Shown: positions 1 to 64,000 of the stretch, piece by piece
Numbering within the stretch: the stretch's first letter is position 1
Layout of the letters: each line of letters begins with the position of its first letter
DNA from: a virus
Taxonomy: Duplodnaviria > Heunggongvirae > Uroviricota > Caudoviricetes
Length of the DNA stretch: 64,000 nt
Direction: 5' to 3' (one strand)
Virus record (IMG/VR): IMGVR_UViG_3300033146_002139
Coordinates: 103,707-167,706 of that record
Program-made: the position numbers and the translations under genes
The notes under the pieces: model-generated
What the model saw: the letters and a program-made list of their open reading frames with translations, nothing else
What the model was told of the DNA's origin: nothing
Database searches by the model: none

Positions 1-484
1 AAACACAACTTTCTTTTGAATACAACTGCCCATCCCCATTGATGTCCTTATCTAGTTCGTATTTTTCAACTTTTTCTGCTATATTTTGAAAGCCTTTTAG
101 CTTAGCAACATCTTTTAGAAAATTTTGAAATATCAACCATTCTGTGGATACTTTAACATTCTTAGCTCCGTAAAATCTGTAGGCCTTGTTTTGTTGATTG
201 TAACACCTTGCTATAATGTTTATCCAAATGTTGTAAATTTTTTCGTTCCCTTTTTTATTAGCGTTCCCAATACTTGCAACACCATATATCTTTGGATAGT
301 AAATGTCTTTAACTTCCCCGTTTACGATTTCTCTTATAGAAGCTTTTGTTTTATGTTTCGTTAACAAAAATTCTATTAAAAACTGCCTTTTTTTGTTTTT
401 GCTATCTAGCTCTGTAATTATCTTAAACTTGCCATAGTTATTTGAATTAAATACAGAGCCGTTAGGGATACTTCTTTTTCTCAT
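1..484 (-). CDS. hypothetical protein, partial (N-terminus at 484; continues past window start)
   Basis: The reverse complement from ATG (482-484) reads MRKRSIPNGSVFNSNNYGKFKIITELDSKNKK... and stays open to position 1. This start overlaps the stop of the upstream minus-strand gene (TAATG). The plus-strand ORF 125-364 in the track is probably its shadow. Confidence 0.4.
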   Translation of the reverse strand, partial: MRKRSIPNGSVFNSNNYGKFKIITELDSKNKKRQFLIEFLLTKHKTKASIREIVNGEVKDIYYPKIYGVASIGNANKKGNEKIYNIWINIIARCYNQQNKAYRFYGAKNVKVSTEWLIFQNFLKDVAKLKGFQNIAEKVEKYELDKDINGDGQLYSKESCV

Positions 485-1389
485 TACAACACCATCTCAG
501 TTGATTTTACAATATTTATATTGTATTTCTTTTTAAGGACTTCGTAATCATCGTTGGTTTTTGCCTTATCTATTATAGTAGATGTGCAATCTTCTAAAAT
601 ATAGATTTTAGATGTTATATCAGGTCTTGTTTCGTAGTGCTCTAATATTTGTTTTATAGATTCTATAACACAAAAATCCTTAGCTTCTCCACCAATAATT
701 ATCTTATCGTACTTCTCTAGTTTGTTTAAAAAATCAATATTAACTTGGTTTTTAGGGGAGTATTCCGGCTTTAAAATCCCATACATTTCACTCATTGGGT
801 CTTGTCCTTTTACTAGATATTGTATTGCAGATTTCTTGGCAACACTGTAAAAGTATATCATATTTGTTAATTGGTTTTCTATTGCTGCGCCTTGAGTTCC
901 TTGTAGGCAGTGATATGGCCATATAACTAAAACTTTCTTTCCTAATTTCTCTAGGTTTTCTACATAATCCCTAGAGCCTATAGGATTTATAACAGGCTTC
1001 CACTTCCCATCGTTCAAATCGTCAAGCGTTATTGCTGTCAGAGGTGCAGGATTATCTCCATTCTCATCAACCCACCAGCAAGGATGGAATATTTGAAAAG
1101 GATTGTGAGTGTCAATAGACACCGCTACTCTTGAAATTTTATCCATATTATTATAGATAAATCTAGTAAAATTTTCTACATCTTTATGCGCTCCTGGAAC
1201 ACCAAGGCTACCATTTTCCATAAAATCATTTTGAAAATCTATTCCAATGACAAGTATGTTTTCAGGGTTTTTTGCTGACGGAGACAGATTCTCCTTGTTC
1301 GCTAAAGATAACAAATCACCTTGCACTAAAGGGTTTGTAGTATCTCCAATGCTTGATACATTTACAATTTCTTCATAATTAGTTTTCAT
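484..1389 (-). CDS. isochorismatase-family hydrolase, probable nicotinamidase (PncA-like) with about 50-aa N-terminal extension
   Basis: ILVIGIDFQNDF (Asp), SIDTHNP...FHPCWW (DWHP-like metal site) and GGEAKDFCVIES (catalytic Cys in the G-x-A-x-D-x-CV context) match the Asp-Lys-Cys cysteine-hydrolase pattern. Confidence 0.55.
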   Translation of the reverse strand: MKTNYEEIVNVSSIGDTTNPLVQGDLLSLANKENLSPSAKNPENILVIGIDFQNDFMENGSLGVPGAHKDVENFTRFIYNNMDKISRVAVSIDTHNPFQIFHPCWWVDENGDNPAPLTAITLDDLNDGKWKPVINPIGSRDYVENLEKLGKKVLVIWPYHCLQGTQGAAIENQLTNMIYFYSVAKKSAIQYLVKGQDPMSEMYGILKPEYSPKNQVNIDFLNKLEKYDKIIIGGEAKDFCVIESIKQILEHYETRPDITSKIYILEDCTSTIIDKAKTNDDYEVLKKKYNINIVKSTEMVL

Positions 1390-1669
1390 CTTTCTTCTCC
1401 GTTTTTGTTTTTGAGTCTTCGTTGCTACTTATGTACTTTATGTACTTCACGGGAATACCGTGTATCGTTTCTTCTTTGGTCATGTGGTTATCAACTTCGC
1501 CCATCACAAATCCTACTAACATGCCTACCCCAGCTATGTATCTGTAATTTTCGATAATTCCGGACGACACTAACACCCCTATAATTTGAAACCCTGAGAA
1601 TATTATAAAAAATCTTACAATACCTGCTTTGTATTTTTTTAAAAACTTCTTTATTTTATTCCATTTCAT
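1379..1669 (-). CDS. small membrane protein (2 predicted TM helices)
   Basis: Hydrophobic stretches FFIIFSGFQIIGVLVSSGII and AGVGMLVGFVMG; ATGA overlap with the downstream gene. Confidence 0.4.
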   Translation of the reverse strand: MKWNKIKKFLKKYKAGIVRFFIIFSGFQIIGVLVSSGIIENYRYIAGVGMLVGFVMGEVDNHMTKEETIHGIPVKYIKYISSNEDSKTKTEKKDEN

Positions 1670-1672
1670 GTA

Positions 1673-2182
1673 TTATTCTCCAAGAAATATGGTTTTAGCT
1701 ATTATTGTTTTTGGGTCTACAAATGACATACTCTCAACTTCCTTTTTACTTTTCCATTCAGCTTTTGTAACTTCATCGCCCTCTATCATAGTATCTGTGG
1801 ATTTTGATGTAACAAGTATTTTATATATGGTCATTGTGCTATCGCTATTTCCTACATTTATAAAGTACTTAGCGACCTCCCTAATATCCTTTATGTCAAA
1901 TTCCGGAATATTGCACTCTTCTTTCAACTCTTCAATCATGATTTTGTCATCAGGAAGTTGTTTGTCTATGATTCCGGCGGGTATTTCGTATGTTAAGCCC
2001 TCAATACAAGGGCGGTACTGCATAACTAGCAACATTTTTCCATCTTCGTTTACAACCAAAGCACTAACTGCAGAATTAAGGTCAACTTTTTCATAAGTTT
2101 TTTTATTATAACGGTAGGTTTTTACCTTAACAAATCCATCATACACAATCTTTTCACTACTCATCGCCATTAAAACCCTCAC
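1673..2182 (-). CDS. Nudix hydrolase (ADP-ribose pyrophosphatase-like)
   Basis: Nudix-box-like PAGIIDKQLPDDKIMIEELKEECNI (GX5EX7REUXEEXGU pattern). The size (169 aa) and layout resemble NudF/ADPRase. Confidence 0.6.
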   Translation of the reverse strand: MRVLMAMSSEKIVYDGFVKVKTYRYNKKTYEKVDLNSAVSALVVNEDGKMLLVMQYRPCIEGLTYEIPAGIIDKQLPDDKIMIEELKEECNIPEFDIKDIREVAKYFINVGNSDSTMTIYKILVTSKSTDTMIEGDEVTKAEWKSKKEVESMSFVDPKTIIAKTIFLGE

Positions 2183-2441
2183 TGTCTATATTGTAAGCAT
2201 CTTTAATATCCGTCTTCTGTAAGAAATTACTGTCATTATCACAGTTTTCACACATTAATGACGATGGATAATACTCACATTTATGACACTTTGAATACGT
2301 TGCTTTTCTAAATTTATACACTCCATATGCAAGATATGTTAGTATAAGAATGCTTATTATTGCTACAAACCAAATCAAATTAAACATGTTGACTCCATTT
2401 TTTGGATTGTTGTAAAATAACCTTAAAGTCAATTCCAGCAT
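2157..2441 (-). CDS. small membrane protein with CxxC...CxxC cluster
   Basis: TM helix LIWFVAIISILILTYLAYGVY followed by CHKCEY...CENC; overlaps its neighbours. Confidence 0.35.
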   Translation of the reverse strand: MLELTLRLFYNNPKNGVNMFNLIWFVAIISILILTYLAYGVYKFRKATYSKCHKCEYYPSSLMCENCDNDSNFLQKTDIKDAYNIDSEGFNGDE

Positions 2442-3396
2442 CTCCTATAAGACGAGAGCTGTATTTTGAATAAAAATGTTTTAAAATGTTTTCCGGGTTT
2501 CTTTTTCTATTCATTTTAAATTTAATTTTAGTAACTTCTTTTTGTATTCTGCTGTTTTTAAGAAAGCAATTGCTCAATCTTTCTGGAGCTATAACCCCAT
2601 CTTTTACAAATACTATTTTCTTGTTTACTCTTCTTGCTTTAAACCCTTTTATCATTTTATCCGGAATGGTGTCTACATAAGCTAAGTCTCTATTGTTTAA
2701 GTCTTTAGCTTTAGCTTTAAATCCTTTCCACGATTCAACTATTTTAGAGGCATTCCATTCTACATCCCATGAGCTTGGAGTTTTCCTGTCTCTATCTAGC
2801 GAAATTCTTGATGGCGGGAAGTTATATGCGTATGTTAACTTCGGAATATTCGTAACAAAAAGACCTCCAACATAAATATCTCCAGCATTCTTATCTATTA
2901 TTTGCCCATAGTATTCATTTTCATGGATTATGTCATTTCTTTTTGCTAGCTTAGCATCATATTCCCTAAAACTATCCTTGTCGATGTCAAACTCAATAGA
3001 GAAAGGCATTCTGTTTGCGGTTTCGTGTATCTCTATTCCAAAACATTCTCCAAGATGAATATCGTCATAAAACACTGGGACTAATCTCTTTCCTGGAATA
3101 TCTATTGCAACATCAAGTTCTTCTCTAAGAAGTATGAGTAATGCCATCTTAAGACCTTCTCCATGTTGTCCTATTTTAGAATTATCACCCCTCTTTCCTG
3201 AGATTCCTATCTTTAAAAATTCTAGGCTAGTAGGATTAAAATTGTTCGACATTTTAACAGAGAATGTGTCTTCATCGTTCTCTTCGGTATCGAACACTCC
3301 AAAATCTTCAAAATTTTGAAAAATTTCTCTGAGAGCTTCGTCAATTCCCCAGTTAGGTAAGTACTCTCTGCTTATTCCGTATTTAATTAAGTCCAT
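2380..3396 (-). CDS. hypothetical protein, possible GHKL (Bergerat-fold) ATPase-like N-terminus
   Basis: 338-aa ORF. EIFQNFEDFG (N-box-like E..N..D) and GISGKRGDNSKIGQHGEGLK (G1/G2-like glycine motifs) give a weak GHKL signature. Confidence 0.5.
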   Translation of the reverse strand: MDLIKYGISREYLPNWGIDEALREIFQNFEDFGVFDTEENDEDTFSVKMSNNFNPTSLEFLKIGISGKRGDNSKIGQHGEGLKMALLILLREELDVAIDIPGKRLVPVFYDDIHLGECFGIEIHETANRMPFSIEFDIDKDSFREYDAKLAKRNDIIHENEYYGQIIDKNAGDIYVGGLFVTNIPKLTYAYNFPPSRISLDRDRKTPSSWDVEWNASKIVESWKGFKAKAKDLNNRDLAYVDTIPDKMIKGFKARRVNKKIVFVKDGVIAPERLSNCFLKNSRIQKEVTKIKFKMNRKRNPENILKHFYSKYSSRLIGDAGIDFKVILQQSKKWSQHV

Positions 3397-3514
3397 GTTT
3401 CTTTCCTTTATAAGTAAGCGACCGCCCCTTGAAATTATCGTGGTTAACTATATCTTCTTTACCTTCCTAGTTAGGTGTATAGAGACTAGAAGTCGCTTTT
3501 GTTTAGCAATTACC

Positions 3515-4603
3515 TTACTCTTTTACATCACCTGTTTCAGTAACAACACTTTCTTTTTTAGCTACTTTAGGCTTTCTTTTAGCCTTTGGTTTTACAATCT
3601 TGATTCTACTATCAACAGGAATGCTTATCTCTACAATACCTGCATCAATATTGTATTCCAGTCTTTCAACTTCAAATTTTTCCGGTATAAGAAATGCGTT
3701 CTCTGTTTCAAGGTCAACACTCTCTCCAATAAAAGAGGTTACTTTTGAGTAGTCTACTTTTAAGTAAACAGAATTACTTTTGGTGTCAATCGTTACTTTT
3801 GTGTTTGACTCCGTAGAACCTGGTACTAATACTGCTAGCTTGTAACTTTCAAGTGTTTCTCTAATTGCTTTAATCATTTTGTTCTCCTTTTGTTTTCCAA
3901 TACAACTGACAAAATTATTTTTTAATCTCTGCCAACTTTCAGGCATTGGCTCTTGCATTGGTAATATTTTTATATCATCTTTATTTTTTAATTTAGGATA
4001 GTAAGGTCTACATGTAGGAAATAACACCTCTGCACTTACTTCTTTTCCGTACTCTTCTAGGTACTCTACTAAAGCATCTGTTATATCGTTTTCATGTTCA
4101 TATAGTCTAACAAAATACTTATAGAGGTTTACTAATTTCTCATAATCATTAACAAATTTACTTGTCTGTCCTCCGTCTATACTAACCATCTCTTTTGCAT
4201 TTGGAGAGGTAGGTATTTTCATTGGAAACAAAGGGAATCTTGTCAGTTTAAAATCATATTCACTTTCAAACTCTCCTATAAAGTCGTCCTCACCTCTTTC
4301 ACATCTAGAACCCTCGCATCCGGTGTGCATCGAGCCACCGCCAGCATGTCCTTCAAAATGAACATCGTTGCATCTCTCGCAAAGAGCATCCCTATTCTCT
4401 TCTATTAATAATTCTTGAAGTTTTTCTGCGGTTTGGAGAATAGTATTTTCTTTTTTTGTTTCGGTGTATTCCCCGCTTTCCCACTCACCAAGAACCTCTC
4501 TTCTGTAGCGGGCTGCATCCTTATCTACTAAATCTTTCATTTCTCTAGCCTTACTTTCGCACCAGTCGATGTCGTATAAAATTCCTTTTTCTTTTACAAT
4601 CAT
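3515..4603 (-). CDS. hypothetical protein (Cys/His-rich central region)
   Basis: 362-aa ORF containing CERCNDVHFEGHAGGGSMHTGCEGSRCERGED; no family recognised. Confidence 0.55.
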   Translation of the reverse strand: MIVKEKGILYDIDWCESKAREMKDLVDKDAARYRREVLGEWESGEYTETKKENTILQTAEKLQELLIEENRDALCERCNDVHFEGHAGGGSMHTGCEGSRCERGEDDFIGEFESEYDFKLTRFPLFPMKIPTSPNAKEMVSIDGGQTSKFVNDYEKLVNLYKYFVRLYEHENDITDALVEYLEEYGKEVSAEVLFPTCRPYYPKLKNKDDIKILPMQEPMPESWQRLKNNFVSCIGKQKENKMIKAIRETLESYKLAVLVPGSTESNTKVTIDTKSNSVYLKVDYSKVTSFIGESVDLETENAFLIPEKFEVERLEYNIDAGIVEISIPVDSRIKIVKPKAKRKPKVAKKESVVTETGDVKE

Positions 4604-4682
4604 TTTAAATCCTTATTTAATCTTACGAATGCTAACTCCAACAGGAAACCTAGGTTTGTCAGTATTATCGGTAAGCTCAAAC

Positions 4683-5348
4683 CTAATCAGTCTCATGTTC
4701 TACAAGTTTCTTGGCAAATTCTAAAACTATATCATCTTCCCATGTATGTTTTGCGTAATTGTAAATCATGCAGACAAGCTGAATATTATCTTTTGTATAT
4801 CCTTTTCCTGGAATTATTTGGTCTATAGACGGCCCGTAAGGGGACTTTCCTTTTTTTTTAAGTTCAAACGAGACACCGGTTTTTGCACATTTCCAATTTT
4901 GCTTTTCTGCTAATGAAACGACATAATCACTGGTGATGTCGTAAAACCCAAACTTTTTTGCCCTGCCTATTATAACTCTAGCTATTTCCCTTATATTGCT
5001 CTCTAAGGACATGGTTCTAATTAGCCTGCCTCTTTGCCTTCTGTATTCATCTCTACATTCGCTACTACATCTCTTTCTATTTTTAATACCTACATAATTA
5101 AACTTCCTATTACATACAGTACAAGTAGATGTTTTAGTTGTCGTTAGTCGCTTTTGCATGAATTCTTTAGCTAGGCATCCACAACTCTTAGTTCCTTCTT
5201 TTCTTACAAGGGATGATGCTCTTACTGTTTTTTCTCCACCGCAGCTACACTTGCATAGCCAAGCAGGTTTCCCATCTTTATTACTTGCTCTTGCTTTGAC
5301 AGTTAATCTTCCAAATTCTCTATTAGTTAAATCAGTAGGAGTAGACAT
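4683..5348 (-). CDS. zinc-ribbon protein with C-terminal HNH/His-Me-finger-like region
   Basis: CKCSCGGEKTV...SCGCLAKE and CTVCNRKF...CSSEC near the N-terminus; C-terminal IDQIIPGKGYTKDNIQLVCMIYNYAKHTW resembles an HNH-type nuclease core. Confidence 0.5.
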   Translation of the reverse strand: MSTPTDLTNREFGRLTVKARASNKDGKPAWLCKCSCGGEKTVRASSLVRKEGTKSCGCLAKEFMQKRLTTTKTSTCTVCNRKFNYVGIKNRKRCSSECRDEYRRQRGRLIRTMSLESNIREIARVIIGRAKKFGFYDITSDYVVSLAEKQNWKCAKTGVSFELKKKGKSPYGPSIDQIIPGKGYTKDNIQLVCMIYNYAKHTWEDDIVLEFAKKLVEHETD

Positions 5349-5399
5349 AAAAATCCTTTTTTAAGGCAATATACTATTTGTAAGGGCAAGTGTCAATAG

Positions 5400-6704
5400 T
5401 TATTTAATTTTTCTTATTGATACTCCAACAGGAAACCTTGGAATACCGTTATCATCTCCGGTTTCAAAATACCTTATAGTGAGCATCTCACCTATAAAAG
5501 ATGCTGCCCTTTCAAAAAGGTCTTTTCTGTAGTTTCTAGCACCTTTTGGTTTGCAGTCAAATTCATATCCTTGCTTCGTGATACATCTCCAAACGACCGT
5601 ACCTATGTCGTTTCCATCTGCCTCTTTATATCCTATTATCTCAAACTCGTCATCTTCAAAATCTTTCTTTTTTAGTAAGTTTTCAGACCTTTTGTCGATT
5701 TCGTAAATGCCTTCCATATTTCTTATTATAGAACCTTCGTACCCTTCAAGGATAAGCTTTTTATGTATCTCGTCAACCTCTTCCCAATTCTGTGCAATAT
5801 AATTAGGAACTATTTCAAGGTATTCGCATTGGTCAACTATCTTTTTTGCTTCATTGTATCTTGTCATAAAAACTTCTGCAGAGACCTCAAATTTATCTAT
5901 TTTACCTTTAGGACATTTGCCTAGATAATCAATCCAAAATGAATCGTACACCATTAATTTTATTTTTAATTGGTCAGCAATTTTATCTGCTGTCATATTC
6001 TTTTCTCTGGCAACAATACTTGTTATCTCTTGGAAAGTAAGCTCGTGAGAATAAAGCTCTCCATCAAGCACTCTGTTTCTTGGTGCAAAATCCTCAACTT
6101 CTCTTTTAATATGGTCAAAAAGCTCAAATACTGTATTCTCTCTTGATTGCATTCTAGCTTTTATTTTTCTTTGTCCATTATTGTCAGGTATTCTTGTAAA
6201 GCTGTTTTTTACAGTACATCTTATCCCGTCTAATTTAGGTTGGACTACAACAGGGAATGTAATTTTTTCTTTTACAGGTTTTTTAGGTGATGTTGACTTG
6301 CCGATTTTTTTAGCAGTCTTTCTTATATCACTTTCTTTCTTTGCCAGCATAGGCAGTATAACTAATCTGTGTTCTGCTTCATAAGCGCTTATAAAATAAC
6401 CTACTTTCTTTTTCTTTTTCCACATTGATAAAGCCTGAGAAATAGCCTGTTCTTCTACTGTAGTCTCATTAGCTTTTCCAATATTTTTGCCGGATTTAAT
6501 AATCTTCCCTTTATCGATTGTTAATTTACCATCTACATAACCTCTATATGTCTTTATGACTATATTATAATTGTCGTTAAATGGATTCGGGTCGTTTATA
6601 TCTGCACCATCTTTAAGTATAGACTCAACTTTGATAGTGTTTTTCTGTATCTTGCCTGTACTAGCTTTTTTATAAAGGGATGGCATTTCTTTTATAATGC
6701 TCAT
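5400..6704 (-). CDS. ATP-dependent DNA ligase (with about 140-aa N-terminal extension)
   Basis: Motif I VVVQPKLDGIRCTV (KxDGxR), EGYEGSIIRNMEGIYE (motif IV) and LLKKKDFEDDEFEIIGY (motif V/KxK), consistent with a nucleotidyltransferase-superfamily ligase. Confidence 0.7.
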   Translation of the reverse strand: MSIIKEMPSLYKKASTGKIQKNTIKVESILKDGADINDPNPFNDNYNIVIKTYRGYVDGKLTIDKGKIIKSGKNIGKANETTVEEQAISQALSMWKKKKKVGYFISAYEAEHRLVILPMLAKKESDIRKTAKKIGKSTSPKKPVKEKITFPVVVQPKLDGIRCTVKNSFTRIPDNNGQRKIKARMQSRENTVFELFDHIKREVEDFAPRNRVLDGELYSHELTFQEITSIVAREKNMTADKIADQLKIKLMVYDSFWIDYLGKCPKGKIDKFEVSAEVFMTRYNEAKKIVDQCEYLEIVPNYIAQNWEEVDEIHKKLILEGYEGSIIRNMEGIYEIDKRSENLLKKKDFEDDEFEIIGYKEADGNDIGTVVWRCITKQGYEFDCKPKGARNYRKDLFERAASFIGEMLTIRYFETGDDNGIPRFPVGVSIRKIK

Positions 6705-6713
6705 ATTAATCTC

Positions 6714-8117
6714 CTAAAGTTTTTTTAATAGTAATTCACCTAGCAATTCTTTATCTGTACTCTTATATCTTTTTTCAAAAGACTCAGCAGGTTTTGTTGA
6801 GTAGGAAGATTCATTTATTGTTTTTGTAACTGCATCAATATATTTGCTAAACCTACCTTCAGTAGTATGGTAAAAGACTTTAGAGATGCTATTCTTTTTC
6901 AAAAGCTTTTCATATTTAAGTGCTAACGATGTGTCTATTGCAAATGAGATGTATTCAGTTTTATTTATAAACTCTACCCAATCTACGGTATATATTTTTT
7001 CTTTTATCTCGGAAGCTCTACCTGTATTTTTAAATCCCAATAGAAGCATTTTAGTACCGTATAGCTTTTTTTCCTCTATAAAGTTAATGACCTTTTTAAA
7101 TTCCGAAAGAGACTCTAATCCCATGACATAATGCAACGTGATATTATATAGATTCGGTCTGTGTTTTAAAATCTTCTCTATATCTGACACGGTGTTAATT
7201 GATATTCCAATACTTCCTGTTATATTAAACAGTCTATCTGCAAATGATGGGTATTTTAGCCAATCTGTTTCTCTTGTTGTAAAATTAGGTGTAATACCTT
7301 TTTCTCTTGTGTATTCTAAAATCTCTAATAGTCTAGGATGGTTAGTTGTTTCTCCGCCGCCAAAAGCTATTTCAAAAACACCTTTTTCTGCTAGTACATC
7401 AATAATATCATTTACATATAAAGTTTCTTTCCCATCAGGAGTTGAATTGTTATAGCAAAAAGAACAATTGTGTTCACATTTGTGCGATATTCTTAAGTCT
7501 ATTAAGTCAGGAGTTATGTTGTTGTTATTTTCTATGCTATCCATCTCTTCGAGTTTGTTAGAGTATCTGATTTTATTCCCGTAGTTTACATCAAACAGTG
7601 TCCATCCAAAAGATTCTTTCCTTATTTTGTAATAAGAACTTTCTCTCATTATAGGTTCGTATACGACTCCAATTTGGGGCCTAAATTTGTCATCGCAGTT
7701 ATCGTTTCCACCTTCAATGACAAGGTTTTCATTGTTTGCTATTGAATATGCAAATTCTTTAAAAAAATCTATAGCATATTCGCCATCTGCATATTTTGGC
7801 ACTTCAAATAAAGACTGATGGTCAACATAATCTCCGCTATCAAATTCAACATCAGGAAATGCTTTAGCAACTATGCGTTTTTTCTTTGACTTATCTTTTT
7901 CGTTATCTTCCCATCTACCTCCGATATTTGTCCATAATGTTGCAGCGAAGTATCTAAGTTTAGACTCTTTGCTTAAACAAAGGAAAGTATTCCATCCAAA
8001 TTCCCCGTCGCTATCATCATCATATAAGTCTTTTTTATTTTTCGCACTCACTTTTATTATAGAGTGACTGCTACTACTGTTTGTGGCAAATCCTCTTCTT
8101 ATATTTATAGCTTTCAT
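6714..8117 (-). CDS. radical SAM domain protein with about 200-aa N-terminal domain of unknown function
   Basis: CEHNCSFCYN (Cx3Cx2C) followed by FGGGETTNHP (glycine-rich SAM-binding region); 467 aa. Confidence 0.6.
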   Translation of the reverse strand: MKAINIRRGFATNSSSSHSIIKVSAKNKKDLYDDDSDGEFGWNTFLCLSKESKLRYFAATLWTNIGGRWEDNEKDKSKKKRIVAKAFPDVEFDSGDYVDHQSLFEVPKYADGEYAIDFFKEFAYSIANNENLVIEGGNDNCDDKFRPQIGVVYEPIMRESSYYKIRKESFGWTLFDVNYGNKIRYSNKLEEMDSIENNNNITPDLIDLRISHKCEHNCSFCYNNSTPDGKETLYVNDIIDVLAEKGVFEIAFGGGETTNHPRLLEILEYTREKGITPNFTTRETDWLKYPSFADRLFNITGSIGISINTVSDIEKILKHRPNLYNITLHYVMGLESLSEFKKVINFIEEKKLYGTKMLLLGFKNTGRASEIKEKIYTVDWVEFINKTEYISFAIDTSLALKYEKLLKKNSISKVFYHTTEGRFSKYIDAVTKTINESSYSTKPAESFEKRYKSTDKELLGELLLKKL

Positions 8118-8698
8118 TTTATATCCAATTTTTTAAGTTTAACTTCTATAGAGTGATTTTTATAGTCAGATTCGTTGAGCTTTCTTTTTTCTACAGTACC
8201 TATAACTAAAGATTTCGAATCGTTGCTTATTTCTAAGTAGTCTTTGATATGTAGATTATCAGTGTCTATAAGAAATATTTGCTTATTTTTAGTATCGTTA
8301 CCACGTATAGCTTTTCTTATTTTAGACATAGCATGTGTTTGAGGATAAAAAACTATGCTATTTTTTTTCTTAAGGAGTTCTATTTCCATTTCTGCATCAT
8401 TTACTTTTTTGTTTGTTCCTGTTTTTATCCCTTTTGAGCATTCGTTTTTTGATACCTCTTTATTCGTTGCCGAGTGCAAGAACAGTGGGTGTAATGCTGT
8501 ATCTGTATTATTAAAAAAAACAATGTCCACATTTTCATTATTCCTCAATATACTAATAGCAAAATCCATTAGTATTGTAGTTTTTCCTGAATTTGCATAT
8601 CCTGTTAAAGCATAGGCAGTATTTTCTAATGCATTTAGTTGCTTTTTGCTGTCAAGACTGATGTCTCCATTGTACATTTCATTTCCAATTTTAATCAT
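8114..8698 (-). CDS. small RecA-like P-loop ATPase (Sak4/DnaB-C-terminal-like?)
   Basis: Walker A LTGYANSGKTTILMDFA and Walker B-like KQIFLIDTDNL in 194 aa; ATGA-coupled to the radical SAM gene; sits near ssb. Confidence 0.5.
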   Translation of the reverse strand: MIKIGNEMYNGDISLDSKKQLNALENTAYALTGYANSGKTTILMDFAISILRNNENVDIVFFNNTDTALHPLFLHSATNKEVSKNECSKGIKTGTNKKVNDAEMEIELLKKKNSIVFYPQTHAMSKIRKAIRGNDTKNKQIFLIDTDNLHIKDYLEISNDSKSLVIGTVEKRKLNESDYKNHSIEVKLKKLDIK

Positions 8699-8764
8699 AA
8701 TCCTTCTCCGAATAAAAAAGCAGTACGATTAAATACTGCTTTAGATTGATATTGTAACTTGCGG

Positions 8765-9262
8765 TTATTTCGTTAGAGTTGATAATAAAGAGGTGTGGCT
8801 ATCTTTTGAGTCAAGCAATACCCCCTTTAGATTCCTATACATCTTTCTCTCTTGGTCGTAGACCATAAATCTGTGAAGTAAGCTATGCTCTTCGTTTGTT
8901 AAGTGTATAATATCTTTAAAATGCTTATCATTGTAACTCCAATGATGCCTATGTTCTTTTTCTTTGGGCATTCTTTGTGATGCTATTTTGGCGTAGTATT
9001 TTTCAGGGTATTTTTCTTTGTGTCTTCTGATTGTTTCTGCTTTTTTTTCAGAGCTTGGTTTTTTGCATCCAAGTCTATGATATTTTTCACGACCTCTTTC
9101 TTTTTCTTTTTCGACCCAATCTGGGTTTGTTTCTCTCAACTTCTTTTCTCTTGCAGAAGTTCTTTTTCTAACACACTCTTTACAGGTTCTAGCCGTAGAA
9201 TAAAAATCTGTAATATTTTTTTCTGTGTTACACCCAGGGCAATTCTTTTTTAATTCACTCAT
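8765..9262 (-). CDS. hypothetical basic zinc-finger protein
   Basis: CPGCNTEKN...CKECVRKR at the N-terminus, Lys/Arg/Glu-rich middle, HRHHW...H C-terminal region. Confidence 0.5.
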   Translation of the reverse strand: MSELKKNCPGCNTEKNITDFYSTARTCKECVRKRTSAREKKLRETNPDWVEKEKERGREKYHRLGCKKPSSEKKAETIRRHKEKYPEKYYAKIASQRMPKEKEHRHHWSYNDKHFKDIIHLTNEEHSLLHRFMVYDQERKMYRNLKGVLLDSKDSHTSLLSTLTK

Positions 9263-9338
9263 TTAAGCTCCTTTTTTAAGTTACCTGCAATATAACACAG
9301 AAAGGTAGATATGTCAAGATAATTTTACCGTTCCTATA

Positions 9339-9767
9339 TTAAAATGGCAAATCATCTGACTCGTCTTGTTTCGTTGCAGGCGGAGTACTTGGTGCAGTTG
9401 CCTTTGAATCTCCATCTTGCTTAGGAGCTGACTTCTTATTTAGTGCCACAAGCTGATTGATATTGATATCTTTCTTTTCTTTTGGAGTTCCATCTTCTGC
9501 TGTCCACTTATTTGTCTTAATCTTTCCGACAACATATACAGAATCTCCTTTACCAAGATTTTGTCTGTCAATAAACTCAGCACTTTTACCCCATGCTATA
9601 ATATTATGCCATTCAACTTCGTCTTTGTAAGTCCCATCTTTTTGCTTGTACCCCTCACTTGTCGCAAGTGAAAACTTTACCATTGCCGTTCCATTTCCTA
9701 ATACTTTTGATTCTACATCACTTCCTATTCTTCCTAGAAGAGTTACTGCATTCACGCTGTTTGCCAT
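9339..9767 (-). CDS. ssb: single-stranded DNA-binding protein
   Basis: OB-fold signature VTLLGRIG..., WHNIIAWGKSAEF, and an acidic tail ending DESDDLPF. Confidence 0.85.
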   Translation of the reverse strand: MANSVNAVTLLGRIGSDVESKVLGNGTAMVKFSLATSEGYKQKDGTYKDEVEWHNIIAWGKSAEFIDRQNLGKGDSVYVVGKIKTNKWTAEDGTPKEKKDININQLVALNKKSAPKQDGDSKATAPSTPPATKQDESDDLPF

Positions 9768-9816
9768 AATTTTTACATCCTTTTTTTTGTTAGTTATTTA
9801 ATTGTGCTGACAAAGA

Positions 9817-9854
9817 CCAATATACAAAATTTTTTCTCATTTGTCAACATTTAT
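9817..9854 (-). promoter_or_regulatory. sigma70-like promoter (TTGACA-17-TATATT) driving ssb; 38-bp copy of the 27790-27827 element
   Basis: The reverse complement of 9817-9854 is ATAAATGTTGACAAATGAGAAAAAATTTTGTATATTGG, identical to 27790-27827. Confidence 0.55.
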
Positions 9855-9932
9855 TTTTCCTTTTTGTAAAATAATTGTAAACAAAAATTATTTTATTTGT
9901 ATTTAGCTACATTTATTTGTGTATACCTTTAT

Positions 9933-10256
9933 TTACTTGTTTTTAAGCCCTTTATTGAGTTTTAACAAACCCATAACATTATCTAGTCTACAAACAGGAC
10001 ATCTCTCTTGTTTAGTCTCTATTGAGTGATAAAATCCACTACTACAAGATTTACAATTATGTAGTTTTAAGGCTGACAAATTTTGATTACTTAATGTAAG
10101 CAAAGAAGCTTGTATCTTTATATCCTCTTCGCATTCTTTCATTCTTTCCTGTAGCACTTTTTCTCCGCAAGTTTTACAGATAAAATTACCAGGCATTGAT
10201 ACTACACTTTCATTTGATTTTCTGTAGCTTCCTCTACATATAATACAATTATTCAT
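9933..10256 (-). CDS. hypothetical Cys-rich protein
   Basis: 107 aa with CIICRG...CKTCG and CKSC...CPVC pairs. Confidence 0.5.
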   Translation of the reverse strand: MNNCIICRGSYRKSNESVVSMPGNFICKTCGEKVLQERMKECEEDIKIQASLLTLSNQNLSALKLHNCKSCSSGFYHSIETKQERCPVCRLDNVMGLLKLNKGLKNK

Positions 10257-10295
10257 GACACATCCTTTACGTAAGTTATTGTAATAGTAATTTTA

Positions 10296-11477
10296 TTAAA
10301 TCATTGAAATTTTAACCGGGTTAGCCACGAACCCTATATCGGATACAAAATTATCTCCGATTACTTTTCTTAAAATATTTGTTGCTCCGTTCCAGTCTGC
10401 ATTCACTAATTTATTGATACTTGACTGAAATAATCCTCGCTTAATTCTTTTACCTTTATACTTCTTGTGCTTACCTATCTTTTCAAGAGCTAAAGCATCA
10501 CATTTACTGGTATAGCTTTCTTCATTTCTTATCACTTTAATTCCAATTTCTTCTGATTTATACTCTAATTGCTGAATAAATCGCAAATAAGGGATGTTTA
10601 CAAAGTTTTGATTATTAACCTTACCAATGTTAGCATTTTGTTTCCAGCCTTGATTATAGCCAACTACAATATTTTTAATATCATTCTCCAAACAGTAGTT
10701 AATTATATATCTTGAGCTTTTATGCAGGTAATCATTAATCTTGTTGTTCCTTTTTAAAGTTAATCTGTTAATTCTATTAGATAATTGCTTATCGCCTACA
10801 AAACTCTGTAATTTAGCTTTCTTTTTATTGTAGTATTGATTTATGGATTTTAATGGTTTGCCATTACCAATTATAGGTTTTAAACCTGCATTGGTTGAAG
10901 TTGCAAATAAATTATTAACTCCTAAATCAAGACTGATGTATAAATCTTCGTTTAGATTTTCATAGGCTTTTACCTCCTTTTTGTAAACTATTTCAATAAT
11001 ATTATATCCAACTCTAGGAAGTATCCTAACTTGATTTACATTATTTACTTTAGTCTTTAATGGATTTATATTAGATTTTTTAGGAAACAATATAAATCCA
11101 TTTTTAAGTTTAACTTGCTGATTAGTAAAGATAATAATATTTTTACCGTTTTTATCTTTATACTTTGGTATTCTAGGTTTAGCTTTAAACTTCTTTGGAT
11201 TCTTAAAAAAAGCTTTTTCTGCTTTAATAAAAGACTTCCAGTTTTTAAATAAAACTTTAATTATTTGCTGAGATGTTTGAGCAAGTAAAGCTCTGTAATC
11301 GGACTGGTTCTCTTTAGCTAATTGAGTTGTTAAGGTATATTCTGACAATAAGTTACCATTACCTATAAACTCTTGACGAATTAAGTAATTACAGTAGTTG
11401 TATAAATTCTTGGATAAGAAATGTAAGCTATCCATATTTGAATTTTGTTTTACAATATGTCTCTCAACTCTTTGCAT
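10296..11477 (-). CDS. tnpB: TnpB-like protein (IS200/IS605 OrfB family), apparently lacking the RuvC-II Glu and the zinc finger
   Basis: N-terminal OrfB_IS605 region (QRVERHIV...LYNYCNYLIRQ), RuvC-I ISLDLGVNNLFAT and RuvC-III NADWNGATNIL are present. At the RuvC-II position it has NIVVGYNQGW where the paralogues have IIIETLDLK / LYFETLDIK / ISIEDLKIK. The C-terminus has a single Cys instead of CxxC..CxxC. Confidence 0.75.
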   Translation of the reverse strand: MQRVERHIVKQNSNMDSLHFLSKNLYNYCNYLIRQEFIGNGNLLSEYTLTTQLAKENQSDYRALLAQTSQQIIKVLFKNWKSFIKAEKAFFKNPKKFKAKPRIPKYKDKNGKNIIIFTNQQVKLKNGFILFPKKSNINPLKTKVNNVNQVRILPRVGYNIIEIVYKKEVKAYENLNEDLYISLDLGVNNLFATSTNAGLKPIIGNGKPLKSINQYYNKKKAKLQSFVGDKQLSNRINRLTLKRNNKINDYLHKSSRYIINYCLENDIKNIVVGYNQGWKQNANIGKVNNQNFVNIPYLRFIQQLEYKSEEIGIKVIRNEESYTSKCDALALEKIGKHKKYKGKRIKRGLFQSSINKLVNADWNGATNILRKVIGDNFVSDIGFVANPVKISMI

Positions 11478-11611
11478 TATTCAGAAAGTCCTTTTAATCT
11501 TAAGTAAGCAGATTTTGTTAATCCAAGTTTTTCAGCTTTTTTAGTTATTATAGTATCCTCTTCTTTTGACACTCTAATCCTAAGTATTTTTTCTCTCTTA
11601 TTTTTTTTCAT
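11477..11611 (-). CDS. ribbon-helix-helix (MobC/CopG-like) mini-protein coupled to tnpB
   Basis: My own reverse-complement translation gives MKKNKREKILRIRVSKEEDTIITKKAEKLGLTKSAYLRLKGLSE (44 aa). The stop overlaps the tnpB ATG (TAATG). Confidence 0.55.
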   Translation of the reverse strand: MKKNKREKILRIRVSKEEDTIITKKAEKLGLTKSAYLRLKGLSE

Positions 11612-11689
11612 CTATACCCCTTGTGTACCACAAAGATACCACAAATATTACAGTTGTCAAGCTTTTTATTAAAAATTATAATGTCGCAG

Positions 11690-12004
11690 TTATTCATAAT
11701 ACCTCCGTTTTAATATTTTGTCGTCGTAAACCCAAATTCCATCTTCTCTTATTATTCTATCTATCTTACTCTTAGTATGAGCCTCTATGTTAAAGACATC
11801 GTTAACTTTATTGTTTAAATATAGATAACCATTTCCGTCCTCAACAATGCCAACACTGTCTTTTGTACAATCTAGTGTTCTTCCGTTTTTCCATATTATT
11901 AACAATACTTGGTTTTTTACTTTTCTTAAGGGATATTTTAATGTCCTAGGGTCTTTAATTTGCTCTTCTATCTCTAACTTGCGTTCCTTTCCTTTTGTTC
12001 GCAA
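11690..12004 (-). CDS. hypothetical protein
   Basis: 104-aa ORF from the track; no family recognised. Confidence 0.45.
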   Translation of the reverse strand: MRTKGKERKLEIEEQIKDPRTLKYPLRKVKNQVLLIIWKNGRTLDCTKDSVGIVEDGNGYLYLNNKVNDVFNIEAHTKSKIDRIIREDGIWVYDDKILKRRYYE

Positions 12005-12070
12005 TCTTCACAAATCTCTCTGTCACCACATTCCTCGTAAAACTCTTCACAATGCCAGCATTTGTAGTAT

Positions 12071-12529
12071 TTATTCATATTTCCTCCCTTCTTTAACAGA
12101 ATTGATTAAAACTTCTATATACTCTCTATCTTCATCTGAAATGTATGATTTTTCGTATTCTCCATACGACCCTTTTTTGCAGACTATCATCCATATTTTA
12201 TCTATCGCTATTTCGTAGTCGTCTGTATTTATATCTTGCTTTTCTGTTTGAGCTGTTGAGATATACTTTTCATCTTTATGGTCGTTGTCAAAATCGTTTT
12301 CAGCATTATGCTTATTTGAATATTTTCTGTACCACTTAGCATAGTCGCTATCTTTTTCAGCGGTTTCGTACTGCCTAAGTGCCTGACCTTTATTACTCAT
12401 TATAAACTCTTTTGCAGCTGCTTCATCAGTATGTATTTGGAAAGTTAAACACGCAGGTATAGCAACAGCGGCTAAAATAGCTACGATAACAGCAATAACC
12501 ATTACTTCGATTAGTGTAAATCCTTTCAT
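12071..12529 (-). CDS. type IV pilin-like protein (prepilin-type N-terminal cleavage/methylation motif)
   Basis: MKGFTLIEVMVIAVIVAILAAVAIPA has a canonical class III signal (G|FTLIE) plus a hydrophobic helix; 152 aa. Confidence 0.55.
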   Translation of the reverse strand: MKGFTLIEVMVIAVIVAILAAVAIPACLTFQIHTDEAAAKEFIMSNKGQALRQYETAEKDSDYAKWYRKYSNKHNAENDFDNDHKDEKYISTAQTEKQDINTDDYEIAIDKIWMIVCKKGSYGEYEKSYISDEDREYIEVLINSVKEGRKYE

Positions 12530-12957
12530 TTCTTTTCTCCTTTCAACTTTCTATATAAAACTTGCTGATACGACAGTCCGTTGTTTTTTTTCTTAAACTC
12601 TTCTTTAAGTTTTTTTCTTATTTTCTTGTCATTATCTGCTTTCGCTTTGTTAATAGTCTTTCTTTCTAATTTTCTTTTTTTTCTTCCTTCTTTTGTTACT
12701 TTAGCATCTTCCATGTTGGTTATATATGCTTCTTTAAGGCTTTTAAGAGTTGCATTATTTCTGTGAGCACTAACTGGAAGTGCGGTATGATGGTCCCGAC
12801 AGAGATAGACTAAATTAGACGGACTGTCGCTTCCGCCAGAACCTTTAGTCATTAAGTGATGAATTTCAAGGTTGAAAGTACGGTCGCAACCCTTATAGCC
12901 GCACTTTCCATTTGTTTTTGCGAATATAATTTCTAACTCTTCTTGGGTTAGCTTCAT
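12526..12957 (-). CDS. HNH endonuclease
   Basis: CGYKGCDRTFNLEIHHLMTKGSGGSDSPSNLVYLCRDHHT (HNH with Zn Cys pairs) and a basic C-terminal tail; ATGA overlap. Confidence 0.7.
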   Translation of the reverse strand: MKLTQEELEIIFAKTNGKCGYKGCDRTFNLEIHHLMTKGSGGSDSPSNLVYLCRDHHTALPVSAHRNNATLKSLKEAYITNMEDAKVTKEGRKKRKLERKTINKAKADNDKKIRKKLKEEFKKKNNGLSYQQVLYRKLKGEKK

Positions 12958-12960
12958 TAA

Positions 12961-13473
12961 CTAATCCTCTATCTTAGTTTGTGCTTTATCTTCTGGTTCT
13001 GTGTTGGCCTCGTATGCATCGGTTTTGAAAAATTCAAAATCAATGTGTGCTTTCATGTACTTGAATAATTGTCCATAGCTACCATTGTCATAAGGAATAT
13101 CTATTGTAAAGTTATATACAGGAACATTATCGCTAATCTTTATTTCAAATCCTGATATCAAAACATTACTAAAATCATATTCCTCTATAGTCGGCATGCT
13201 TGGTAATTCATTCTCCAAATGCATTTTAAACTTAAACCCCATTCCAAACCTAGATTGGTCTCCAAAATTTACAGACTTAAATGGTATTGGCTGAATATTA
13301 AGTAATGTAGCGCTTATAACTGGGTCAAACTCTGCTATTGAATCGTAATCTATATTAGCACTCTCCAATTTAATTCTTACATATCCATCTTTTGTAGTTT
13401 CGTCTGGATTAGACTTTGTATCTACCTTTCCTGTTGCACTTGCAATCATTCCTATAAAACTTTTATCAAACAT
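12961..13473 (-). CDS. hypothetical protein
   Basis: 170-aa ORF directly downstream of dcm. Confidence 0.5.
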   Translation of the reverse strand: MFDKSFIGMIASATGKVDTKSNPDETTKDGYVRIKLESANIDYDSIAEFDPVISATLLNIQPIPFKSVNFGDQSRFGMGFKFKMHLENELPSMPTIEEYDFSNVLISGFEIKISDNVPVYNFTIDIPYDNGSYGQLFKYMKAHIDFEFFKTDAYEANTEPEDKAQTKIED

Positions 13474-14466
13474 TTATTTCTCCTTTATAATTAAATTTGG
13501 TATAATTTTTTCAAATAATTTAACCAATACATTTTTGCTCATTGCATTCCCTGCTTGTTTGTGTAGTTGTGTGTTACTTACCTTACTTGGGAACTTGAAT
13601 TTTTCATCAAACCCTTGTAAGTTAAAACATTCTCTAGGTGTGGTTCTCCTAAAAATAGAGTTTTCCCTGTCGTAAACATAGTGGCTATTATTGTTGGCTC
13701 TAATAGTCGGAACTGTTTTTAATCCAATTTTATTATCCTGCCAACCGCTAGTGGCTTTTGAGACATAAAAATCCTTTTCGCTTACAAGAATACTATCCAT
13801 ATCTCTAGCGAAATTTTTTGCTACCGAAGGCTTAATAGTAGTGCTTATCGCAATAGGCAAATTCTCATCGTTAGGAGTTAAATACTTTTTGTCTACATCC
13901 TTCTCAAGCATAGCTCCGATAGAATTTGACAATTCTTCTTTTTGTGGGAATGTAAAAGAAGCTTTATTTAGAAATCCTACAATATACAGCCTCTCTCTAT
14001 TTTGAGGAATGTTATAATCCTTAGTATTTAACACTGATGAAAAAACATTATAACCTAGACTAACAAAAACTTCTTTAAAATTTTTAAAGGTACTGCCTTT
14101 GTCTATACTGGTAAATCCTTTGACATTTTCAAAAATAAATACTTTTGGCAAGGTCTGTTTTACTATCCTGAAATATTCGTAGATTAGTGCTCCTCTACTG
14201 TCTGCTAGTCCTTTTCTTTTTCCTGCTGATGAAAAAGACTGGCAACTTGAGCCACCTATCAAAATGTCTATATCCTTGTAATCATTTCCGTTGATATCGT
14301 ATACATTTTCATAAAACCGTATTGGGGTTGTATTGTTTTCAAGATATGTCTCTCTTGCATACTTGTCTATTTCGCAAGCAAATACCGTTTGGTGGTCAAT
14401 TTTTAATTCGTCTAATGCTAGTTCTGGTGTTCCTACTCCTGAGAATAGTGATGCTATTTTTATCAT
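13474..14466 (-). CDS. DNA (cytosine-5)-methyltransferase
   Basis: Motif I IASLFSGVGTPELAL, motif IV GGSSCQSFSSAGKRKG (a Ser-Cys-Gln variant of PCQ), motif VI ENVKG and a QxRxR-like NRERLYIVGF. Confidence 0.8.
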   Translation of the reverse strand: MIKIASLFSGVGTPELALDELKIDHQTVFACEIDKYARETYLENNTTPIRFYENVYDINGNDYKDIDILIGGSSCQSFSSAGKRKGLADSRGALIYEYFRIVKQTLPKVFIFENVKGFTSIDKGSTFKNFKEVFVSLGYNVFSSVLNTKDYNIPQNRERLYIVGFLNKASFTFPQKEELSNSIGAMLEKDVDKKYLTPNDENLPIAISTTIKPSVAKNFARDMDSILVSEKDFYVSKATSGWQDNKIGLKTVPTIRANNNSHYVYDRENSIFRRTTPRECFNLQGFDEKFKFPSKVSNTQLHKQAGNAMSKNVLVKLFEKIIPNLIIKEK

Positions 14467-14479
14467 TTACTACCTCTTG

Positions 14480-14965
14480 TTAGCTAAATTCAACCCCAAT
14501 ATGTTTCGTTATTTTTATTGGACAATTATTTCTTATCATTTCATCAAACTCTTTTCCTGTAAACTTCCTCCCATATTCATCTTTAATGACCTTTTTATTC
14601 CATACTCTTTTTAAATATTTTGACAGCTCTGCCTGAGACCTTGCATAGTTAAACGAACTGCAAGATTGAACACCTGTTCTTTTTTTACTATTATCGTTAT
14701 TAGGCTCTTCAAATCCTAATTCGATAAGAGCTGCGTTTGTATCATTTGTTCTTTTTTCGCCACATACAGGACAAGACTTGTGCCATCCTTTGTTAATATC
14801 AGAGTCGGTAAATCCAAATCCGTTCTTGGCAAAATGTCTGCTAGATTGGTGTACTAAGTCTTCTCCGCCTTCTCTTAATGTCATATTGCAGGACCAACAG
14901 TAACTCCCAGCCGCACTTCTTTTTCCTATGTGTTTTCCGTTTCCTTTGTAAAAGTTCGTTCCCAT
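14480..14965 (-). CDS. hypothetical zinc-finger protein
   Basis: CWSCN...CPVCG; 161 aa. Confidence 0.5.
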   Translation of the reverse strand: MGTNFYKGNGKHIGKRSAAGSYCWSCNMTLREGGEDLVHQSSRHFAKNGFGFTDSDINKGWHKSCPVCGEKRTNDTNAALIELGFEEPNNDNSKKRTGVQSCSSFNYARSQAELSKYLKRVWNKKVIKDEYGRKFTGKEFDEMIRNNCPIKITKHIGVEFS

Positions 14966-14974
14966 TCTTTCCTC

Positions 14975-15535
14975 CTACATCTCACTTGTTATATTTTTTG
15001 AATACGTATAAGCATAGTCACTTATACCAAAGTACCTACGGAGAGCTATTTCGGTACTTCCGTATTTATCTATGTAGTAATCAATAACAAAGCATCCGGC
15101 ATCTATTCCGTTATAAAGAATGTGTAGGTCTGACTCTTTTTTACAGATACTGTTCTCTATTAGCTTATCTCTCCATACCGCCCACATTACCTGCATTGCT
15201 CCTTTTGCTCCGAACTTAGACTCAGCCTTGGCATTAAAACTTGATTCATGCTTTATTATGGACAATACAAGCTTAGGATTTAAGTTGTACTTCTTGCTAA
15301 GCTTATAAATTATATATGTCCAAGTAGTATGGTAGCTTTCTTTGTACCTGTAACCTAGAAAATCTTTTATATAAAGGGATGTTGAATTGATACTTTCAAT
15401 TTCGATAGAACTTACTGTCTCGTATTGCTTTTTTAAGTTATCTTCATTGTTAGTTCTGTAAGTATCATAATCGGCTTCAAAAGAATTGACGATTACAAGG
15501 TAAGTAAATACAATTGGTATATAAAATTTTAACAT
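14975..15535 (-). CDS. lytic transglycosylase (SLT domain) with N-terminal signal/anchor
   Basis: LVLSIIKHESSFNAKAESKFGAKGAMQVM matches the SLT catalytic E-S...GLMQ motif; N-terminus MLKFYIPIVFTYLVIVNSF. Confidence 0.7.
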   Translation of the reverse strand: MLKFYIPIVFTYLVIVNSFEADYDTYRTNNEDNLKKQYETVSSIEIESINSTSLYIKDFLGYRYKESYHTTWTYIIYKLSKKYNLNPKLVLSIIKHESSFNAKAESKFGAKGAMQVMWAVWRDKLIENSICKKESDLHILYNGIDAGCFVIDYYIDKYGSTEIALRRYFGISDYAYTYSKNITSEM

Positions 15536-15536
15536 A

Positions 15537-16325
15537 CTACTCCACTATTAAATTAGTACCTTTAAGAGCAAAACCCTTAAATTCATCTGTTTGTGCTTTC
15601 TCAATCCATTCATTATCAACATTATCTCCGTAATGGATAAGTAACATTTTACTCTTAATTTTACTAGCCAATTTTTTTAGTCCGTTGTAGTGTGCATGAA
15701 CACCACTTTCAAATGGAGATGTTTCACAATCTTGAATTATTAAGTCAACATCATCATAAAGACCCATAAGCTGATTTGGAGCATGTTGAGAATCGGTAGT
15801 CATCAATACCTTACTATTCCCTGTGTCTACTACTAAACCATAAGAGTCCATATAATTAAAACCGTTTACAATATGAATCATTTGAGCCGGTGTGAATTTT
15901 ACACCATCTATCGTAAAACTATTGTTATCTTTTATAGAATTAGGTTCAAAGTAGGTATGTAGTGTAGCCTCTTTTTCTCCATTTTTCATTTGGTGGCTAG
16001 CTAAACTTCCGAGCCCACCTGATAAAGAATTGCTCCATAATGTTTTCATTACATTGTGATTTGCAAAAAGTTTTATTTTTTCTTTTGTTGGGTCAAAGTA
16101 TGTCATAAAAGCCATATATTCTAACCCTCCAATATGGTCTGCATGAGCGTGGCTAATATAAATCCAATCTATGTCTGATGGTGAAAGTCTATAATCAGCT
16201 AGACTAATTTTAGTATCAAATCCACAATCTATAAGACCTTTAGTCTTATCTGTTTCAACAAGTATTAATGTGTTGTTGAATATTAAAGAGCTCATGTTCC
16301 CTGAGCCTAAAAATGTTAATTTCAT
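15537..16325 (-). CDS. MBL-fold metallo-hydrolase
   Basis: ISHAHADHIGG (HxHxDH motif) plus downstream D and H residues; 262 aa. Confidence 0.7.
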   Translation of the reverse strand: MKLTFLGSGNMSSLIFNNTLILVETDKTKGLIDCGFDTKISLADYRLSPSDIDWIYISHAHADHIGGLEYMAFMTYFDPTKEKIKLFANHNVMKTLWSNSLSGGLGSLASHQMKNGEKEATLHTYFEPNSIKDNNSFTIDGVKFTPAQMIHIVNGFNYMDSYGLVVDTGNSKVLMTTDSQHAPNQLMGLYDDVDLIIQDCETSPFESGVHAHYNGLKKLASKIKSKMLLIHYGDNVDNEWIEKAQTDEFKGFALKGTNLIVE

Positions 16326-16337
16326 TTTTTCTCCTTG

Positions 16338-16664
16338 TTATAGTTTTACAAATTCATGTCTTATTATTTTTACAGTAAAAGATTTAGTGTTTTTCTTTCG
16401 CTCGTCAATATAAATATCGAAACACCTCTCAACTTCCTCTTTATTAGAAAATCTCTCCGCAGTCGTGTCATAGTATGATATAGCACCGCTTCCACCTGAG
16501 CTTTTACGAAGACCTCCCCACTGCGGGGAAACTATATTAAGAAACGAAAATAGTCCGTCCCAAATGTTGTGTTTAATGAAACATTTGTAGTATACATTAA
16601 TATTTCCTTCGTAATCAATTTCCTCTGTGTGTGTTATTTTATACTCAATCGTTATATCACTCAT
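16338..16664 (-). CDS. hypothetical protein
   Basis: 108-aa ORF, ATGA-coupled to the next gene. Confidence 0.45.
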   Translation of the reverse strand: MSDITIEYKITHTEEIDYEGNINVYYKCFIKHNIWDGLFSFLNIVSPQWGGLRKSSGGSGAISYYDTTAERFSNKEEVERCFDIYIDERKKNTKSFTVKIIRHEFVKL

Positions 16665-17071
16665 AATTCTCCCTTATACTTTTCTAGCTTACCGCCTAAT
16701 TTATCATTGACTAATTTATATATATATTCCCAATCAACTTCATCTTCGTTCATTGGAAGCTTGATTAAGCTTTTGTCATCTATGTAAATATCAGCACCTA
16801 TTTTCCTTGAATCATTTCCAAAAGCAGTTATCCAAGACGGATTATTTTCATTGAATTTATCATATTTAATATCATCTGCTTTTAATGCGAATTTCGCCGT
16901 TTCTACATCAATTCCTAGTGTTCTGCAAGAATTAATTACTATATAGTAACCGTCTCTATGTAGAAGATTTATATATTCTCTTGCTGTTTTAAAAACCACT
17001 CCCACTTCGGGAAATTCACTGTTGTAAATTGTTTTGTCGAAATCTATTGCAACTACCGGTTGTAAGTTCAT
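16661..17071 (-). CDS. hypothetical protein (possible HAD-like phosphatase: VAIDFDKTI)
   Basis: A DxDxT-like motif IDFDKTI near the N-terminus; 136 aa. Confidence 0.45.
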   Translation of the reverse strand: MNLQPVVAIDFDKTIYNSEFPEVGVVFKTAREYINLLHRDGYYIVINSCRTLGIDVETAKFALKADDIKYDKFNENNPSWITAFGNDSRKIGADIYIDDKSLIKLPMNEDEVDWEYIYKLVNDKLGGKLEKYKGEL

Positions 17072-17829
17072 TTTAACTCCTCTTTATATTTGAATAATTT
17101 TTCTACTGATGTTTTGCTTTTTCCTGCAATTCCATTAGCCGATAAAGAGCTTTTAGCTTCTTTTTCCCATATACACTCAAAATCATCAGGAGCTTCATAT
17201 TCGCTAATAAAAACATCAAACCCTAATAAGCTTTTTTCTCTAGCCCAATCCCAAAATTCGCTGTGGTTAAATCCTTTGCTTGTAGAGTATTGTGTTGTTC
17301 CTTTATATGGAATATCGCAGTAAACAATACTGTCCTTGGGTAAGAAAACATCTTTATAATCTTTGCAGGTAAAAGTAATATCTTCCATATTTGGGATTTG
17401 TTTTTTTATGTTTCTAACACTTTCTGCAATATAATCTCTAGTAGTCCCTATTTTAGTAACAGATTTTCCGCTGTATCCTCCCTCAAAAAATCTACCATTA
17501 GCACTTCCAATAAATCCAATCCATCCGACTATATCATCTGTCATATTCATAGTATGCTCGTATCTTTTTTCTTTACCATTGAAAACATCTCTTGCTAAAC
17601 TATACAAATCTTTTGGTATCTCTTCTGGATATACAACTCCTGACAATATTCCTTTCCACATAGCTATTAAATATTTGTTGTTGTCATTCGCAAACCTTAC
17701 TCCGTCAACCTTATCTATAACATTCATTCCTCCGGCAAAAGGTTCTATATAACTTCTGTCGTTTTTGTTCTCAAGTATAATTGGTAATATTTCTTTTGCA
17801 AATCTAGCTTTACTTCCTACATATTTCAA
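17068..17829 (-). CDS. DNA adenine methyltransferase (Dam/D12 class N6-MTase)
   Basis: KYVGSKARFAKEILPII, EPFAGGMNV (SAM motif) and IVYCDIPYKGTTQY (DPPY-type catalytic motif). Confidence 0.8.
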   Translation of the reverse strand: MKYVGSKARFAKEILPIILENKNDRSYIEPFAGGMNVIDKVDGVRFANDNNKYLIAMWKGILSGVVYPEEIPKDLYSLARDVFNGKEKRYEHTMNMTDDIVGWIGFIGSANGRFFEGGYSGKSVTKIGTTRDYIAESVRNIKKQIPNMEDITFTCKDYKDVFLPKDSIVYCDIPYKGTTQYSTSKGFNHSEFWDWAREKSLLGFDVFISEYEAPDDFECIWEKEAKSSLSANGIAGKSKTSVEKLFKYKEELK

Positions 17830-17830
17830 A

Positions 17831-18616
17831 TTATTTCTCCAATATTTTTTTAATTTCCTTTGTCAAATCGACACAATTATGAACTTGATATTTAGTTTTG
17901 GTGCTACTAAAATAAGATAATTTCATTCCGCCATTAATTTTAAGTTTTGTATTCTTCTCGATAATATACTTATAAAGGCTAAGTTGTAGTGAATAATGGT
18001 AAAAGTTAGCATCAGGAAACTTTTTAAATGGAGCAAGCATTGTTGACCATTTATTTTCAAACTTAAGCTCTTTGTTGGTCTTGTGGTCAAATATATACAG
18101 TTTTCCATCATTCCCAAGGCTTAAATTGTCTAACATACCTGCTATATCCGACTTTTTATCTGCAACCATAAGTTCATTGACTATGCTTGTATATCCCTTT
18201 TTATAATCAGTATAAAAAGAATCTCCCATTTGCTTCAAGTGTTCGTTGTCATACTCCATAACCTTACCATCTAGTAAGAATTCCATATAAAGATGATGCA
18301 GTGTTCCTTTGGCATTTGCTATGTCTGATATCTCTTTCCATCTGTCAAGCATCTCTTGTTGAGTGATGCCCTCTTCTTCTGCTTTTTTCTTTGACCAAAA
18401 ATTGGCATCGAATGGCTTCACAAATTTATGCACCCACCCTGTACCACTTATAGAGAATTCTTTTTTAACTGGAAATACATTTGGGTTTTTACCTTCCCCA
18501 TAATCTAAATAAGAATACCTATGTGTTGGTTCGTCAAAATCTATGTACTTAAAAACTTCAAGCTCTTTTTTTATTTCTACTATTTTTTTTATTATTTCAC
18601 TTCTTGTCAATTTCAA
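17831..18616 (-). CDS. PD-(D/E)XK-family nuclease-like protein
   Basis: DIAGMLDNL...LYIFDHKTNKELK...YSLQLSLYKY resembles the RecB/Cas4-type D...D/ExK and QxxxY motifs; no Cys cluster. Confidence 0.5.
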   Translation of the reverse strand: MKLTRSEIIKKIVEIKKELEVFKYIDFDEPTHRYSYLDYGEGKNPNVFPVKKEFSISGTGWVHKFVKPFDANFWSKKKAEEEGITQQEMLDRWKEISDIANAKGTLHHLYMEFLLDGKVMEYDNEHLKQMGDSFYTDYKKGYTSIVNELMVADKKSDIAGMLDNLSLGNDGKLYIFDHKTNKELKFENKWSTMLAPFKKFPDANFYHYSLQLSLYKYIIEKNTKLKINGGMKLSYFSSTKTKYQVHNCVDLTKEIKKILEK

Positions 18617-18748
18617 AATATTCCTCGAATGTTTTAGTTGTTTTTATAAGCTTGTTTTTAATATAATAATCAAACTTATTTCTAAGTGATGGTAAAAACC
18701 AGTCAGACGACTGTGTTCTCGGTGTATTTTTAATATAATCTCTAACCT

Positions 18749-18949
18749 TTAGCAAGTCTTTTTCATTTCTTCTACCGTAGTATTGAGACTTAGCCAATCG
18801 GCTGAAGTTTCAAATAGCCGTTTAGCCGTTTCACTGGCCAATCCATATTCAAATCCGCATTTACAACAGGTGAATTTTTTTTCACTCTCATTGCCTAGAT
18901 TTTGTTTTGAAAAAGAGCATTTGCATTTCGGGCAACCTTTGTTTGTCAT
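18749..18949 (-). CDS. small zinc-ribbon protein
   Basis: CPKCKCSF...CCKCGFEY; it overlaps the weaker ORF 18597-18797, whose true start is uncertain. Confidence 0.4.
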   Translation of the reverse strand: MTNKGCPKCKCSFSKQNLGNESEKKFTCCKCGFEYGLASETAKRLFETSADWLSLNTTVEEMKKTC

Positions 18950-19144
18950 TTAATTCTCCTTTGCGAATTTATTCAACTCTTTCTTGTATTTAATTATTTC
19001 TTCATTTGTAGCGTGGTATATAGTGGTCATTTTACAATCCCAATCGTCTTGTGTGTAAGTAGAAAAGATACAGTCCTTACAGTTTCCGTCAGGATGAGAA
19101 TGACAATAATCCCTCATTAGTGTTATGTAATCTTTACTTTTCAC
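18950..19144 (-). CDS. small hypothetical protein (His/Cys-containing)
   Basis: 64-aa ORF with CHSHPDGNCKDC. Confidence 0.4.
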   Translation of the reverse strand: MKSKDYITLMRDYCHSHPDGNCKDCIFSTYTQDDWDCKMTTIYHATNEEIIKYKKELNKFAKEN

Positions 19145-19385
19145 CTATTCTCCTATGTTTTAGACCTAGTAGATTTATTTCATCATTTGTCAACATATCT
19201 ATTCCCCAAAATCCACAACCTTTAAATAATGCGTAGTCTATATCTTTTGTTAATAGATATATTTTACTTGCCCTTCTAACATCTTTTGCATCGGCCATAA
19301 ATCCATTTGCCAAAAGAAAACTATATATTTTTCTTGCTGTAAAAGTAATTCTTAACGCTCCTATTGTTTTGCAAAATATATTCAC
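19134..19385 (-). CDS. small hypothetical protein
   Basis: 83-aa ORF overlapping both neighbours by a few nt. Confidence 0.4.
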   Translation of the reverse strand: MNIFCKTIGALRITFTARKIYSFLLANGFMADAKDVRRASKIYLLTKDIDYALFKGCGFWGIDMLTNDEINLLGLKHRRIGEK

Positions 19386-20642
19386 TTAATTCTCCAATTC
19401 TATAAGATATTTTATTGTTGTCTGATTTCCTCTGTAGACAATCATTTCATTATTCTTTAAATCTATTCCTCCATGCGCGAAAACAGAATCATAGTCTCCT
19501 TTATTTTTTAATGTGTTAGCTGAAAGATTATAACAGCTTGAATCGTGTTTATGTATATCCATTTGCTTTCCAGTGTGAACTTTAAATACCGCCATAAATC
19601 CCGTATTATCACTACCACCTGACCAATAAGAACCTCTTAAAGATGTATATCCAAGAGATTTTCTTGCTTTATCTGCAAAGTATATCCCATCACCAAACAT
19701 AGAACCTGTGTAAACTGCAGAAGATGGTCTTATTAAAAGTCCTGTCTTCATTATATTTATAAAGTTCTCATTCCTGGAGCCGTGGAATAACAATGCTGTC
19801 GTTTTATCTTTGGAATCGGCAATGTTTTTATTAAAAACTTTTAATGTAGCTTTATTTGTAACTTCGTATGCCGTTTTAAACTTGTTAGATATTCCGCCAA
19901 GATGTTTTTTAATTTCAACTTCCTGTTTTGGATTGATTGTACTAACAGAAATACCAAGGACATCCAACATTGTTTTGTTGTCTAAAGTTTCTCCGGTTTC
20001 TTCTTCAGCCTCTAGTATCCCTACTTTTGTTGCCATAGAATCAAGATTGTCCTGTTCTTGTATAAGCATTTTTTTTATTTCAGCTACATTTTTTCTTAAA
20101 ATACCTGCCGTTTCTTCTATGAGATGGTCTGATACTCTCCCCATTCTTCGAGGTATTACCTGAAATAGGTCTGTAAGTGTTTCGTTGAAAAAGGTTACTT
20201 CTCTGCCTGTTTTAGCGTTAGAAAATAAGATATTTAGTAGTCTTTGTGCTTCGTCAACTTGCGACTGAGTAACAGACTCGGCAGATACAGTATAATTCGC
20301 TGCCACAGACTTGTTGGTATAATTCATTAATTGGATTATCAATTTTTCTATAACGGCGTTAGGAATTGGAGTATATCCAGATGATTTCGAGACAACCTTA
20401 ATCGAACGTCTTTCTGTTTCATCTTTATATCCTTTTGCTATTTTAGACTTATATACTTTATCCCATTTGTACATAGGGTAAATCTTCTCAGCCATACTAG
20501 CCCCATATCTTCCATACTCGGCTCTAAATCTGTCTCCGGTGATTTCTGTCATTCTATAAATCTTGTTGTTGTTTCTTCCCCCTGTTCCGTTTACCATTAT
20601 TAGCTCTACTGCTTGTCCATTCTCCACGTTTCCTGCTAACAA
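19386..20642 (-). CDS. PARP-like ADP-ribosyltransferase (WGR domain + helical region + H-Y-E catalytic domain)
   Basis: WGR-like N-terminus (KIYRMTEITGDRFRAEYGRYGAS...KWDKVYKSKIAKGYKDET). Catalytic LLFHGSRNENFINIMKTGLL (His-Gly-Ser), GSMFGDGIYFADKARKS (Tyr) and NNEMIVYRGNQ (Glu) match the PARP1-type H-Y-E signature. Confidence 0.75.
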   Translation of the reverse strand: MLAGNVENGQAVELIMVNGTGGRNNNKIYRMTEITGDRFRAEYGRYGASMAEKIYPMYKWDKVYKSKIAKGYKDETERRSIKVVSKSSGYTPIPNAVIEKLIIQLMNYTNKSVAANYTVSAESVTQSQVDEAQRLLNILFSNAKTGREVTFFNETLTDLFQVIPRRMGRVSDHLIEETAGILRKNVAEIKKMLIQEQDNLDSMATKVGILEAEEETGETLDNKTMLDVLGISVSTINPKQEVEIKKHLGGISNKFKTAYEVTNKATLKVFNKNIADSKDKTTALLFHGSRNENFINIMKTGLLIRPSSAVYTGSMFGDGIYFADKARKSLGYTSLRGSYWSGGSDNTGFMAVFKVHTGKQMDIHKHDSSCYNLSANTLKNKGDYDSVFAHGGIDLKNNEMIVYRGNQTTIKYLIELEN

Positions 20643-20753
20643 AAATTTACATAAATATAAACTTTTGAGTTTTACTGCTTCATCGTACTCGATTTCAATA
20701 TGATTCTCTCTACTCTCGTTGATTTTAATACTCCGCAGTCGTTAATTTCCTTA

Positions 20754-21896
20754 TTAGCCTAAGGTATTATATTTTACACAATTCTTAATATTGATACTTG
20801 CATTCAAATCTCTGTCCATTGAAAAACCACATTTGCAATTATATGTTCTATCTGTGAGCTTTAAGTCTCTTTTTATACTTCCACATTTAGAACAAGTTTT
20901 ACTACTTGGAAACCATTTGTCTATTATTCTTAGCTCAATATTATATTTTTTGCATTGTTGAGTAAGAAACTCTCTAAAATAATAAAACATTTGGTCTTTA
21001 ATTGCTTTTGATAAATGCTTATTTTTCAACATACTTTTAATTTTCAAATCTTCAATACTAATAAATTTTGGGTTTAGACTAACCAGTGAATTTACTACAA
21101 ATCTTACACATTCGACTCTAATATTGCTTAAGCGATAATGTAATCTTTGAACTCTTAATTTGTTTTTATATATGTTTCTGCTAGACTCTCCTTTTGTCTT
21201 AGTTTTAAATTTACGACTTAATTGTCGCTGTGATTTTTTTAATTTCTTTTCTAATCTTTTTATTTTCTTAGTTTTGTTTATATTTTTAAAGAATTCACCC
21301 TCACTTGTAACCGCAAATTCTTTAATTCCTAAATCGATTCCGATAGCTTTAGTTTTCTTTTTTGGATTCATCTTTTTGGATTCTTCCTCAACTAAAACAC
21401 TTACAAAGTATCTATCAGCTATTCGAGATACAGTTCCGGACTTAACTTTAGAATTTAAGGGAATATATCCAAATTCTTTTAATCTTACAAATCCTAATGT
21501 GGGGATTTTAATTCTATGTCTTTCTAAAGTCCAATCATTTTTATTGTTCTTAGGTAGGTACATCTTGACTTTGCTATCTTTCTTTTTAAATCTTGGAAAT
21601 TTAGACTGTTTTTTAAAAAACTTCTTAAATGCCTTTTCTCCATTGAAAATAGACTGCTTTACAGATTTACTACTAACTTCTTTTATCCAGGAAAATTCCT
21701 TGTTAAATAATAGAAAATTATTATTAAGCCACTTGCTGAAGCTCATTGCAGATACAAATCTTTGTTCTTTTTCGTAAATCTCTTTATTGTATTTCAAGTA
21801 AAAATTATAAATAAATCTACAAGTCCCAAGAGTTTTATGCACTTTTTCTTTCTGCTTATCGTTTAGCTTTATTTCTATTTTATAGGATTTTAGCAT
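20754..21896 (-). CDS. tnpB: TnpB (OrfB, RuvC-like RNA-guided nuclease family)
   Basis: OrfB N-terminal domain, RuvC-I IGIDLGIKEFAVT, RuvC-II ISIEDLKIKSM, CSKCGS...CKCGF zinc finger, and RuvC-III DRDLNASINI. Confidence 0.8.
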   Translation of the reverse strand: MLKSYKIEIKLNDKQKEKVHKTLGTCRFIYNFYLKYNKEIYEKEQRFVSAMSFSKWLNNNFLLFNKEFSWIKEVSSKSVKQSIFNGEKAFKKFFKKQSKFPRFKKKDSKVKMYLPKNNKNDWTLERHRIKIPTLGFVRLKEFGYIPLNSKVKSGTVSRIADRYFVSVLVEEESKKMNPKKKTKAIGIDLGIKEFAVTSEGEFFKNINKTKKIKRLEKKLKKSQRQLSRKFKTKTKGESSRNIYKNKLRVQRLHYRLSNIRVECVRFVVNSLVSLNPKFISIEDLKIKSMLKNKHLSKAIKDQMFYYFREFLTQQCKKYNIELRIIDKWFPSSKTCSKCGSIKRDLKLTDRTYNCKCGFSMDRDLNASINIKNCVKYNTLG

Positions 21897-22307
21897 CTAA
21901 AACTCTTTTGAAATTAAGTCAAGACTTTTAGTAATTTTAAATGCTGTATTATTCTCTGCGTTTTCGGCTTTTACTTTATACTTTGAGATAAAAGCTCCTT
22001 TCTCTAGTATGCCTATTTTTAGATAACCATCTTTATATTCTCCAAAAGCAGTACAATTATCATCTCCTACATTGATACTAAAGCCTGAAAATGTAAAAAC
22101 ATCTTCAGAAATTCTTGTTACAAGGTTCTTGTGTAGCATTGCATAGCCATGTACTCCTCCCATGTAGTCAAAATACTGAGACTCTGAATAATATCTAGTA
22201 CCACCGTCTGTTATTTTGACTGGAATTAAAGAACGGTTTTTATGCCAAGTCCTTAAAGTCTTGGATGTGACACCTATTTTTTTTGCAAATTTACCTGATG
22301 AAAACAT
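21897..22307 (-). CDS. MerR-type HTH protein resembling the N-terminal DNA-binding domain of IS607 TnpA but without a serine-recombinase catalytic domain
   Basis: KFAKKIGVTSKTLRTWHKNRSLIPVKITDGGTRYY (MerR-like HTH). The rest (136 aa in total) has no S-recombinase motif. It abuts tnpB (stop to start 21897/21896). Confidence 0.5.
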   Translation of the reverse strand: MFSSGKFAKKIGVTSKTLRTWHKNRSLIPVKITDGGTRYYSESQYFDYMGGVHGYAMLHKNLVTRISEDVFTFSGFSINVGDDNCTAFGEYKDGYLKIGILEKGAFISKYKVKAENAENNTAFKITKSLDLISKEF

Positions 22308-22392
22308 TTGTTCCTCCTATTTTATTTAAAGATACAACAAAAGGATATAAAAGTCAAGGTTTTTTTAAATAAGTATAGATTTGTTTCCTCCT

Positions 22393-24669
22393 TTATCTTT
22401 TGACGACTTCTCCTGGCTGATTTTTTAAGAAGTTGGAATTTTCATCGTTCTTCTTAACGGCAATGCCGGATTGGTCCTCGTACATTTCACGGGTTAATCG
22501 TTGGTCTTTCCCTTCCGTAATTATCCCTCTGTCTCTTATAAACTCTGTATACATAGCTCCTTTATAGCCTGATAATTTGTTTTTTGCATATTTTGTTTTT
22601 ACTGCAACCTTTTCTGCATCAATACCTATATCACTATTGAAGCATAATAGCCATACTAGATTTGCATTATAAGCAAATTTTCCTGTTTCCATAATATCAT
22701 CTAATGTAGGTTCTTTATACCTTCCATCGTGACTACTTTTCTTTCTTAATTCTACCGTAACAAATAATGGGATATTATAGGTATCTACTAAGTTTTTAAC
22801 TAGATTTGCTCTAAGTATATTTTGAAGTCTCAAATCCATATGTCCTACATCAAGATTAAAAACTCCATCTATAAGAACCATAACATCTTTACTTTTATAA
22901 CTTTCAATAGTCTTTTCTAGGTGGTATCTTAAAATGTCGTAGCTCACGATAGTTTCTATGTCAAATATCAACAATCTATCATTTAGCCATTCTTGTAATT
23001 TATTTGTCGCATATGTGTATATACCTCGAAGAGACATCATTTCTATTCTTGTTTCTGCATTAACACCATCATCAGCTTTTATTTCAAACTCTATATTAGC
23101 AACATCAGACAAATGTCTAGGTTTTTGTATTTGGTTTATAGTCAAATTTCCTTGACTTAAAATTGCTACAATTCTGTTTATCATTATGTCGAAATTATCA
23201 TCAAGTGAATATATTATTTGGTAGAGCTTTTTGTTTGATATCATTGCATCTACGAACACATTTAAAGAAATCTGTGTGTTGTGGGTAAGTATAAAATCTT
23301 TAGTAGCATAAAGATGGTCTTTTGAATCAACAGATATGCAAGTAGCATAATCATCAAAAGCATATTCTATTGATTTAATATAATTATATTCTCCCTTTTT
23401 TGCAGGTTTTACTTTTTCAGCTTTTCTTTTTAACTTAAAAGGATTTATGTCAGAGCTGAATTTTACATACACTCTGTAATTTATCCTAGTTTCCTTGTAA
23501 GAGCCATCTGCTAATTTATATCCTCCCATTCTTTGAGAGAAAGATGCTCTAGCCCCTAACGACCTAGCAATCTGAATTACATTGTCTTTTAGTTTTTCGG
23601 AAGTAGTAGAATACTCCGTAACTCTGCTACTCTCCACATAAGAACCGTCTGTATCAAACAACCCTCTTAGCATTTCTAGTCTATCATCTATTGTTGACAT
23701 TAGGTAATCCGACGGTATGAATTTTTCAAAACTTTTTTTATTTTTTAATCCATAGCTATCCAATACTCTTCTGAAGTCCTGTATTCCAGAGACGAAGTAA
23801 TCGCAATTATCTCCCTTTCTCTTTTTTAAAACCCCTTTGTGTTTTTTAAGTAGCATATTAAAGTCGTCAACCATCTCCTTGTCTAAAGATGCAAATCCAA
23901 AAAAATTCCCTGAATAACAACCATCTCCAAGAAACATCCCTAGTAAATAAGGGTGCATTTTTAATTCTTTTTTTGCATACTGAACAGGAGCTATTCTTTT
24001 TATTGCGTGTCTTTTTGCCCCGTTATTGCGGTGTAATGTTGCAACGATTTCTTTAGTAGTTTTTATAGAACCAGTCTTTTCTCCTTTTCTATTTTTATTG
24101 GTATAGGTGTACCATCTATGTTCTAAATCAGCAAAAGTAATAGACCCATCAGACATAGTAACTTTGTAAAGAGGTCTCTTATTTTGAGGGAAAACATCTA
24201 AAACTTTGGTAGGTTTTCCGTCTGACCCTATAACAAAATCTCCGACTTTTAAGTCCCCATTTTTTACATATCCATCTGGAGTTGGAATGAGTTCATTGTC
24301 CCAAAGCGCCTTTCCGATATTACTAGCCCCTCCTATAATGTATAGCCCATTCTGAACCCCATCCAATAAACCTTCTGTCTGACTAAATGTTCTCAGTTTA
24401 TGCCCTATTAAATCTTCTCTTGCATAATCCCTTGTTATCTTATCTGATAATCTTTTTTTCAAATCAGGGACTTCGTATTCGGTATAAGTACCTGCTACTG
24501 AATTTGAAAACAGGTTTGATACAAATTCTACATCGTTATCGCTAAACTCACTTACCTTTGTTCCGGTTTTCTTTTCTATAAAATCAACAAACTCTGATAC
24601 GAAAAACATCCTGTTTGTTTCTGGGATATCCTGCTTAGGAGTGTTGTTGAATATTTCAGCATGATTCAT
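22393..24669 (-). CDS. DnaB-like replicative helicase interrupted by an intein
   Basis: The Walker A GGASNIGK | TQISL is split by a 344-aa insert. The C-extein has Walker B VMVLIDGVFNLD and a RecA-fold C-terminal domain. ATGA-coupled to the primase. Confidence 0.8.
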   Translation of the reverse strand: MNHAEIFNNTPKQDIPETNRMFFVSEFVDFIEKKTGTKVSEFSDNDVEFVSNLFSNSVAGTYTEYEVPDLKKRLSDKITRDYAREDLIGHKLRTFSQTEGLLDGVQNGLYIIGGASNIGKALWDNELIPTPDGYVKNGDLKVGDFVIGSDGKPTKVLDVFPQNKRPLYKVTMSDGSITFADLEHRWYTYTNKNRKGEKTGSIKTTKEIVATLHRNNGAKRHAIKRIAPVQYAKKELKMHPYLLGMFLGDGCYSGNFFGFASLDKEMVDDFNMLLKKHKGVLKKRKGDNCDYFVSGIQDFRRVLDSYGLKNKKSFEKFIPSDYLMSTIDDRLEMLRGLFDTDGSYVESSRVTEYSTTSEKLKDNVIQIARSLGARASFSQRMGGYKLADGSYKETRINYRVYVKFSSDINPFKLKRKAEKVKPAKKGEYNYIKSIEYAFDDYATCISVDSKDHLYATKDFILTHNTQISLNVFVDAMISNKKLYQIIYSLDDNFDIMINRIVAILSQGNLTINQIQKPRHLSDVANIEFEIKADDGVNAETRIEMMSLRGIYTYATNKLQEWLNDRLLIFDIETIVSYDILRYHLEKTIESYKSKDVMVLIDGVFNLDVGHMDLRLQNILRANLVKNLVDTYNIPLFVTVELRKKSSHDGRYKEPTLDDIMETGKFAYNANLVWLLCFNSDIGIDAEKVAVKTKYAKNKLSGYKGAMYTEFIRDRGIITEGKDQRLTREMYEDQSGIAVKKNDENSNFLKNQPGEVVKR
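23278..24309 (-). mobile_element. class 3 intein with LAGLIDADG homing endonuclease (within the helicase gene)
   Basis: Ala1 start (ALWDNELIPTPDG), block B GSITFADLEHRW (T..H..W), LAGLIDADG motifs LLGMFLGDG and LRGLFDTDGS, block F DDYATCISV (Cys), block G FILTHN followed by Thr+1. Together these give the WCT triplet. Confidence 0.65.
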
Positions 24670-25856
24670 ATTTTATTTTCTTCCCATAGTTTTAGTAATA
24701 AAGAATTAGCGTCTTTAATGTATCCTCCAACACCATACTGTTTTGCTATATCTTTGACCGTTCTTCTTTCTACATTAAAGCAACTATCTTGCATATAATT
24801 CATCAACACCTCCTTAGCACGTTCTCCTGGAATGTCATTATCCAATAGTAATACAATTTTATACCCTTTTAAAACATCTAGTTGCTGAAGTTTTTCACTA
24901 TCCCTCCTAGCGCTTGCATCCATAAGTGCTACAGAGTTAACCCCTAGAGTTTGAAGGCTTAGAGCATCTACGACACCTTCCGTTATAAATATAGGAGTTT
25001 TGAATTTATTAAAGCTCTTTGGAATATATAATAGAGGCTTTTCTCTTCCTCCCATATAAGAATACTTCTTGTAATTTCTTTGTGCATCTCCAACCGAGAT
25101 ACCTTGAAAATAACTTATAAACCTTTCTTTATTCCCTTGCCCTACCGGAACATCTGCATTAAAATCATCGTTGATATTATAAAAAGGTATAAGGTACGAA
25201 GAATACTTAAAAGCTACCAATCCACTAGATTCAATAGCTTCTCTTATTTTTTCATTTGGAAGTGTTTTGTTTTCCATTAAAAGGTAGCCTAATAGGGATT
25301 GCCATTCTCCATATTTAGATATCTTCTTGCCTTTTAATAACTTTTTTAGAACGTCCGCATCTTTATTTACGATGTTGTTTTCTCGAACAACTTCTTTGCT
25401 TATTTTTCTTTCTGTAACCAAATAATGGCTATCAATATCTTCGGTTAATAAAATCACCAAGCTATTGTATAAATTCTCATAATCATTAGTCGTTATCTCA
25501 TATTCCTTTTCTACTTCTGACTCGATTTTTACTTTTTTAATTTCAGCTATATAGTTTTTCTTTTTATACTTCCATAGCTTGTCTCCAGGTTTTACATCAA
25601 AATGCTCATTAAACCATTCCATTGTGTCTACAAAGTCAAGGCCTAATACTTCTTGTACTAAATCAATACTATCTGTTCCAATTCCACATCCAAAACACTT
25701 AAAGGTATTTCGCCTGATATCGAAACTTAAACTTGCAGTATTAGAGTCATGTCCCTTTATACAAGGAATATTTCTATTACCCTTGTGGTTGATATCTAAC
25801 TCTTTTGCAACGTCAAGAATTGGCACCGATTTAGCAACTTCTTCAACTCCTGCCAT
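24666..25856 (-). CDS. DnaG-type DNA primase
   Basis: CHC2 zinc finger (IPCIKGHDSNTASLSFD...FKCFGCGIGTDSIDLV) and a Toprim domain (IFITEGVVDALSL...LLLDNDIPGERA). Confidence 0.8.
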   Translation of the reverse strand: MAGVEEVAKSVPILDVAKELDINHKGNRNIPCIKGHDSNTASLSFDIRRNTFKCFGCGIGTDSIDLVQEVLGLDFVDTMEWFNEHFDVKPGDKLWKYKKKNYIAEIKKVKIESEVEKEYEITTNDYENLYNSLVILLTEDIDSHYLVTERKISKEVVRENNIVNKDADVLKKLLKGKKISKYGEWQSLLGYLLMENKTLPNEKIREAIESSGLVAFKYSSYLIPFYNINDDFNADVPVGQGNKERFISYFQGISVGDAQRNYKKYSYMGGREKPLLYIPKSFNKFKTPIFITEGVVDALSLQTLGVNSVALMDASARRDSEKLQQLDVLKGYKIVLLLDNDIPGERAKEVLMNYMQDSCFNVERRTVKDIAKQYGVGGYIKDANSLLLKLWEENKI

Positions 25857-25858
25857 CT

Positions 25859-27136
25859 TTACCCCTTATTATTTCGCCAACCTTCTTTTTTATTTATATC
25901 TCCAAGGAAGTTTAACAATCCTTTGTAAACATGAGATACTCTTAGGTTTGGAGATGATGTGTATTTTGTAAAGAAACTTTCGTATCTTTCTAAAATTTGG
26001 TTACTAGATAACATACACTCTCCGAATATATGTTGGTCTAAATGTAAAAATTGTTTTATTATGATAATTAGTTCATCTTTAGGAAAGTTTTCTAACCACC
26101 ATCTTAAAACCTTAGAATAGTCGAAATCGGATTCATCAATCGGAAGAATCATTTCTCTGTCCCATATAAAAGTATTGCTATCTATTTTACTGCAAGCATC
26201 AGATAGATAAATAGAGCGAAACTTATTTCTAGTTCTGTTGTCATTCAATTTTCTATCGAATTGATTTTTAAGTGTTTCCCATAATAAAGAATATCTTCTA
26301 CTGTATGTAGGCATCCAAGCCTTCATATCATTAGATATTCTGTCAAATTGAACACCTTTGTACTTTTGTTGCAACTGCTCTCTTTCCTTTATAGGAACAT
26401 TATCTAAGAACCAATTTATTACCTTTTCGTAACTTCCTTTTGTTCCACCGACTTTATTTAGCTTAACTCCAGTATGCCACTCTAAACCTTCTCCCTCTAT
26501 ACAAAGAGCTGCTTTGTCTACATTCATAGGTTTTCTTGAATATTGAGGGTTTATATCATCTCCGTTGTTTATAGACTCATCGAATAAGCTTCCCTTGTTA
26601 TCAGATTTGTTAGCCTTGTCTAATATTGTAGACGACTTTTCTCCCCTAGAACCCCTCTTAGAACTATAAGGTTTAATTAATCTATAATATTTATTATTAA
26701 TCTCTAATTTATTATTAATCTTTAAATCATTATTAATCTCTAATATATTATTATTAATCTCTAAGTTAATCTTTAATAAATCATAATACTTTATATTAAT
26801 TAAATTAATACTATGCGTCGCATGTACACATGAAGGATGTCTAAAATTACTTGAAAAAACTTTGATAACATCGTCATCAAAAAGCTTAATTAAATTTAAT
26901 TTTTTAAGTCTCCTTTTGTATGTCTCGATTTTCTTATCACTCCACCCATAAAGCCTGTGCAAGCTTATATTAGGGCATTTAATAACCTCATCTTCTGCTG
27001 ATGCACTTTTAGCTAGATAGTAAGTATACATAGCTAGTAAGTTAGCAGGGTCGCTCGCAGTTAGGATTATTTTAAGAGCATATTTCGGGGTTGGTAGTAT
27101 CTCAAACATCTCACTTGTTTCTATTTCTGAACTCAT
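25859..27136 (-). CDS. hypothetical protein, candidate replication initiator (carries internal iterons)
   Basis: 425 aa. Its internal repeat region encodes INNNILEINNDLKINNKLEINNKYY. It sits directly upstream of the primase and helicase genes. Confidence 0.5.
   Translation of the reverse strand: MSSEIETSEMFEILPTPKYALKIILTASDPANLLAMYTYYLAKSASAEDEVIKCPNISLHRLYGWSDKKIETYKRRLKKLNLIKLFDDDVIKVFSSNFRHPSCVHATHSINLINIKYYDLLKINLEINNNILEINNDLKINNKLEINNKYYRLIKPYSSKRGSRGEKSSTILDKANKSDNKGSLFDESINNGDDINPQYSRKPMNVDKAALCIEGEGLEWHTGVKLNKVGGTKGSYEKVINWFLDNVPIKEREQLQQKYKGVQFDRISNDMKAWMPTYSRRYSLLWETLKNQFDRKLNDNRTRNKFRSIYLSDACSKIDSNTFIWDREMILPIDESDFDYSKVLRWWLENFPKDELIIIIKQFLHLDQHIFGECMLSSNQILERYESFFTKYTSSPNLRVSHVYKGLLNFLGDINKKEGWRNNKG
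26685..26800. repeat. iteron-like direct repeats (about 4-5 copies of ATTATTAATCT(C/T)TAA at roughly 20-bp spacing)
   Basis: The sequence ...tattattaatctctaatttattattaatctttaaatcattattaatctctaatatattattattaatctctaagttaatctttaat... lies inside the CDS. Confidence 0.5.
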
Positions 27137-27161
27137 GTTTTCTTCCTTTCTTTTATAACGG

Positions 27162-27572
27162 CTATTTTTTTACTAAAGCCCAAACCTTACTTCTCAATGT
27201 GTCTGATATCATCTCTGTGTTTCTTAGGATATTGGTAACAGTTCTCCCAGTAACACTTAGTTTTTTTGCTATGCAATCGTTTTTCAATCCGTTGTGTAGT
27301 TTATACACATATAGCGATTCGCTGACAGTTAGTTCTGTTGAATGTGTCACATTCCAATCTTTTATACTCATATTCATAACTTCTGATATTTTTACTTTCC
27401 CTGAACGCTTTGGTTGCTTATCGCTGTGAACCCACATTGATAAAGAAGCTCTTGATAATCCTACCAAATCGGACAGTTCTTCAGTCGTTTTGTTTACTCG
27501 AAGCAGTTCTATTGCGAACTTTTCATTTGGCTTCAAAACAAACGTTCGAAGAGCCTGTTTTTTGTTTTTCAT
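27162..27572 (-). CDS. putative HTH transcriptional regulator
   Basis: 136 aa; the C-terminal CIAKKLSVTGRTVTNILRNTE looks like an HTH. It is the first gene of the leftward block at the divergent promoter region. Confidence 0.45.
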   Translation of the reverse strand: MKNKKQALRTFVLKPNEKFAIELLRVNKTTEELSDLVGLSRASLSMWVHSDKQPKRSGKVKISEVMNMSIKDWNVTHSTELTVSESLYVYKLHNGLKNDCIAKKLSVTGRTVTNILRNTEMISDTLRSKVWALVKK

Positions 27573-27796
27573 TTTTTGCCTTGTTAGTTAAATTATAGTT
27601 AATTACGGACAAAACCAAGATACAAAATAAATCAAATAAAGTCAAGACATTTTTTCTCTTTTTTCAATTAAGGATGATATTAATATTGCGAAAAAAAAGA
27701 GATAGTATTTTTATTAAATATATAAGATTTACTATATACCTTATATATAGGCTGTTTTTTAGTGTAAATTTATTTTACAAAAAGGAAAAATAAATG

Positions 27797-27825
27797 TTGA
27801 CAAATGAGAAAAAATTTTGTATATT
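27797..27825 (+). promoter_or_regulatory. sigma70-like promoter TTGACA-17-TATATT for the rightward block
   Basis: ttgacaaatgagaaaaaattttgtatatt lies 55 bp upstream of the TTG start at 27880 (RBS aagaggat). Confidence 0.55.
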
Positions 27826-27879
27826 GGTATCGTTGCCTAAAGAGCAATTTTTTATTTTAAAAACAATAAAGAGGATATT

Positions 27880-28476
27880 TTGAAAGGTTTCTACAAAAAG
27901 ATAAAAATCAACGGATTCGATACTAGAACAGGAGAGTTGTTAGATGGGAAGGAGGTTTTAATTCCTACCGATTGGCAAACAGAAGAACACTTAACAAAGA
28001 AGTGGGAGTTCGATAAAACATATGAAGTCGAACAAAAAAAAGCACGTAATTCTGAATTTCATAAAAAGTATATGGCTCTTGTTCGATTTGCACTAATAAA
28101 TTTACACGAGAGATATAGCAGGATTATTTCTGATTTTGATTCTTTACGAAACATTATAAAAATGGAGACAAGACATGTTGACTATGTGTGGACACTTCCA
28201 TCCAAGACTATAGTTTTTGACAGGGACTTATTTGTCTTAAATGTGAGTTCTAAAAGTGCACATACTTCAGAGGAGGTTATTAAGATTGCAGACGAATCTT
28301 ACAGTTCCAAGGAAGAAAGTAAAGTGTTAATGATACCTCGTTCCATAGCATTTAACAAAATGAAACAAGATGAATTCGAAGCTTTTTACAATAAGACTGT
28401 GGATATAGTCACACTTTTAATAAGAACAGACAAACAAACTTTACTTGATGAACTCGATGAGTTTAGAGGAGAATAA
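27880..28476 (+). CDS. hypothetical protein (TTG start)
   Basis: 198-aa ORF; first gene after the promoter; GAGG RBS. Confidence 0.5.
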   Translation: MKGFYKKIKINGFDTRTGELLDGKEVLIPTDWQTEEHLTKKWEFDKTYEVEQKKARNSEFHKKYMALVRFALINLHERYSRIISDFDSLRNIIKMETRHVDYVWTLPSKTIVFDRDLFVLNVSSKSAHTSEEVIKIADESYSSKEESKVLMIPRSIAFNKMKQDEFEAFYNKTVDIVTLLIRTDKQTLLDELDEFRGE

Positions 28477-28832
28477 TGAAGAGGTATACGGAAGTAACAA
28501 AAGAACAACTGATAAACAAATCAGACGAAGAAATAAAAGCTTTAGCTTACCTAGAGATGGCACATGAGGGAGTTAACTTAGACGATGAAGATACGCTTTC
28601 TAACATTATAAGAAAAATAAAAGCATCGCAGTCAGAAGCAAAAGCCCATAGTAACAGATATGTTGACATTGAGGATGTTTTTAAAAGATATCTTGTTATA
28701 GCCGAGGGAAATATTACTATTGCTAAAGATTTTTTTAGCAAAGCATATAAAAACCACAAAAACTACAAAGACTTAAAAGAACATATCTATAAAAACACAG
28801 AAAAAATCAAAAACTCTACAAAGGAGAAGTAA
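28476..28832 (+). CDS. hypothetical protein
   Basis: 118 aa; ATGA-coupled. Confidence 0.5.
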   Translation: MKRYTEVTKEQLINKSDEEIKALAYLEMAHEGVNLDDEDTLSNIIRKIKASQSEAKAHSNRYVDIEDVFKRYLVIAEGNITIAKDFFSKAYKNHKNYKDLKEHIYKNTEKIKNSTKEK

Positions 28833-29783
28833 ATGAGTGAAAAATGGTGGATTGAAACATCGCAAAAACTAAACGAGCCATTTCCTGAAAAGGATATCGA
28901 ATGGAGAGTTCAGCAGTCAGGTGAATACGGAGATTCAGTATGGGCTATGGTATTAGCTTATGTAACAAACAGGGCCATAATGGAAAGGCTTGATGATGTA
29001 TTCGGAATGGAGAATTGGCAAAATCACTTTTCGACAGGCCCTGGCGGTGGAATAGTGTGTGCTATCAGTGTCAGAAAGAATGACGAAAGCGAATGGATAA
29101 CAAAAGAAGATGGTGCTAGCAACACTGAGGTTGAAGCTGTAAAAGGTGGATTATCAGGAGCAATGAAAAGAGCAGGTGTGCAATTAGGAATAGGAAGATA
29201 CCTTTACAAGCTAGAATCTAATTTTGCAAAAACTTATGGAGGCAAGGACAAAAGTGCACCAAAAGGAGCTTTCAAGGCTAAGACTAAAAAAGGTACTCAA
29301 TTCAAATGGTCTGCACCTGAACTTCCAATTTGGGCATTACCCCCTATGACAGCAGGAGCTAAAACTCCAAAAGCAAAAGTAATACCAGCACCAGCAAAAA
29401 CACCTGTAGAAAAGTCAAAAGCTAAGCCAAATACAAAGGCAGAACCAAATACCGAAACAGAAAAGCCAAACAACGGAGAAAGACTTAAGAGTATCTTAGG
29501 AAAAGCAAACATCACCAACCAGGCTAAATTTCTAAAGGCTTTTAATGTGAATATTAAAAAAGCAAAAGAAATTGACGGATTGTTCACAGAAAAAATAACG
29601 GTAGGAGGAAAGGAAGCTGTTAAGATATTTCTATATGTAAAATATCATACAGTAGTAAGCGGAAAGGTTGATGATTTTGAGGATTATATGAGCAAGATGG
29701 ACCCAAATTCTGACCTTATGATTTCTCATATCGAAAAAGATGCGGAACTAGAAAAGTATTTAGCTTTTTATAAAAAATATTAA
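28833..29783 (+). CDS. Rad52/Sak-family single-strand annealing protein
   Basis: LSGAMKRAGVQLGIGRYLY (the Rad52-family GIGRYLY signature); Lys/Pro/Ala-rich low-complexity C-terminal region. Confidence 0.7.
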   Translation: MSEKWWIETSQKLNEPFPEKDIEWRVQQSGEYGDSVWAMVLAYVTNRAIMERLDDVFGMENWQNHFSTGPGGGIVCAISVRKNDESEWITKEDGASNTEVEAVKGGLSGAMKRAGVQLGIGRYLYKLESNFAKTYGGKDKSAPKGAFKAKTKKGTQFKWSAPELPIWALPPMTAGAKTPKAKVIPAPAKTPVEKSKAKPNTKAEPNTETEKPNNGERLKSILGKANITNQAKFLKAFNVNIKKAKEIDGLFTEKITVGGKEAVKIFLYVKYHTVVSGKVDDFEDYMSKMDPNSDLMISHIEKDAELEKYLAFYKKY

Positions 29784-29797
29784 ATAGGAGAATTAAA

Positions 29798-30133
29798 ATG
29801 AGACACACAACAAGAGATGGGCAAGTTATGCTTATAGCGGAAATGACCGATAAGCACCTTAAAAACACCATAAGTCTTTATATAGACAGCCTTGGACATG
29901 CAAAGAATGTTATCAACGGAAAGACTGATACCTTTCAAAATAAGCTTGTAGGAAATAGAGATTCTAAAGTTGATGCCGAAAGATTTGTAGACGGCTATAA
30001 CAACTTATTCCCAAGCTATATATTTGAGGCGGTACTAAGAGGAGTTGATATTGAGAAGTATATGAAAAAAGTAAGAAAACTTCACGATAGAGATTCTCAA
30101 TTAGCCGCAATGATAGAGCTTCCAGCTCCGTAA
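29798..30133 (+). CDS. hypothetical protein
   Basis: 111-aa ORF with an AGGAG RBS. Confidence 0.5.
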   Translation: MRHTTRDGQVMLIAEMTDKHLKNTISLYIDSLGHAKNVINGKTDTFQNKLVGNRDSKVDAERFVDGYNNLFPSYIFEAVLRGVDIEKYMKKVRKLHDRDSQLAAMIELPAP

Positions 30134-30145
30134 CAATTAAACAGT

Positions 30146-30254
30146 AATCGTATAGCATCAAGTGGTAGAGCAAGTTGCTTATTAAATGATTTGAAAAATC
30201 GTCCAATTGCGGATTATCAGCTAAGGGTTGCAGGTTCGAGTCCTGTTGCGATTA
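30146..30254 (+). tRNA. tRNA-like element of atypical length (about 109 nt): acceptor pairing, D-arm-like GCAT-CAAGTGGTA-GAGC, GAA anticodon-loop-like hairpin, canonical T-arm GCAGG-TTCGAGT-CCTGT
   Basis: AATCGTA (30146-52) pairs with TGCGATT (30247-53). The T-loop GGTTCGAGTCC is present. The hairpin ATGAT-TTGAAAA-ATCGT (30186-30202) mimics a Phe anticodon loop. The spacing does not fit a standard cloverleaf. Confidence 0.35.
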
Positions 30255-30271
30255 CTTTATAAGGGAAAAAT

Positions 30272-31210
30272 ATGACAGAAAAAAAACTACCCAAAGGTTT
30301 GACTTTTGACGCAGATACTCACACATATCTTGAGAACGATATACCCGTAACTTCAGTAACTCAATTTTTGGGGGATTTGGGGTTCGGGCCTCAAGGTGGG
30401 TTTACTAGCGAAGCTATGCAAAAAGGAGCCAATACAGGGAATATAGTTCATAAAGATTATGAAAATTGGGGAATTGCAAATAGCAGAGTAACCACAGAAG
30501 GATATGAGGGTTACGGAGATGCTTTTGAAAGATTCTTGGCAGACCACGATGTTAAGTTTGTGCATACAGAAAGAGTTATGGTCGGAGATTTATTCGGAGT
30601 GAGAATAGCCGGAACAGTAGACTTAATAGCTACAGTAGATGGAGAGCTTTGTATTATAGACTATAAGACATCAAAAACTATACAAAAGTATTATGCTTTA
30701 CAGTTGGTTATGTATGCTATGTTATTCGGAAATCCAAACATGCCGAAGTATGTACTAAAAGTGATGGCAAACGGACAGTATGCATTTGTTAATGCGGAAA
30801 CGATAATGCCTAACTGCGGAAATATAACTGGAGATGCTTTTAAAGCTTTTTTGGCAAATGAAGAGTTTAAGATTTACAAAAAATTTGAAAAAGAAAAACT
30901 ATCAAAAAAATGGTTTGACTTGAAAATGAAAGAGGAAAAACTTAAAAAACAAATATCTTCAGCAGAAACATACCTCAAAAAAGCAATAGACTATCCGTCA
31001 GGAGGAGATAAGTATTTCACGTACTCATACAAACGTCCTTCTATAACGGAAAAATTTGAGCTCCCTAAATTTATTGCCGATATAAATAGTGGAGAACTAT
31101 ATACTGGGAGTGAAATTTTTAAAATGATTGGAGAGCACTCTACAGTATCAATTGGAAAATCTTCTTCATTTTCGTTTAAAAAGGTAAAACAAGAGGAACC
31201 TGATGAATGA
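30272..31210 (+). CDS. PD-(D/E)XK exonuclease (RecB/Cas4-like fold, no Fe-S cluster)
   Basis: GTVDLIATVDGELCIIDYKTSK (D...ExK) and YALQLVMYA (QxxxY). Confidence 0.65.
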   Translation: MTEKKLPKGLTFDADTHTYLENDIPVTSVTQFLGDLGFGPQGGFTSEAMQKGANTGNIVHKDYENWGIANSRVTTEGYEGYGDAFERFLADHDVKFVHTERVMVGDLFGVRIAGTVDLIATVDGELCIIDYKTSKTIQKYYALQLVMYAMLFGNPNMPKYVLKVMANGQYAFVNAETIMPNCGNITGDAFKAFLANEEFKIYKKFEKEKLSKKWFDLKMKEEKLKKQISSAETYLKKAIDYPSGGDKYFTYSYKRPSITEKFELPKFIADINSGELYTGSEIFKMIGEHSTVSIGKSSSFSFKKVKQEEPDE

Positions 31211-31586
31211 CCGAAACATTTTTCAAATAAACTTAGAGATTGATAATCGTGGTTACACAAACGAGCACTTTGAAAAAAATTTTAAAATTAACAGTGCGAA
31301 ACGCAGAATCGTAGCAGAGTTTAATCAAATCCTCTTAGATAAGCTTGAAAACGGAGGTCTCAGCATTACTAAAACGGACAGTTATCGAGGCGAGACTACT
31401 CTAATTTCAGCAAAACTATTCATAGCAACAGAAAGAGAAATGCGAGACTCAGGGCGATATGTAGAGATAAATACCACAATCAAAAGCTTTGACGAGGCTG
31501 ATTACGAAAGGCTAAAAGATGTAGAGGCTAAGAACGAAGATAATTACAATATCGACGAATATTTAAGAAAAAAAGCAAAGGGATAA
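31203..31586 (+). CDS. hypothetical protein
   Basis: 127-aa ORF. Confidence 0.5.
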   Translation: MNDRNIFQINLEIDNRGYTNEHFEKNFKINSAKRRIVAEFNQILLDKLENGGLSITKTDSYRGETTLISAKLFIATEREMRDSGRYVEINTTIKSFDEADYERLKDVEAKNEDNYNIDEYLRKKAKG

Positions 31587-31588
31587 TT

Positions 31589-31921
31589 ATGAGCAATAAT
31601 TGTGAGAACTGTTTAAAATTACATCCCAATAAAAAAGGATGCGGAAAGTACAACAAATTCCCTAAAAAATTCGATATTACAAAAGAGTTGTGTGATGACT
31701 TTAAGATTAAAAATGCTAATACTATCTTGTCGCCATTCAAGGCAATTGTCTATGTAATAATGTTTTTCATACTTTACGGAATAATGATACCGTTAAGTAT
31801 TGGTGGGCGAAATTTCGCTGCAATGCTCTTTACTGGATTATTAGGAGTTGCAGGTGGAGTTTTTATAGTTAAAAAACTATTTAAAATAATGGAAAGAAAC
31901 GAAAACAAAAAGGAGAACTAA
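31589..31921 (+). CDS. small membrane protein with N-terminal Cys cluster
   Basis: CENCLKLHPNKKGCGKY followed by two TM helices. Confidence 0.5.
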   Translation: MSNNCENCLKLHPNKKGCGKYNKFPKKFDITKELCDDFKIKNANTILSPFKAIVYVIMFFILYGIMIPLSIGGRNFAAMLFTGLLGVAGGVFIVKKLFKIMERNENKKEN

Positions 31922-31923
31922 AG

Positions 31924-33147
31924 ATGAAAGGAATGAGTAATTTAAAGATTCAAGTTAGTGCTATTGTAGGAGTAGTTTTATTCGCAATAGTAGGTTTTAT
32001 GTCAAGCGAGATAGTTGAAACAAACTACAATGGATACTACCAAATAAAGCAAGCCGCAGTTACAGGAAGTATGTCTGTAATTAATGAACCCGGCCTTTAT
32101 ATGCAAAATTTTGGAGATATACATACATATCAAATATCTGATATGGTATACTTCTCTAAACGTTCAGAGGAAGGTGGAGATGGCATTACAGCAGAGCCTA
32201 TACAAGTAAGATATAATGATGGAGCTCAAGCTATTATCTCAGGAAGTGTAAAATTTAAACTATCTCAAAAAGAAGAGAATGAACTGGAATTGCACAAAGA
32301 TTTTAAGAGTTACGAGTCAGTGCGAAGTGATTTAGTTAGACAGGTTATGGTAGAAGCTTTAATGCAAACAGCAACTCTAATGAAAGCTGAAGAGTGCTAC
32401 AGTACTAGAAGAGCAGAATTTACAGCACTGTCGGAAGCTCAAATTAAAAACGGTATATATGAAACAATTTCGATAGAAAAAGAATTTACAGACGCTCAAG
32501 GGCAAAAGTTTATAAAAAGAGAAGTTATAGTAAAGTTAGACAAGGATGGACATCCAATAGTAAGAAAGATATCTCCATTCGCAAGATACGGAATAACAAT
32601 CCTTCAATTTGTCGTAAAGGAAATTGACTACGAAAAAACAATTGATGAGCTCATATCTAAGAAAAAGAAAGCAGAACAGCAAAAAGTAGTCGCTAAGGCA
32701 AACGCAGAAAAAGCAAAACAAGATGCAATTACAGCACTAGAACAGGGAAAAGCAGACATAGCTAAGGCTAAGGCAACAGAAGAAGTTGAGAAGATAAAAG
32801 CAGTTACTCAAGCAAATAAAGAAAAAGAAGTTGCAGAACTTAAAGCTGAAAAAGAATTTAACATAGCAAAGTTTGAAGCAAAACAAGCAAAAGAAGTTGC
32901 AAAGAAAATCAGAGAAGAGGGTAAGGCTCAGGCAGATGCAGATAGATTTAAAGTAATTGCGGGATTAAGCCCGCAAGAGGCAGCGGAATGGAAGTATAAG
33001 ACAGCCGTTGGAGTTGCAGAGAAATTAGCAGGAGTTAATGTTCCATCTATAGTAATAGGTGGCGGTAAAGGAGGTGCAGGTGCTAACCCACTAGAAATGA
33101 TTGGGGTTAATATGCTGCTTGATATTAAAAAGAAACTAGAGAACTAA
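31924..33147 (+). CDS. SPFH/band-7 (prohibitin/flotillin-like) membrane protein with long coiled-coil tail
   Basis: N-terminal TM, then an SPFH-like core (AEPIQVRYNDGAQAIISGSVKFKL...), then a KAEKAKQ-rich coiled coil. Confidence 0.65.
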   Translation: MKGMSNLKIQVSAIVGVVLFAIVGFMSSEIVETNYNGYYQIKQAAVTGSMSVINEPGLYMQNFGDIHTYQISDMVYFSKRSEEGGDGITAEPIQVRYNDGAQAIISGSVKFKLSQKEENELELHKDFKSYESVRSDLVRQVMVEALMQTATLMKAEECYSTRRAEFTALSEAQIKNGIYETISIEKEFTDAQGQKFIKREVIVKLDKDGHPIVRKISPFARYGITILQFVVKEIDYEKTIDELISKKKKAEQQKVVAKANAEKAKQDAITALEQGKADIAKAKATEEVEKIKAVTQANKEKEVAELKAEKEFNIAKFEAKQAKEVAKKIREEGKAQADADRFKVIAGLSPQEAAEWKYKTAVGVAEKLAGVNVPSIVIGGGKGGAGANPLEMIGVNMLLDIKKKLEN

Positions 33148-33215
33148 GACAGTTTAACTGTCTTAGTGTCCGAGTAAAGTGTCTTATTATGCGAATTTCG
33201 TGTAACTAAGACACT
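33144..33215. terminator. tandem hairpins built from four alternating copies of TAAGACA; possible terminator/operator
   Basis: CTAAGACAG-tttaa-CTGTCTTAG (33144-33166) and AGTGTCTTA-18 nt-TAAGACACT (33179-33215) lie immediately after the stop of the SPFH gene. Confidence 0.4.
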
Positions 33216-33236
33216 TGCCAGGACATTAGGAGGATT

Positions 33237-33698
33237 ATGGAAATAATTATTACAGTATTATTAGCATACATAAGTTATTTATATTATAAACTAGCGACAG
33301 GGCTGAAGCAAAACAACACATACAAAATGCTGTTTGACGAAATAACAAAATCCAAAGTAGATAAAGATGGTAATATAGAAATGTCCAACCAAGTACTAGA
33401 AGTGCTGATGTCTAATTACTTTTGGGATTTATTCGAAAAAGCCAAAGCTACAGATTTGGTATCTATCAAGTTAAGCGCTTCTAATCAATTAAAACCGGTA
33501 TTAGTAGTAAATGTTCACAAAGAAACAGGAAAAGCTCCAGTAGAGATATTAAAAAAATATTCAGAGATATTTGGAAGGATTGAGCAAATAAAAGTAAGAG
33601 AGGTATTATCAGGAATTAAACTTAGAGACCTAAAAATCCAAGAGCAAGTTTCTTTTGACGACGACAAAGAGTATATATTTTCTATAACGGAGAGATAA
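33237..33698 (+). CDS. hypothetical membrane-anchored protein
   Basis: N-terminal TM IIITVLLAYISYLYY; AGGAGG RBS. Confidence 0.5.
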   Translation: MEIIITVLLAYISYLYYKLATGLKQNNTYKMLFDEITKSKVDKDGNIEMSNQVLEVLMSNYFWDLFEKAKATDLVSIKLSASNQLKPVLVVNVHKETGKAPVEILKKYSEIFGRIEQIKVREVLSGIKLRDLKIQEQVSFDDDKEYIFSITER

Positions 33699-34213
33699 TG
33701 AAAAAAACTATAGTTTGCATTATAGGCGAGAGCGGCTCAGGGAAGACTACTTTTGCGGAATATACTAAAAACAAACATAACGTCAATATGATAGAAAGTT
33801 ATACTGATAGAGAAAAGAGAACCCCGGACGAAATAGGACATACATTTCTTTCTAAAAAAGAATTCGATAATTTACACCACGAGGATATGATAGCTTTTAC
33901 GGAATTTGGAGGCAAAAGATACTGTTGTTTGCATTCTCAAGTTGAGGATTTATGCACCTATGTTATAGATGAATTTGGACTGGGGATGCTTCAGCGACTA
34001 TACAGCCTAAAGTATAACCTTGTTTCCGTAAGACTTATTCGTCCTGTTTTTACAAGAAAGGAGCATGTGGGGCAAGACAGGATTGACAGAGACGTGGGGA
34101 AATTTGGGACACCTTTGGAAAAATTTGATTATATAGTAGAATCTCTGGCTCTTGATGATTTACATAAAGATGCTGACAGAATAATCCTTGACATAAAACG
34201 AAACAATGAATGA
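33698..34213 (+). CDS. guanylate-kinase-like nucleoside monophosphate kinase
   Basis: P-loop IIGESGSGKTT; ESYTDREKRTPDEIGHTFLSKKEF parallels the guanylate-kinase TTRPPRxGExDGxDYxFVSxEEF motif. Confidence 0.55.
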   Translation: MKKTIVCIIGESGSGKTTFAEYTKNKHNVNMIESYTDREKRTPDEIGHTFLSKKEFDNLHHEDMIAFTEFGGKRYCCLHSQVEDLCTYVIDEFGLGMLQRLYSLKYNLVSVRLIRPVFTRKEHVGQDRIDRDVGKFGTPLEKFDYIVESLALDDLHKDADRIILDIKRNNE

Positions 34214-34280
34214 TAAAGACTACAATACTAAGCAAAACAGCGATAATGTATAGCATATCATACATTAAGGAGTTTATAGG

Positions 34281-34520
34281 ATGAGAAAAACAAAAGCCGA
34301 AAATATTAAGCAAATGAAGAAAATAGATTGCAAAAAGTTCGGAGATAGGGACGATGAACATACAATAACAGTAAAAGATAGACACACATCGTTTCAAAGG
34401 TGGAATATGGAGAAGCTACACTTATCTAAGTCAAGTGAAGTTTATAGGCTATTAAAAAAAGCTACTAAAGCAGAATTTGATAATATGCGTGCAACAAATA
34501 GAGGTATTTATGAACAATGA
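34281..34520 (+). CDS. hypothetical protein
   Basis: 79-aa ORF with a GGAG RBS. Confidence 0.45.
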   Translation: MRKTKAENIKQMKKIDCKKFGDRDDEHTITVKDRHTSFQRWNMEKLHLSKSSEVYRLLKKATKAEFDNMRATNRGIYEQ

Positions 34521-34785
34521 AAAAATGAGAGACGAACTTCTTACGGAAATGTTTAAGATGGTTGACCTTACGTACAATGCGAAAGAAAACAGAAATAGAA
34601 ATGAGAATTGGTTTGCAGAGCATTCATGGACCGAAGCTCAACAAAAATTATTTACCGATTTTGGCGTTGCATTGCTGAGGAAAAAGAAGCGACTTACAAA
34701 AAGAGCCGCTGAAAAAGGAATGTCTTGGTTTATACTTGGCTACGGATGGAAGGTTGAATATAAGGAGCAAGAATGTATAAAATAA
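34510..34785 (+). CDS. hypothetical protein
   Basis: ATG at 34510 (MNNEKMRDELL...), chosen as the likelier start than the track's 34477. Confidence 0.4.
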   Translation: MNNEKMRDELLTEMFKMVDLTYNAKENRNRNENWFAEHSWTEAQQKLFTDFGVALLRKKKRLTKRAAEKGMSWFILGYGWKVEYKEQECIK

Positions 34786-35345
34786 TTATTTGGATTTCAG
34801 GTATTTTGCTTTGCTCATTTATGGCAGTAAATATACTTATTCCTATAGATAGGACTGAAAAAAAAGACAGCCAAAAGAAAGGCTCAATAGATTACACTAA
34901 GTATTCAGAGGAAGAATCACTAACAAAAGAGACACTGTTTCTTGGAGACACGATACCGATAGACACTTCTATTATGGACACTGTGTATGTAATAGACAGT
35001 AATCAACTAAAAACACACATGACATATGGAACACTATCTGTAACAGATATAGAGAAAAAGGATGGCTTTATATATCTTACAGCAGACAAGGTAGATTATA
35101 AGATTCCATTGGACAAATATAACAACATTCCAGATTACAGGAAAACCATAAAAGTTTTTGAAAGGAATGGGATATACAAAGTAATTAATATGCGAGATTC
35201 TAGCGATGTATTCGCTAAAAGGCGGAGCACAAGCAAGCAAGAAGCAATAAGAGATGCTCAGTATGCTATGGAATACTACTTGCTAGAAAGAATAAAAGAG
35301 TATGAATATGAAGCCACCATAGATGATTGGAGGATTATAGAATGA
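34773..35345 (+). CDS. hypothetical membrane-anchored protein
   Basis: N-terminal TM IIIWISGILLCSFMAVNILI. Confidence 0.5.
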   Translation: MYKIIIWISGILLCSFMAVNILIPIDRTEKKDSQKKGSIDYTKYSEEESLTKETLFLGDTIPIDTSIMDTVYVIDSNQLKTHMTYGTLSVTDIEKKDGFIYLTADKVDYKIPLDKYNNIPDYRKTIKVFERNGIYKVINMRDSSDVFAKRRSTSKQEAIRDAQYAMEYYLLERIKEYEYEATIDDWRIIE

Positions 35346-35539
35346 ATCAATATGATGTTTATTTTACGATATTTGGTAAGAAGTTAAAAGTACAAATTGA
35401 TGCTAATAGCGAGCAAAATGCTATACAAACTATTAAAGATAAAATTGTTTTTAATAAGATAAAAAAAATAAAAACCAACCCTTTTGAAGAAGGCAAGGAA
35501 ATATTTGAAAAAATGTTTGGGTCTAAACCGGAGATATAA
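35327..35539 (+). CDS. hypothetical protein
   Basis: 70 aa. Confidence 0.45.
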   Translation: MEDYRMNQYDVYFTIFGKKLKVQIDANSEQNAIQTIKDKIVFNKIKKIKTNPFEEGKEIFEKMFGSKPEI

Positions 35540-35935
35540 ATGATTGAATTTAAAGATAAGTACGGTTCTGTAATAACAACTAATCAAGGAAATATAACTA
35601 TTAAAGACTATAAGAGAGATTCTATAGTAGAGATAATTGGAACAAAATCCATGTTTAAGGTATCGCAAGAAACTATTGAGGATATCTTACTTCAAATAAA
35701 AAAAGAAGAGGATAAAGATGGGGATTTCCTTTTATCTACAATGCCAGGTGTTTTAGTACAAGTGCTCCAGGAAGTCAAAAAAGGACAAAATATTGACAAA
35801 AAAGTTCAGCACATCGAAAGAAGAGACTACTTAACTTATTTAGATAAAAAAAGCGGCTTGTCAGAATCCGAAGCAAAAGAATTCGACTATCTAAATTGGT
35901 GGGTTCCAAATAAAAGATGGGAACATTACGAATAG
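35540..35935 (+). CDS. hypothetical protein
   Basis: 131 aa; ATGA-type coupling. Confidence 0.5.
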   Translation: MIEFKDKYGSVITTNQGNITIKDYKRDSIVEIIGTKSMFKVSQETIEDILLQIKKEEDKDGDFLLSTMPGVLVQVLQEVKKGQNIDKKVQHIERRDYLTYLDKKSGLSESEAKEFDYLNWWVPNKRWEHYE

Positions 35936-36504
35936 GAGCTACGATGAATATAATAATGATAGAAGATACTGTCTCCGGATACAAACACAGAACAATGGAA
36001 AATGCAAGTGCAGACGTTACTATAGCTATAGCAGCTGATTTCAATACCGCAGGAGAAAAGCTAACAAAAAAATCTGTTAAAGAACAGGGAAAGCTCTTTA
36101 TTCCATTAAAATTTGAACCTCTAAGAGCGGAGGAACAGGCTAACTATGTTATAAGCAAGATAAAGAACTATGAAGAAACTCTAAAAGATAGGGTTAAAAG
36201 TTTAAATATTGCTGGAAATGGAATATACACAATCGCAAAGCACAACCATGTTACTCAATTTCATATTGATGCTTATTTGTACGACCTGCTTAAAATAATA
36301 CTTCCCAAAACAAAGGTAGTACTAGTTCGTTCAGGAGGACAATCCGGAGTTGACGAAGCAGGAGTTAAAGCATCGTCACTACTTGGGGTAAGTTCATTAG
36401 TATTGGCACCAAAAGGGTGGAAATTTAGAGACTTGCTTAACAGAGATTTTAGTGACAAATTGGCTTTTAAGCATAGGTTTATGCTTTATGTAGGAGAACA
36501 GTAG
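35917..36504 (+). CDS. hypothetical protein, possible SLOG/DprA-like Rossmann domain
   Basis: VVLVRSGGQSGVDEAGVKAS resembles the DprA/Smf-type G-x-x-G-x-D-x-A Rossmann-like motif. Confidence 0.45.
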   Translation: MGTLRIGATMNIIMIEDTVSGYKHRTMENASADVTIAIAADFNTAGEKLTKKSVKEQGKLFIPLKFEPLRAEEQANYVISKIKNYEETLKDRVKSLNIAGNGIYTIAKHNHVTQFHIDAYLYDLLKIILPKTKVVLVRSGGQSGVDEAGVKASSLLGVSSLVLAPKGWKFRDLLNRDFSDKLAFKHRFMLYVGEQ

Positions 36505-36870
36505 ATGAAAAATAGAGCAATGAGAATTGGTACAATGTATTTGGAAGTGGGAAGCCTAAACAGTCTTGATATTAAGGTTCTAGGAGAAAGTCGAGGGTTT
36601 ATTGGAACTGTTAGTTTTGATGGAGAATGTCATATTCTATGCACAAGTATTTTCGTGTCAAATTATGAGTATTGGATTGAGCAAGGCAGAAAGACGGACG
36701 ATACTACAACTATACACTGGAAAGGAAAAGACTATGCCATTATAGATAGTGTTTTGAGATGCTTAACAGACAGCACAAATGTATACGACTTTGGAACCTC
36801 TTCTGCAAATGATGCGTGCACCGATAACAACATAATGAGGATGAAATCTGGAAAGCCAATTTTATTTTAG
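36505..36870 (+). CDS. hypothetical protein
   Basis: 121 aa. Confidence 0.5.
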   Translation: MKNRAMRIGTMYLEVGSLNSLDIKVLGESRGFIGTVSFDGECHILCTSIFVSNYEYWIEQGRKTDDTTTIHWKGKDYAIIDSVLRCLTDSTNVYDFGTSSANDACTDNNIMRMKSGKPILF

Positions 36871-37024
36871 CGAGGTAGCGATGAGCAACAAAGCACTAGT
36901 AACAATTGTAAGGATAGTTTCAGTTAGCCTACTTAGTTTTATAATGTACAATGCAGATGTAATGTGGGGGCTTTAGTCGCAATATATTTATTGGCGGATA
37001 ATGTAGATTAAATAAGGGTTTAAA

Positions 37025-37798
37025 ATGAAAGAAAAGTTTAGAGCATTAAAAGGGTCTGAATTACTATCACTTAAAGATAAGTGGTTAATGAGAAAAGGTA
37101 TGCCACATATACACTATAATGTGACGGATATAAATACAGATACCGATTGTGTTATCGTAGGCAATGATTGGCGTTCAGCCACTCAGTTATTAAATGATTG
37201 GATTTACACAAACGATAAACCTGTAGGAATAGAGATAGAGTTAAGTTCAGATGGCTATACACTTGAAGAGTTTTTAGTTAGAGCCAATGATGACTGTAGT
37301 AATGTAGAGTTTAATGATGACGTGGAATGGCACATTACAAAAGCAAAGAACAGAGAAGAGTTGTCTAATTCTATTGTAGACGGATTAGATAATTATCGTA
37401 TCAAGCCTACACCTAAATACATTCGTCCTAAAGTAGGCTTTCGTGGTAGAATTAAAGGGGAGTTTTACAATCCTTTATTTTCAAGATGGGAGGAAGCTTC
37501 TTGCGTATCGATTATAAATGAAACAAGGTGTGAAGACCCTGGTGGAAATGGAATAGGGTATCTTTTATTATCAAAAGACAACACTTCTTTCTTTGCTAAT
37601 GAGTTTAGACTACTACCATTCTCAGCAGAGAATCCACCACCAGTGGGGACGAGGTTTAGAAAAGAAGGATGGGATAGTGATTATTGGGAAAGATACTACT
37701 CAGACGATAAAGACGGAGGTGTCTTTAGTGAAAACGGAAAATCCTACAAATGGAGCGAAGTAGAATTTATTGATTTTGAAAAATGCAAGGAGACTTAG
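37025..37798 (+). CDS. hypothetical protein
   Basis: 257 aa. Confidence 0.55.
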   Translation: MKEKFRALKGSELLSLKDKWLMRKGMPHIHYNVTDINTDTDCVIVGNDWRSATQLLNDWIYTNDKPVGIEIELSSDGYTLEEFLVRANDDCSNVEFNDDVEWHITKAKNREELSNSIVDGLDNYRIKPTPKYIRPKVGFRGRIKGEFYNPLFSRWEEASCVSIINETRCEDPGGNGIGYLLLSKDNTSFFANEFRLLPFSAENPPPVGTRFRKEGWDSDYWERYYSDDKDGGVFSENGKSYKWSEVEFIDFEKCKET

Positions 37799-38008
37799 AT
37801 GCAGAAAAGTTGCGGGAGTTGCAGATATTTTACGAAAATGTTAAATACAAAGCCAGGAACGATAAACGGTCTTTGCGAGATAGACGACTGCGGAGTTAGT
37901 ACAGACACCATATGTACAAAATGGAAAAGCATTAAAAACAAAAGAAACAAATATAAAACAAGAGAAAACATAAAAAATTATTTTTTAACGGAGACAGAAG
38001 ATGAGTAG
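37799..38008 (+). CDS. small Cys-rich protein
   Basis: CGSCRYF...CEIDDCG...CTKW. Confidence 0.45.
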   Translation: MQKSCGSCRYFTKMLNTKPGTINGLCEIDDCGVSTDTICTKWKSIKNKRNKYKTRENIKNYFLTETEDE

Positions 38009-38195
38009 CTCAAATAATAGTTCAGGCGGAGTAGGATTTTTAGGATTGTTAACAATAGTATTTATAGTATTGAAATTAACAGAAGTTATAAGTTGGAGTT
38101 GGATTTGGGTATTATCGCCTATTTTTATTCCAGCTGCAATTCTTGTCATTGTGGCAATAGGAACATTGATATTTTTAGGCTTGAGGGATATGTAA
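38001..38195 (+). CDS. small membrane protein (2 TM)
   Basis: GFLGLLTIVFIVL and IFIPAAILVIVAIGTLIFLGL. Confidence 0.45.
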   Translation: MSSSNNSSGGVGFLGLLTIVFIVLKLTEVISWSWIWVLSPIFIPAAILVIVAIGTLIFLGLRDM

Positions 38196-38389
38196 TGACA
38201 TACCTACATATATTAAACGAAACTAAAAAAGAAACAACAGTAAAAGAACTAAAAGACCATTGCGAAGAATATATGACAAACGATGAGAATATGGGTTGCG
38301 GAGAATGCAAATATAGAAGATTTTGCGAGGAATTTATCAAAAATAACAAATACCTGAGGGACACACCTCTTGAACTATTACTAAAATAA
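38195..38389 (+). CDS. small Cys-containing protein
   Basis: MTYLHILNETKK...CGECKYRRFCEEF; ATGA-type overlap with the preceding gene. Confidence 0.4.
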   Translation: MTYLHILNETKKETTVKELKDHCEEYMTNDENMGCGECKYRRFCEEFIKNNKYLRDTPLELLLK

Positions 38390-38429
38390 TCGAAAAATAA
38401 CTTGACAAAAAAGAAATAAAAGGTTACAT

Positions 38430-38786
38430 TTGATTACTACTTTTAAGGGCTATGAGATGAAAAAATTATACAGATACTCGTATCAAATCGACCACTCTAA
38501 CTTTTTCACTTTAGCTGTTGATGTGAAATTTATAAAAGAAGAATATTTTGTTTTAAAAGAAACAGAAAAATCATACATTATAAACTATGGATTCAGACAG
38601 AAGGTTGTAAGAAAAAAAGGAATAAATCTATTTGCTTTTGATACAGAAGAAAAAGCATTTTACAATTTTACCAATAGAAAAAAAAGTCAGCAAGAACATT
38701 TAAAAGCTAAACTTGCAGTAATAAATACTGTTGTTGAAAAGATAGATAAAGAGGGTTTTGATGGACAAAACAAATTTAGGAAATAG
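38430..38786 (+). CDS. hypothetical protein
   Basis: Preceded by TTGACA-17-TACATT at 38402-38430; an alternative start at ATG 38456 (MKKLYRY). Confidence 0.45.
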   Translation: MITTFKGYEMKKLYRYSYQIDHSNFFTLAVDVKFIKEEYFVLKETEKSYIINYGFRQKVVRKKGINLFAFDTEEKAFYNFTNRKKSQQEHLKAKLAVINTVVEKIDKEGFDGQNKFRK

Positions 38787-39576
38787 AATAAAAGACTATG
38801 AGGCGATAGAAAAAAAGAAGCTTTTTTCGCAAATTCCAATAGTAATTAGATTGGATGGTAAAAATTTTTCAAGATTTACAAAAGGAATGGAAAGACCATT
38901 TGACTTAAAGTTTAAAGAGATGATGCAAAAAACAACTAAATTCTTAGTTGACTATACAAATGCGAAAATAGGATACACACAGTCAGATGAAATATCGTTA
39001 GTGTTGTATTCTGATAACCACAAAAGACAAGTTTTTTTAGACGGAAAGAAGGATAAAATAAATTCTTTAATTGCTTCAAAATGCTCTGTGTTTTTCAATT
39101 CTTTACTTGAGGATTATTTTCCAGAAAGAAAAAGCTTGTTACCTATATTTGATTGTAGAAGTTTTAATGTTCCAACACTAGAAGAAGGGGTAAATGCAAT
39201 TCTATGGAGAGAATTAGATGCTACAAAAAACAGCATATCTATGTTAGCTCGACATCACTTTTCTCATAAACATCTACATGGGGTGCATACAGGAGATATG
39301 CTTGATATGCTTTACAGTATTGGAATCAATTGGAATGAACTAGAGACAAGCCTTAAAAGAGGGACTTATTACCAAAGAGTAAAAAGGCTAACCAAATTCA
39401 CTACATCTGAAATAGAAAAACTTCCCCCTAACCACGATGCTCTAACAAATCCAAACTTAATGATAGAAAGAAGTCTTGTCGAGAAGCTTGAGATGCCGAT
39501 AATAACAAAAGTTACAAACCAAACTAATGTGTTTTTTTACGGAGCTTTACCCAAAATAGAACTAAAGGATGTATAG
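38758..39576 (+). CDS. Thg1-like protein (tRNA-His guanylyltransferase family 3'-5' nucleotidyltransferase)
   Basis: IPIVIRLDGKNFSRF and KIGYTQSDEISLVL (the conserved SDE), plus a C-terminal NSISMLARHHFS region. Confidence 0.75.
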   Translation: MMDKTNLGNRIKDYEAIEKKKLFSQIPIVIRLDGKNFSRFTKGMERPFDLKFKEMMQKTTKFLVDYTNAKIGYTQSDEISLVLYSDNHKRQVFLDGKKDKINSLIASKCSVFFNSLLEDYFPERKSLLPIFDCRSFNVPTLEEGVNAILWRELDATKNSISMLARHHFSHKHLHGVHTGDMLDMLYSIGINWNELETSLKRGTYYQRVKRLTKFTTSEIEKLPPNHDALTNPNLMIERSLVEKLEMPIITKVTNQTNVFFYGALPKIELKDV

Positions 39577-39789
39577 ATGACACTAAAAGAGGCGACAGAA
39601 AAAGCTAATAAACTAAAATCAAATTATCGAGAGATGAATAAGTTAGAAGACGAAAATTTTGATTTATATGACGAACTAGAAGTTTTTATAAAAAATTCGA
39701 TAGATACTGAAAATGAAGCGATACTAGAAGAAAGTGGATTAACACTTACATTTTTAAGAAAATACAAATTCGAAAGCACGGAGTTTTAA
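39577..39789 (+). CDS. hypothetical protein
   Basis: 70 aa. Confidence 0.45.
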   Translation: MTLKEATEKANKLKSNYREMNKLEDENFDLYDELEVFIKNSIDTENEAILEESGLTLTFLRKYKFESTEF

Positions 39790-40532
39790 TGTTTAAAGGA
39801 AAAGCAATATATAAACCAGCGGGAAAAGCTAAAGAATATGCAGAATGGGCTTGTAATTTTTATGTAGGATGCTCAAGCGAATGTACTTACTGTTACCTAA
39901 AACAAGGTAGGGGAGCTAAAATTCTTGGAGGTAACATTCCAACTTTAAAAAAATGTTTTAAAGATGAAGAAGATGCAATCGAAATTTTCGAGAAAGAGCT
40001 ACTAAAAAACCTTGACGAAATTAGGGAAGACGGAATATTTTTCAGTTTTTCTACAGACCCCGCTATTAAAGAAACTTTCGGAATGACTGTAAGAGCTATC
40101 AATACCTGTATGGAATACTATGTTCCTGTGACGATTTTAACTAAGAGTAAGTTAACAGCTTTTACCATGTTTAATTGGGTTAACAAGATATATCACAACA
40201 ACTACAAAAATCTAGTAACTGTCGGAATCACACTAACAAGACATGACGAACTAGAACCTAATGCAGACACTAATCAGGAAAGAATAACAGGATTGTCGAG
40301 TTGCTATAATGCAGGGTTTAAGACTTTCGTGTCTATAGAACCTATAATTGACTTTCCTAGCTCAAAAAAAATGATAGAAGAAACTGTAGATGTCTGTAAT
40401 ATGTATAAAATCGGAATCAATAAAGGACAATCTTACGATAAATACGAAGCGGTAAAGTTTGCAACGTGGGTCAAAAATAATGTTTCTAATTACATGTTTA
40501 AGGATAGCTTTAAAAAGCTAATTGGAGAATAG
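39789..40532 (+). CDS. radical SAM protein (SplB/COG1533-like?)
   Basis: WACNFYVGCSSECTYCYL (Cx3Cx2C); 247 aa. Confidence 0.6.
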   Translation: MFKGKAIYKPAGKAKEYAEWACNFYVGCSSECTYCYLKQGRGAKILGGNIPTLKKCFKDEEDAIEIFEKELLKNLDEIREDGIFFSFSTDPAIKETFGMTVRAINTCMEYYVPVTILTKSKLTAFTMFNWVNKIYHNNYKNLVTVGITLTRHDELEPNADTNQERITGLSSCYNAGFKTFVSIEPIIDFPSSKKMIEETVDVCNMYKIGINKGQSYDKYEAVKFATWVKNNVSNYMFKDSFKKLIGE

Positions 40533-40725
40533 TATGAAGTTTATAGGCAAGGAAGAAACAGGAATGAGCACAGCAAGTAAAATAACTACTAATACTGTAT
40601 GGTATATATTTTTTATTCCAGTCAAATGGAAGAAAGAAATTAGAGACAGAAATGGAAAAGTGCTAAATAACGAAATCTTTTCACTGTTCAACTTCGGGAA
40701 TAATATACAGCAGAACGGAGGCTAG
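40522..40725 (+). CDS. hypothetical protein
   Basis: 67 aa. Confidence 0.35.
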   Translation: MENSMKFIGKEETGMSTASKITTNTVWYIFFIPVKWKKEIRDRNGKVLNNEIFSLFNFGNNIQQNGG

Positions 40726-40726
40726 G

Positions 40727-40960
40727 ATGAGCACAACATTTGCAATAAAACGAAAAGGATTTGAAAAGATAGACCTAAACAACGAAAATTCCTTTATAGA
40801 GGTAGCTTTCCAAGTATCTTCTATTGGATGGAAAAATGAACTTGGACCGTATCTACCACACTCCTTAAAAGTATATCCTATAGACAATGATAATGACGAA
40901 ATCTTCACCATTGGAGATATCGTAAGAAAAATAGAACATCCCGATACACAGGAGCAATAA
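40727..40960 (+). CDS. hypothetical protein
   Basis: 77 aa. Confidence 0.45.
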   Translation: MSTTFAIKRKGFEKIDLNNENSFIEVAFQVSSIGWKNELGPYLPHSLKVYPIDNDNDEIFTIGDIVRKIEHPDTQEQ

Positions 40961-41392
40961 ATGAAGAATGAAAAAAGAATAGTACTTAATAGAATAAAAA
41001 CACCTGACGGAACTATATTAACCAGCCATTCAAGACATGACTATGTAGTTTATACTGATAGTAATGGCTTTAGGTATTCTGTTGATGGTGGAAATGACTA
41101 TTTAAAAAGAAGTTTCCAAGATGGAGCTCCGCATTGTAAAGAGCTTTCTGTGTATTCCGATTCGCCGTTTGAGGAAATAAGAAAATCCTATCATAGAGGT
41201 GGTACTATAACGGGTGTATTAAAATGGGTTCCTTTAAATGAGATGAGCAACAAGTGGCTAGCAAATTGCATCGACTATAACATAGACAAAGGATTTGAAA
41301 AAGATTGCTTTCCTAATCAGATGTATCAAAGAGAATTAGACTACAGAAAAAAGAAAGACATATTTATTCCGGACGATAGAAATGACAAGTGA
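40961..41392 (+). CDS. hypothetical protein
   Basis: 143 aa. Confidence 0.5.
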   Translation: MKNEKRIVLNRIKTPDGTILTSHSRHDYVVYTDSNGFRYSVDGGNDYLKRSFQDGAPHCKELSVYSDSPFEEIRKSYHRGGTITGVLKWVPLNEMSNKWLANCIDYNIDKGFEKDCFPNQMYQRELDYRKKKDIFIPDDRNDK

Positions 41393-41912
41393 AATATGGA
41401 AAGGCGTGAAAGGACATGCGTCAACTCACCAAGCCTCAAATCGAGGGAGAGTAAGGAGTATAAAGAAAACAGAAACAGGATGGGCTGTAGGAAGAATGCT
41501 TACTCCAAGAGTAGATTCTGGAGGATATCATATCGTTGACCTAGTAAAAAGAGGAAACAAGAAGACTGTTTATGTTCACAGATTAGTAGCTATCGCACAC
41601 ATACCAAACCCAAAAAATTTGCCAGAAGTAAATCATATAGATGGAAACAAAAGCCATAACAATGTGGAAAATTTAGAATGGATGTCTAAAAGCGATAACA
41701 TCAAACATGCTTTTGCAACCGGACTTATCAAGAGAAACAAAGGAATTAAGCACGGAAGGTCAAAACTCAGCAATCATGATGTCCTTGAAATAAGAGACTT
41801 ATATAAAAATGACAAGAAAAAATGGACACACAGAAGATTGGCATCAAAATTTAAAGTAAGTTCTAATGCAATATTCAACATAGTAAACAATAAAACTTGG
41901 ACACATATATAA
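41382..41912 (+). CDS. HNH homing endonuclease (HNH_3/NUMOD type)
   Basis: YVHRLVAIAHIPNPKNLPEVNHIDGNKSHNNVENLEWMSKSDNIKHA. Confidence 0.7.
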   Translation: MTSEIWKGVKGHASTHQASNRGRVRSIKKTETGWAVGRMLTPRVDSGGYHIVDLVKRGNKKTVYVHRLVAIAHIPNPKNLPEVNHIDGNKSHNNVENLEWMSKSDNIKHAFATGLIKRNKGIKHGRSKLSNHDVLEIRDLYKNDKKKWTHRRLASKFKVSSNAIFNIVNNKTWTHI

Positions 41913-42151
41913 TGAATATAAAAAAAATATACTTAATAGCAGAGATAAAAGAAACTGGGAGTTTCCATAAAATCCCACTATCAAAAGAACAATCAGATAT
42001 GATAATGAACAATATTTTTGACCTATCAAAAGGAGTTCATATAGAAAAAGCTCCTATAGATATAAAACTAAATAAGGACGAGGTAAATGACACTGATAGA
42101 ATCAGCAATAGAACAGATAAGAGAAGATTTGGAAAGAGACAATCTAATTGA
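41897..42151 (+). CDS. hypothetical protein
   Basis: 84 aa; the start may be ATG 41912. Confidence 0.4.
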   Translation: MDTYIMNIKKIYLIAEIKETGSFHKIPLSKEQSDMIMNNIFDLSKGVHIEKAPIDIKLNKDEVNDTDRISNRTDKRRFGKRQSN

Positions 42152-42275
42152 CCTAATGGGTTTCCTGGAGACAGTACCAGAATGGAAACTACAAGATTAC
42201 TTAAGACCCGAAAATAACCAAGAAGATGGTTTTAGTGAATTTGACGAACAATTTAGAGAGTACGGAGATTACTAA
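42087..42275 (+). CDS. small highly acidic protein
   Basis: 62 aa, Glu/Asp-rich (EDLERDNLIDLMGFLETVPEW...EDGFSEFDEQFREYGDY). Confidence 0.4.
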   Translation: MTLIESAIEQIREDLERDNLIDLMGFLETVPEWKLQDYLRPENNQEDGFSEFDEQFREYGDY

Positions 42276-42748
42276 TGGGACAATATGATTTTAAAGCTGA
42301 TATAAAAATAGCCGAAACAACAGAAAAAGAAATATCTCAATTTTTAGTAAAGTATTACGGGTTTGAACATAAGAGATTTAATAGCGACTATAAATTTGAC
42401 TTAGTAATGGTAACTAACAGAAAAAAAGGAATCTTCATAGAAGTAAAAGAAGATTTCATGACAAAGGCGACCGGAAATGTAGCTTTAGAATACGAGTGCA
42501 GAGGAAAACCTTCAGGGATAAATACCTCCAAGGCTGATGTGTTTATTTATAAAGTACATACTAAAGAAAAAATAGATTACATAATGATTCCGACCTCACT
42601 GCTAAGAAAAGAAATACAAAATAAAACATATTTTAAAACACATACTACAGGAGGAGACTCTGGAAGTAATACACATAATTACTTATTCAAATACGAAACA
42701 TTTTTAAGTTTCGGAGTAGTATTAGATTTTGAGGGTTTAGATGATTAA
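42275..42748 (+). CDS. hypothetical protein (possible PD-(D/E)XK-like core)
   Basis: FDLVMV...IFIEVKED weakly resembles D...ExK. Confidence 0.5.
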   Translation: MGQYDFKADIKIAETTEKEISQFLVKYYGFEHKRFNSDYKFDLVMVTNRKKGIFIEVKEDFMTKATGNVALEYECRGKPSGINTSKADVFIYKVHTKEKIDYIMIPTSLLRKEIQNKTYFKTHTTGGDSGSNTHNYLFKYETFLSFGVVLDFEGLDD

Positions 42749-43016
42749 AATTTTAAAATTCACATCTCCAACGTGTAGACCGTGTAAAGTTATAATGCCT
42801 GTGCTAGAAAAGATATCGGAAAAATATGGCATAAAATTAGTAGAAATAGATAGAGACTCTAACAAAGAACTTGTAGAAAAGTACAATGTGAGAGGATTGC
42901 CAACTACGATACTTAAAGATGGTGCTTTTGTATACAGCTTTGAGGGTTACTACAATACGATAAGAAAAGAGATAGAAGATAAAATAGAGGAACATTGTGG
43001 CAAAAAGAGCATATAG
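42741..43016 (+). CDS. thioredoxin/glutaredoxin-like protein
   Basis: FTSPTCRPCKVIMPVL (CxxC active site); 91 aa. Confidence 0.55.
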   Translation: MIKILKFTSPTCRPCKVIMPVLEKISEKYGIKLVEIDRDSNKELVEKYNVRGLPTTILKDGAFVYSFEGYYNTIRKEIEDKIEEHCGKKSI

Positions 43017-43341
43017 CTCACTGTCTTTTAGTGAGACTAAAACTTGGGAGAGAATATTTATTCCTGATAATGAGTATTGGGAATTTGTAGGAAAGTGGAC
43101 ACAAATACTAACGGACATCTTAAGGATAAGCCCATTAAGCATAGCTCCTGAAGGGTGGCTAAAGCTTCAAGAAGAAAAATGGGACAATCTTTACAAGCCA
43201 AAAACAGAAGAAGAGATACAAGCATACAAAGACAGAATAAAAAACCTACCAGGCATTCAAAAGGAAGAAAAACAAAAAAAGAAAACAAAAAAGGAAATAG
43301 CAATGCTCGATGCAAATGCAACAGAGTTAAGCTTATTTTAA
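42997..43341 (+). CDS. hypothetical protein
   Basis: 114 aa with a Lys-rich tail. Confidence 0.45.
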   Translation: MAKRAYSSLSFSETKTWERIFIPDNEYWEFVGKWTQILTDILRISPLSIAPEGWLKLQEEKWDNLYKPKTEEEIQAYKDRIKNLPGIQKEEKQKKKTKKEIAMLDANATELSLF

Positions 43342-43351
43342 GGAGAAGAAA

Positions 43352-43927
43352 ATGATTAACAGAAAAAACACAAAAGTCGGAGATGTACTATCTGAAATAC
43401 AACATTATAGAGTTACTGATTTAACTAAAACAGAGATAGAAGTCGTAAACGAAAGAAATGAAAAATTTTGGATTGAAAACACTATAGCTGAAAACGGATG
43501 TAATTCTGCCACAGAATTTAACGAAGAAATAAAAGTAACTCGAACAGAGATAATAGATATTTTTTTAAAATCCTCAAGAATAGCCATGACTGTTGTTTTT
43601 AATAAACAAAAAAAAGAATCAGAGGCGAAAAAAGAGCTATATGCCTTATACGCCAAGGACAGTGGTAAAATCATATCTAAAGATGAATACAAAAAAAATG
43701 TAAACACAGTTATGAAAACTATTTTCAAAGGAGAAGAAAGGGTTATGACTGGGAGACATTACGGAAATTTAGACGAAAGAGGACGTATGTTTTTTATTGA
43801 TATGAAACAGCCAAACGAAACTGTTACGGCAAAAGACGGGACAGAATACGATAAAAGACAACGATTAGTAGACGGAAGGACTATAACATCTCTTATAGTT
43901 GATAATATCCGATACATAGTAAAGTAA
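43352..43927 (+). CDS. hypothetical protein
   Basis: 191 aa. Confidence 0.5.
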   Translation: MINRKNTKVGDVLSEIQHYRVTDLTKTEIEVVNERNEKFWIENTIAENGCNSATEFNEEIKVTRTEIIDIFLKSSRIAMTVVFNKQKKESEAKKELYALYAKDSGKIISKDEYKKNVNTVMKTIFKGEERVMTGRHYGNLDERGRMFFIDMKQPNETVTAKDGTEYDKRQRLVDGRTITSLIVDNIRYIVK

Positions 43928-43939
43928 AACGGAGAATAA

Positions 43940-44512
43940 ATGAATATATTTTTTACATCAGACCTACATCTTTTTCATAAAAAGATAATAGAATTTGAAA
44001 ATAGACCCTTTGCCTCTATAGAAGATATGACCGAAAAGTTAATCGAAAATTGGAATAAAGTAGTAAACAAGGGAGATGAGGTATTTATCTTAGGAGACTT
44101 TTCATTTGGAAAGCCAGAGGAAACTATGGATGCTTTAAAAAGGCTCAACGGTCAAAAATTTTTGGTTGAAGGAAATCACGATAGGGTAACGCCGGAGATT
44201 AAAAAACAGTTTGTATGGGTCAAGCCATATGTTAAAATCAAAAGAAAAAACAAAACTATGGTATTATGCCACTATCCAATACATGTATGGGAAAACCAAC
44301 ATTGGGGAACATTGCATTTTTATGGACATGTGCATAACGATAAAGCTAGAAAAACAATAAAGTGCGATATGGTTAATTCTTATAATGTTGGTGTAGATGT
44401 AAACAACTTTACTCCAGTGTTGATGGAAGATGCAATAATACTTGCTAGGCAAACAGAAAACAGAGTACAACCCTATATTATAAAGTCCTCAAGCAGTAGC
44501 AATAAATCGTAA
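43940..44512 (+). CDS. calcineurin-like metallophosphoesterase
   Basis: FFTSDLHLFH, ILGDFSF and VEGNHD (the MPP motifs D-x-H, GD, GNH[D/E]). Confidence 0.65.
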   Translation: MNIFFTSDLHLFHKKIIEFENRPFASIEDMTEKLIENWNKVVNKGDEVFILGDFSFGKPEETMDALKRLNGQKFLVEGNHDRVTPEIKKQFVWVKPYVKIKRKNKTMVLCHYPIHVWENQHWGTLHFYGHVHNDKARKTIKCDMVNSYNVGVDVNNFTPVLMEDAIILARQTENRVQPYIIKSSSSSNKS

Positions 44513-44723
44513 ATGATATATTTATTTACAGGGACTTTGAGACTAAGCTGGTTGTTAAGCGATTTACTGTTATCGTGAGTTTGCCCAGCTACCTATCTAC
44601 ATTAAACACCTACGGATTAGTCTAGTTCGTAGCAACTGTGAGGCAAGGAGAATGTTCGAATTGTCGTTAAGAGATGTAGCGTAGTTTGTCGAAGACAATT
44701 AAAACCTAATGGAGATGACTTAA
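44513..44723 (+). ncRNA. candidate IscB omega-RNA (structured 210-bp non-coding leader upstream of iscB)
   Basis: A non-coding interval, locally GC-enriched, with many short complementary segments (gggactttgagactaagctgg...cccagctacc, gcgtagtttgtcgaagacaatt), lying immediately 5' of iscB. Confidence 0.5.
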
Positions 44724-45923
44724 ATGTCAAAAATTTTTGTAACAGATAATAAAGACAAACCTTTGCTTCCAACAAGTGAAGCTAGAGCTAGATTGTTATT
44801 GAAAAATAATAAAGCTACTGTTGTGTCTATATTCCCTTTTACAATAAAACTTAAAAAAGAAATACTAAAACCAGCAGGAGAGTTTAAATGTGGAATAGAT
44901 GACGGAGCGAAATGGATAGGGATTGCAATTGCGAATAACAAAAAAGTTGTATTTGCAGGTAACATAAAACTGAGGCAAGATGTTAGCAGAAAAATACTTT
45001 CACGAAGTCAATATAGGCGAGCTAGGAGGACTAGAAATTTAAGACACCGTAAGGCTAGATTTTTAAACAGAGGCTCTAAAGGTTGGATTCCGCCAACAAT
45101 AAAACAAAAGAAAGATTCAGTTTTAAGAGTTATTGACTTTATGAAAAAACGATTAAACATAACCGAATGTGTTGTCGAACAGGGACAGTTCGATATTTCC
45201 TCGATGAGTGCAGGTTACAAGCTAACTGGGAAAGAATACCAATTAAGTCAATATAAAGGTAGTAACTTTAGAGAAAAAGTCCTTTGGAGAGATAAATTTG
45301 AATGTCAAAAATGCAAGTCAAAAGAGAGGCTTCAGGTACATCATATTACCTTCAAATCTAACGGTGGAACTAATATTGTTTCCAATGGAACAACTCTTTG
45401 TGAAAAGTGCCATAAATCCCTACACAATAAAGAGTGGGCATTAAAAAAGAAAGTAAAACACTTTAAATACCCAACTCATCTTCAGCAAGGAAAGAATTAT
45501 TTATTCTCTGAATTAAGTAAAAGGATTAGTAGTACAAGAATTTGTTTTGGCTGGATGACAAGTAAAAACAGAAAAGAATTGGGCTTAGAAAAAGACCATT
45601 ATTTGGACGCAAGTGCAATGATTAAAACAAACAAGTTCAATTGTACTCCTTATCAGATTAAGCCTAGAAGAAGCAAATTAAATATTAAAAGTGCAACTAA
45701 AAAATGTACAGAAAAAAACGGCTTTAGACATTTTGATATTGTTAAAAGCCATAATAGAAATCATGGAATTATTGTAGGCTCAATACGAAGCTTGAAGAAA
45801 TCGGCAATAACCTTAAGAACCTCTTTTGATGATAATTTCGCAGTAAGTTATAATAAAAGTAAAATACTAGAGCGACCTAAAGGTTTGATATTTATAAATC
45901 TACAGGTTATACAAAAACTATAA
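44724..45923 (+). CDS. iscB: IscB (OMEGA RuvC-HNH RNA-guided nuclease, Cas9-ancestor family)
   Basis: PLMP domain (NKDKPLLPTSEARARLL), RuvC-I CGIDDGAKWIGIAI, Arg-rich bridge helix RSQYRRARRTRNLRHRKARF, HNH CQKCKS...LQVHHITFKSNGGTNIVSNGTTLCEKCHKSLHN, RuvC-III KDHYLDA. Confidence 0.8.
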   Translation: MSKIFVTDNKDKPLLPTSEARARLLLKNNKATVVSIFPFTIKLKKEILKPAGEFKCGIDDGAKWIGIAIANNKKVVFAGNIKLRQDVSRKILSRSQYRRARRTRNLRHRKARFLNRGSKGWIPPTIKQKKDSVLRVIDFMKKRLNITECVVEQGQFDISSMSAGYKLTGKEYQLSQYKGSNFREKVLWRDKFECQKCKSKERLQVHHITFKSNGGTNIVSNGTTLCEKCHKSLHNKEWALKKKVKHFKYPTHLQQGKNYLFSELSKRISSTRICFGWMTSKNRKELGLEKDHYLDASAMIKTNKFNCTPYQIKPRRSKLNIKSATKKCTEKNGFRHFDIVKSHNRNHGIIVGSIRSLKKSAITLRTSFDDNFAVSYNKSKILERPKGLIFINLQVIQKL

Positions 45924-45936
45924 AGGAAGAGGAAGA

Positions 45937-46356
45937 ATGAGATTTACTAAAGAAAATATAATAGATTTAAAAGAGAGTGAGGTGTTTGTTTTTGGTGCGA
46001 ATGAAAAAGGTATTCATGGGGCTGGAGCTGCTAGATTAGCATTACAATGGGGTGCTGTTTATGGAGAAGGCTATGGAATGAAAGGAATGACATTTGCAAT
46101 TCCAACTAAAGATAAAAATATTCAAACACTACCATTGCCTGATATAAAAATATACATTGATGCTTTTATACTTTTCGCTGCAACTCGTCCAGAATATACA
46201 TTTTTAGTAACAAAAATTGGAACAGGACTAGCGGGTCTTTTCATTAAAGACATAGCTCCATTATTCAAAGATGCAACACTATACAACAACATAATCCTAC
46301 CTGAAGAATTTTGGGATATATTATCCGAACAAATGGAGACAACCGATGAAACTTAG
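45937..46356 (+). CDS. hypothetical protein, possible Rossmann-like nucleotide-processing (SLOG/LOG/macro-like) domain
   Basis: VFVFGANEKGIHGAGAARLALQWG glycine-rich motif; 139 aa. Confidence 0.5.
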   Translation: MRFTKENIIDLKESEVFVFGANEKGIHGAGAARLALQWGAVYGEGYGMKGMTFAIPTKDKNIQTLPLPDIKIYIDAFILFAATRPEYTFLVTKIGTGLAGLFIKDIAPLFKDATLYNNIILPEEFWDILSEQMETTDET

Positions 46357-46633
46357 CGTTAAAGACAAGTCAGCAATAGCATCTTTAATGATTGCTCAGA
46401 CAGGAATGGTAAATTTTATAGACATCATAGAAGAATCCGTTAAATTTAAAAATGATGATGGAACAAAAAATGCTTTTATAGAGTTTCTAAAACAAGGAGA
46501 CGAGCTATTAAAGAAAATGGACGAAGTCGGAGATAAGTTAATAGAAGGAATGTCGAATCCTGAAATCAAAAAAATAATCAATAAATCAGTTCAGTATATG
46601 AAATTATTGGACACGGAAAAAGGAAGAGAATAA
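46346..46633 (+). CDS. hypothetical protein
   Basis: 95 aa. Confidence 0.45.
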   Translation: MKLSVKDKSAIASLMIAQTGMVNFIDIIEESVKFKNDDGTKNAFIEFLKQGDELLKKMDEVGDKLIEGMSNPEIKKIINKSVQYMKLLDTEKGRE

Positions 46634-46956
46634 TGAAATTATTCAAATGTAAAGATGAAAATTTAGGCGCTACTCTATACATATCTGCAGGAGAAAAAGG
46701 AATGCTAAGTATTATCGCAAGCCTTAAAGATATAGAAGAAGTTGTGGATGGTAGTAAAGAAAATATCGACAGCTATTTAAAGTCTGTTGACAAAGACTGC
46801 ATTATGTGTGGAAAGAAAAGCTCAAAGATAGAAGTTAAGAATTATGTCGGAGGATATGTTTGCAGTAAAAAATGCGAGAAAAAATTCAACATAAACTCAA
46901 AAAAAGAAGAATGGAAAAAGGATAAAGAAAGCGAAGCGGAAATTGTAGATGAGTAA
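46633..46956 (+). CDS. hypothetical Cys-containing protein
   Basis: CIMCGKK...CSKKCEKK. Confidence 0.45.
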   Translation: MKLFKCKDENLGATLYISAGEKGMLSIIASLKDIEEVVDGSKENIDSYLKSVDKDCIMCGKKSSKIEVKNYVGGYVCSKKCEKKFNINSKKEEWKKDKESEAEIVDE

Positions 46957-47100
46957 GAATAGAAAAATATTCACCAAAGAAGAATGGGCAATTATATTAC
47001 CGATAAAACAGCAGATACGCCAAGAGTTAAAAAGAGAAGGTGTAAGCCGTAGAATGGTAAGATATAGATTTGAAAGAATGTTTGTAAAAAAGGAGAGAAG

Positions 47101-47790
47101 ATGATAAAGATAGAACACCTTGAGACGCTAGGATGGGAACATGCGATAAGAGGGCTTCGCAATCCATTAAAAAGTTGGAAAAATTCAGATAGTGGATGGC
47201 ATAGAAAAGTAACGAAAATAGAACAATCTCCAGAAAGTTTTGCAGAGATAGTATATCAATTAGGAGAAAATGATTTAAAACTGGCTCTTAAACTAGTTAA
47301 AGCAGGTGCTAGCCATAGAAAGTTTTTAAGACATATAAGTATCTATTGTGATATTAGAGCAAACTTAAAATTTTACGACGAATTTGACACTTATCTTCAT
47401 GTTGTAAAAAATTCTACCAGCCAAATGCACGGATTAGGGACAAAAAAGTTTAAATTCACTGTAAATGACTTCAGCAATGTCTTAACAACTACTATAGCTA
47501 AAGACAATATGCTAAGAACATTAACTGACTTAAACATACTACACAATATGTATGTTGCTGAAACGAATGTTGATATGAGAAAGAAAATTTGGAGAGATAT
47601 GATTGAAATAAATAAACAATCATTCCTCTATACTAGAACTTGTATGTTTAATTATGAGGTTTTTATATCTATGTATTTTCTAAGAAAAGACCATAAGATG
47701 ATAGAGTGGAGAAGATTAATGAAAATCCTAAGAAGAGAACTTCCTTATATGAATGAAATTATAACAGCTTTAGAAGAGAAGAAAATATGA
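47101..47790 (+). CDS. hypothetical protein
   Basis: 229 aa; it resembles no family with confidence (ThyX considered and not supported). Confidence 0.5.
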   Translation: MIKIEHLETLGWEHAIRGLRNPLKSWKNSDSGWHRKVTKIEQSPESFAEIVYQLGENDLKLALKLVKAGASHRKFLRHISIYCDIRANLKFYDEFDTYLHVVKNSTSQMHGLGTKKFKFTVNDFSNVLTTTIAKDNMLRTLTDLNILHNMYVAETNVDMRKKIWRDMIEINKQSFLYTRTCMFNYEVFISMYFLRKDHKMIEWRRLMKILRRELPYMNEIITALEEKKI

Positions 47791-48000
47791 AAGCTAAAAC
47801 ACTGTGACGGAGAAACTAAAATGAATATTAAAATCGTTGACACGAATGAAGAGTGCCGTTGCAACTGTAAAGGACATGGAGAAGATTGCAAAAATGGAGC
47901 TTGGATTTATTACGACCTTAGAATAGAGAATGAAGAAAAATTTAATGGCTTAGGATGCTTTGTTATACGCTGGTGGGTAATTTAAAATTAAGGAGAAAAC

Positions 48001-48222
48001 ATGTTTGGATTTATAAAAAGAAAAATAACCTCTGTATTTTGTATTCACTACTATATGCCAACTTATGAGAATTATAGTTTTATGGGGGTATTGATTATCG
48101 AAATAAAATGCCCTAAATGTAGGAAGAAAAAAAATGTAGAGCTTACTTCTTTTAGGCAAGGTGTTGTACTATTAGAAGATATAAAGGAATATGGAGAGGT
48201 ACTACTGGCTAATCACGATTAG
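48001..48222 (+). CDS. small zinc-ribbon protein
   Basis: CPKCRKKKN. Confidence 0.4.
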   Translation: MFGFIKRKITSVFCIHYYMPTYENYSFMGVLIIEIKCPKCRKKKNVELTSFRQGVVLLEDIKEYGEVLLANHD

Positions 48223-48301
48223 CTTGCGTATAACGGTTAGAATACCAAGCCAGTTTTAATGAATAGGAATGCGATGTTATAGTTCGTTAAACGGGGAAAA
48301 C

Positions 48302-48553
48302 ATGAAAGTAAACAATATGAAACTGACACCTAAATTAAAAAAACTGCTTACTATTGTAAATGAGAATGAAGATTTAGAGTGTGGCGGTATATCGCAAATA
48401 TACTTTAAAGACAGGGATTATAGTGGTACAAAAATAAATAAAAGAAATTCAACTATTGCGAGCTGGATAAGTAAATTAGCAACAAGAGGGCTAATACACT
48501 TAACGCACAATAAATTAACCAAGTACGGACAGTTTTTTTTAAAAGGGGAATAA
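48302..48553 (+). CDS. hypothetical protein (possible winged-helix)
   Basis: ATG 48302 (MKVNNMKL...) with a GGGGAA RBS, preferred over the track's start at 48269. Confidence 0.45.
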   Translation: MKVNNMKLTPKLKKLLTIVNENEDLECGGISQIYFKDRDYSGTKINKRNSTIASWISKLATRGLIHLTHNKLTKYGQFFLKGE

Positions 48554-48639
48554 TGCACTATAATGGGTAGAACAATAAGTCGTTTCAATGACTGATAGTG
48601 CAGTGTTATCAGTATGTACACAATTAAAAGGGGAATAGA

Positions 48640-48912
48640 ATGGCAAATAAATTTATAATCGTAAATGACATGGTTATTTTAGGAAAAGTTGAGCTACACG
48701 AGGATTTATTACAAGAAGGTGAAGTTTGTAATTTTGGCGGGGGAACTTGGGTATATGACTCTTATAATTATACTATTGTGTTTTCTGGAAAATCTTATGG
48801 TTTTGGTGAATTTGACAAATACCAATTACAAGATATTATAGATAAGAAAGATAAAATATTCAGATATCCAGCTAGAGATATATCAGAAAAATATTATTTT
48901 AGGATAGAATAG
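48640..48912 (+). CDS. hypothetical protein
   Basis: 90 aa. Confidence 0.45.
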   Translation: MANKFIIVNDMVILGKVELHEDLLQEGEVCNFGGGTWVYDSYNYTIVFSGKSYGFGEFDKYQLQDIIDKKDKIFRYPARDISEKYYFRIE

Positions 48913-49029
48913 TATTACTGCTAACGGTTAGATGCAATATGACTATGAATGCGATGTTAGTTGTTGGATTTAGTCTTTTAAAATTACAAACAAAAAAATA
49001 AATATAAAGCAAAAAGCGAGTAGAAAAAT

Positions 49030-49455
49030 ATGAGGATAATATCTAAAACATACGACTATTACGATGGCGGAGCTACATACGGAATAGACAAGTCAATACT
49101 ATATCTTAGAAAAAGAGAAGAGATAGAAATGAAGAATAGGATTATCCTCGGAGACTTCAAGCTAATAGGATTTTGCGGAGAGATATACCTTTTTTCTATA
49201 AAGGGAGAGGGTAAAAAGAAAGTTGTTCTTTTTGGTAAAGACGCTGTCAGTAACGAGATAGAAGAATATACAGGTTACAACAACGAAACATTATACAGGA
49301 CTGTAGAAAGAAATAAAGGCTATTATCATCATATACACTCCAAGAGATATGATGAATTAAAAAATGATTCCTTTATAAAAAGTTTATTCCTAACCTACAA
49401 AACTCCTGTTTTTTTAATAGACCTTAAAAGAAATCCCTTGCTTTTTTTGGGGTGA
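49030..49455 (+). CDS. hypothetical protein
   Basis: 141 aa. Confidence 0.5.
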   Translation: MRIISKTYDYYDGGATYGIDKSILYLRKREEIEMKNRIILGDFKLIGFCGEIYLFSIKGEGKKKVVLFGKDAVSNEIEEYTGYNNETLYRTVERNKGYYHHIHSKRYDELKNDSFIKSLFLTYKTPVFLIDLKRNPLLFLG

Positions 49456-49468
49456 TAGAAAATAATAC

Positions 49469-49497
49469 TTGACATTTGTTTATACTTACCTTATATT
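49469..49497 (+). promoter_or_regulatory. TTGACA-17-TATATT promoter of the RHH-tnpB unit
   Basis: ttgacatttgtttatacttaccttatatt lies 27 bp upstream of the RHH ATG. Confidence 0.5.
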
Positions 49498-49523
49498 ACA
49501 GATATACAAAATAAGGAGCTATA

Positions 49524-49652
49524 ATGTCAAGAACTGAAACAATAATAATTAGACTAACAAAAGAAGAGAAGTCTAATATTGAAAGAAAAGCTAAAGAGCA
49601 AGGATTGTCGGTCTCATCTTACCTAAGAAGCTTAGGGATGAGAGATAAATAA
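49524..49652 (+). CDS. ribbon-helix-helix (MobC/CopG-like) mini-protein coupled to tnpB
   Basis: Translated by hand: MSRTETIIIRLTKEEKSNIERKAKEQGLSVSSYLRSLGMRDK; AAGGAG RBS; the stop TAA overlaps the tnpB ATG. Confidence 0.6.
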   Translation: MSRTETIIIRLTKEEKSNIERKAKEQGLSVSSYLRSLGMRDK

Positions 49653-50746
49653 TGATTAAAAAGCTTAACAAAGCATATAAATTTAGATTATATCCAAATG
49701 CGACACAGCAAGAGTATTTTGCAAAGACATTTGGAAGTGCTAGGTTTATCTACAATAAAATGTTAAGCGATAAAATTGATTATTATAAGCTAGAGAAGAA
49801 AACCTTAAACAATACTCCTGCTCAATATAAAAAAGAGTTTGAGTGGTTGAAAGAAGTGGATTCATTAGCTTTAGCAAATAGTCAAATGCAATTAAAAACT
49901 GCATTTATGAATTTTTTCAAAAGAAAAGGTGTTGGATTTCCTAATTTCAAAAGTAGAAGAAATAAAAAGTCATATAAAACTAATAATCTTAATGGTACAA
50001 TTAAAGTTGAATTAAATAATGTAAAACTGCCAAAGATAGGTTTTGTTAAAGCAGTAACACATCGTAGAGTTGAAGGTAAAATAAAAAGTGCAACAATATC
50101 TCAAACTCCAACTGGCAAATATTTTGTATCAATTTTAGTTGAATATGAAAAAGAGATAAAGGAAGTAAAAAGTAATAAAGTAATAGGATTAGATTTTTCA
50201 ATGAAAGATTTATATGTAAGTAGTGATAATGAGAAAGCCAATCAGCATCATTATTTTAGAAAATCTTTAGATAAAATCAAATTTGCTCAACGAAGTTTAT
50301 CAAGAAAAGTAAAAGGAAGTAGTAATCGTAACAAACAAAGACTTAGATTAGCTAAAGTTCACGAGAAAGTTAGCAACCAAAGAAACGACTTTTTGCATAA
50401 AACATCTACTTATTTATCAAAGAAATACGATGCTATAATAATTGAAACTCTTGATTTGAAAGAGATGAGCAAACACTTGAAGCTTGGAAAATCAGTACAC
50501 GATAATTCTTGGGCTACATTTGCAGCATTATTAAAATACAAATCAGAGCAATCAGGAAAGCAGTTAGTTCAAATTGATAAGTGGTTTCCAAGTAGCAAAA
50601 AATGTTCTAATTGTGGAAATGTAAAAGAGAAGTTAGAGTTGTCAGAACGAACATACAATTGTGGAAGCTGTAATCTTAGTATTGATAGGGATTACAATGC
50701 TTCATTAAATATTAAAATGGCTGGGACAGTCAAGTTAGCTTGGTAA
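49652..50746 (+). CDS. tnpB: TnpB (OrfB, RuvC-like RNA-guided nuclease family)
   Basis: RuvC-I IGLDFSMKDLYVSS, RuvC-II AIIIETLDLKEM, zinc finger CSNCGN...CGSCN, RuvC-III DRDYNASLNI. Confidence 0.8.
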   Translation: MIKKLNKAYKFRLYPNATQQEYFAKTFGSARFIYNKMLSDKIDYYKLEKKTLNNTPAQYKKEFEWLKEVDSLALANSQMQLKTAFMNFFKRKGVGFPNFKSRRNKKSYKTNNLNGTIKVELNNVKLPKIGFVKAVTHRRVEGKIKSATISQTPTGKYFVSILVEYEKEIKEVKSNKVIGLDFSMKDLYVSSDNEKANQHHYFRKSLDKIKFAQRSLSRKVKGSSNRNKQRLRLAKVHEKVSNQRNDFLHKTSTYLSKKYDAIIIETLDLKEMSKHLKLGKSVHDNSWATFAALLKYKSEQSGKQLVQIDKWFPSSKKCSNCGNVKEKLELSERTYNCGSCNLSIDRDYNASLNIKMAGTVKLAW

Positions 50747-51185
50747 GTATCTTTCGTTAGAAAGACCGACCCAAGAAGCCCCTTCCTTCAGGTGGGTGAG
50801 TTCACTAGAAGATGTTATGTATAAACTAAGTTAATACTAAATCCAGTACTTAAGGATTATAGTTTTTTCAAGCTATTTGAGACAACTCAAGCTTTCCAAG
50901 AAATAGAAATGTACTTGTCAAATGTACTAGTATCTGACGTAATGAAAGAACCAAAGTTTACAAGTGAAGACATCGGAACTAGCAAAGGATTTAATAAATA
51001 TTCATTTAGAAATACAAAGAAAGAACCTAAAAAATTTTAGGAGGAATTATGACTTTTTACAATCCAGACGAAGTCGTGAAAAAAGAAAGCCCAATGCTTT
51101 AGCTTTGTGGATGATTTTTTGAAAAAGGTCTTGACTTTTGTATTTTAATGTATTATCTTTATGTTATACCAATATAGGAGTTGTA

Positions 51186-51314
51186 ATGAAACGAACTGAA
51201 ACAATAATAATTAGGTTAACAAAAGAAGAAAAAGCTAATATTGAAAGAAAAGCTAAAGAGCAAGGTTTGTCTTTATCGTCTTATTTAAGAAGTTTAGGGA
51301 TGAAAGATAAATAG
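51186..51314 (+). CDS. ribbon-helix-helix mini-protein coupled to tnpB (paralogue of the 49524 copy)
   Basis: MKRTETIIIRLTKEEKANIERKAKEQGLSLSSYLRSLGMKDK. A TTGACT promoter-like element lies at 51131. The stop TAG overlaps the GTG start of tnpB. Confidence 0.6.
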   Translation: MKRTETIIIRLTKEEKANIERKAKEQGLSLSSYLRSLGMKDK

Positions 51315-52432
51315 TGAAAACCTATAAATATAAAATATACAATAGTAAAAAGAATAAGAAATTATGCCAAAAGATTAATATTGCTGGTGTGGTTTTTAAT
51401 TATTGTATTGCTCTTCAAAGAGGTTATTATAGGTTTTATGGTAAACAATTAAATATTTATCAACTACAAAAACACTTAACTAAAAAGAAAAAATTAAATA
51501 AGTATTTCTTTTGGAAAGAACTAAGCTCTCAAACTATTCAAGATATAACCGAGCGAATAGATAAATCGTATAAACAGTTTTACCGTAATTTAAAAAAGGG
51601 AGTTAAAACAAGCCCTCCTAAATTCAAAAAAGTTAAGAAATACAAATCTATAACTTTCAAGAATACTGGATATAAATTCGATGGTAATAAAATTGCAATA
51701 CAAAAAGATTTATTTAAGTTTTCAAATAGTAGAAAGTTTCAGGGGAATATTAAACGAGTAATAGTAAAGCGAAACAATCTAGGAATGATGTTTTTATATG
51801 TAATAACAGATTTTGTCGATATTCGAGCAATCAAGTCAGTTAAAAGTGCTGGTTGCGATTTTGGATTAAAACAATTTTTGTCGTTTTCAGATAAAAGCAC
51901 GATTGATTCACCTTTATTTTTCAAAAAGAATTTAAAGAAAGTAAAAAGATTATCTAAAAAATTTTCCAAGAAAAAGAAAGGTAGTAACAACAGGAAACGA
52001 GCAAAATATAATCTTGGCAAGTTAAACTATAAAATAATGAATAAAAGAACAGATTTTCATTATAAACTAGCAAAAGATTTAGCGATAGACTATGGTATTT
52101 TATACTTTGAAACACTGGATATTAAATCAATGCAGAGACGATGGGGAAGGAAAATAAATGACTTAGGATTTTATAATTTTCTTCAAATACTAAAACAACA
52201 AGGATTAAAATACGGTTGCGAAGTAGTCCAAATTGATAAGTGGTTTCCAAGTAGTAAAACTTGCTCAGGTTGTGGTTATATAAAGAAAGACTTAACTCTA
52301 AAAGATAGAGCGTATAACTGTCCTGAATGTAAATTATCAATCGACCGAGATTTGAATGCATCAATAAATATAAAACGAGAAGGGGTATCTTCTCTTAAAA
52401 CCAAGACAGTAAAACTTTCGAGTATGTCTTAA
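51314..52432 (+). CDS. tnpB: TnpB (OrfB family), GTG start
   Basis: RuvC-I AGCDFGLKQFLSFS, RuvC-II ILYFETLDIKSM, zinc finger CSGCGY...CPECK, RuvC-III DRDLNASINI. Confidence 0.8.
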   Translation: MKTYKYKIYNSKKNKKLCQKINIAGVVFNYCIALQRGYYRFYGKQLNIYQLQKHLTKKKKLNKYFFWKELSSQTIQDITERIDKSYKQFYRNLKKGVKTSPPKFKKVKKYKSITFKNTGYKFDGNKIAIQKDLFKFSNSRKFQGNIKRVIVKRNNLGMMFLYVITDFVDIRAIKSVKSAGCDFGLKQFLSFSDKSTIDSPLFFKKNLKKVKRLSKKFSKKKKGSNNRKRAKYNLGKLNYKIMNKRTDFHYKLAKDLAIDYGILYFETLDIKSMQRRWGRKINDLGFYNFLQILKQQGLKYGCEVVQIDKWFPSSKTCSGCGYIKKDLTLKDRAYNCPECKLSIDRDLNASINIKREGVSSLKTKTVKLSSMS

Positions 52433-52447
52433 TGGTTTTAGAATCCC

Positions 52448-52711
52448 TTGGCTTCAGCCTTGGGAGTATGTCAAAATCCAGACCTTAGCGATTGCAATCT
52501 TTACGATAGCGACGAGGTTACAGAATTAAAAAATAAAATAGCAGTGCAAAAAAACACTATTGAAAATCTTGAAAGTCTTATCAGACTATTAAAAGGTGAT
52601 ATGTCAAGAGTTGAGGGAGGAGAAGCAGTAATGTCAAAAAAACATAGCAACTATAAAGAATTGCCTGCGGTAAATCCAGATAGAATAAAAAAACTAAAGT
52701 GGGGATTTTAA
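52448..52711 (+). CDS. questionable ORF overlapping the predicted tnpB omega-RNA region
   Basis: 87-aa ORF; its 5' part lies in the GC-rich segment right after the tnpB stop. Confidence 0.3.
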   Translation: MASALGVCQNPDLSDCNLYDSDEVTELKNKIAVQKNTIENLESLIRLLKGDMSRVEGGEAVMSKKHSNYKELPAVNPDRIKKLKWGF

Positions 52712-53025
52712 TGATTAGAAATGGAAAGAATTATATAATAACAACTGACGGATGGTTTGTTGCAAGTGATGGAGAACAATACAAGTCGGTTTACGGAAAA
52801 TGCGAGATAAAAACAACTGAAGATGTTTTTGATTTTAAACCAAGCAGACCATCAACAAATTGGTTTGTTCTTGTCACAGGGACAGATTCGTCTTTAGAAG
52901 ATTCCGTATCAGAGATGATTGTAGCAGGATGCCAAATCCACTACGCTCTACAAGTAGAAGAACGACCGCTTAGAAAACCTAATTTTACTAAAGGTGAACC
53001 TGATAATAGAATTTTCTTTGTATAA
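52699..53025 (+). CDS. hypothetical protein
   Basis: 108 aa. Confidence 0.45.
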   Translation: MGILMIRNGKNYIITTDGWFVASDGEQYKSVYGKCEIKTTEDVFDFKPSRPSTNWFVLVTGTDSSLEDSVSEMIVAGCQIHYALQVEERPLRKPNFTKGEPDNRIFFV

Positions 53026-53053
53026 TTACAATATAAGATAAGTAGAGGATAAA

Positions 53054-53506
53054 ATGAGAGAAATAAATAAGATAGTAATTCATTGCAGTGATAGCGATTT
53101 TGGAAATGTTGATATTATTAAAGATTGGCATGTAAACGGAAATGGTTGGTCCGATATTGGATATCATTATGTAATCACTAATAGCCATCCAGTAAGTACA
53201 GCACACACTAAAAAAGATTCGGATGGTGTTAAAAATATAGGGAGGCCAATTGAAATAGCAGGGGCTCATGTAAGGGGGCATAACAGCGATAGTATTGGTA
53301 TTTGTGTTATAGGGACGGATTGGGACAGTTTTACTAACAAACAGCTAGACACATTGCTAAAGCTAATAAATCAGCTTATGACTGCTTATGACATAAGTAT
53401 AGACCATGTTTATGGTCACTATGAGCTGGATTCTAAAAAAGAGTGCCCCTGCATGGATATGGATTTTATTAGAGCCGGAATTGAAAATGCGAAGGATGTT
53501 CACTGA
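53054..53506 (+). CDS. N-acetylmuramoyl-L-alanine amidase (amidase_2/PGRP, T7-lysozyme-like endolysin)
   Basis: IVIHCSDSDFG, DIGYHYVI, GAHVRGHNSDSIGICVIG and a C-terminal HYELDSKKECPC (zinc ligands). Confidence 0.75.
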   Translation: MREINKIVIHCSDSDFGNVDIIKDWHVNGNGWSDIGYHYVITNSHPVSTAHTKKDSDGVKNIGRPIEIAGAHVRGHNSDSIGICVIGTDWDSFTNKQLDTLLKLINQLMTAYDISIDHVYGHYELDSKKECPCMDMDFIRAGIENAKDVH

Positions 53507-53651
53507 CAAGTAAAGGATATGTACTGAAGTTCGAAGATGCATTCCCAGAAGAATCTGCCACGTCAAAAACTTGCGATGAATGCAGATATTATTGGGAAAG
53601 GAAATGTGATTTATTCGATGTAAAAATCACCAACAAGCTTAGAGACGAAAA

Positions 53652-53915
53652 GTGCTTAAACTTCTCTCTAATATAGGAGAAAAAATGATAAATTTTAGAG
53701 GAGAACAATATCAGCCTATAGAGTTCAGACTCTCTAAAGTTAAATTAAGCTCTCCTATTATAAGAACAACTATAACCAAGGCTACAATAGAAACTCTAGT
53801 TGATGTTATTTGCGTGGATAAGCAGGAATACATTTTCTATGTATATTTAGGAGACGACAAGATAAAGGTGAATCCCTTGGAATATTGGGATATAATAGAG
53901 CAATCTAATAATTAA
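53652..53915 (+). CDS. hypothetical protein
   Basis: 87 aa. Confidence 0.45.
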   Translation: MLKLLSNIGEKMINFRGEQYQPIEFRLSKVKLSSPIIRTTITKATIETLVDVICVDKQEYIFYVYLGDDKIKVNPLEYWDIIEQSNN

Positions 53916-53938
53916 GCAAAGGAAATAAGGAGGATTAG

Positions 53939-54208
53939 ATGATAGAAATAAATAGCAGTGCAGGAAAGACTGTAATAAAAGACGGTTCTAAAATAAAAGG
54001 AATATCGCTAAGCGATTACAGAAGTACATTTTTTATAAAAAAATGGGTAATACAATGCACCACGACACAAGATGGAAGTAGTACTAATTTTACAATAAGA
54101 ATGCTAAAAGAAAAAGAAGCCCATATTATTTACGAAGGATTAAAAAATGCATCTGAAGGAACTAATATAAAAAGCAACAGTCATATAGTAGACACAAACC
54201 AAGAATAA
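53939..54208 (+). CDS. hypothetical protein
   Basis: 89 aa with an AGGAGG RBS. Confidence 0.45.
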   Translation: MIEINSSAGKTVIKDGSKIKGISLSDYRSTFFIKKWVIQCTTTQDGSSTNFTIRMLKEKEAHIIYEGLKNASEGTNIKSNSHIVDTNQE

Positions 54209-54216
54209 CTAATTAC

Positions 54217-54245
54217 TTGACAAACGCCTTTTTTTGTAGTATATT
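54217..54245 (+). promoter_or_regulatory. TTGACA-17-TATATT promoter upstream of the solo RHH copy
   Basis: ttgacaaacgcctttttttgtagtatatt. Confidence 0.5.
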
Positions 54246-54268
54246 TGTAGGAAGTAAACAGGAGGATT

Positions 54269-54425
54269 GATGAGTAAAGTCAATACAACAAAAAATAAAA
54301 CGAAAGAAATACGTGTTAGAGTCTCAGACGAAGAATACGAAATTATACTAAAAAAGGCAAACGAACTAGGTTTGACAAAATCTGGATATCTAAGGTTGAA
54401 AGGGTTGGGAGGTAAAGAGTGGTAA
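54269..54425 (+). pseudogene. frameshifted copy of the RHH mini-gene (no tnpB downstream)
   Basis: The N-terminal part MSKVNTTKNKTKEIRVRVSDEEYEIILKKA is in one frame. The RHH-like C-terminus NELGLTKSGYLRLKGLGGKEW is in the +1 frame after an A-run (ggcaaaacgaac has one extra A relative to the frame needed). Confidence 0.45.
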
Positions 54426-54724
54426 CACTGGCAATAGAAACAAGTATAAACAAATTTATAGAGCTATTCCTGAAAAAAGAAGGAGTAGATAGGTGTGATT
54501 GGGAATACGACTGGGTGGCAGATAGAGTTGCCGGCATTGTAAATATTGGAGATAATTTTTTCGCATTAGAAGATGTTATTCTTGACATGAAAACAAAACA
54601 ACCAAGCGGAAACATCTTCAATTGGCAAGATTCTATAACAGACATGTCCATAAAGGATAGTAACTTTAAGTATCAGAGTTATAATACTTGGATTACAAAT
54701 GGAAATAAACTACTGGAGATATAA
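54419..54724 (+). CDS. hypothetical protein (GTG start overlapping the RHH remnant)
   Basis: 101-aa ORF. Confidence 0.45.
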   Translation: MVTLAIETSINKFIELFLKKEGVDRCDWEYDWVADRVAGIVNIGDNFFALEDVILDMKTKQPSGNIFNWQDSITDMSIKDSNFKYQSYNTWITNGNKLLEI

Positions 54725-55569
54725 TGAAATTTATAGAAAAGAAAAAAATAAAATCTACTTTTGATATTGATTTTGTAAGTGAGATTAAAAAGCAAAAAGC
54801 AGAAGATAGGATGTATTGCGTTACAAAAAAAGCTGAAGGGCATCAAATATCATCGTATTACAATGGTGATGAGTTTAAATTCGCAGATAAAGACGGTTTT
54901 TCAAAAATGAATAGTATTCCAAAAACTACTTTATCAGAAATAATCGCATTCCATAAGTGGTTATGGGGGTTTTTTCGTGGCAGTGTTGAGGAGTTGGTAT
55001 TACACTCTACAATAAAAGATTCGTCTGTAAATGTGTTTGATATGTCAGTTGACGGCAAATATATTTCTATGCATGGATTTACAAAGGCGATAAGAAGATT
55101 AAACAGTACCAAAGAACATAAGAACATATCCTATACAAAAATTTTTTTGATAGGGATTATTGATGACTGCATAAAATATACAAAACAAGAACCCGGAACA
55201 GATTTTATTGTAAAGCTATATGAAACAGACATTGCTTTAAATAATGGAGAAAGAGTTATACTACAAAGTAAGCAAAACAAGAAAGAGACGGTCAAGAATT
55301 TAACTCCGATGCAAGACTTAACAGCATATAAGATATTTTTATCTATAACGGAAGATAATTTAAAAGCAGTTGTTTCAGGGATAAAAAAAATAAAAACAAA
55401 AAAAGTAACCGCAATATCAAAAGCTTTTGCAAAAAAAGTCATAACAGAATGGAAAGAAAATAACGATATGGGAGAGGATTTTAATATCGTATCTAAAGCA
55501 GTTTCTGAAAAATGCAAGGATTTGGTTAAAAAAAATTATGATGATATTATAGAGGGTATTTTCATATGA
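54724..55569 (+). CDS. hypothetical protein
   Basis: 281 aa. Confidence 0.5.
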   Translation: MKFIEKKKIKSTFDIDFVSEIKKQKAEDRMYCVTKKAEGHQISSYYNGDEFKFADKDGFSKMNSIPKTTLSEIIAFHKWLWGFFRGSVEELVLHSTIKDSSVNVFDMSVDGKYISMHGFTKAIRRLNSTKEHKNISYTKIFLIGIIDDCIKYTKQEPGTDFIVKLYETDIALNNGERVILQSKQNKKETVKNLTPMQDLTAYKIFLSITEDNLKAVVSGIKKIKTKKVTAISKAFAKKVITEWKENNDMGEDFNIVSKAVSEKCKDLVKKNYDDIIEGIFI

Positions 55570-55772
55570 GCCTAGAAAGATTTAAAAAGAAAGTAGACTA
55601 TATATACGACAATAATAAAAGATGGAGGAAAGGGCAAGCTTTATTCAATATCCTTTATATTGAGTATCCTGATTTTGCAGATGAGATAAGGGGTACTATT
55701 TTCGACCCTTTTTATGACAACAATGCTATAGACAAGTGCTATATGAAGATGGAAAAAGATAAAATAATATAA
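55566..55772 (+). CDS. hypothetical protein
   Basis: 68 aa. Confidence 0.45.
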   Translation: MSLERFKKKVDYIYDNNKRWRKGQALFNILYIEYPDFADEIRGTIFDPFYDNNAIDKCYMKMEKDKII

Positions 55773-55781
55773 TAATCATTT

Positions 55782-55860
55782 GGGGATGGATTGGTTTCGA
55801 TTGGATGTAAAGCTTACAAGAGCAAATCTCAAGACAGCGGTTCGAATCCGCTCATCTCCA
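55782..55860 (+). tRNA. 79-nt tRNA-like / tmRNA tRNA-like-domain-like element (perfect acceptor + T-arm, non-canonical D/anticodon region)
   Basis: GGGGATG...AGCGG-TTCGAAT-CCGCT-CATCTCC-A gives a 7-bp acceptor stem and a canonical T-arm. The 5' end GGGGAUGGAUUGGUUUCGAUUGG resembles the tmRNA 5' end GGGGCUGAUUCUGGAUUCGACGGG. I could not find a 5-7-5 anticodon arm. Confidence 0.4.
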
Positions 55861-56097
55861 TCAATAGAGGCGAGAATGAAAGAAAGTGTGTTAATTAAGA
55901 GCAAGCCAAATTACTATGCAATAGAATACAGGAAAGGGACGGTGCTTTTGCAAAGAAAAGTGGTCGAGTGCGGGACAGACCCTGCAATATCAACTGAAGA
56001 AGAGGTTATTTTATATTTATGTAAAAAAATCGAAGAGTTAGAATGTAAAACAGGAGACAAAAAGTGAAGAATATATTTTGTTCAAAAAAGGAAATGT

Positions 56098-56589
56098 TTG
56101 ATGATAGAAATCATAGAAATCATAGATGAATTAGGCAAAAAAGAACAAGCAAGGATAACAATCGATGAAAGCGTAAAACAATACATGTCTCTTCCATATA
56201 CTACAATGACAATCCCAGAAGATGATGGGTCTATTTTTATCAAAATAAAAGAATTACCTGGATGTATGAGTGTTGGTAAAGACATTTCTGATGCATACGA
56301 GATGATTAAAGAAGCTATGGAAGGATGGCTTGAGGCCGCAATGATATCGGGATATGAAATTTTATTACCAGATGGAGTGAGTCCGGGAGACAAAAATAAA
56401 GATACATATGTGTACCAACTTGTATACACCGACTCTCCAAGAACAGGATGGGCAGTACTTAGCGTACACAGTACAATTTCAGGAGCATATAAGGCTTTAA
56501 ACGAAAGTAAGCTAGAAACTTACAATAGTCAAGGCATAATACATGAGGATGAAGATTGGATTGTAAAAAGAGTAAAACTTGAGGATTAG
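56098..56589 (+). CDS. hypothetical protein
   Basis: 163 aa. Confidence 0.5.
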   Translation: MMIEIIEIIDELGKKEQARITIDESVKQYMSLPYTTMTIPEDDGSIFIKIKELPGCMSVGKDISDAYEMIKEAMEGWLEAAMISGYEILLPDGVSPGDKNKDTYVYQLVYTDSPRTGWAVLSVHSTISGAYKALNESKLETYNSQGIIHEDEDWIVKRVKLED

Positions 56590-56591
56590 CA

Positions 56592-57146
56592 ATGAGACAT
56601 ACAACAGCGAAAACGAGGGTAATTAGAGAAGGAGAGTCTTGCGGATACAGCGGATGTTTGTTTCACGCGGCAGAACCCTGCAAGGGATGCGGAAGGATTG
56701 AAGGGAAAGGAAATATAAGACTGGCAGAAGAAACAGTAAGAGAAATAGAAAACTCTGTTAGCTACACAGCCTTTGACATGTTTATAGATTTTTTAAGAGC
56801 TTCTGAGGATAAAGGTATATACAGAGACAAGAATGGAGTTACAGTAAAAGACTATAATAATTCCGTTGCGACAAAACTATTGTTTTATTACTCTACCGAG
56901 AGCTATGTGGATATTCCATATATAGGAAAAGAGAAAAAACATGCTGCAGACTTTGCAAATTGGGTAGCTCTACAACAAAAAGTCGATATAATAACAAATT
57001 TAGAAGATAAATACTGCATCAATAGAGATACTATAAAAGGTTATACAACCTATGAGTTGTATGATGAATGGCAAAGACAACTAAAAGCGGGTTTATTGGA
57101 GGAAGATGGTAGTAGAGTGGACAAGAGCATTAGAAAAAAGCCCTGA
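56592..57146 (+). CDS. hypothetical protein (N-terminal Cys cluster)
   Basis: CGYSGCLFHAAEPCKGCG. Confidence 0.5.
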   Translation: MRHTTAKTRVIREGESCGYSGCLFHAAEPCKGCGRIEGKGNIRLAEETVREIENSVSYTAFDMFIDFLRASEDKGIYRDKNGVTVKDYNNSVATKLLFYYSTESYVDIPYIGKEKKHAADFANWVALQQKVDIITNLEDKYCINRDTIKGYTTYELYDEWQRQLKAGLLEEDGSRVDKSIRKKP

Positions 57147-57369
57147 ATATAATAAAGGCTTGTTGTATTGGTTTAAGTATACCGGATTTGGGATTGGACA
57201 TTGTAAACCAAGCGAAGTGATAGATGGATTAACTCTTGATTGCTTTGTCGGGGAGGGAGGTTTTCTTTGAGATGAGGATTTGTACTGGACGTACATTACA
57301 AAAGAAATAGAAGAGTACATGACTAAGACAAATAAATGGCCCGAAAAGCCAAAACCAGAGGAATAATAA

Positions 57370-57831
57370 ATGCTTAATATAAAGATGGAATATGTTGACC
57401 TACCAATCAGACACACAACAGCACAATCATCAGAAGCGGAGCTTAAAGTTGTTGTAAAAGGTAAGATAGAATATGTAAAAGACTTCGAAGACAAGCTTGA
57501 TGATTTTATAAAAAATTACAGTAAAAGTACACACGGAAAAGAGGATGCTCCTCAAAGAGAAGGACGAAGTGTACATTTACCAAAAGATACGGAAAAATAT
57601 ACAACAGAAGAACTAAAAGACTGGACAGAGGAATGGGAAGAAGGTTTGTACAATAGAGAATATGAATGTCTCCCAAGTGGTATGCAAGATATTTTATATG
57701 AATATTTTGATAATGGGGGAACTGCTTCTGAATATAATAAAACACTAGAGCTTGATATTCGTGAAGATAACCAAAACAGTGTCAAAAAATTAGTAGTAGC
57801 ACTTTATGAGGAATATTGCGAAGGCGAATAA
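57370..57831 (+). CDS. hypothetical protein
   Basis: 153 aa. Confidence 0.5.
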   Translation: MLNIKMEYVDLPIRHTTAQSSEAELKVVVKGKIEYVKDFEDKLDDFIKNYSKSTHGKEDAPQREGRSVHLPKDTEKYTTEELKDWTEEWEEGLYNREYECLPSGMQDILYEYFDNGGTASEYNKTLELDIREDNQNSVKKLVVALYEEYCEGE

Positions 57832-57846
57832 CAAAAAGGGGAAGGA

Positions 57847-58266
57847 ATGAATGAACTAATAAAGAAAGTAGAACAATGGGGAGCCGAAAAAGGATTTGTA
57901 AAGTTTGAGAATAGATTCCAACAATTAGCAAAAGTAATGGAAGAATTAGGAGAGTTGTCTTCAGCAATAATAAGAGAAGATGGAGAGTTGATTGACGATG
58001 GGATTGGAGATGTTTTTGTAACAGTAATATTATTAGCAAATATGCTCGGGAGAGACCCTAAAGAATGCTTACAAATAGCATATGATGAGATAAAAGATAG
58101 AAAGGGAGTTGTAAAGGAAGGATTGTTTATAAAAGAGTTCGATGGACCTACAGTCTTTGGACCTCCAAGTATGCTAACGGAAGAGCCTTGTTTGTTTGAT
58201 AATGTAGATGATGGAGTTGCAATGGGGTTGGTTTGTACTTGTTCTAAATGCAGTCCAAGATGTTAA
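57847..58266 (+). CDS. MazG-like nucleoside triphosphate pyrophosphohydrolase
   Basis: MEELGELSSAI...DGIGDVFVTVILLANMLG (the EExGE...E..D all-alpha NTP-PPase motifs). Confidence 0.7.
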   Translation: MNELIKKVEQWGAEKGFVKFENRFQQLAKVMEELGELSSAIIREDGELIDDGIGDVFVTVILLANMLGRDPKECLQIAYDEIKDRKGVVKEGLFIKEFDGPTVFGPPSMLTEEPCLFDNVDDGVAMGLVCTCSKCSPRC

Positions 58267-58380
58267 TATACGGTTAGAACGCCGGAGATAGGTAGCCCTT
58301 CTTTGCTTCAAAGACTGCCTATCTTTATAATTTATAAAGAAATGATAATGTTTATATAAATAAAGCATAAGGCAGACTCC

Positions 58381-58623
58381 ATGATTAGTAAGAAAAAATT
58401 AAGAGATAAATACGGAGATGGCAAATACTCAGGGAATAATTTTAATCCGAATTATGTTATTTGGCTAGAAAATTTATTATTAGAAAAGATAGCTGATTGC
58501 AAGGAAATAAGTATAGTCGCTAAAAAACTAAGAACGGCAGAATACGAGTCAGTCTTATCAGTAGATAAAGATATAGAAATTATTATCGAAAAATGTAAAA
58601 CAAGAGTTATCGACGAGGAATAA
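58381..58623 (+). CDS. hypothetical protein
   Basis: 80 aa. Confidence 0.45.
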   Translation: MISKKKLRDKYGDGKYSGNNFNPNYVIWLENLLLEKIADCKEISIVAKKLRTAEYESVLSVDKDIEIIIEKCKTRVIDEE

Positions 58624-58839
58624 ATGAGTATAAAAAAATTAAAAGAATATACAGAAAAAATGCTTTTAGATGCAGAGCTTTCTGACATAGACAAAGAATT
58701 ACTGCTACGCAGATGGATTGATAAAACTGAGGAGTCGGTGATGAGCACGGTAATGCACAGCTCAGAATTATTTGAAAGCACAAAGTATATTTCATATATG
58801 AGATTAGAATGTGACAAGCTAGCCAACAAAACAAATTGA
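58624..58839 (+). CDS. hypothetical protein
   Basis: 71 aa, ATGA-coupled. Confidence 0.45.
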   Translation: MSIKKLKEYTEKMLLDAELSDIDKELLLRRWIDKTEESVMSTVMHSSELFESTKYISYMRLECDKLANKTN

Positions 58840-58860
58840 ACAATACCGATAAGGATAATA

Positions 58861-59187
58861 ATGGACAAGACGACAACAAAAAGATTTAATTCAGATGTTA
58901 AGATATATGTTAATGACGAGCCGATTTATGCGAATATAAAAGATTTTGTAAAAGGAAATGATAAGACTATCATAATGAATAATACTGGGATGGAGGATGT
59001 AAACGGTACACCTATTTTTGATATGGATGGGTTAGACGCGAAGTCTAAATTTGGCGAGGAGAAGAAAAACGGAAAGTACATTGTCTATTATTCTTCTTAT
59101 AAAGGAATGTATAGAGTCAAAAACAATATTACAGATATGTCTCTATATTATTTGATGGGAGCGTTTGAGGTTTCTGTCGTAGTGTAG
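58861..59187 (+). CDS. hypothetical protein (last gene of the rightward block)
   Basis: 108 aa. Confidence 0.45.
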   Translation: MDKTTTKRFNSDVKIYVNDEPIYANIKDFVKGNDKTIIMNNTGMEDVNGTPIFDMDGLDAKSKFGEEKKNGKYIVYYSSYKGMYRVKNNITDMSLYYLMGAFEVSVVV

Positions 59188-59271
59188 TAAACAGCTTAAA
59201 CAAGGCACTTACTTAAAGTTAATACGATATTGTACTAACTTATGTTTAAATACCTTAAAATCGCTGTTTGT

Positions 59272-59490
59272 TTATCTTGCAATCTTTTTGCATATTGTTT
59301 TCAATAATATTTCAGCTTCGCACCATTGTACGGCTTTTTCTTTATTGTTAAAGCTTAATGGCTTATCTTCGGTAGAAACAAGATATGTTCCTATTTTCCC
59401 CTCATACAAATACTGCGGAGGTTTTAGGTAGAACCAACACTCGATAAACCATTTCTCATCTATTTTTATTGGAGTGTATTTATCTTTCAT
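59272..59490 (-). CDS. hypothetical protein
   Basis: 72 aa. Confidence 0.45.
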   Translation of the reverse strand: MKDKYTPIKIDEKWFIECWFYLKPPQYLYEGKIGTYLVSTEDKPLSFNNKEKAVQWCEAEILLKTICKKIAR

Positions 59491-59850
59491 TCATTCTCCT
59501 TGATTTTCTTTAATCATGTAAATCCCATAATTTCGCCCCCTTTTTCTAAAAGAAAATTTCCCTTTTATTTTGCCGCCTTTTTTTATACCTTTGTTTTTTA
59601 TTATATCAAACAAATCAATAATAAACATTTCGTAGTGAGTAGGAGTTTTAAGCATATCGGAACGGAAATTAGCCTTTACACTACTTCTTCCTCGTGATAA
59701 TCCAGTAAGGACAATTGTGTCGTCGAATATAAAATTATCTACAGAGTGTTCTCCAGCACCTAAAAATCCATCATAAATGACTTCGTCTATTTTTGTTGTT
59801 CTGTTTGTGAACTCATCTTTAGGTACTTTCATTTTTCTAAAATATTTCAT
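59491..59850 (-). CDS. hypothetical protein
   Basis: 119 aa. Confidence 0.45.
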   Translation of the reverse strand: MKYFRKMKVPKDEFTNRTTKIDEVIYDGFLGAGEHSVDNFIFDDTIVLTGLSRGRSSVKANFRSDMLKTPTHYEMFIIDLFDIIKNKGIKKGGKIKGKFSFRKRGRNYGIYMIKENQGE

Positions 59851-60143
59851 TATACCTCCAGTTTTACCGTGTTGACTGTTTCTTCTAATTTTTTAATAAT
59901 ACCGCACAATAAAGATGTTTCCTTGTTATGTTCTCCGGAATTAATACCGTATTTATCGTAAACCTCTTGACACTCTCCAACTGTTAATACTATTATATCA
60001 TTTCCAAATAAATCTTTATCTTTTATTTTACTTTCTTTGTTAAAAGAATCGTAAATCTTATCTATTTTTGACATTATAGCCCTAGGTTTTCCGTAGCTAT
60101 CTTTGTCACTCCGAAATAACTCTTTAGCTTCTTCTCTAGTCAT
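59850..60143 (-). CDS. hypothetical protein
   Basis: 97 aa. Confidence 0.45.
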   Translation of the reverse strand: MTREEAKELFRSDKDSYGKPRAIMSKIDKIYDSFNKESKIKDKDLFGNDIIVLTVGECQEVYDKYGINSGEHNKETSLLCGIIKKLEETVNTVKLEV

Positions 60144-60492
60144 TAATCACTCCTCTTGTTTTTATCTCATTTATCATCATGGAAATAACAGAAAGTAAGA
60201 ATACATATGCTATAACCAAACCGACGATTGTTAGAAGTTTCCACCCATCCTCATCACCACCTTCATAATAAGACCTATTAACGATATCTCCTGTATTACA
60301 TAATGGAGATACAGAAAAAACGTCTCCATCACTATTTACCCCATAAAATTTAGGAGTATGATTTCCATAGTCATCTTCTTTGAATGATTGTATTACCTTG
60401 ACTAATCTTTCTTGTTTAAAATACTCTCCCCTGCCGTCATCAAATGTAGAAAAAAGATAGTGAAGCCCTACTATGACCGTTATGTTAAGCAA
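60136..60492 (-). CDS. hypothetical membrane protein
   Basis: TM LLTIVGLVIAYVFLLSVISMMI. Confidence 0.45.
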   Translation of the reverse strand: MLNITVIVGLHYLFSTFDDGRGEYFKQERLVKVIQSFKEDDYGNHTPKFYGVNSDGDVFSVSPLCNTGDIVNRSYYEGGDEDGWKLLTIVGLVIAYVFLLSVISMMINEIKTRGVIND

Positions 60493-60523
60493 TAAAAAAA
60501 AATATAGCTGTTCTTATCATGTT

Positions 60524-60796
60524 TCACTCCTCTATTCCGGTTATATTATCAGGTGTAAGAAATTTCTCTGGATATCCACACTCAGTACAAGGGAAGCTGA
60601 CATAAATACAATCACTTTTTGAGAAATCGTTTATCATCTTATCTGTTATTTCTACCGAATGAGTCACTTGTTCGTCATCACAATTACTGCAATTATAATG
60701 AATTGTTACTCCATCTAAAATACCTTTTGCTATTAACTTAAAATATTTTTTAAATTCAAATAAAGCCTCTTCTTTAGAGTTTATTTTAATAAACAT
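60524..60796 (-). CDS. hypothetical Cys-containing protein
   Basis: CSNCDDE...CTECGYPE. Confidence 0.4.
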   Translation of the reverse strand: MFIKINSKEEALFEFKKYFKLIAKGILDGVTIHYNCSNCDDEQVTHSVEITDKMINDFSKSDCIYVSFPCTECGYPEKFLTPDNITGIEE

Positions 60797-60812
60797 ATTT
60801 ATTCTCCAATTT

Positions 60813-61019
60813 TTATGTCTCCTGTGGTTGTGAGTAAAAATAATAATCTTCAGGAGAAACTTTCATTCTTCCTGTGCCATTACAACTGCTACACTTAGGG
60901 CTTCCGTTATTATCATAATAACCGCTACCACTACAAGCAGTACAATTAACTTCTTTCCATCCTTTTACATATTTATCGTAATTGACTTTCCTTTCTTCTT
61001 TCCTGGACTTCCAACTCAT
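60813..61019 (-). CDS. small zinc-ribbon protein
   Basis: CTACSGSG...CSSCNGTG. Confidence 0.45.
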   Translation of the reverse strand: MSWKSRKEERKVNYDKYVKGWKEVNCTACSGSGYYDNNGSPKCSSCNGTGRMKVSPEDYYFYSQPQET

Positions 61020-61021
61020 AA

Positions 61022-61375
61022 TTATTCCTTTATTTGTATAATATTTGCATCTGTTATAACAACTTCTAATGATGTTGGGATGTCATATCCTTTATGCTTG
61101 AATACAAAAGCTTTATATTCTGGATGGTTAGTTATATATGTTTTCGCTTCCCAAAAATCCATAAGTTTACGATTAAGGAATTTTATATACTTTTTTGGTA
61201 TTTTAAAAGTATAAAGATTTTCTCCATTGCTACTATAATAATCAATCATTTTCTTATCATCTGAAAAAAAAGCATACACTCCTTCTCCATGTTGTCCTAC
61301 ACAAGAATTAAAATCCCATTTATCTGCAACTTTTTTATGCTGACACCTTTGTAGCCTAATGTATTCGTCATTCAT
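61022..61375 (-). CDS. hypothetical protein
   Basis: 117 aa. Confidence 0.45.
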   Translation of the reverse strand: MNDEYIRLQRCQHKKVADKWDFNSCVGQHGEGVYAFFSDDKKMIDYYSSNGENLYTFKIPKKYIKFLNRKLMDFWEAKTYITNHPEYKAFVFKHKGYDIPTSLEVVITDANIIQIKE

Positions 61376-61377
61376 AA

Positions 61378-62577
61378 TTATCCTTTTATAACCATTAATG
61401 GTGTTAGTTTATGCTCTATACTAACTAAGTCTTTTTGCTCTTCCATTACTATATCTATTGACTTGTAAGCTGAAGGAGCTTCGTCTAAATCATCTACAGT
61501 ATTTATAGAATGTATAATGCCTTGGGAATCAAGAATTTTTTTCTCGGAATCAATATCTAAATCTTCTTTAGCCTTGGTCCTGCTCATCTTTCTTCCAGCT
61601 CCATGACTTGCTGAGTTAAAAGAATCTTTATTTCCTAGACCCTTTACTATATAAGAAGACGTTCCCATTGACCCAGGAATTACACCGATTTCGCCTTTTC
61701 TTGCAGAGATAGCGCCTTTTCTATGCACCATAACATTTTTACCAAAGTGATTCTCAATTCTAGCATAGTTATGTTTTACGTCTATTAACCCAGAAAGGCT
61801 AAAATTGTATTTTTCGCTAAGGATGTTTTTAAAGCTTAGCATTATATTTTTCATCATTAGCAATCTATTTTCTCTTGCATATTCCACACAGTATTCCATT
61901 TCTCTTATATAGGACATTCCTACAGCAGAGTGTATAGGTAAAAATGCAAGGTCTAATTTTGGATTTACTACAGAATAATACTGTTCATTTACCTCTTTCG
62001 CCATTGCGTTGTAAGCCTTAGCAATTTGATAGCCTAAGTTTCGGCTTCCACTATGAATCATCACCCAAATAAAGTTATCTTTATCTTTTTGAATTTCGCA
62101 AAAATGATTCCCAGAGCCGAGGGTTCCTAGAGAATTTATTGCGTTATTATAGTGGTCTTCTAGTACGGGGCAATCTCCTTGAAGAGGAATTGATTCCATA
62201 ATATGTTTTCTTTCAGCATTTTCTAGTTGGTGCCTACTAAACCCTGTCGGTATTACTTTTTCTATCTCTGCCTTTATAAGTAAAAGTTTCTCCTTACTAA
62301 CTTCGTCGGTTTTCCATTTAGTCTTCAGTGCTGCGACTCCACACCCAATATCTACTCCGATTGCGTTTACAATTACTACATCTTCAGTAGCTAACACTCC
62401 TCCAATGGGCATCCCATATCCCTGGTGAACATCGGGCATTAATGCTATATGCTTGAAAGCAAAAGGTAAGTTTGCCAAATTAACTGCTTGGTCAATAGCT
62501 CCTTGTTCAGGATTGTCGCACCAAGACTTAATGTGCAGACGAATTGCATCTCCGCCAATATCATTTATATACAACAT
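61378..62577 (-). CDS. rtcB: RtcB-family RNA ligase (3'-phosphate/5'-OH RNA-splicing ligase)
   Basis: LMPDVHQGYGMPIGGV, GSGNHFCEIQ, HSGSRNLG, NYARIENHFG, PGSMGTSSYIV and SASHGAGRKMSR are all RtcB metal/GMP-site motifs. Confidence 0.8.
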   Translation of the reverse strand: MLYINDIGGDAIRLHIKSWCDNPEQGAIDQAVNLANLPFAFKHIALMPDVHQGYGMPIGGVLATEDVVIVNAIGVDIGCGVAALKTKWKTDEVSKEKLLLIKAEIEKVIPTGFSRHQLENAERKHIMESIPLQGDCPVLEDHYNNAINSLGTLGSGNHFCEIQKDKDNFIWVMIHSGSRNLGYQIAKAYNAMAKEVNEQYYSVVNPKLDLAFLPIHSAVGMSYIREMEYCVEYARENRLLMMKNIMLSFKNILSEKYNFSLSGLIDVKHNYARIENHFGKNVMVHRKGAISARKGEIGVIPGSMGTSSYIVKGLGNKDSFNSASHGAGRKMSRTKAKEDLDIDSEKKILDSQGIIHSINTVDDLDEAPSAYKSIDIVMEEQKDLVSIEHKLTPLMVIKG

Positions 62578-62586
62578 ATATTCTCC

Positions 62587-62853
62587 TTAAAAATCTTTTC
62601 CAGACTTAACACCGTCTAAATTATCGTTTATGTTTACCACAACTTCATCACCACTGGTTGTTATGTACAAAAAATTGCCAAGCTCTTTATTTGTAAGTAT
62701 GAAAACAGAGCTTTCACCGCTTTTCCAATCAACATAAGCTATACTGTAGCCTGGGTATTTTGCCAAGTATCTTTTTTTGTATTCTTCTTTTGTTGTACAA
62801 GATACTGTTATTGCTAAAAGTATTAGCATTAGAACAATTTTTATATGTCTCAT
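62587..62853 (-). CDS. putative lipoprotein
   Basis: Signal peptide MRHIKIVLMLILLAITVSC with a lipobox-like TVSC. Confidence 0.5.
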   Translation of the reverse strand: MRHIKIVLMLILLAITVSCTTKEEYKKRYLAKYPGYSIAYVDWKSGESSVFILTNKELGNFLYITTSGDEVVVNINDNLDGVKSGKDF

Positions 62854-62887
62854 TGTAATTCCTTTTTTATATTATTTTTAGGGCAGT

Positions 62888-63298
62888 CTATTTTAATCGG
62901 TTTATTATTGCAATTTTTGTTTCATCTGCATTTTCGATTACTTTTAGTCTTATAGATTTTGCTTTAAATTTCCTTTGTTGTAAGAAATGTAGGTCTTTAA
63001 AGTTAAGTCCGTTATACTCAGGGAGCTGTGTTAATCCTGTCAGTTCAAGTCTCCCATTTATAAAGTTACTTACCGATAAAAGGAAATCTCGACAAGACCA
63101 GTATAAGAATTTAGTTTTATAGTCTTTCTCTCTCCTAGAGACTATTACCTCTGGCAATGGAGCTCCTATTAAAATAGCTTCAATTTTCTGAGAAGATTGC
63201 CATTCACTAAATGCAGTATGCGTATTACTTAGGTCTTCGGCAAGTTCTTGTAGCGACATTTCTCTTGTATCGTATATGATACTACCATGCTTGTCCAT
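62888..63298 (-). CDS. hypothetical protein
   Basis: 136 aa. Confidence 0.45.
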   Translation of the reverse strand: MDKHGSIIYDTREMSLQELAEDLSNTHTAFSEWQSSQKIEAILIGAPLPEVIVSRREKDYKTKFLYWSCRDFLLSVSNFINGRLELTGLTQLPEYNGLNFKDLHFLQQRKFKAKSIRLKVIENADETKIAIINRLK

Positions 63299-63560
63299 AA
63301 GGCTCCCATTTTGTTCTGTGTTTAAGTCTTTTTGCTACAAAAATAAAAGCCTCACTGAAGCCTTGCCATAGGTCATCATATGTTTTTGCAATTTTCTTGT
63401 TCTTTACATGACCGGTTATCCATCCACCTTTATCTCTAACGGTGTGAAAGTAGTCTTCTCCATAAATAAACCCTTTATTCTTCATTCCGATATTAAAATC
63501 TTCTACAAGAAAGTTTAATCCATTATGAAGCAGTTTGCTGTATTTCATGTTGTTATTCAT
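63282..63560 (-). CDS. hypothetical protein
   Basis: 92 aa. Confidence 0.45.
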   Translation of the reverse strand: MNNNMKYSKLLHNGLNFLVEDFNIGMKNKGFIYGEDYFHTVRDKGGWITGHVKNKKIAKTYDDLWQGFSEAFIFVAKRLKHRTKWEPYGQAW

Positions 63561-63569
63561 TAAACCTCC

Positions 63570-63830
63570 TTAACTATTGGATTTTTTAAAAACTACACTG
63601 CATCTGTCTTTTCTTTCTAATGTTGCTCCATTTGAGAGTACAATCGACTGTTCCATACAACGATGGTTATGTATTGTTAGGTCAGTATATATATCATTGC
63701 ATTCATATCTCCAATCGCAGTGCTTACAATAATTTCCTAGTTGAGCATTATTAGTTGCTATATTCGTATAGTCTGATTTTAGTTTTGCATAAAATCCTTC
63801 AGGAGCTTCTTTTGGGTCGAGTATTTTCAT
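63570..63830 (-). CDS. hypothetical Cys/His-containing protein
   Basis: CKHCDWRYEC...HNHRC. Confidence 0.45.
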   Translation of the reverse strand: MKILDPKEAPEGFYAKLKSDYTNIATNNAQLGNYCKHCDWRYECNDIYTDLTIHNHRCMEQSIVLSNGATLERKDRCSVVFKKSNS

Positions 63831-63855
63831 ATTAGTCCTTTATAGGTAAATAACA

Positions 63856-64000
63856 CTATTGGTTGTCTTGTTTGTTATCCCAATTGATAAATTCTACTAC
63901 AGCTTTGTAGGTTGCAACGATAAGTTTATCATTATGAGCACTAATATATTTTCTATTTCTCCAATAACTACATTCTATCGTTACCCACGCTGTGCCTTGA
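63856..64000 (-). CDS. hypothetical protein, C-terminal fragment (gene starts beyond window end)
   Basis: My reverse-complement read is ...QGTAWVTIECSYWRNRKYISAHNDKLIVATYKAVVEFINWDNKQDNQ*, with stop TAG at 63856-63858. Confidence 0.35.
   Translation of the reverse strand, partial: QGTAWVTIECSYWRNRKYISAHNDKLIVATYKAVVEFINWDNKQDNQ

Follow-up and report, generated by a model that had tools for sequence, protein, structure and literature searches.

A phage-encoded Thg1-like protein of predicted bacterial type and a distant RtcB ligase as probable parts of an RNA-repair gene set

What does a tailed phage gain from a Thg1-family 3'-5' nucleotidyltransferase, and does that enzyme belong with the RtcB RNA ligase encoded on the same DNA? 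The window, by which we mean the whole 64-kb stretch of viral DNA that was analysed, had been read from its letters alone as carrying a tRNA-end repair toolkit, directed against host tRNA-cleaving defences or at the maintenance of phage tRNAs. That initial annotation counted among its parts a Thg1-like protein (TLP), RtcB, an ATP-dependent ligase, a calcineurin-type phosphoesterase, an MBL-fold hydrolase and two tRNA-like RNAs. The features concerned are as follows.

5400-6704, minus strand: ATP-dependent DNA ligase (PF01068 and an OB domain)
15537-16325, minus strand: MBL-fold hydrolase, best match the anti-Pycsar protein Apyc1 (PF23023, 71 bits)
30146-30255, plus strand: weak tRNA-like element between genes, called by ARAGORN only with introns allowed
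38761-39576, plus strand: TLP gene, 271 amino acids and a stop codon (Pfam, PHROG, PDB match, AlphaFold)
43940-44512, plus strand: calcineurin-type metallophosphoesterase, 190 amino acids (Pfam Metallophos_2, 33 bits)
55782-55863, plus strand: 82-nt tmRNA that consists of the tRNA-like domain and has no coding region (Rfam RF00023, covariance model)
61378-62577, minus strand: RtcB RNA ligase gene, 399 amino acids (Pfam PF01139, PHROG 1075, P. horikoshii alignment)

An open reading frame of the Thg1 type is indeed present at 38758-39576 on the plus strand, and the two motifs originally quoted for it, IVIRLDGKNFSRF and GYTQSDEISLVL, are both found in its product. The length of 272 residues first given is correct if translation is counted from the alternative TTG start codon at 38758; the likely start, however, is the ATG at 38761, hence 271 residues, and a protein of that length identical to this one exists in the public collection (P0001). 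A Shine-Dalgarno-like GAGGG lies upstream of the start. The Pfam Thg1 profile (PF04446) matches the TLP over all of its 130 positions with 108.2 bits (cut-off 29.2), and PHROG 4717, 'tRNA-His guanylyltransferase', matches with an E-value of 5.6e-77; these matches are far beyond chance. Megablast of the 4 kb around the gene (37000-41000) against GenBank phages gave no nucleotide match, and the best protein identity among the listed phage records is ~47-49%. Homologs of the TLP occur in 164 GenBank phage records, many annotated as tRNA-His guanylyltransferase (PHROG 4717), and the clade has at least 589 matches in viral contigs; outside viruses it is found chiefly in Myxococcota and Planctomycetota.

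Among proteins of known structure, the top sequence match is BtTLP, the bacterial TLP of Bacillus thuringiensis (4kgk, E 3.6e-36), followed by the Thg1 of C. albicans (2e-13), human Thg1 (1e-8) and the TLP of M. acetivorans (8.8e-7); the eukaryotic Thg1 sequences of the PDB fall between 1e-8 and 2e-13. The AlphaFold model (pLDDT 91.9, pTM 0.88) is predicted to adopt the polymerase-palm-like Thg1/TLP fold. When this model was compared with the PDB by Foldseek, ranks 1-32 were all Thg1 or TLP structures, the best being 4kgm (E 9e-21, TM 0.83-0.85), and the relatives were ranked in the same order by fold as by sequence. In both respects, the phage protein is closer to BtTLP than to Thg1 or to the archaeal TLP, which bears out its earlier placement with the bacterial 5'-end-repair enzymes.

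The active site points the same way. The metal-binding SDE site that had been claimed for the TLP is intact on alignment, with D32, D76 and E77 all in place; in 26 members of the clade D76 and E77 are invariant, D32 is nearly so and S75 is also conserved. The three conserved carboxylates correspond to D29/D76/E77 of hTHG1 and D30/D75/E76 of BtTLP (PMC3701042), and E14, R30, D32, S75, D76, E77, K99 and R133 align with residues defined in the same paper as essential in BtTLP, ScThg1 or hTHG1. R45 occupies the position of the activation-step lysine (BtTLP K43, ScThg1 K44), a lysine-to-arginine change that is, at the level of sequence, conservative; arginine is nearly invariant there in the clade, and serine is the consensus at position 37, where S37 of the phage TLP replaces the ribose-contacting BtTLP H35. 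M161 stands at the BtTLP M158 position, at which ScThg1 (N161) and hTHG1 (N158) have an asparagine that is the eukaryote-specific adenylylation residue (PMC3701042). Absent, too, is HINNLYN, the eukaryotic anticodon-reading motif whose H154 stacks on anticodon base G36 (PMC6471195); the aligned segment of the phage TLP reads D-A-T-K-N-S-I-S-M, with T155 opposite H154. Since the TLP has neither HINNLYN with its H154 nor the asparagine at 161, reading of the GUG anticodon is not expected of it, and nor is non-templated addition of G-1 opposite A73. Taken with the structural model, the residues indicate a bacterial-type TLP and not a eukaryotic-type Thg1. Bacterial TLPs (BtTLP and MxTLP), and archaeal TLPs too, repair 5'-truncated tRNAs in vitro (PMC3061083), and we infer that the phage protein would do so by Watson-Crick templating; it is predicted to be a templated 3'-5' nucleotidyltransferase with tRNA 5' ends as its target. 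The literature searched held no biochemically characterised phage TLP.

RtcB is equally well preserved. Its coordinates had been given correctly, and its strand is the minus strand, the plus strand being full of stops. PF01139 matches it with 375.8 bits (cut-off 27) over profile positions 1-426 of 426, PHROG 1075 matches as well, and D76, C79, N157, H158, H175, H269 and H325 align with D95, C98, N202, H203, H234, H329 and H404 of the P. horikoshii enzyme, H325 being the histidine nucleophile. Loss of these metal ligands, or of the catalytic carboxylates of the TLP, had been named in advance as refuting the repair reading; the carboxylates are in place, and in RtcB the Asp, Cys and His ligands and the nucleophile are all kept. 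RtcB is a predicted GTP- and Mn-dependent ligase that would seal a 3'-phosphate or 2',3'-cyclic-phosphate to a 5'-OH. The description of the TLP as lying 'alongside' RtcB, by contrast, is misleading, as 21.8 kb separates the genes and they lie on opposite strands.

The remaining enzymes divide. The calcineurin-type phosphoesterase is confirmed as a Metallophos_2 protein; its gene follows that of the TLP on the same strand at a distance of 4.4 kb, and its gene context makes it a candidate RNA-end-healing enzyme. The ATP-dependent ligase is, by its PF01068 and OB domains, a DNA ligase and no part of tRNA repair. Likewise the MBL-fold hydrolase is present, but its best match is Apyc1 and by its sequence it looks like an anti-CBASS/Pycsar cyclic-nucleotide phosphodiesterase. 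Both were therefore rejected as RNA-repair parts. No PF09414 ligase, Rnl1-type ligase or RlaP was found by tblastn in the 64-kb window, nor was Pnkp detected there, and no RNA ligase adjoins the TLP gene.

The gene neighbourhoods of the TLP clade were examined in 81 related viral loci with a 10-kb radius, and in 80 cellular loci for adjacency of TLP and RtcB. In 13 of the 81 viral loci the TLP gene has an RNA ligase (PF09414 or Rnl1-type), RlaP or RtcB as a neighbour inside that radius, often less than 2 kb away and in the same orientation, for example at 11 nt in L025 and 27 nt in L065. The cassette of L038 runs Rnl1 ligase, metallophosphoesterase, RlaP, TLP; homologs of the metallophosphoesterase of the window sit inside two repair cassettes, this one (L038/L039) and that of L055, and no more than 10 kb from TLP in a further four loci (L027, L033, L051, L054). 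The TLP family does, then, belong to an RNA-repair guild. RtcB itself is within 10 kb of TLP in one of the 81 viral loci and none of the 80 cellular ones, so that we rejected a TLP-RtcB operon; both proteins are encoded by several jumbo phages in culture (FLC9, Viktualia, CcrPW, CcrColossus, Gurke and Kikimora). tRNA or tmRNA genes occur within 10 kb in 23 of the 81 viral loci, and all 162 are co-oriented with TLP. Their density is flat over 0-10 kb, which makes the linkage regional and led us to reject a tight one. The proposed toolkit is thus supported in part. TLP and RtcB are intact, and relatives of the former lie in repair cassettes elsewhere, as do homologs of the metallophosphoesterase; the parts are dispersed here, and the DNA ligase and the Apyc1-like hydrolase drop out.

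The two tRNA-like RNAs are of unequal standing, and neither is an ordinary tRNA, of which default ARAGORN finds none in the 64-kb window; tRNA-His is likewise lacking within it. The RNA at 55782-55863 is solid. It scores 54.2 bits with RF00023 (gathering score 47), with ~21 nt in place of ~312 model positions. Its acceptor stem of 7 bp contains G3:U70, its D-loop, GGNUUCGA, is of the tmRNA type, and a T-arm is present. It has no tag reading frame, pseudoknots or mRNA-like domain, and ARAGORN reports no tmRNA and no tag peptide in the window. The viral contigs of IMG/VR hold at least 108 copies of the family to which this RNA belongs, each of ~78-83 nt, with a perfect acceptor stem in 87 and G3:U70 in 107 of the 108. 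In the alignment all 44 members have G3:U70 and compensatory changes are seen at 12 of the 19 pairs, and the covariance model of the family scores the copy at 55782-55863 at 73.8 bits. This family, the element at 30146-30255 and the tRNA-His genes that follow TLP in Planctomycetota are by-products of the analysis that are more unusual than the TLP itself. The gene neighbours of the tmRNA-like RNAs are heterogeneous; the RNA is absent from the 81 TLP loci, the 108 loci that carry one contain neither TLP nor RtcB, and no link of the RNA to either enzyme was found. Its nearest counterpart is the 'TLD-only' tmRNA of mycobacteriophage DS6A (Hudson, Lau & Williams 2014, PMC4131195; PMC11915505), the only phage case cited in the literature searched, which is also barely more than the tRNA-like domain of a tmRNA and has no tag reading frame; in contrast to it, the RNA described here is one of a covarying family of at least 108 copies. 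The DS6A RNA has been proposed to inhibit host trans-translation, perhaps by titrating SmpB (PMC4131195; PMC11915505), and these two sources cite alanylation, SmpB binding and inhibition of trans-translation as reported for a DS6A-like molecule in E. coli.

The element at 30146-30255 is probably the second RNA that was meant, and it is weak. Its Rfam tRNA score of 19.2 bits is under the gathering score of 29, and ARAGORN, with introns allowed, places a 33-nt intron in it and leaves its anticodon ambiguous. The acceptor helix, D-loop and T-arm are good, with ~33 extra nucleotides in or near the anticodon arm. Inspection by eye revealed no bulge-helix-bulge splice motif, searches of phage records returned generic T-arm matches and no homolog, and the literature searched contained no report of short tRNA introns in phages. 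Similar insertions of 25-52 nt are called within the tRNA arrays of related phages, with candidates in L003, L004 and L067.

Based on these observations, we propose that the TLP, with RtcB, is part of the translation-maintenance and RNA-repair set of large phages and mends tRNA 5' ends, a reading that we favour and hold to be reasonably probable. The TLP, predicted to be catalytically competent, would use ATP or GTP to activate the 5'-monophosphate of a 5'-shortened tRNA and would then add the missing nucleotide or nucleotides in the 3'-5' direction, with the 3' side of the acceptor stem as template; such repair would include restoring G-1 opposite C73 on tRNA-His. RtcB, in the same accessory gene set, would seal breaks whose termini are a 2',3'-cyclic-phosphate and a 5'-OH, and the metallophosphoesterase at 43940-44512 would probably belong to the set as a healer of RNA ends. 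The three genes are dispersed in this genome and form no operon. The lack of an operonic link between TLP and RtcB speaks against the proposal, as does the failure to detect an archease or RtcA near RtcB or an ATP-dependent RNA ligase. So do the rarity of RtcB near TLP in the viral loci, the flat tRNA density around viral TLP genes and the lack of ordinary tRNAs in the window, and the R45 and S37 shared by the clade may weigh against it too. Family, fold, active-site residues and the linkage of the clade to RNA ligases, RlaP and tRNA genes were observed; the substrates that we assign to the TLP, a host-defence nuclease as the source of the damage and cooperation of the TLP with RtcB are inferred, and the pair might, as first put forward, serve as a counter-measure to anticodon nucleases. 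TLPs act on acceptor-stem 5' ends and not on anticodon-loop breaks, and we know of no phage-defence nuclease that truncates tRNA 5' ends.

Could the TLP instead be a dedicated G-1 enzyme that keeps phage or host tRNA-His chargeable by HisRS, with no general role in repair? Public annotation reads 'tRNA-His guanylyltransferase', DdiTLP2 has this role in Dictyostelium mitochondria (PMC6471195), and a tRNA-His gene follows TLP at 60-485 nt downstream in four genomes of Planctomycetota, while in the viral locus L007 one precedes it by 312 nt. C73 is present in all seven tRNA-His genes examined, so that G-1 would be added against a template, as TLPs prefer. However, the same seven genes all encode G-1 in the genome, whereby de novo addition is not obligatory, and an obligatory role was rejected for this reason. 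Moreover, tRNA-His accounts for 4 of the 162 tRNAs near viral TLP genes and is not enriched against an expectation of one in 20, and the lack of both the anticodon-recognition motif in the protein and tRNA-His in the window also counts against a dedicated enzyme, which we consider unlikely. Scarcely credible is a mitochondrial style of 5' editing, in which encoded acceptor mismatches are excised and resynthesised. TLPs perform such editing in the mitochondria of protists (PMC6471195), and in seven loci (L003, L004, L007, L010, L026, L056 and L067) TLP lies amid large arrays of tRNA genes that share its orientation, several non-canonical ones among them. Yet acceptor pairs 1-3 are mismatched in 8%, 7% and 7% of 161 tRNAs near TLP versus 11%, 5% and 4% of 150 control phage tRNAs, many of the apparent mismatches being artefacts of registration, and G1:U72 (24% versus 17%) is not clearly different; with no excess of mismatches over the controls, editing was rejected.

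A different view would make TLP and RtcB unrelated passengers of a gene-rich accessory region, with RtcB acting alone on rRNA, mRNA, tRNA halves or an insertion-bearing transcript and the TLP on a non-tRNA RNA such as the 5' end of a phage transcript or the tmRNA-like RNA. The distance and opposite strands of the two genes fit this view, as do the two non-canonical tRNA-like RNAs of the window and the occurrence of RtcB in 703 phage records versus 164 for TLP, from which it follows that most RtcB phages have no TLP. DdiTLP4 has been proposed to use non-tRNA substrates (PMC5041481). Against this view stand the tRNA arrays, RNA ligases and RlaP that repeatedly adjoin genes of the TLP clade and, for the tmRNA-like RNA, the mutual absence from the 81 TLP and 108 RNA loci; we think the passenger explanation quite unlikely. 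It is very improbable, in our judgement, that TLP and RtcB work on non-canonical tRNA-like transcripts of the phage itself rather than on host tRNAs cut by defence systems, RtcB splicing exons such as those of 30146-30255, the TLP finishing their 5' ends and the coding-region-less tmRNA stopping host trans-translation. Were it true, a bacteriophage would carry out protein-dependent tRNA splicing, with RtcB joining the exons of insertion-bearing tRNAs.

For the repair role that we favour, neither the gene nor the interpretation is new: phage Thg1 genes have already been annotated, a repair interpretation has already been published, and the TLP described here is one more divergent example of that pattern which leaves existing knowledge unchanged. 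What the neighbourhoods add is two testable hypotheses for the physiological role of bacterial and phage TLPs, one from viral contigs, in which TLP adjoins RNA ligases, RlaP and a metallophosphoesterase, and the other from Planctomycetota, in which it adjoins tRNA-His. The widespread viral family of coding-region-less tmRNAs and the insertion-bearing tRNA-like genes of phage tRNA arrays may be worth more to RNA biologists.

Of the characterised enzymes, BtTLP (PDB 4KGK/4KGM) offers the closest comparison. Its carboxylates D30/D75/E76 are matched by D32/D76/E77 of the phage TLP, and the two share the transfer-site arginines, a methionine at the M158 position and the lack of an anticodon-reading motif. 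They differ in that identity is only ~32-40%, in the clade-shared replacements of K43 by R45 and H35 by S37, and in a conserved C-terminal module of the clade, KFTxEEL..LPxKHxA..NPxLxIER, which extends past the end of the BtTLP alignment. Unlike BtTLP and the TLP of Myxococcus xanthus, this TLP is encoded by a phage. With eukaryotic Thg1 (human 3OTB, C. albicans 3WBZ, yeast 5XOX) it has in common the superfamily, the palm-like fold and the metal-binding carboxylates, whereas similarity is much weaker and T155 and M161 stand in place of H154 and the asparagine.

In phage T4, Pnkp and Rnl1 mend the anticodon-loop break of PrrC-cleaved tRNA-Lys by healing and then sealing, while RtcB seals directly with no healing step. 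The T4 pair resembles the proteins studied here in that both are phage-encoded and proposed to restore tRNAs damaged during infection, and Rnl1-type ligases and a phosphoesterase adjoin TLP in relatives of this phage; it differs in that the TLP would extend acceptor-stem 5' ends and that neither Pnkp nor Rnl1 is among the proteins detected in the window. Finally, jumbo phages encode RtcB and/or ATP-grasp RNA ligases, RlaP, a CCA-adding enzyme and, sporadically, a Thg1 that would put back 5' nucleotides, a gene complement that Iyer, Anantharaman, Krishnan, Burroughs & Aravind (2021, PMC7824862) read as a counter to tRNA-targeting RNases. Although the record of this phage, at 167.7 kb, is under the usual 200-kb cut-off for jumbo phages, its TLP and RtcB are the same components as those of the jumbo-phage RNA-repair guild.

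The open reading frame at 38758-39576 (+) exists and carries both motifs quoted in the initial annotation. Translation probably starts at the ATG at 38761, which is preceded by GAGGG and gives 271 aa; an identical protein (P0001) is present in a public collection, on a 167.7-kb JGI contig. Membership of the Thg1 family is confirmed by a Pfam match across the whole PF04446 profile (108 bits against a cut-off of 29), and PHROG 4717, 'tRNA-His guanylyltransferase', was matched at E 5.6e-77. The closest solved structure by sequence is the Thg1-like protein (TLP) of Bacillus thuringiensis (BtTLP; PDB 4KGK, E 3.6e-36), with eukaryotic Thg1 enzymes (E 1e-8 to 2e-13) and an archaeal TLP (8.8e-7) far behind. 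An AlphaFold model built from a 26-sequence alignment was confident (pLDDT 91.9), and its best 32 PDB fold matches were all Thg1 or TLP structures, BtTLP ranking first (TM 0.83-0.85). With residues as defined previously (PMC3701042; PMC6471195), the metal-binding carboxylates D32, D76 and E77 align, and S75, R30, R133, E14 and K99 are also kept. M161 takes the position of BtTLP M158, where eukaryotes have Asn, and HINNLYN, the eukaryote-specific anticodon-reading motif, is replaced by TKNSISM. Given the structure matches and these residues, the window protein is a TLP of the bacterial type and, strictly speaking, no Thg1.

Among the viral, Myxococcota and Planctomycetota TLPs of our clade alignment, the activation-step Lys (BtTLP K43) is replaced clade-wide by Arg, R45 here, and the ribose-contacting His (BtTLP H35), S37 here, is mostly Ser. 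A C-terminal module is conserved throughout the clade. Both substitutions and the module may point to nucleotides being used differently at activation. The second gene downstream of the TLP gene is a 247-aa ORF (39789-40532, +) that abuts a small ORF at 39577-39789; it has the canonical CX3CX2C motif of radical-SAM proteins (GCSSECTYCY), weak matches to Pfam Radical_SAM and SPL and a match to PHROG 13321 (function not known), and it did not recur near TLP genes at other loci.

RtcB had been placed correctly at 61378-62577, and its strand is minus. Its family is secure (Pfam RtcB, 376 bits), and in alignment D76, C79, N157, H158, H175, H269 and the nucleophile H325 are kept, so that all metal ligands are present. 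Neither the TLP carboxylates nor the RtcB ligands, the sequence-level points on which the tRNA-repair proposal was open to refutation, are missing. The two genes were described as lying alongside each other; they do share the window, but 21.8 kb apart and on opposite strands, and neither archease nor RtcA was evident beside the RtcB gene, whose neighbours have no Pfam matches. The rest of the supposed toolkit fared unevenly. The calcineurin-type metallophosphoesterase (MPE) is found at 43940-44512, whereas the 'ATP-dependent ligase' (5400-6704, -) belongs to the DNA ligases (PF01068 with an OB domain) and drops out of tRNA repair. The MBL-fold hydrolase is present (15537-16325, -), but its top family is anti-Pycsar Apyc1 (PF23023, 71 bits against a cut-off of 50); it is likely a cyclic-nucleotide-degrading anti-defence gene, not an RNA-repair enzyme. 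As for the two tRNA-like RNAs, that at 55782-55863 matches Rfam tmRNA, the case for 30146-30255 is weak, and default ARAGORN finds no tRNA gene in the window, where RAGATH-18 and the short 'tmRNA' are the sole Rfam matches at gathering thresholds.

Thg1-like genes are common in phages: tblastn matched 164 GenBank phage records, which are mostly of jumbo phages, and many of the genes are already annotated as tRNA-His guanylyltransferase. RtcB is in 703 such records, and both genes, 14-50 kb apart, occur in FLC9, Viktualia, CcrPW, CcrColossus, Gurke and Kikimora. TLP relatives are encoded by at least 589 IMG/VR stretches (clade-alignment search) and, among some 186,000 species-representative genomes, by 176 stretches, most of them from Myxococcota and Planctomycetota. 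Slightly different search patterns make the two counts only roughly comparable. Around 81 viral TLP genes, with flanks of up to 10 kb on each side, neighbouring ORFs were clustered and then searched against Pfam. RtcB was near the TLP gene in one locus (L047). Genes for tRNA or tmRNA occur in 23 of the 81, all 162 co-oriented with the TLP gene, which lies within or next to large tRNA arrays in L003, L004, L007, L010, L026, L056 and L067; because tRNA density shows no change with distance from the TLP gene, this linkage is regional, not tight. A PF09414 RNA ligase is found in eight loci (27 nt upstream of the TLP gene in L065), a T4 Rnl1-type ligase in L038/L039 and L055, RlaP in L038/L039 and L056/L057, and homologues of the window MPE in L027, L033, L038/L039, L051, L054 and L055. 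Compact RNA-repair cassettes result:

L038/L039, 4631-10810: Rnl1-type ligase, MPE, RlaP, TLP, then tRNA-Leu and tRNA-His (order in L038)
L055, 5356-12199: MPE, Rnl1-like ligase, TLP, PF09414 ligase
L025, 4509-6438: PF09414 ligase ending 11 nt upstream of the TLP gene

Since a ligase, RlaP or RtcB lies within 10 kb of the TLP gene in 13 of the 81 loci (about 10 distinct without near-duplicates), the data support membership of the TLP clade in an RNA-repair guild. The neighbourhoods also rescue the inclusion of the phosphoesterase.

Six loci from cellular genomes have a tRNA no more than 1 kb away from the TLP gene. Four, all Planctomycetota (Gemmataceae and relatives), have tRNA-His, on the TLP gene's strand and 60-485 nt downstream:

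L104, 6870-6945: tRNA-His
L115, 7289-7363: tRNA-His
L144, 2901-2975: tRNA-His
L146, 4381-4455: tRNA-His

This neighbour may hint at what bacterial TLPs do in vivo. In viral locus L007 a tRNA-His stands 312 nt upstream of the TLP gene; among all tRNAs close to viral TLP genes, tRNA-His shows no enrichment (4/162). As G-1 is genomically encoded opposite C73 in all seven tRNA-His genes looked at, the link, if functional, would be templated G-1 restoration or quality control rather than obligatory addition. Mitochondrial-type 5' editing found no support, the test for mismatches at acceptor pairs 1-3 in tRNAs near TLP genes being negative.

We consider it fairly probable that the TLP is active and would rebuild the acceptor-stem 5' ends of tRNAs by templated addition, including G-1:C73 of tRNA-His, within a set of phage genes for RNA repair and translation maintenance that is dispersed and would comprise RtcB and probably the MPE. 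The analysis shows the family, the fold, the active site and, in relatives, the guild context; the substrates, any joint action with RtcB and a part in counter-defence are what we infer. Cuts in the anticodon loop cannot be mended by TLPs, and we know of no defence nuclease that trims tRNA 5' ends; the proposed action against anticodon nucleases therefore applies, at best, to RtcB alone.

The weak tRNA-like element at 30146-30255 (+) has about 33 extra nt and no detectable homologue; in an alternative fold, the loop of an inner hairpin (30186-30202), UUGAAAA, resembles a Phe anticodon loop. Allowing introns of 10-60 nt, ARAGORN made 17 calls in the window and the 81 loci, whereas shuffled sequence gave 0-1. 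The majority are class-II tRNAs that it modelled in another way, and five tRNA-like elements have 25-52-nt insertions:

L004, 8749-8851: fills a gap within a phage tRNA array
L067, 5279-5389: fills a gap within a phage tRNA array
L003, 3469-3574
L051, 19541-19642
L007, 15661-15796

The insertions, that of the window element included, are in or near the anticodon arm and too short for group I introns; where they begin and end is ambiguous, and no motif for splicing could be established. Inside the tRNA arrays of TLP-encoding phages, ARAGORN also called tRNAs with 2- or 4-base 'anticodons' (odd-sized loops):

L004, 8517-8588
L007, 2667-2743
L016, 16121-16195
L067, 16473-16555 and 17522-17598

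A covariance model adds tRNA-like stretches that ARAGORN left uncalled, for example L010 5316-5399, L010 5684-5760 and L004 9752-9828.

The other RNA is a tmRNA tRNA-like domain with about 21 nt where the Rfam model has 312 positions:

55782-55863 (+): tmRNA tRNA-like domain without coding region, 82 nt (Rfam tmRNA, 54 bits)
56098-56589 (+): HicB-like antitoxin domain protein, about 230 nt downstream of this RNA

A pattern for such RNAs matches at least 108 IMG/VR viral stretches (L162-L269; RNAs of about 78-83 nt). The 3' acceptor strand was no part of the pattern; even so, the 7-bp acceptor stem is perfect in 87 of the 108, and G3:U70 is present in 107. A73 is usual, CCA is often encoded, and 12 of 19 pairs covary through compensatory changes. 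ARAGORN makes no call on family members, which do not co-localise with TLP or RtcB and have heterogeneous neighbours. The sole phage precedent in the literature searched is the 'TLD only' tmRNA of mycobacteriophage DS6A, proposed to titrate SmpB (PMC4131195; PMC11915505).

Elsewhere the window is taken up by replication and accessory genes, with a primase, Rad52, a PD-(D/E)XK nuclease, two DNA methylases, a PARP-like protein and a homing HNH endonuclease. Four TnpB and one IscB-like protein occur together in this 64-kb phage stretch:

10296-11477 (-), 20754-21896 (-), 49652-50746 (+), 51314-52432 (+): TnpB (OrfB_IS605 and Cas12f1-like TNB)
44724-45923 (+): IscB-like protein (RRXRR and HNH)
20672-20739 (-): RAGATH-18 RNA (Rfam, 57 bits)
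19386-20642 (-): 418-aa protein with C-terminal PARP catalytic domain (PF00644, 80 bits)
22393-24669 (-): 758-aa protein with internal LAGLIDADG/Hom_end homing-endonuclease domain

The RAGATH-18 RNA, directly downstream of the TnpB gene at 20754-21896, is plausibly its guide or omega-RNA scaffold. From its domain, the 418-aa protein is a possible ADP-ribosyltransferase, and the LAGLIDADG domain suggests an intein within a replication gene adjoining the primase.

The initial observation is thus confirmed and its interpretation partly supported, the window TLP being a divergent new example of a known phage gene. Repair of 5'-truncated tRNAs by bacterial TLPs has been shown in vitro (PMC3061083); for a phage TLP, the literature searched held no biochemical study. 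Iyer et al., 2021 (PMC7824862, section 3.4.9) described jumbo phages with RtcB, ATP-grasp RNA ligases, RlaP, a CCA-adding enzyme and sporadic Thg1, and interpreted this set as tRNA repair against host RNases. The TLP and RtcB of the window are components already in that jumbo-phage RNA-repair set.

Follow-up and report, generated by a model that had tools for sequence, protein, structure and literature searches.

An apparently complete IscB nuclease carried by a phage raises the questions of what it cuts and of whether it is left over from an insertion sequence or serves the phage. IscB is a small RNA-guided DNA cutter, ancestral to Cas9. Its occurrence in viruses is already documented, and the element described here belongs to a known kind of mobile element. 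We examined a 64,000-nt stretch of phage DNA (the window), for which a first-pass annotation had proposed an iscB gene preceded by a structured region of 210 bp. The locus almost certainly consists, judging by homology and covariation, of iscB and its omega-RNA.

The IscB protein

The 399-aa ORF was present exactly as annotated, and all the motifs quoted for it were found in the order given, the PLMP motif reading PLLP (aa 13–16).

44724–45923, + strand: iscB, 399 aa (ORF list, Pfam, NCBIfam, structural relatives, alignment)
iscB, domain order: PLMP-like N-terminus, RuvC-I, Arg-rich bridge helix, RuvC-II, HNH, RuvC-III, C-terminal TAM-interaction region
iscB, residues: D59 (RuvC-I); E152 (RuvC-II); H206/H207, N221 and H230 (HNH); H292 and D295 (RuvC-III)
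iscB, zinc-binding Cys of the HNH domain: 194, 197, 226 and 229

The motifs are GIDDG (aa 57–61), RRARRTRNLRHRKARF (aa 98–113), VVEQGQFD (aa 150–157), VHHITF (aa 205–210) and DHYLDA (aa 291–296), and the HNH block runs to H230. The claim of a complete IscB was borne out by the NCBIfam equivalog guided_IscB (NF040563), which covered aa 4–297 with 293.5 bits (cutoff, 175), and by Pfam matches to RRXRR (PF14239, 2.5e-51) and HNH (PF01844, 1.4e-9). The best relatives of solved structure were themselves IscBs, HfmIscB (4.8e-48) and OgeuIscB (1.4e-27), with aligned active-site motifs. The window protein shares its domain order and catalytic residues with OgeuIscB (PDB 7utn/7xht) and HfmIscB (PDB 9k2z), although it is smaller (399 aa versus 496 and 540 aa, respectively).

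Loss of catalytic residues would have spoken against a functional nuclease; on alignment, D59, E152, H206/H207, N221, H230, H292 and D295 were invariant in 18 homologues, the zinc-binding residues were all intact and likewise invariant, and the ORF was of full length. A paralogous iscB pair in close relatives had a dN/dS of 0.12 at a dS of 0.8. These comparisons show, at the level of the deduced product, that the IscB is intact and evolves under purifying selection; the enzyme is apparently active. The window holds a single copy of the gene; a second ORF of 399 aa (61378–62577), considered as a further copy, encodes RtcB.

The RNA upstream of iscB

Directly 5′ of iscB there is a gene-free interval (44513–44723, 211 nt), as the first-pass annotation had stated. 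Its reported GC enrichment is slight (0.38 versus 0.29–0.36 in the flanks), with equally high windows nearby, and its supposed wealth of complementary segments was at chance level in the single sequence (MFE z +0.52). Folding of the revised RNA (44465–44726) gave a z of −0.72, again with no excess of structure over chance, and single-sequence folding was set aside as uninformative. The minus strand of the interval folded worse than shuffled sequences.

In the alignments the RNA structure is real, and it is visible by comparison only. The region is conserved in relatives at 72–80 % nucleotide identity. Among 20 related loci, 83.5 % of cells were paired versus 33–44 % when the partners were slid, and 111 double-sided compensatory cells were counted in the 20 sequences versus 39 ± 5 in shuffles (0/500). 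RNAalifold likewise supports a covarying scaffold core, and a leave-one-out RNA profile had a single match in the window (E 5.5e-32). A search of 381 nt with the Rfam HEARO model (RF02033; gathering threshold, 83 bits) found no match to the window RNA even at E ≤ 10, placing it under any Rfam reporting level, whereas relatives matched the model over its full length with sub-threshold scores of 28–44 bits (L001, 44.4; L019, 36.7; L047, 30; L018, 28.2). About 35 % of IscB 5′UTRs are reported to have no RF02033 match (PMC9755519). The covariation in 20 loci and the full-length, sub-threshold matches of the relatives therefore indicate a divergent IscB omega-RNA, and comparative analysis shows a conserved, covarying, HEARO-like structure.

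The extent of this RNA had to be revised. A covarying stem, P1, and a pseudoknot between the leader and a loop place the start of the scaffold at ca. 44482 instead of 44513, 31 nt inside the upstream phosphoesterase ORF, and its length at ca. 242 nt instead of 210. The alignments thus show an RNA that begins, by its predicted pairing, with the closing stem P1 within the upstream gene.

ca. 44482–44723, + strand: omega-RNA scaffold, ca. 242 nt (P1 stem and pseudoknot)
44482–44538, + strand: 5′ domain of the omega-RNA (P1, pseudoknot strand, hairpin)
44482–44489 (AAAGUCCU) with 44531–44538 (GGGACUUU), + strand: closing stem P1, 8 bp, covarying
44492–44499 (AGCAGUAG), + strand: pseudoknot leader strand inside P1
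44509–44516 with 44522–44529, + strand: hairpin in P1, contains the phosphoesterase stop codon
44531–44723, + strand: scaffold core (covariation, RNAalifold, HEARO consensus, centroid fold)
44535–44543 with 44688–44695, + strand: helix Ha, 94 % paired
44546–44551 with 44585–44590, + strand: helix Hb, 97 % paired
44559–44563 with 44572–44576, + strand: helix Hc, 76 % paired
44564–44571 (UUACUGUU), + strand: loop of hairpin Hc, pseudoknot partner of 44492–44499 (leader-loop covariation)
44589–44592 and 44597–44601 with 44675–44679 and 44681–44684, + strand: long helix (HEARO consensus alignment, centroid fold)
44610–44617 with 44625–44632, + strand: helix Hd, 97–98 % paired
44642–44646 with 44661–44665, + strand: helix He, 81 % paired
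44711–44714, + strand: Shine-Dalgarno sequence GGAG, in the scaffold core, with conserved CUUAAAUG

Both elements of the 5′ domain pair better with their own partners than with those of other members: cognate P1 stems had −7.45 versus −5.63 kcal/mol for non-cognate ones (permutation p 5e-5, 21 members), and cognate leader-loop duplexes −7.09 versus −5.21 kcal/mol (permutation p 5e-5, 17 members), the paired sequences of the pseudoknot differing between members. P1 has its counterpart in the closing stem of the HEARO consensus, and position 1 of the HEARO model coincides with the start of P1 in the relatives. The hairpin inside P1 is present in nearly all members, with stems unrelated in sequence, and a centroid fold of the window RNA recovers both it and P1. 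The window sequence is able to form every covarying helix, P1 and the pseudoknot (8 bp each) among them.

As in other IscB/HEARO OMEGA systems, the RNA immediately precedes the gene and is encoded on the same strand. It has the HEARO architecture, with P1, a long-range pairing of 5′ GAGNCUAAG with 3′ UUGYC, a hairpin in the centre (CACC..GAUG..CAGU) and a long helix of multibranch type. In contrast, where the HEARO consensus has its first hairpin inside P1 the window RNA has a single-stranded leader, which forms the covarying pseudoknot with the Hc loop, and unlike in HEARO systems the RNA reaches into the 3′ end of a host gene.

Several candidate features were discarded. A helix Hf as first drawn was only 45 % paired and was replaced by the HEARO-type long helix, and a pairing of a GGAGC leader with GCUCU further 3′ showed no covariation and was dropped in favour of P1. 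The hairpin beside the scaffold, considered as guide or as terminator, lacks a T-run and belongs both to the element and to the 5′ domain of HEARO. Pattern scans of genome collections with scaffold motifs were at chance level, with 89/89 matches lacking IscB; among 22 viral matches four had an intact IscB, and a fifth (L101) was a decayed copy. No sigma-70-like promoter or terminator was predicted near the RNA (43300–46500), which fits read-through transcription without demonstrating it.

The candidate guide

The guide had been expected at the 5′ end of the intergenic interval; the revised scaffold start moves its position into the phosphoesterase coding sequence.

ca. 44465–44481, + strand: candidate guide GTACAACCCTATATTAT, 16–17 nt (boundary ± 1–3 nt), adjoining the 5′ side of P1

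When paralogous or related elements are compared, their homology ends at this guide-scaffold boundary, in the P1 region. The position is occupied by the upstream gene of the phage itself and its sequence differs at every insertion site, the signature of a guide derived from the flank. In Staphylococcus phage relatives (see below) the 16 nt upstream of the scaffold equal the empty allele, and it is by homology only that the guide is assigned in the window. The ca. 16 nt 5′ of P1 (ca. 44465–44481) thus probably act as a flank-derived guide. No second protospacer for it was present within the window, and a search for guide matches, of the kind suggested by the first-pass annotation, returned only chance-level matches to the 16-mer in 2.9 million viral contigs.

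Insertion site and boundaries of the element

The genes of the window identified with PHROG agree with the phage context proposed originally: a calcineurin-like phosphoesterase, phrog_2072, a ligase, a primase, a polymerase, a methyltransferase and RtcB. The first two of these flank the element.

43940–44512, + strand: calcineurin-like phosphoesterase, upstream host gene (phrog_547, Metallophos_2)
44479–44485, + strand: left junction repeat TATAAAG, 7 nt (read from the sequence)
45919–45925, + strand: right junction repeat TATAAAG (read from the sequence), contains the iscB stop codon TAA (45921–45923)
45937–46356, + strand: phrog_2072 gene, function unknown, downstream host gene (PHROG); starts 13 nt past the iscB stop codon

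The upstream gene matches phrog_547 over aa 1–179 of 190 (1.3e-55), as well as Pfam Metallophos_2. The 5′ part of the element supplies the last ca. 10 codons (..KSSSSSNKS*) and the stop codon of this gene, the stop lying at +28 nt from the start of P1. The TATAAAG repeat flanks an insert of 1,440 nt. The putative right end of the insert falls at the iscB stop codon, after which comes AGGAAGAGGAAGA-ATG, the beginning of the next gene. Removing one repeat together with the insert would rebuild a phosphoesterase ORF ending in a TGA that overlaps the downstream ATG, and the insert-free allele reconstructed in this way would contain ...CCCTATATTATAAAGGAAGAGGAAGAATGA...; it reads ...TATATTATAA|AGGAAG, versus ...TATATTATAA|AGTCCT in the resident copy. 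Enrichment of junction repeats across the family is weak to modest (p 0.02–0.06), with repeats of at least 7 nt in 6/16 members versus a background of 14 %.

Neither a search for near-identical DNA, nor one for both flanking genes in IMG/VR, nor one with a 20-mer of the reconstructed junction found an empty allele of the window phage, and the collections searched held no close relative of it; what is given here as target, as TAM and as exact ends of the window element is therefore reconstructed. A search for an empty allele of the well-sampled P0055 element returned only the same contig.

All members of the family occupy the 3′ end of a gene that runs in their own direction. In one phage with two paralogous copies, identity is shared only between the P1 region and the stop codon; the RNA scaffolds are 100 % identical and the coding sequences 15 % different, their 3′ end being the least conserved part. 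Decayed or truncated copies occur in related phages (L040/L041, L101). The element has a hairpin at its RNA-side end; at the other end, which coincides with the stop codon, no conserved hairpin was seen. A repeat with gaps, picked out by eye and linking the hairpin region to the 3′ end of the coding sequence, was unsupported. Twenty ORFs of the window, among them all those within 2 kb, yielded no match to Y1 TnpA (PF01797), and none is listed within 5 kb in annotated relatives (L047, L048, L049-52, L192, L193). The same window contains four TnpB elements, one of them with a RAGATH-18 RNA, so IS-type elements do enter this genome.

Related cassettes in Staphylococcus phages

The cassettes of Staphylococcus Twortvirinae (VL10, CIFT_MFB_MRSA13, JDF86 and Golestan101-M) resemble the window element in being phage-borne, free of TnpA, ca. 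1.5 kb long and co-oriented. They have an RNA leader of 270 nt with a sub-threshold HEARO match, annotated as a 'HEARO' misc_RNA in GenBank PV295866.1, and they are inserted at stop-codon/Shine-Dalgarno junctions, where the 3′ end of the element restores the expression signals of the downstream gene. They differ from the window element in their RNA subfamily, in the protein, which is 33–34 % identical to the window IscB, and in that empty alleles are known.

In Silviavirus, seven filled genomes can be compared with ca. 49 empty ones, and another such comparison among the Staphylococcus phage relatives sets one filled against seven empty genomes. In Silviavirus the empty allele has the same 16 nt as are found just 5′ of the annotated HEARO, and there they are followed by AGGTGA. 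At the right junction the target is duplicated (19 nt) with AGT changed to TCG, which is synonymous for the resolvase gene and leaves three mismatches to the guide. Comparison of JDF86 with phiSA_BS1 showed a clean insertion inside the stop/Shine-Dalgarno junction, with the element rebuilding the Shine-Dalgarno sequence; the 5′ domain of the JDF86 element is atypical and lacks the consensus P1. The elements of Golestan101-M and JDF86 are 92 % identical and have sharp ends at different sites. The candidate TAMs at the different sites have only AGG in common.

A homing model and its alternatives

The window element is best read, at somewhat better than even confidence, as a TnpA-less, homing-type OMEGA cassette of 1,440 nt between the phosphoesterase and phrog_2072 genes; that it actually lives by homing we consider an even bet. 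The RNA would be made by read-through from the upstream operon, as inferred from the co-orientation in all contexts and from the lack of a predicted promoter, with the ca. 16 nt 5′ of P1 (44465–44481) serving as guide. The IscB-omega-RNA complex would then cut a matching sequence where a TAM, and not the scaffold, comes next; in practice the target would be the insert-free allele of a co-infecting related phage, for the guide GTACAACCCTATATTAT the candidate GTACAACCCTATATTAT-NNNNNNNN. Recombinational repair off the insert-bearing genome would copy the cassette, in an RNA-guided form of 'intronless' homing. To reach a site for the first time, the cassette would depend on a transposase supplied in trans or on illegitimate recombination; with no transposase encoded nearby, the cassette probably persists and spreads mainly by homing. 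The related phages suggest such a spread by cutting of phage genomes that lack the cassette.

Two groups of known elements offer parallels. The ISGst5-type IscB elements of Geobacillus stearothermophilus are chromosomal and multicopy, have hairpin-bearing left and right ends, and are mobilised without duplications by a demonstrated TnpA (Meers et al., PMC10055086). As seen or proposed for the window element, their omega-RNA is bounded by one element end, the adjacent flank is the guide and the insert-free joint the target, the motif at the scaffold start is similar but not identical to the TAM, and the element itself has no tnpA (PMC10055086). The window element differs in its phage carrier, in that no TnpA was found, in a right end that coincides with the stop codon and in its short junction repeats. 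The free-standing homing endonuclease genes of the T4 Seg/Mob type (PMC13565253) resemble it as nuclease genes placed between conserved phage genes of the same orientation. They share with IscB cassettes the presence/absence polymorphism in close relatives, shown for the Staphylococcus phages, and protection of the donor by sequence differences in the target, to which the synonymously recoded target copy of Silviavirus corresponds. Unlike in Seg/Mob, recognition would use a flank-derived RNA guide and a TAM in place of protein-DNA contacts, and since insertion splits the guide match from the TAM, discrimination of self from non-self would be built in.

The element could instead be a non-autonomous IS200/IS605 (ISC-type) insertion sequence, whose single-stranded DNA is moved by a Y1 TnpA acting in trans, from the host or another element, while IscB restores the donor site after excision (peel-and-paste, then cut-and-copy). 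This matches the established biology of IscB elements, and agrees with the sharp ends at many different sites, with the two copies in one phage and with the four TnpB elements of the window; furthermore, AGTCCT, with which the scaffold begins, is similar to the reconstructed TAM, AGGAAG, as in the described TEM/TAM pair. We nevertheless hold it to be unlikely. Y1_Tnp is missing from the 20 window ORFs and from within 5 kb in six annotated relatives, there appears to be neither room nor conservation past the stop codon for a left-end hairpin, the 3′ end of the coding sequence is the part least conserved between paralogs, and strictly virulent Herelleviridae are among the carriers. Junction repeats of 4–8 nt and a recoded 19-nt target duplication, as observed in this family and in the Staphylococcus relatives, are also unexpected from TnpA, which makes no duplications.

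It is improbable that the phage has domesticated the nuclease as a weapon against competing phages, the host chromosome or a host defence locus, with a guide that is fixed and selected instead of arising through insertion. In favour of this reading, purifying selection acts on the protein, the RNA has been kept, and the identity of the paralogous scaffolds despite a 15 % difference in coding sequence suggests selection on function; homing endonucleases, moreover, are known to give their carriers a competitive advantage (PMC13565253). A fixed guide is at odds with a guide position that is the upstream gene itself and different at every insertion site, with the lack of an additional protospacer in the window and with chance matches only of the 16-mer among the viral contigs, and the decayed copies in related phages (L040/L041, L101) are as expected of a selfish element. 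That the gene and its leader are an inactive relic of an old insertion, now neither guided nor mobile, is very improbable: the single copy in the window, the lack of close relatives that would show recent movement, an RNA under every Rfam threshold and the truncated derivatives in other phages would fit it, but the ORF is of full length with invariant catalytic and zinc-binding residues, all covarying helices can form, including the 8-bp P1 and the 8-bp pseudoknot, and dN/dS in relatives is 0.12. We do not regard the element as an IS remnant, and between a phage weapon with an external target and a selfish homing cassette the evidence favours the latter.

We tentatively extend this homing reading to phage IscB-omega-RNA units in general, as a possibility somewhat short of even. 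They may not be stranded insertion sequences but have a distinct lifestyle, in which virulent and large phages carry them as RNA-guided homing cassettes that need no TnpA, the window element being one. Such cassettes would be inserted precisely at stop-codon/Shine-Dalgarno junctions of co-oriented genes, with the AGG-containing half of the Shine-Dalgarno sequence as TAM; they would take their guide from the 3′ end of the upstream gene through borrowed read-through, rebuild the downstream expression signals, carry a recoded copy of their own target for self-immunity where genes overlap, and be maintained through phage co-infection.

Significance

The window can now be annotated with a compact, apparently active IscB of 399 aa, an omega-RNA of ca. 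242 nt and a candidate guide of 16–17 nt. The RNA belongs to a subfamily missed by curated RNA models, which is useful for annotation and makes the system a candidate compact editor. The comparison provides natural, sequence-level evidence on the behaviour of OMEGA nucleases in phages, in the form of filled and empty alleles, of a guide position matching the empty allele and of a recoded target. If borne out by experiment, the 'RNA-guided homing' model would extend from chromosomal IS elements to an inter-phage gene drive, and would help to explain the build-up of nucleases in phage genomes, of which this 64-kb window, with one IscB and four TnpB genes, is an example.

The IscB protein

The iscB gene is preceded by an ORF-free interval of 211 nt:

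44724..45923 (+), iscB ORF, 399 aa

The ORF is as described in the first-pass annotation, and all the IscB motifs quoted there could be located in its product (GIDDG, residues 57–61; the Arg-rich helix, 98–113; VVEQGQFD, 150–157; VHHITF, 205–210; the HNH block to H230; and DHYLDA, 291–296), as could the motif of the PLMP domain, although its sequence is PLLP. The protein contains Pfam domains RRXRR (2.5e-51) and HNH, and reaches 293.5 bits, versus a cutoff of 175, with the NCBIfam equivalog 'RNA-guided endonuclease IscB'. Its closest solved structures are all IscBs (HfmIscB 9k2z, 4.8e-48; TbaIscB; OgeuIscB 7xht/7utn, 1.4e-27), whose active-site motifs line up with its own. In an alignment of 18 homologues, Staphylococcus phage proteins with 34% identity among them, the catalytic residues D59, E152, H206, H207, N221, H230, H292 and D295 were invariant, as were the zinc cysteines C194, C226 and C229; therefore, the loss of catalytic residues contemplated in the first-pass annotation has not occurred. 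A second ORF of 399 aa in the window, considered as another copy of IscB, corresponds to RtcB.

The identical protein is recorded on a metagenomic contig of 167.7 kb. About 450 IscB homologues were found with E ≤ 1e-20, many of them 55–69% identical and on long viral-looking contigs, and one, with 53% identity, in a cellular-looking context.

A structured RNA upstream of iscB

The GC enrichment claimed for the upstream interval is slight (0.38 vs 0.29–0.36), with similar values nearby, and the proposed folding of the single sequence was no better than that of shuffles (z = +0.52), the minus strand folding worse than shuffles. The non-coding DNA 5′ of iscB is 72–80% identical in relatives whose proteins share only ~66% identity, and RNAalifold predicted 18 pairs from 13 upstream sequences, with compensatory changes in half of them (9/18). 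A hand-curated omega-RNA structure was tested on 20 distinct members: 83.5% of the cells were paired vs 33–44% with slid partners, there were 111 double-sided changes vs 39 ± 5 in shuffles (0/500), and the covariation score was 0.41 vs 0.18. Helices Ha, Hb, Hd and He were well supported in this test; helix Hf, as drawn by hand, was unsupported. A profile from which the window sequence had been left out gave a single match in the 64 kb, at 44533–44726 (E = 5.5e-32). These comparisons show that the structured RNA upstream of iscB is real.

The window RNA did not match any Rfam model, even at E ≤ 10 in a 381-nt search. Its relatives, nevertheless, match the IscB guide RNA model HEARO (RF02033) over its full length at sub-threshold scores (44.4 bits for L001, with E 5e-8 when the search was narrow; 36.7 for L019; 30 for L047; 28 for L018), indicating that the family is a divergent IscB omega-RNA. 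Around 35% of IscB 5′UTRs lack an RF02033 match, and >16% of HEARO-encoding fragments are classed as viral or prophage (PMC9755519).

The sequence CUUAAAUG is nearly invariant at 44720–44726 and at the same place in all 20 aligned relatives (RNA alignment A3), and every aligned member has a TAA stop codon immediately before the iscB ATG. Near the iscB start, CUUAA is complementary to an invariant UUAAG (44556–44560); this pairing, without covariation, could represent a 3′ pseudoknot or translational control.

Boundaries of the RNA and candidate guide

One phage contig from ENA (114,682 bp) carries two paralogous IscB cassettes, at different sites:

L047:4758-6179, first cassette
L193:2258-3679, second cassette

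They share identity over a stretch that begins ~40 nt before the GGCUUUGAG motif and finishes at the iscB stop codon; beyond these limits they are unrelated. The HEARO consensus opens with the closing stem P1, in which the 5′ end of the RNA pairs with the bases just before GAG. In 21 members, P1 pairing was stronger for cognate (−7.45 kcal/mol) than for non-cognate combinations (−5.63 kcal/mol; permutation p 5e-5). In 17 members, so was the pairing of the leader with the Hc loop (−7.09 vs −5.21 kcal/mol, p 5e-5), whose paired sequences differ between members. The corresponding features of the window are:

44482-44489 with 44531-44538 (+), P1, 8 bp, AAAGUCCU with GGGACUUU
44492-44499 with 44564-44571 (+), leader–Hc loop pairing
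about 44465-44481 (+), candidate guide, GTACAACCCTATATTAT

The centroid fold of 44465–44726 recovers P1, the 5′ hairpin, Hb, Hc, the long helix, Hd and He. The limits of paralog identity, P1 and the leader–loop pairing move the scaffold start upstream to ~44482, so that the predicted scaffold spans about 44482–44723. The RNA proposed in the first-pass annotation was thus borne out, but it starts further upstream than its 5′ boundary was set, and the candidate guide, assigned to the 5′ end of the ORF-free interval, would instead lie inside the phosphoesterase ORF (43940..44512, +). The scaffold overlaps the last 31 nt of this ORF, whose conserved domain stops at ~aa 179; its tail and stop codon belong to the inserted element. 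Searches elsewhere with the guide 16-mer produced chance matches only.

Filled and empty alleles in Staphylococcus phages

IscB-like ORFs were found by tblastn in 35 GenBank phage records. A 1,546-nt insert is present in seven Silviavirus phages, several of whose records annotate a 'HEARO' RNA at the insert, and absent from ~49 relatives with ~94% identical flanks; position 1 of the HEARO model aligns with the first inserted base. In phage VL10, the 16 nt upstream of the insert (CAAATAGTAAAAAAAA) are the same as in the empty allele of phage Romulus, where they are followed by AGGTGATG. The 19-nt target is imperfectly duplicated at both sides of the insert:

L207:1088-1106 and L207:2634-2652, target copies in phage CIFT_MFB_MRSA13 (also in VL10, L205)
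L206:1088-1106, empty allele in Romulus

In the right-junction copy, the Ser codon AGT is changed to TCG, which is synonymous for the downstream resolvase and produces three mismatches to the guide; this copy also gives the resolvase a new start codon (MLNL-), and the C-terminus of IscB continues through it. Baoshanvirus JDF86 contains an 81%-identical element at a different site, which is empty in phiSA_BS1 (...CCTATAAAGGA|GAAAAGACTATTATG); the insertion is clean save for a 4-nt overlap, and the 3′ end of the element provides a new Shine-Dalgarno sequence. In phage Golestan101-M, an element with 92% identity occupies a third site, and the identity begins and ends sharply at the element ends. 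These alleles show phage IscB cassettes to be discrete, mobile units and also show that, in the Staphylococcus phages, the sequence at the guide position derives from the flank, being the same as in the insert-free allele.

Selection, decay and junctions

The coding sequences of the two paralogous cassettes are only ~85% identical, with dN/dS = 0.12 at dS = 0.8, which implies purifying selection on the IscB protein. Their RNA regions (~245 nt) are 100% identical save for a 4-nt hairpin loop (AAAC vs ATTT), suggesting either gene conversion or an extreme constraint confined to the RNA. Directly 5′ of the first cassette, the 15-nt AGGGAGACCTTATTT occurs twice in tandem (L047:4728–4759), which means that this flank holds two copies of the putative guide/target sequence; there is also a sub-threshold match to YrlA (Y RNA-like) at L047:4327–4483.

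Other phages contain decayed cassettes (L041:2367–2500, also in L040; L101:2647–2813, minus strand) in which part of the omega-RNA scaffold runs straight into a C-terminal portion of IscB (aa 295–391 in L040/L041, aa 348–394 in L101). These are internal deletions that kept both element ends, which is what one would expect of elements undergoing turnover. Every member follows a co-oriented gene, with its stop codon −25 to +40 nt from the P1 start, and ends 0–45 nt before the next gene.

The window element is flanked by a repeat, read from the sequence:

44479-44485, TATAAAG junction repeat, first copy
45919-45925, TATAAAG junction repeat, second copy

Removing one TATAAAG and the 1,440 nt between copies yields ...CCC TAT ATT ATA AAG GAA GAG GAA GAA TGA, a reconstructed phosphoesterase ORF with a TGA that overlaps the start codon (ATG) of the gene that follows (phrog_2072), a typical coupled gene junction. 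An empty allele of the window's phage was searched for and not found. Across 16 members, junction repeats were modestly enriched (mean 6.0 vs 5.35 nt, p 0.02), reaching at least 7 nt in six of them vs a 14% background. The guide match is followed by AGGAAG in the reconstruction vs AGTCCT in the resident genome, and by AGGTGA and AGGAGA in the empty Staphylococcus alleles vs AGTCTT and AGGACT in the filled ones; this suggests, only as a hypothesis, a TAM (motif next to the target) containing AGG.

Genomic setting

Gene content in the window is phage-like (PHROG phosphoesterase, phrog_2072, ATP-dependent ligase, primase, polymerase, DNA methyltransferase, SSB, amidase, RtcB), with no close DNA relative among 50,697 GenBank phages. 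The same 64 kb include four TnpB genes (Pfam OrfB_IS605 and Cas12f1-like TNB domain; PHROG phrog_506), for a total of five OMEGA-type nuclease genes with iscB:

10296-11477 (-), TnpB
20754-21896 (-), TnpB
49652-50746 (+), TnpB
51314-52432 (+), TnpB

Directly downstream of the second there is a RAGATH-18 RNA (20672–20739, minus strand), which is the kind of guide RNA found with IS607-family TnpB; its 57.4 bits exceed the gathering score. Just upstream of the same TnpB, a 136-aa ORF (21897–22307, minus strand) has only a MerR-type HTH and is possibly a truncated form of the IS607 serine-recombinase TnpA. Rfam's tmRNA model matches 82 nt (55782–55863, plus strand; 54.2 bits, also exceeding the gathering score), although ARAGORN detected no tRNA or tmRNA in the window; the match could be a fragment resembling a tRNA or a tmRNA-like element of the phage. 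Other selfish nuclease genes also occur near IscB cassettes in carrier phages: a ribonucleotide reductase with a LAGLIDADG (intein-type) domain (L193:1–1849), TnpB and HNH_3 genes (L049:2461–3624 and 8786–9625), and an annotated transposase in Golestan101-M (L210:4143–4188).

Interpretation

The main alternative is a conventional, non-autonomous IS200/IS605 element that is mobilised in trans. It agrees with the general picture given by Meers et al. (PMC10055086), but fits less well with the missing transposase (no Y1 TnpA in 20 window ORFs scanned or in the annotated relatives), the right end at the stop codon and the junction duplications. The best reading is a putatively active, TnpA-less IscB-omegaRNA cassette whose behaviour would resemble that of a free-standing homing endonuclease gene, with a flank-derived guide, transcribed by read-through, providing its specificity.

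Phage GenBank records already include HEARO annotations, and viral IscB/HEARO is documented; therefore, the first-pass identification of an IscB with an upstream omega-RNA on a phage, with the RNA boundaries corrected, is right and adds a divergent member. As a concept, homing into co-infecting phages has already been put forward (PMC13565253), and we found no publication in the literature describing it for phage IscB; a homing lifestyle would be the new part, if borne out by test.

Follow-up and report, generated by a model that had tools for sequence, protein, structure and literature searches.

Several tnpB genes of one large phage are each preceded, with overlap, by a tiny gene for a ribbon-helix-helix (RHH) protein, and the question that this raises is what such a protein does for a TnpB nuclease, and whether it is part of the element at all. 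The stretch analysed, called the window here, is 64 kb (64,000 nucleotides; positions 103,707 to 167,706 of IMG/VR record IMGVR_UViG_3300033146_002139) from a contig about 168 kb long. A first-pass annotation had read two adjacent RHH-TnpB units in it as TnpA-less elements carrying their own small DNA-binding partner. The first of them has these parts.

49421-50805, plus strand: unit 1, a non-autonomous IS200/IS605-type element (left end, promoter, rhh1, tnpB1, omega-RNA, right end)
49421-49468, plus strand: left end; homology to the copy L143 begins at ACCTTAAAAGAAATCCC, and it has a motif like the right-end hairpin
49469-49497, plus strand: promoter P1, TTGACA-17-TATATT, 11 of 12 consensus positions, conserved in L143
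49475-49507, plus strand: candidate RHH1/2 operator, three 11-bp units ending TATAC / TATAT / TATAC across the -10 box
49524-49652, plus strand: rhh1, a 42-aa NikA/Arc-like RHH protein (Pfam PF21983, E = 5.6 × 10−13)
49652-50746, plus strand: tnpB1, 364 aa, ISDra2-like, D-E-D catalytic triad and zinc finger intact
50720-50805, plus strand: 3' part of the omega-RNA scaffold and right end, fitting the consensus of TnpB1-like loci
50806-50821, plus strand: putative guide segment of the omega-RNA, placed by its position directly 3' of the conserved scaffold end

The reading frames are as first described, with the rhh1 stop codon overlapping the tnpB1 start as TAATG. The left limit of unit 1 is taken from the alignment to a second copy, L143 (its positions 513-1918, 82% nucleotide identity), and the right limit from the ...GTTCAC, conserved in the family, with which the omega-RNA scaffold ends. 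Homology to L143 spans window positions 49421-50813, and the boundaries that it defines enclose promoter, rhh1 and tnpB1 together, as in the 'Arc'-bearing IS605 elements discussed below. Because the L143 copy sits between different neighbouring genes, unit 1 is, by this comparison of sequences, a mobile element. The left-end motif in L143, CCCCTTCCTTTAGGTGTGGGTAAAT, is similar to the right-end motif CCCTTTCCTTTAGGTGAGGGTAAAT; that likeness is one of sequence, the hairpins predicted at the two ends having folding energies no better than shuffled controls. TnpB1 matches PDB ID: 8h1j/8exa with E = 3 × 10−71, and the scaffold consensus GAAGCC-[stem]-CTTTAG-[stem]-GGTAGTTCAC recurs in 23 TnpB1-like viral loci, while Rfam has no family matching the unit 1 scaffold.

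The second unit follows on the same strand.

51080-52474, plus strand: unit 2, a second IS605-type element (left end, P2, rhh2, tnpB2, right end), limits approximate
51131-51159, plus strand: promoter P2, TTGACT-17-TATCTT, 9 of 12 consensus positions
51137-51169, plus strand: candidate P2 operator, 11-bp-phased TGTAT / TTATCT / TTATAC units
51186-51314, plus strand: rhh2, 42 aa (Pfam E = 1.3 × 10−13)
51314-52432, plus strand: tnpB2, 372 aa, GTG start, D-E-D triad and zinc finger intact

Its limits are only approximate because no second copy was found; the left-end motif AAAAAGAAAGCCC... can be aligned with the left ends of unit 1 and L143, and the right end is GAATCCCTTGGCTTCAGCCTTGGGAGTATGTCAA. 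The rhh2 stop overlaps the tnpB2 start as TAGTG. Both units show two hallmarks of IS200/IS605 elements, a TnpB with its RuvC D-E-D triad and, 3' of it, an omega-RNA scaffold that closes at the right end, and the TnpBs of the window carry the Pfam domains OrfB_IS605 and TNB.

As had been pointed out, the two RHH proteins are nearly identical (90%) and the two TnpBs divergent (32.5% identity), which was attributed to tighter constraint on the RHH. Constraint there is: dN/dS is 0.085 for rhh2 against rhh1 and 0.098 for rhh3 of unit 3 (below) against its L149 copy, and rhh1 and its counterpart in L143 differ at 21 of about 26.7 synonymous sites, which is saturation, and by only 2 non-synonymous changes. 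These values indicate that the RHHs are real proteins, translated and under purifying selection. Constraint is nevertheless half the story. A 190-bp block that starts at the -35 box and closes with the stop codon of the RHH gene is 81% identical between units 1 and 2, with sharp edges and unalignable DNA around it; it points to promoter and RHH forming a cassette that is exchanged or retained as a unit, besides purifying selection.

Elsewhere the window holds a third unit, which the first-pass annotation had placed correctly at 10296-11611 on the other strand, a fourth, overlooked by it, and a further RHH cassette.

10289-11685, minus strand: unit 3, the rhh3-tnpB3 element, of which L149 is an internally deleted copy (84-92% nucleotide identity)
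10296-11477, minus strand: tnpB3, 393 aa, by alignment without the canonical RuvC-II glutamate and without zinc finger
11477-11611, minus strand: rhh3 (P0004), 44 aa, precomputed as PF21983
11626-11645, minus strand: candidate RHH3 operator, TTTGTGGTA twice at an 11-bp offset, flanking the -10 box (TATCTT, 11633-11638)
20672-22357, minus strand: unit 4 (promoter, MerR-HTH gene, tnpB4, guide RNA)
20672-20739, minus strand: RAGATH-18 guide RNA of unit 4
20754-21896, minus strand: tnpB4, the fourth TnpB of the window
21897-22307, minus strand: MerR-HTH gene of unit 4, 136 aa
54217-54425, plus strand: RHH4 cassette
54217-54245, plus strand: its promoter, TTGACA-17-TATATT
54233-54251, plus strand: its TTTGTAG repeat
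54270-54425, plus strand: rhh4, PF21983 NikA-like, 45.7 bits

In unit 3 the two genes overlap by 1 nt. Homology to L149 stops at 10289, with a different gene beyond, so this unit too has a copy in another context; its left limit is at least 11684, since the L149 contig ends there. The RuvC-III motif is SIDRD/SMDRD in TnpB1, 2 and 4, which keep the canonical D-E-D triad, and NAD in TnpB3, whose relatives on viral contigs are often adjoined by IS607 serine recombinases. RAGATH-18 is the guide RNA of IS607 TnpB (Ren et al. 2024, PMC11061315). RHH4, first taken for a solo copy, is real but leads an operon without TnpB, and its gene overlaps a 101-aa open reading frame at 54419-54724 (phrog_35741).

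Neither a Y1 TnpA nor an IS607 serine recombinase is detectable in the 64-kb window, the best Y1 HMM match having E = 0.17. The view of TnpA-less elements with a partner of their own is thus borne out, the partner lying inside the element boundaries, and on account of the missing Y1 (HUH) TnpA we call the units non-autonomous; since the contig is about 168 kb long, a TnpA could yet be encoded on it outside the window.

What kind of protein is the RHH? A six-frame phmmer search finds exactly four copies in the window, and all four pass the gathering threshold of PF21983 (27 bits), the NikA-like family, with 46-51 bits (RHH1 49.3, RHH2 51.3). The Pfam Arc family is absent among the matches at E ≤ 1, and the closest PDB sequence is NikA, whose role is in the relaxosome, as an accessory protein, and not in repression. 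The AlphaFold2 single-chain model (pLDDT 88.5) is beta-alpha-alpha, with residues 1-12 extended and helices at 13-25 and 30-39, hence the strand followed by two helices in some 40-50 residues that defines the RHH (MetJ/Arc) superfamily fold. Foldseek places NikA, P22 Arc, AtaR, KacA and CopG at the top (TM 0.69-0.87, probability up to 1.00), with P22 Arc at TM 0.81 and rmsd 1.0. RHH1 to RHH3 measure 42-44 aa from end to end, and no toxin-binding extension follows helix 2, where the model stops. RHH3 and RHH4 are each other's closest paralogues.

The candidate operators are found in the promoters. P1 is the best promoter site within 49300-52700; the strong promoter that both units were said to share is present there, but P2 is a weaker fit to the consensus. 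Ordinary phage genes are also preceded by similar TTGAC-type promoters. Across the promoters of 12 RHH genes the self-match at offset 11 is 45.8%, against 28-37% at all other offsets from 4 to 20 and a window background of 0.288 ± 0.024, and 0 of 5000 shuffles reach it. These 11-bp-phased direct repeats flank or overlap the -10 box. The RHH3 site has an exact 9-nt repeat (shuffle P about 0.001), and within the 64 kb the RHH3 and RHH4 repeat sites are similar only to each other. The RHH1 and RHH2 repeat units are AT-rich and individually not significant; those of P1 are conserved in L143 and in P2, where an RHH may bind them.

We think it probable that the RHH acts as an autorepressor, repressing the promoter of the element that encodes it, a reading that builds on the observed gene layout, coding selection and fold of the RHH, its place inside a mobile unit, its recurrent adjacency to TnpB and the periodic repeats. 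Each unit would be a transposase-less TnpB element of the IS200/IS605 family (or of IS607 type) carrying its own expression cassette. A sigma-70-type promoter would give a bicistronic rhh-tnpB transcript that is also the source of the 3' guide RNA, and the 1-nt stop/start overlap would couple translation of TnpB to that of the RHH. The 42-44-aa protein most likely dimerises and would bind the phased repeats over the -10 box of its own promoter, so that less RHH, TnpB and guide RNA are made; the outcome may be a short, capped burst of nuclease after infection, at whatever site the element has inserted.

NikA, MobC and TraY are helpers of HUH relaxases at oriT, and with NikA as the best Pfam and PDB match the RHH might instead assist transposition, sitting near the left end to recruit or modulate a TnpA acting in trans, or controlling excision and integration in another way. 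The candidate sites do lie 20-60 bp from the left-end motif, and a classical 106-aa relative (MT836882) adjoins a relaxase. We regard this role as unlikely: the window has no detectable TnpA or relaxase, the same RHH type serves IS607-type units, which use a serine recombinase as transposase instead of an HUH enzyme, as well as genes unrelated to transposition, and repeats on the -10 box are where those of a repressor are expected.

The first-pass annotation had proposed a database survey of co-occurrence. Among close RHH relatives with readable context, 9 of 17 have a TnpB directly downstream, at spacings from a 14-nt overlap to a 3-nt gap and with TnpBs from at least 6 lineages, and 1 of 17 has a LAGLIDADG homing endonuclease there. 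Starting from the nuclease, 142 viral loci with related TnpBs all lack this RHH. Partners of the RHH3/4 type are TnpB3-like and TnpB4-like proteins, non-TnpB genes and the LAGLIDADG enzyme, and in locus L145 a TnpB is followed by RAGATH-18 and the RHH stands in place of the serine recombinase. RHH4 and six relatives (P0026, P0038, P0041, P0019, P0013, P0003) head phage or plasmid operons without TnpB. Taken with the TTGAC-type promoters of ordinary phage genes, those operons could mean that the RHHs are ordinary early-gene regulators downstream of which TnpB elements happened to land. That is very improbable, as the 1-nt overlap leaves no space for an insertion-sequence left end between rhh and tnpB, promoter, RHH and TnpB have been relocated as one block in L143, and the coupling recurs across so many TnpB lineages.

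An antitoxin-like inhibitor, which would bind TnpB or its RNP and block cleavage, has been proposed for archaeal RHH/MazE-TnpB systems from AlphaFold co-folding (Altae-Tran et al. 2023, PMC10691335). The RHH antitoxins AtaR, KacA and TacA are among our Foldseek matches, and the tight rhh-tnpB coupling resembles toxin-antitoxin operons. RHH antitoxins grip their toxins by a C-terminal tail, though, and what we have here is a bare 42-aa RHH; RHH1 and RHH2 are near-identical with TnpBs only 32% identical, paralogues head TnpB-less operons, and the partners of the RHH3/4 type are too various. For these reasons we disfavour both an antitoxin and a targeting factor, which had been suggested along with a regulator, and since the D-to-H change in RuvC-III of the archaeal clade is not shared by TnpB1, 2 and 4, inhibition of this kind seems a poor explanation. 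A regulator, here the autorepressor, fits best.

From the comparison of units, promoter and RHH seem to travel together as one cassette. A wider version of this is that the block of about 190 bp, with promoter, phased operator and RHH, is a portable module swapped among unrelated selfish phage nuclease genes (at least 6 IS605/IS607-type TnpB lineages and LAGLIDADG), replacing the transposase and yielding RNA-guided homing cassettes with a timing of their own, which pass from one co-infecting phage to another without TnpA; this we consider doubtful, and offer as speculation. With three TnpB units of separate lineages led by an RHH, a further unit led by a MerR protein and an RHH cassette that lacks a TnpB, this phage in any case offers a small natural set of cases for testing how TnpB nucleases are restrained, and its candidate operators can be read directly from the sequence. 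In practice, TnpB genome editors might be given such cassettes as compact switches that limit their own expression.

With respect to known systems, the RHHs share with the relaxosome accessory proteins NikA and MobC the closest sequence profile and one of the closest folds, but they are half the length, have no C-terminal domain, and adjoin tnpB instead of a relaxase or oriT. Unit 1 is like the ISDra2-type IS200/IS605 elements in its TnpB and in a 3' scaffold with the family-typical end, and differs in having the RHH gene and a strong internal promoter instead of a Y1 TnpA. Unit 4 and L145 share with IS607 elements the order of TnpB and then the RAGATH-18-derived reRNA (PMC11061315), the serine recombinase being replaced by the MerR-HTH protein in the former and by the RHH in the latter.

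The first-pass annotation took the RHH-TnpB pairing to be outside the canonical IS605 description; it was in fact described in 2023 and tested by 2026. The archaeal RHH/MazE-TnpB loci (PMC10691335) have the same small RHH gene directly upstream of tnpB and a long 3' guide-RNA region, but they are non-mobile, have a rearranged RuvC-III and were read as toxin-antitoxin pairs, whereas the units here are phage-borne, at least one is mobile, and three of the four TnpBs keep D-E-D. Tn7-like transposons also encode small repressors of a TnpB-derived effector, with MerR and RHH as sister solutions (Moon et al. 2026), which the MerR of unit 4 and the RHHs of units 1-3 parallel, although the targets there are Cas12k and TnsB in transposons and not TnpB insertion sequences.

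The nearest likeness is to the Arc of IS605 elements and IStrons. Arc-like RHH open reading frames were reported beside TnpB and homing endonucleases (Zedaveinyte et al. 2023, 10.1101/2023.11.20.567912), and by ChIP-seq and reporters Arc RHHs repress the IS605 promoter, including that of elements whose only genes are arc and tnpB (Moon et al. 2026, 10.64898/2026.09.24.754181; seed proteins WP_003367503.1 and WP_094548610.1). Arc is likewise an RHH of at most 50 aa within an IS605-family element beside tnpB, belongs to a family also tied to homing endonucleases and other mobile elements, and has a site overlapping the element's promoter (a candidate site here) and a repressing role, shown there and proposed here. 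It differs in often occurring with tnpA and divergently from tnpB across a bidirectional promoter, whereas the rhh genes here are co-directional, in the tnpA slot and overlap the tnpB start. Ours are NikA-like by Pfam with no Arc match, their host is a large phage, and their predicted DNA-reading residues differ from the contact residues N5, N7 and T9 of the tested Arc proteins. Current understanding is not overturned by these units. By gene layout, position in the element and probable role, the RHHs of the window match the known IS605 'Arc' kind of regulator as what appears to be its phage member, and would bring under Arc-type control elements that are carried by phages and lack a transposase, as well as IS607/RAGATH-18 units.

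Small ribbon-helix-helix (RHH) genes precede tnpB genes in the window as described in the first-pass annotation, with the ORFs, the 1-base overlaps and the third unit on the minus strand all found. The features are listed here, with RHH1 to RHH4 as the four RHH proteins, P1 to P4 as their promoters, and units 1 to 4 as the elements carrying tnpB1 to tnpB4.

RHH genes, tnpB genes and promoters
49469-49497, P1, TTGACA-17-TATATT, the top promoter-like site of the region
49524-49652 (+), RHH1, 42 aa, stop in TAATG, the start of tnpB1
49652-50746 (+), tnpB1, 364 aa
51131-51159, P2, TTGACT-17-TATCTT, weaker than P1
51186-51314 (+), RHH2, 42 aa, stop in TAGTG, the start of tnpB2
51314-52432 (+), tnpB2, 372 aa
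11477-11611 (-), RHH3, 44 aa, 1-base overlap with tnpB3
10296-11477 (-), tnpB3, 393 aa
54270-54425 (+), RHH4

In the 64 kb, six-frame phmmer finds exactly four RHH copies, which form the pairs RHH1/2 and RHH3/4. The Pfam NikA-like family is matched above its threshold by all four (E = 1e-12 to 1e-13). OrfB_IS605 and TNB domains are present in the window's TnpBs. The strong TTGACA-17-TATATT promoter that had been assigned to both units 1 and 2 is there for P1 and not for P2. RHH4 does exist as a fourth copy, as had been noted, but it is not solo, because it overlaps a 101-aa ORF of a phage family. The RHH4 cassette at 54217-55569 (+) has the promoter and repeat design of unit 3 and heads this ORF (phrog_35741) and a 281-aa ORF without a family match, which shows that the promoter-RHH cassette is not TnpB-specific.

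Units 1 and 2 align over two stretches only, one being a 190-bp block that reaches from the -35 box as far as the stop codon of the RHH gene (49468-49655 versus 51130-51317, 81% identity) and the other a short conserved patch within tnpB. Outside both, identity is 40-57%, and TnpB1 and TnpB2 are 32.5% identical. By this alignment, then, the promoter-plus-RHH region behaves as a discrete cassette joined to divergent TnpBs.

A second copy of unit 1 is found on the 2.6-kb metagenome contig L143, where 513-1918 matches window 49421-50813 at 82% nucleotide identity, with both flanks unlike those of unit 1 in the window. On the left is a TnpB2-like gene fragment truncated 5' and 3' (L143 236-511, corresponding to window 51465-51739), and it appears that TnpB elements become nested within one another or decay side by side. 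On the right is a Dam-like methylase whose window homologue is 32 kb off; the copy sits directly 5' of the methylase start codon, and its right end gives AGGAG before the ATG. The homology starts at ACCTTAAAAGAAATCCC (49421), 5' of the promoter, and as judged from these ends the RHH is inside the mobile element. At its 3' end, unit 1 fits the consensus GAAGCC-[stem]-CTTTAG-[stem]-GGTAGTTCAC, which is common to 23 TnpB1-like viral loci and beyond which the sequences are unrelated. By this match the element's right end is at 50805 and the inferred guide begins at 50806. The left-end motif is similar to the right-end motif, as in IS200/IS605 elements, and the putative hairpins at the two ends have DNA folding z-scores of -1.2 to +0.7, which are not statistically distinctive. 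An Rfam E-value scan of 49400-52700 finds no omega-RNA family, with chance-level matches only, and 49400-52600 is unmatched by megablast in INPHARED phages. For unit 3, the contig L149 holds an internally deleted copy whose homology ends 7 nt beyond the tnpB3 stop, after which a different gene follows. That RHH and TnpB are neighbors by coincidence we regard as very improbable, given the 1-nt overlap and the L143 copy.

The ORFs flanking units 1 and 2 extend into the ends of the elements. A 141-aa ORF (49030-49455, +), with no relatives found in an IMG/VR scan, has its final ~35 nt within the left end of unit 1, and an 87-aa ORF (52448-52711, +) has its listed TTG start within the right end of unit 2. 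It may be, then, that the insertions reshaped the ends of neighboring phage genes.

The RHHs are genuine proteins under selection. RHH1 and RHH2 have dN/dS = 0.085 (dS 0.67), RHH3 and its L149 copy have 0.098, and between RHH1 and its L143 copy 21 of ~26.7 synonymous sites are changed with 2 non-synonymous changes. The AlphaFold2 model, with 43 homologues as input, has a pLDDT of 88.5 and the strand-helix-helix order, and its nearest solved folds are NikA, P22 Arc (TM 0.81, rmsd 1.0 A), AtaR, KacA and CopG. In a sequence-profile comparison, NikA is the closest of the solved proteins (E = 2.4e-6) and CopG is much more distant. The broad RHH family has 10,364 cluster representatives at E<=1e-3.

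A co-occurrence survey had been suggested together with the pairing, and its outcome depends on the side from which it is viewed. Seen from TnpB, this RHH is next to the TnpB in 0 of 142 IMG/VR loci whose TnpB1-like or TnpB3-like genes have 31-62% identity over the best-matching segment, and several of these loci have a Y1 TnpA or IS607 recombinase upstream instead. An HMM of the four RHHs gives two weak matches in these 142 viral loci, neither of them TnpB-adjacent, so we reject inheritance of the RHH along the TnpB1 or TnpB3 lineages. Seen from the RHH, there are 17 close relatives with readable context.

Genes directly downstream of the 17 RHH relatives
TnpB, 9/17: RHH1, RHH2, RHH3, the L143 copy, P0005 (TnpB remnant), P0007, P0020, P0022, P0030
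LAGLIDADG homing endonuclease, 1/17: P0027
Other phage or plasmid operons, 7/17: RHH4, P0003, P0013, P0019, P0026, P0038, P0041

Downstream of P0007 come a TnpB4-like gene and RAGATH-18 (70 bits), in that order; P0020 is followed by a TnpB3-like gene (53% identity), and P0022 and P0030 each by a further, different TnpB lineage. The P0027 type, in which the gene of a 44-aa RHH overlaps that of a LAGLIDADG-like homing endonuclease (251 aa), next to a phage DNA ligase, is on at least 24 contigs (L156-L159, e.g. L156 2501-3383). Hence the association is strong seen from the RHH and rare seen from TnpB, and it extends over at least 6 TnpB lineages of IS605 and IS607 types. Wider scans returned little: among phages and plasmids, the only tblastn match to RHH1 and RHH3 was a classical NikA-like one beside a relaxase, IMG/VR scans with the RHH alignments A1 and A7 gave no relatives, and GTDB genome scans with A1 and with the KSAYLRLKGL DNA pattern gave nothing relevant.

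TnpB1 is close to ISDra2 TnpB (E = 3e-71), and the D-E-D triad and zinc finger are kept in TnpB1, TnpB2 and TnpB4. TnpB3 is without the zinc finger and the canonical RuvC-II glutamate (VVGYNQGW) but retains the aspartates of RuvC-I and RuvC-III. It resembles the clades with a rearranged catalytic site in Altae-Tran et al. 2023, and IMG/VR has 131 relatives of it. A TnpB2 scan of IMG/VR found no relatives. HMMs built from the Y1 TnpA and IS607 recombinase genes beside related TnpBs detect neither in the 64-kb window (best E = 0.17 and 0.7), so the reported lack of an HUH/Y1 TnpA is borne out there. A fourth TnpB unit had been overlooked.

Features of unit 4
20672-22357 (-), unit 4: TTGACT promoter, 136-aa MerR-HTH gene, tnpB4, RAGATH-18 RNA
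20754-21896 (-), tnpB4, 380 aa, closest to TnpB1
20672-20739 (-), RAGATH-18 RNA, Rfam match of 57 bits, 3' of tnpB4

RAGATH-18 is the guide RNA of IS607-type TnpBs (PMC11061315). The 136-aa protein has a MerR-type HTH and no recombinase domain, and its stop abuts the tnpB4 start; unit 4 looks like an IS607-type element with the serine recombinase replaced or reduced to its HTH. With this gene ahead of tnpB4, the transposase's usual position is occupied by a small DNA-binding gene at 4 of the 4 TnpBs in the window. Immediately downstream of the RAGATH-18 RNA is a 418-aa protein (19386-20642, -) with a PARP-type ADP-ribosyltransferase catalytic domain (E = 2.5e-22).

The window, 64 kb of a ~168-kb JGI contig with a GC of 32.6%, is phage-like, having a DNA ligase, primase, intein-containing DnaB-like helicase, HNH endonuclease, RtcB, Dam-like methylase and lysis amidase. 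The LAGLIDADG/Hint intein interrupting the 758-aa helicase (22393-24669, -) and the HNH endonuclease (44724-45923) show a genome rich in selfish nuclease elements. A 152-aa protein (12071-12529, -) carries PF07963, an N-terminal methylation motif like that of type IV pilins, which is an unusual find in a region of phage replication genes. At 55782-55863 (+), Rfam gives a tmRNA match of 54.2 bits (threshold 47), in which only 82 nt stand for model positions 1-374. No tmRNA or tRNA is found by ARAGORN in the whole window, and the match may be spurious or a fragment resembling a tRNA.

Short repeats phased one helical turn over a promoter are the classical arrangement of RHH repressors (Arc, Mnt, CopG, omega). 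RHH3/4-type promoters have a short motif repeated at an 11-bp offset, flanking the -10 box: P3 has TTTGTGGTA twice, an exact 9-mer (shuffle P ~0.001), P4 has TTTGTAG twice (P ~0.014), and imperfect versions occur in L149, L145, L153 and L155. Within the 64 kb, the P3 and P4 repeat sites are similar only to each other, which parallels the RHH3/4 protein pairing. P1, its L143 copy and P2 have three 11-bp units with TTATAY ends. Pooling 12 RHH promoters, self-match is 45.8% at offset 11 versus 28-37% at all other offsets from 4 to 20, a value reached by 0 of 5000 shuffles, and random window segments have a background of 0.288 +/- 0.024.

We think it fairly likely that the RHH represses its own promoter, shared with tnpB and the guide RNA, in an autoregulated operon. 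In this reading, rhh, tnpB (coupled to it in translation) and the 3' guide RNA would all be expressed from the element's own promoter, and that promoter would be shut by RHH dimers occupying the phased repeats on the -10 box. The RHH had been proposed as a regulator, an antitoxin-like protein or a targeting factor, and of these three the regulator fits best. An antitoxin inhibiting TnpB at the protein level, as proposed by Altae-Tran 2023 (PMC10691335), seems unlikely to us, as the protein stops at the RHH domain with no tail, and one RHH type is paired with widely different TnpBs and also with non-TnpB genes. A NikA-like accessory role in transposition we rate just as low, considering that the window has no HUH enzyme, that the RHH is also on IS607-type units and that the repeats are on the promoter. 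On these respective grounds the antitoxin and relaxosome-accessory readings are set aside, along with that of coincidental neighbors.

The pairing had been thought to lie outside the known description of IS605, which does not hold: RHH/MazE-TnpB pairing (Altae-Tran 2023, PMC10691335) and Arc-like ORFs associated with TnpB and with homing endonucleases (10.1101/2023.11.20.567912) were already described. Moon et al. 2026, by ChIP-seq, reporter assays and mutagenesis, found that the RHH regulators of IS605 elements named Arc repress their promoter, in a set that took in elements with arc and tnpB only (10.64898/2026.09.24.754181). With the pairing itself in the literature, what differs here is matters of detail. 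In distinction to the published Arc proteins, to which these RHHs may be related by sequence, the Pfam assignment here is NikA-like, the host is a phage, and rhh is co-directional with tnpB, overlaps it and sits in the transposase slot; furthermore, a sharply bounded promoter-RHH cassette is common to divergent TnpBs, and the RHH is also on RAGATH-18/IS607 units.
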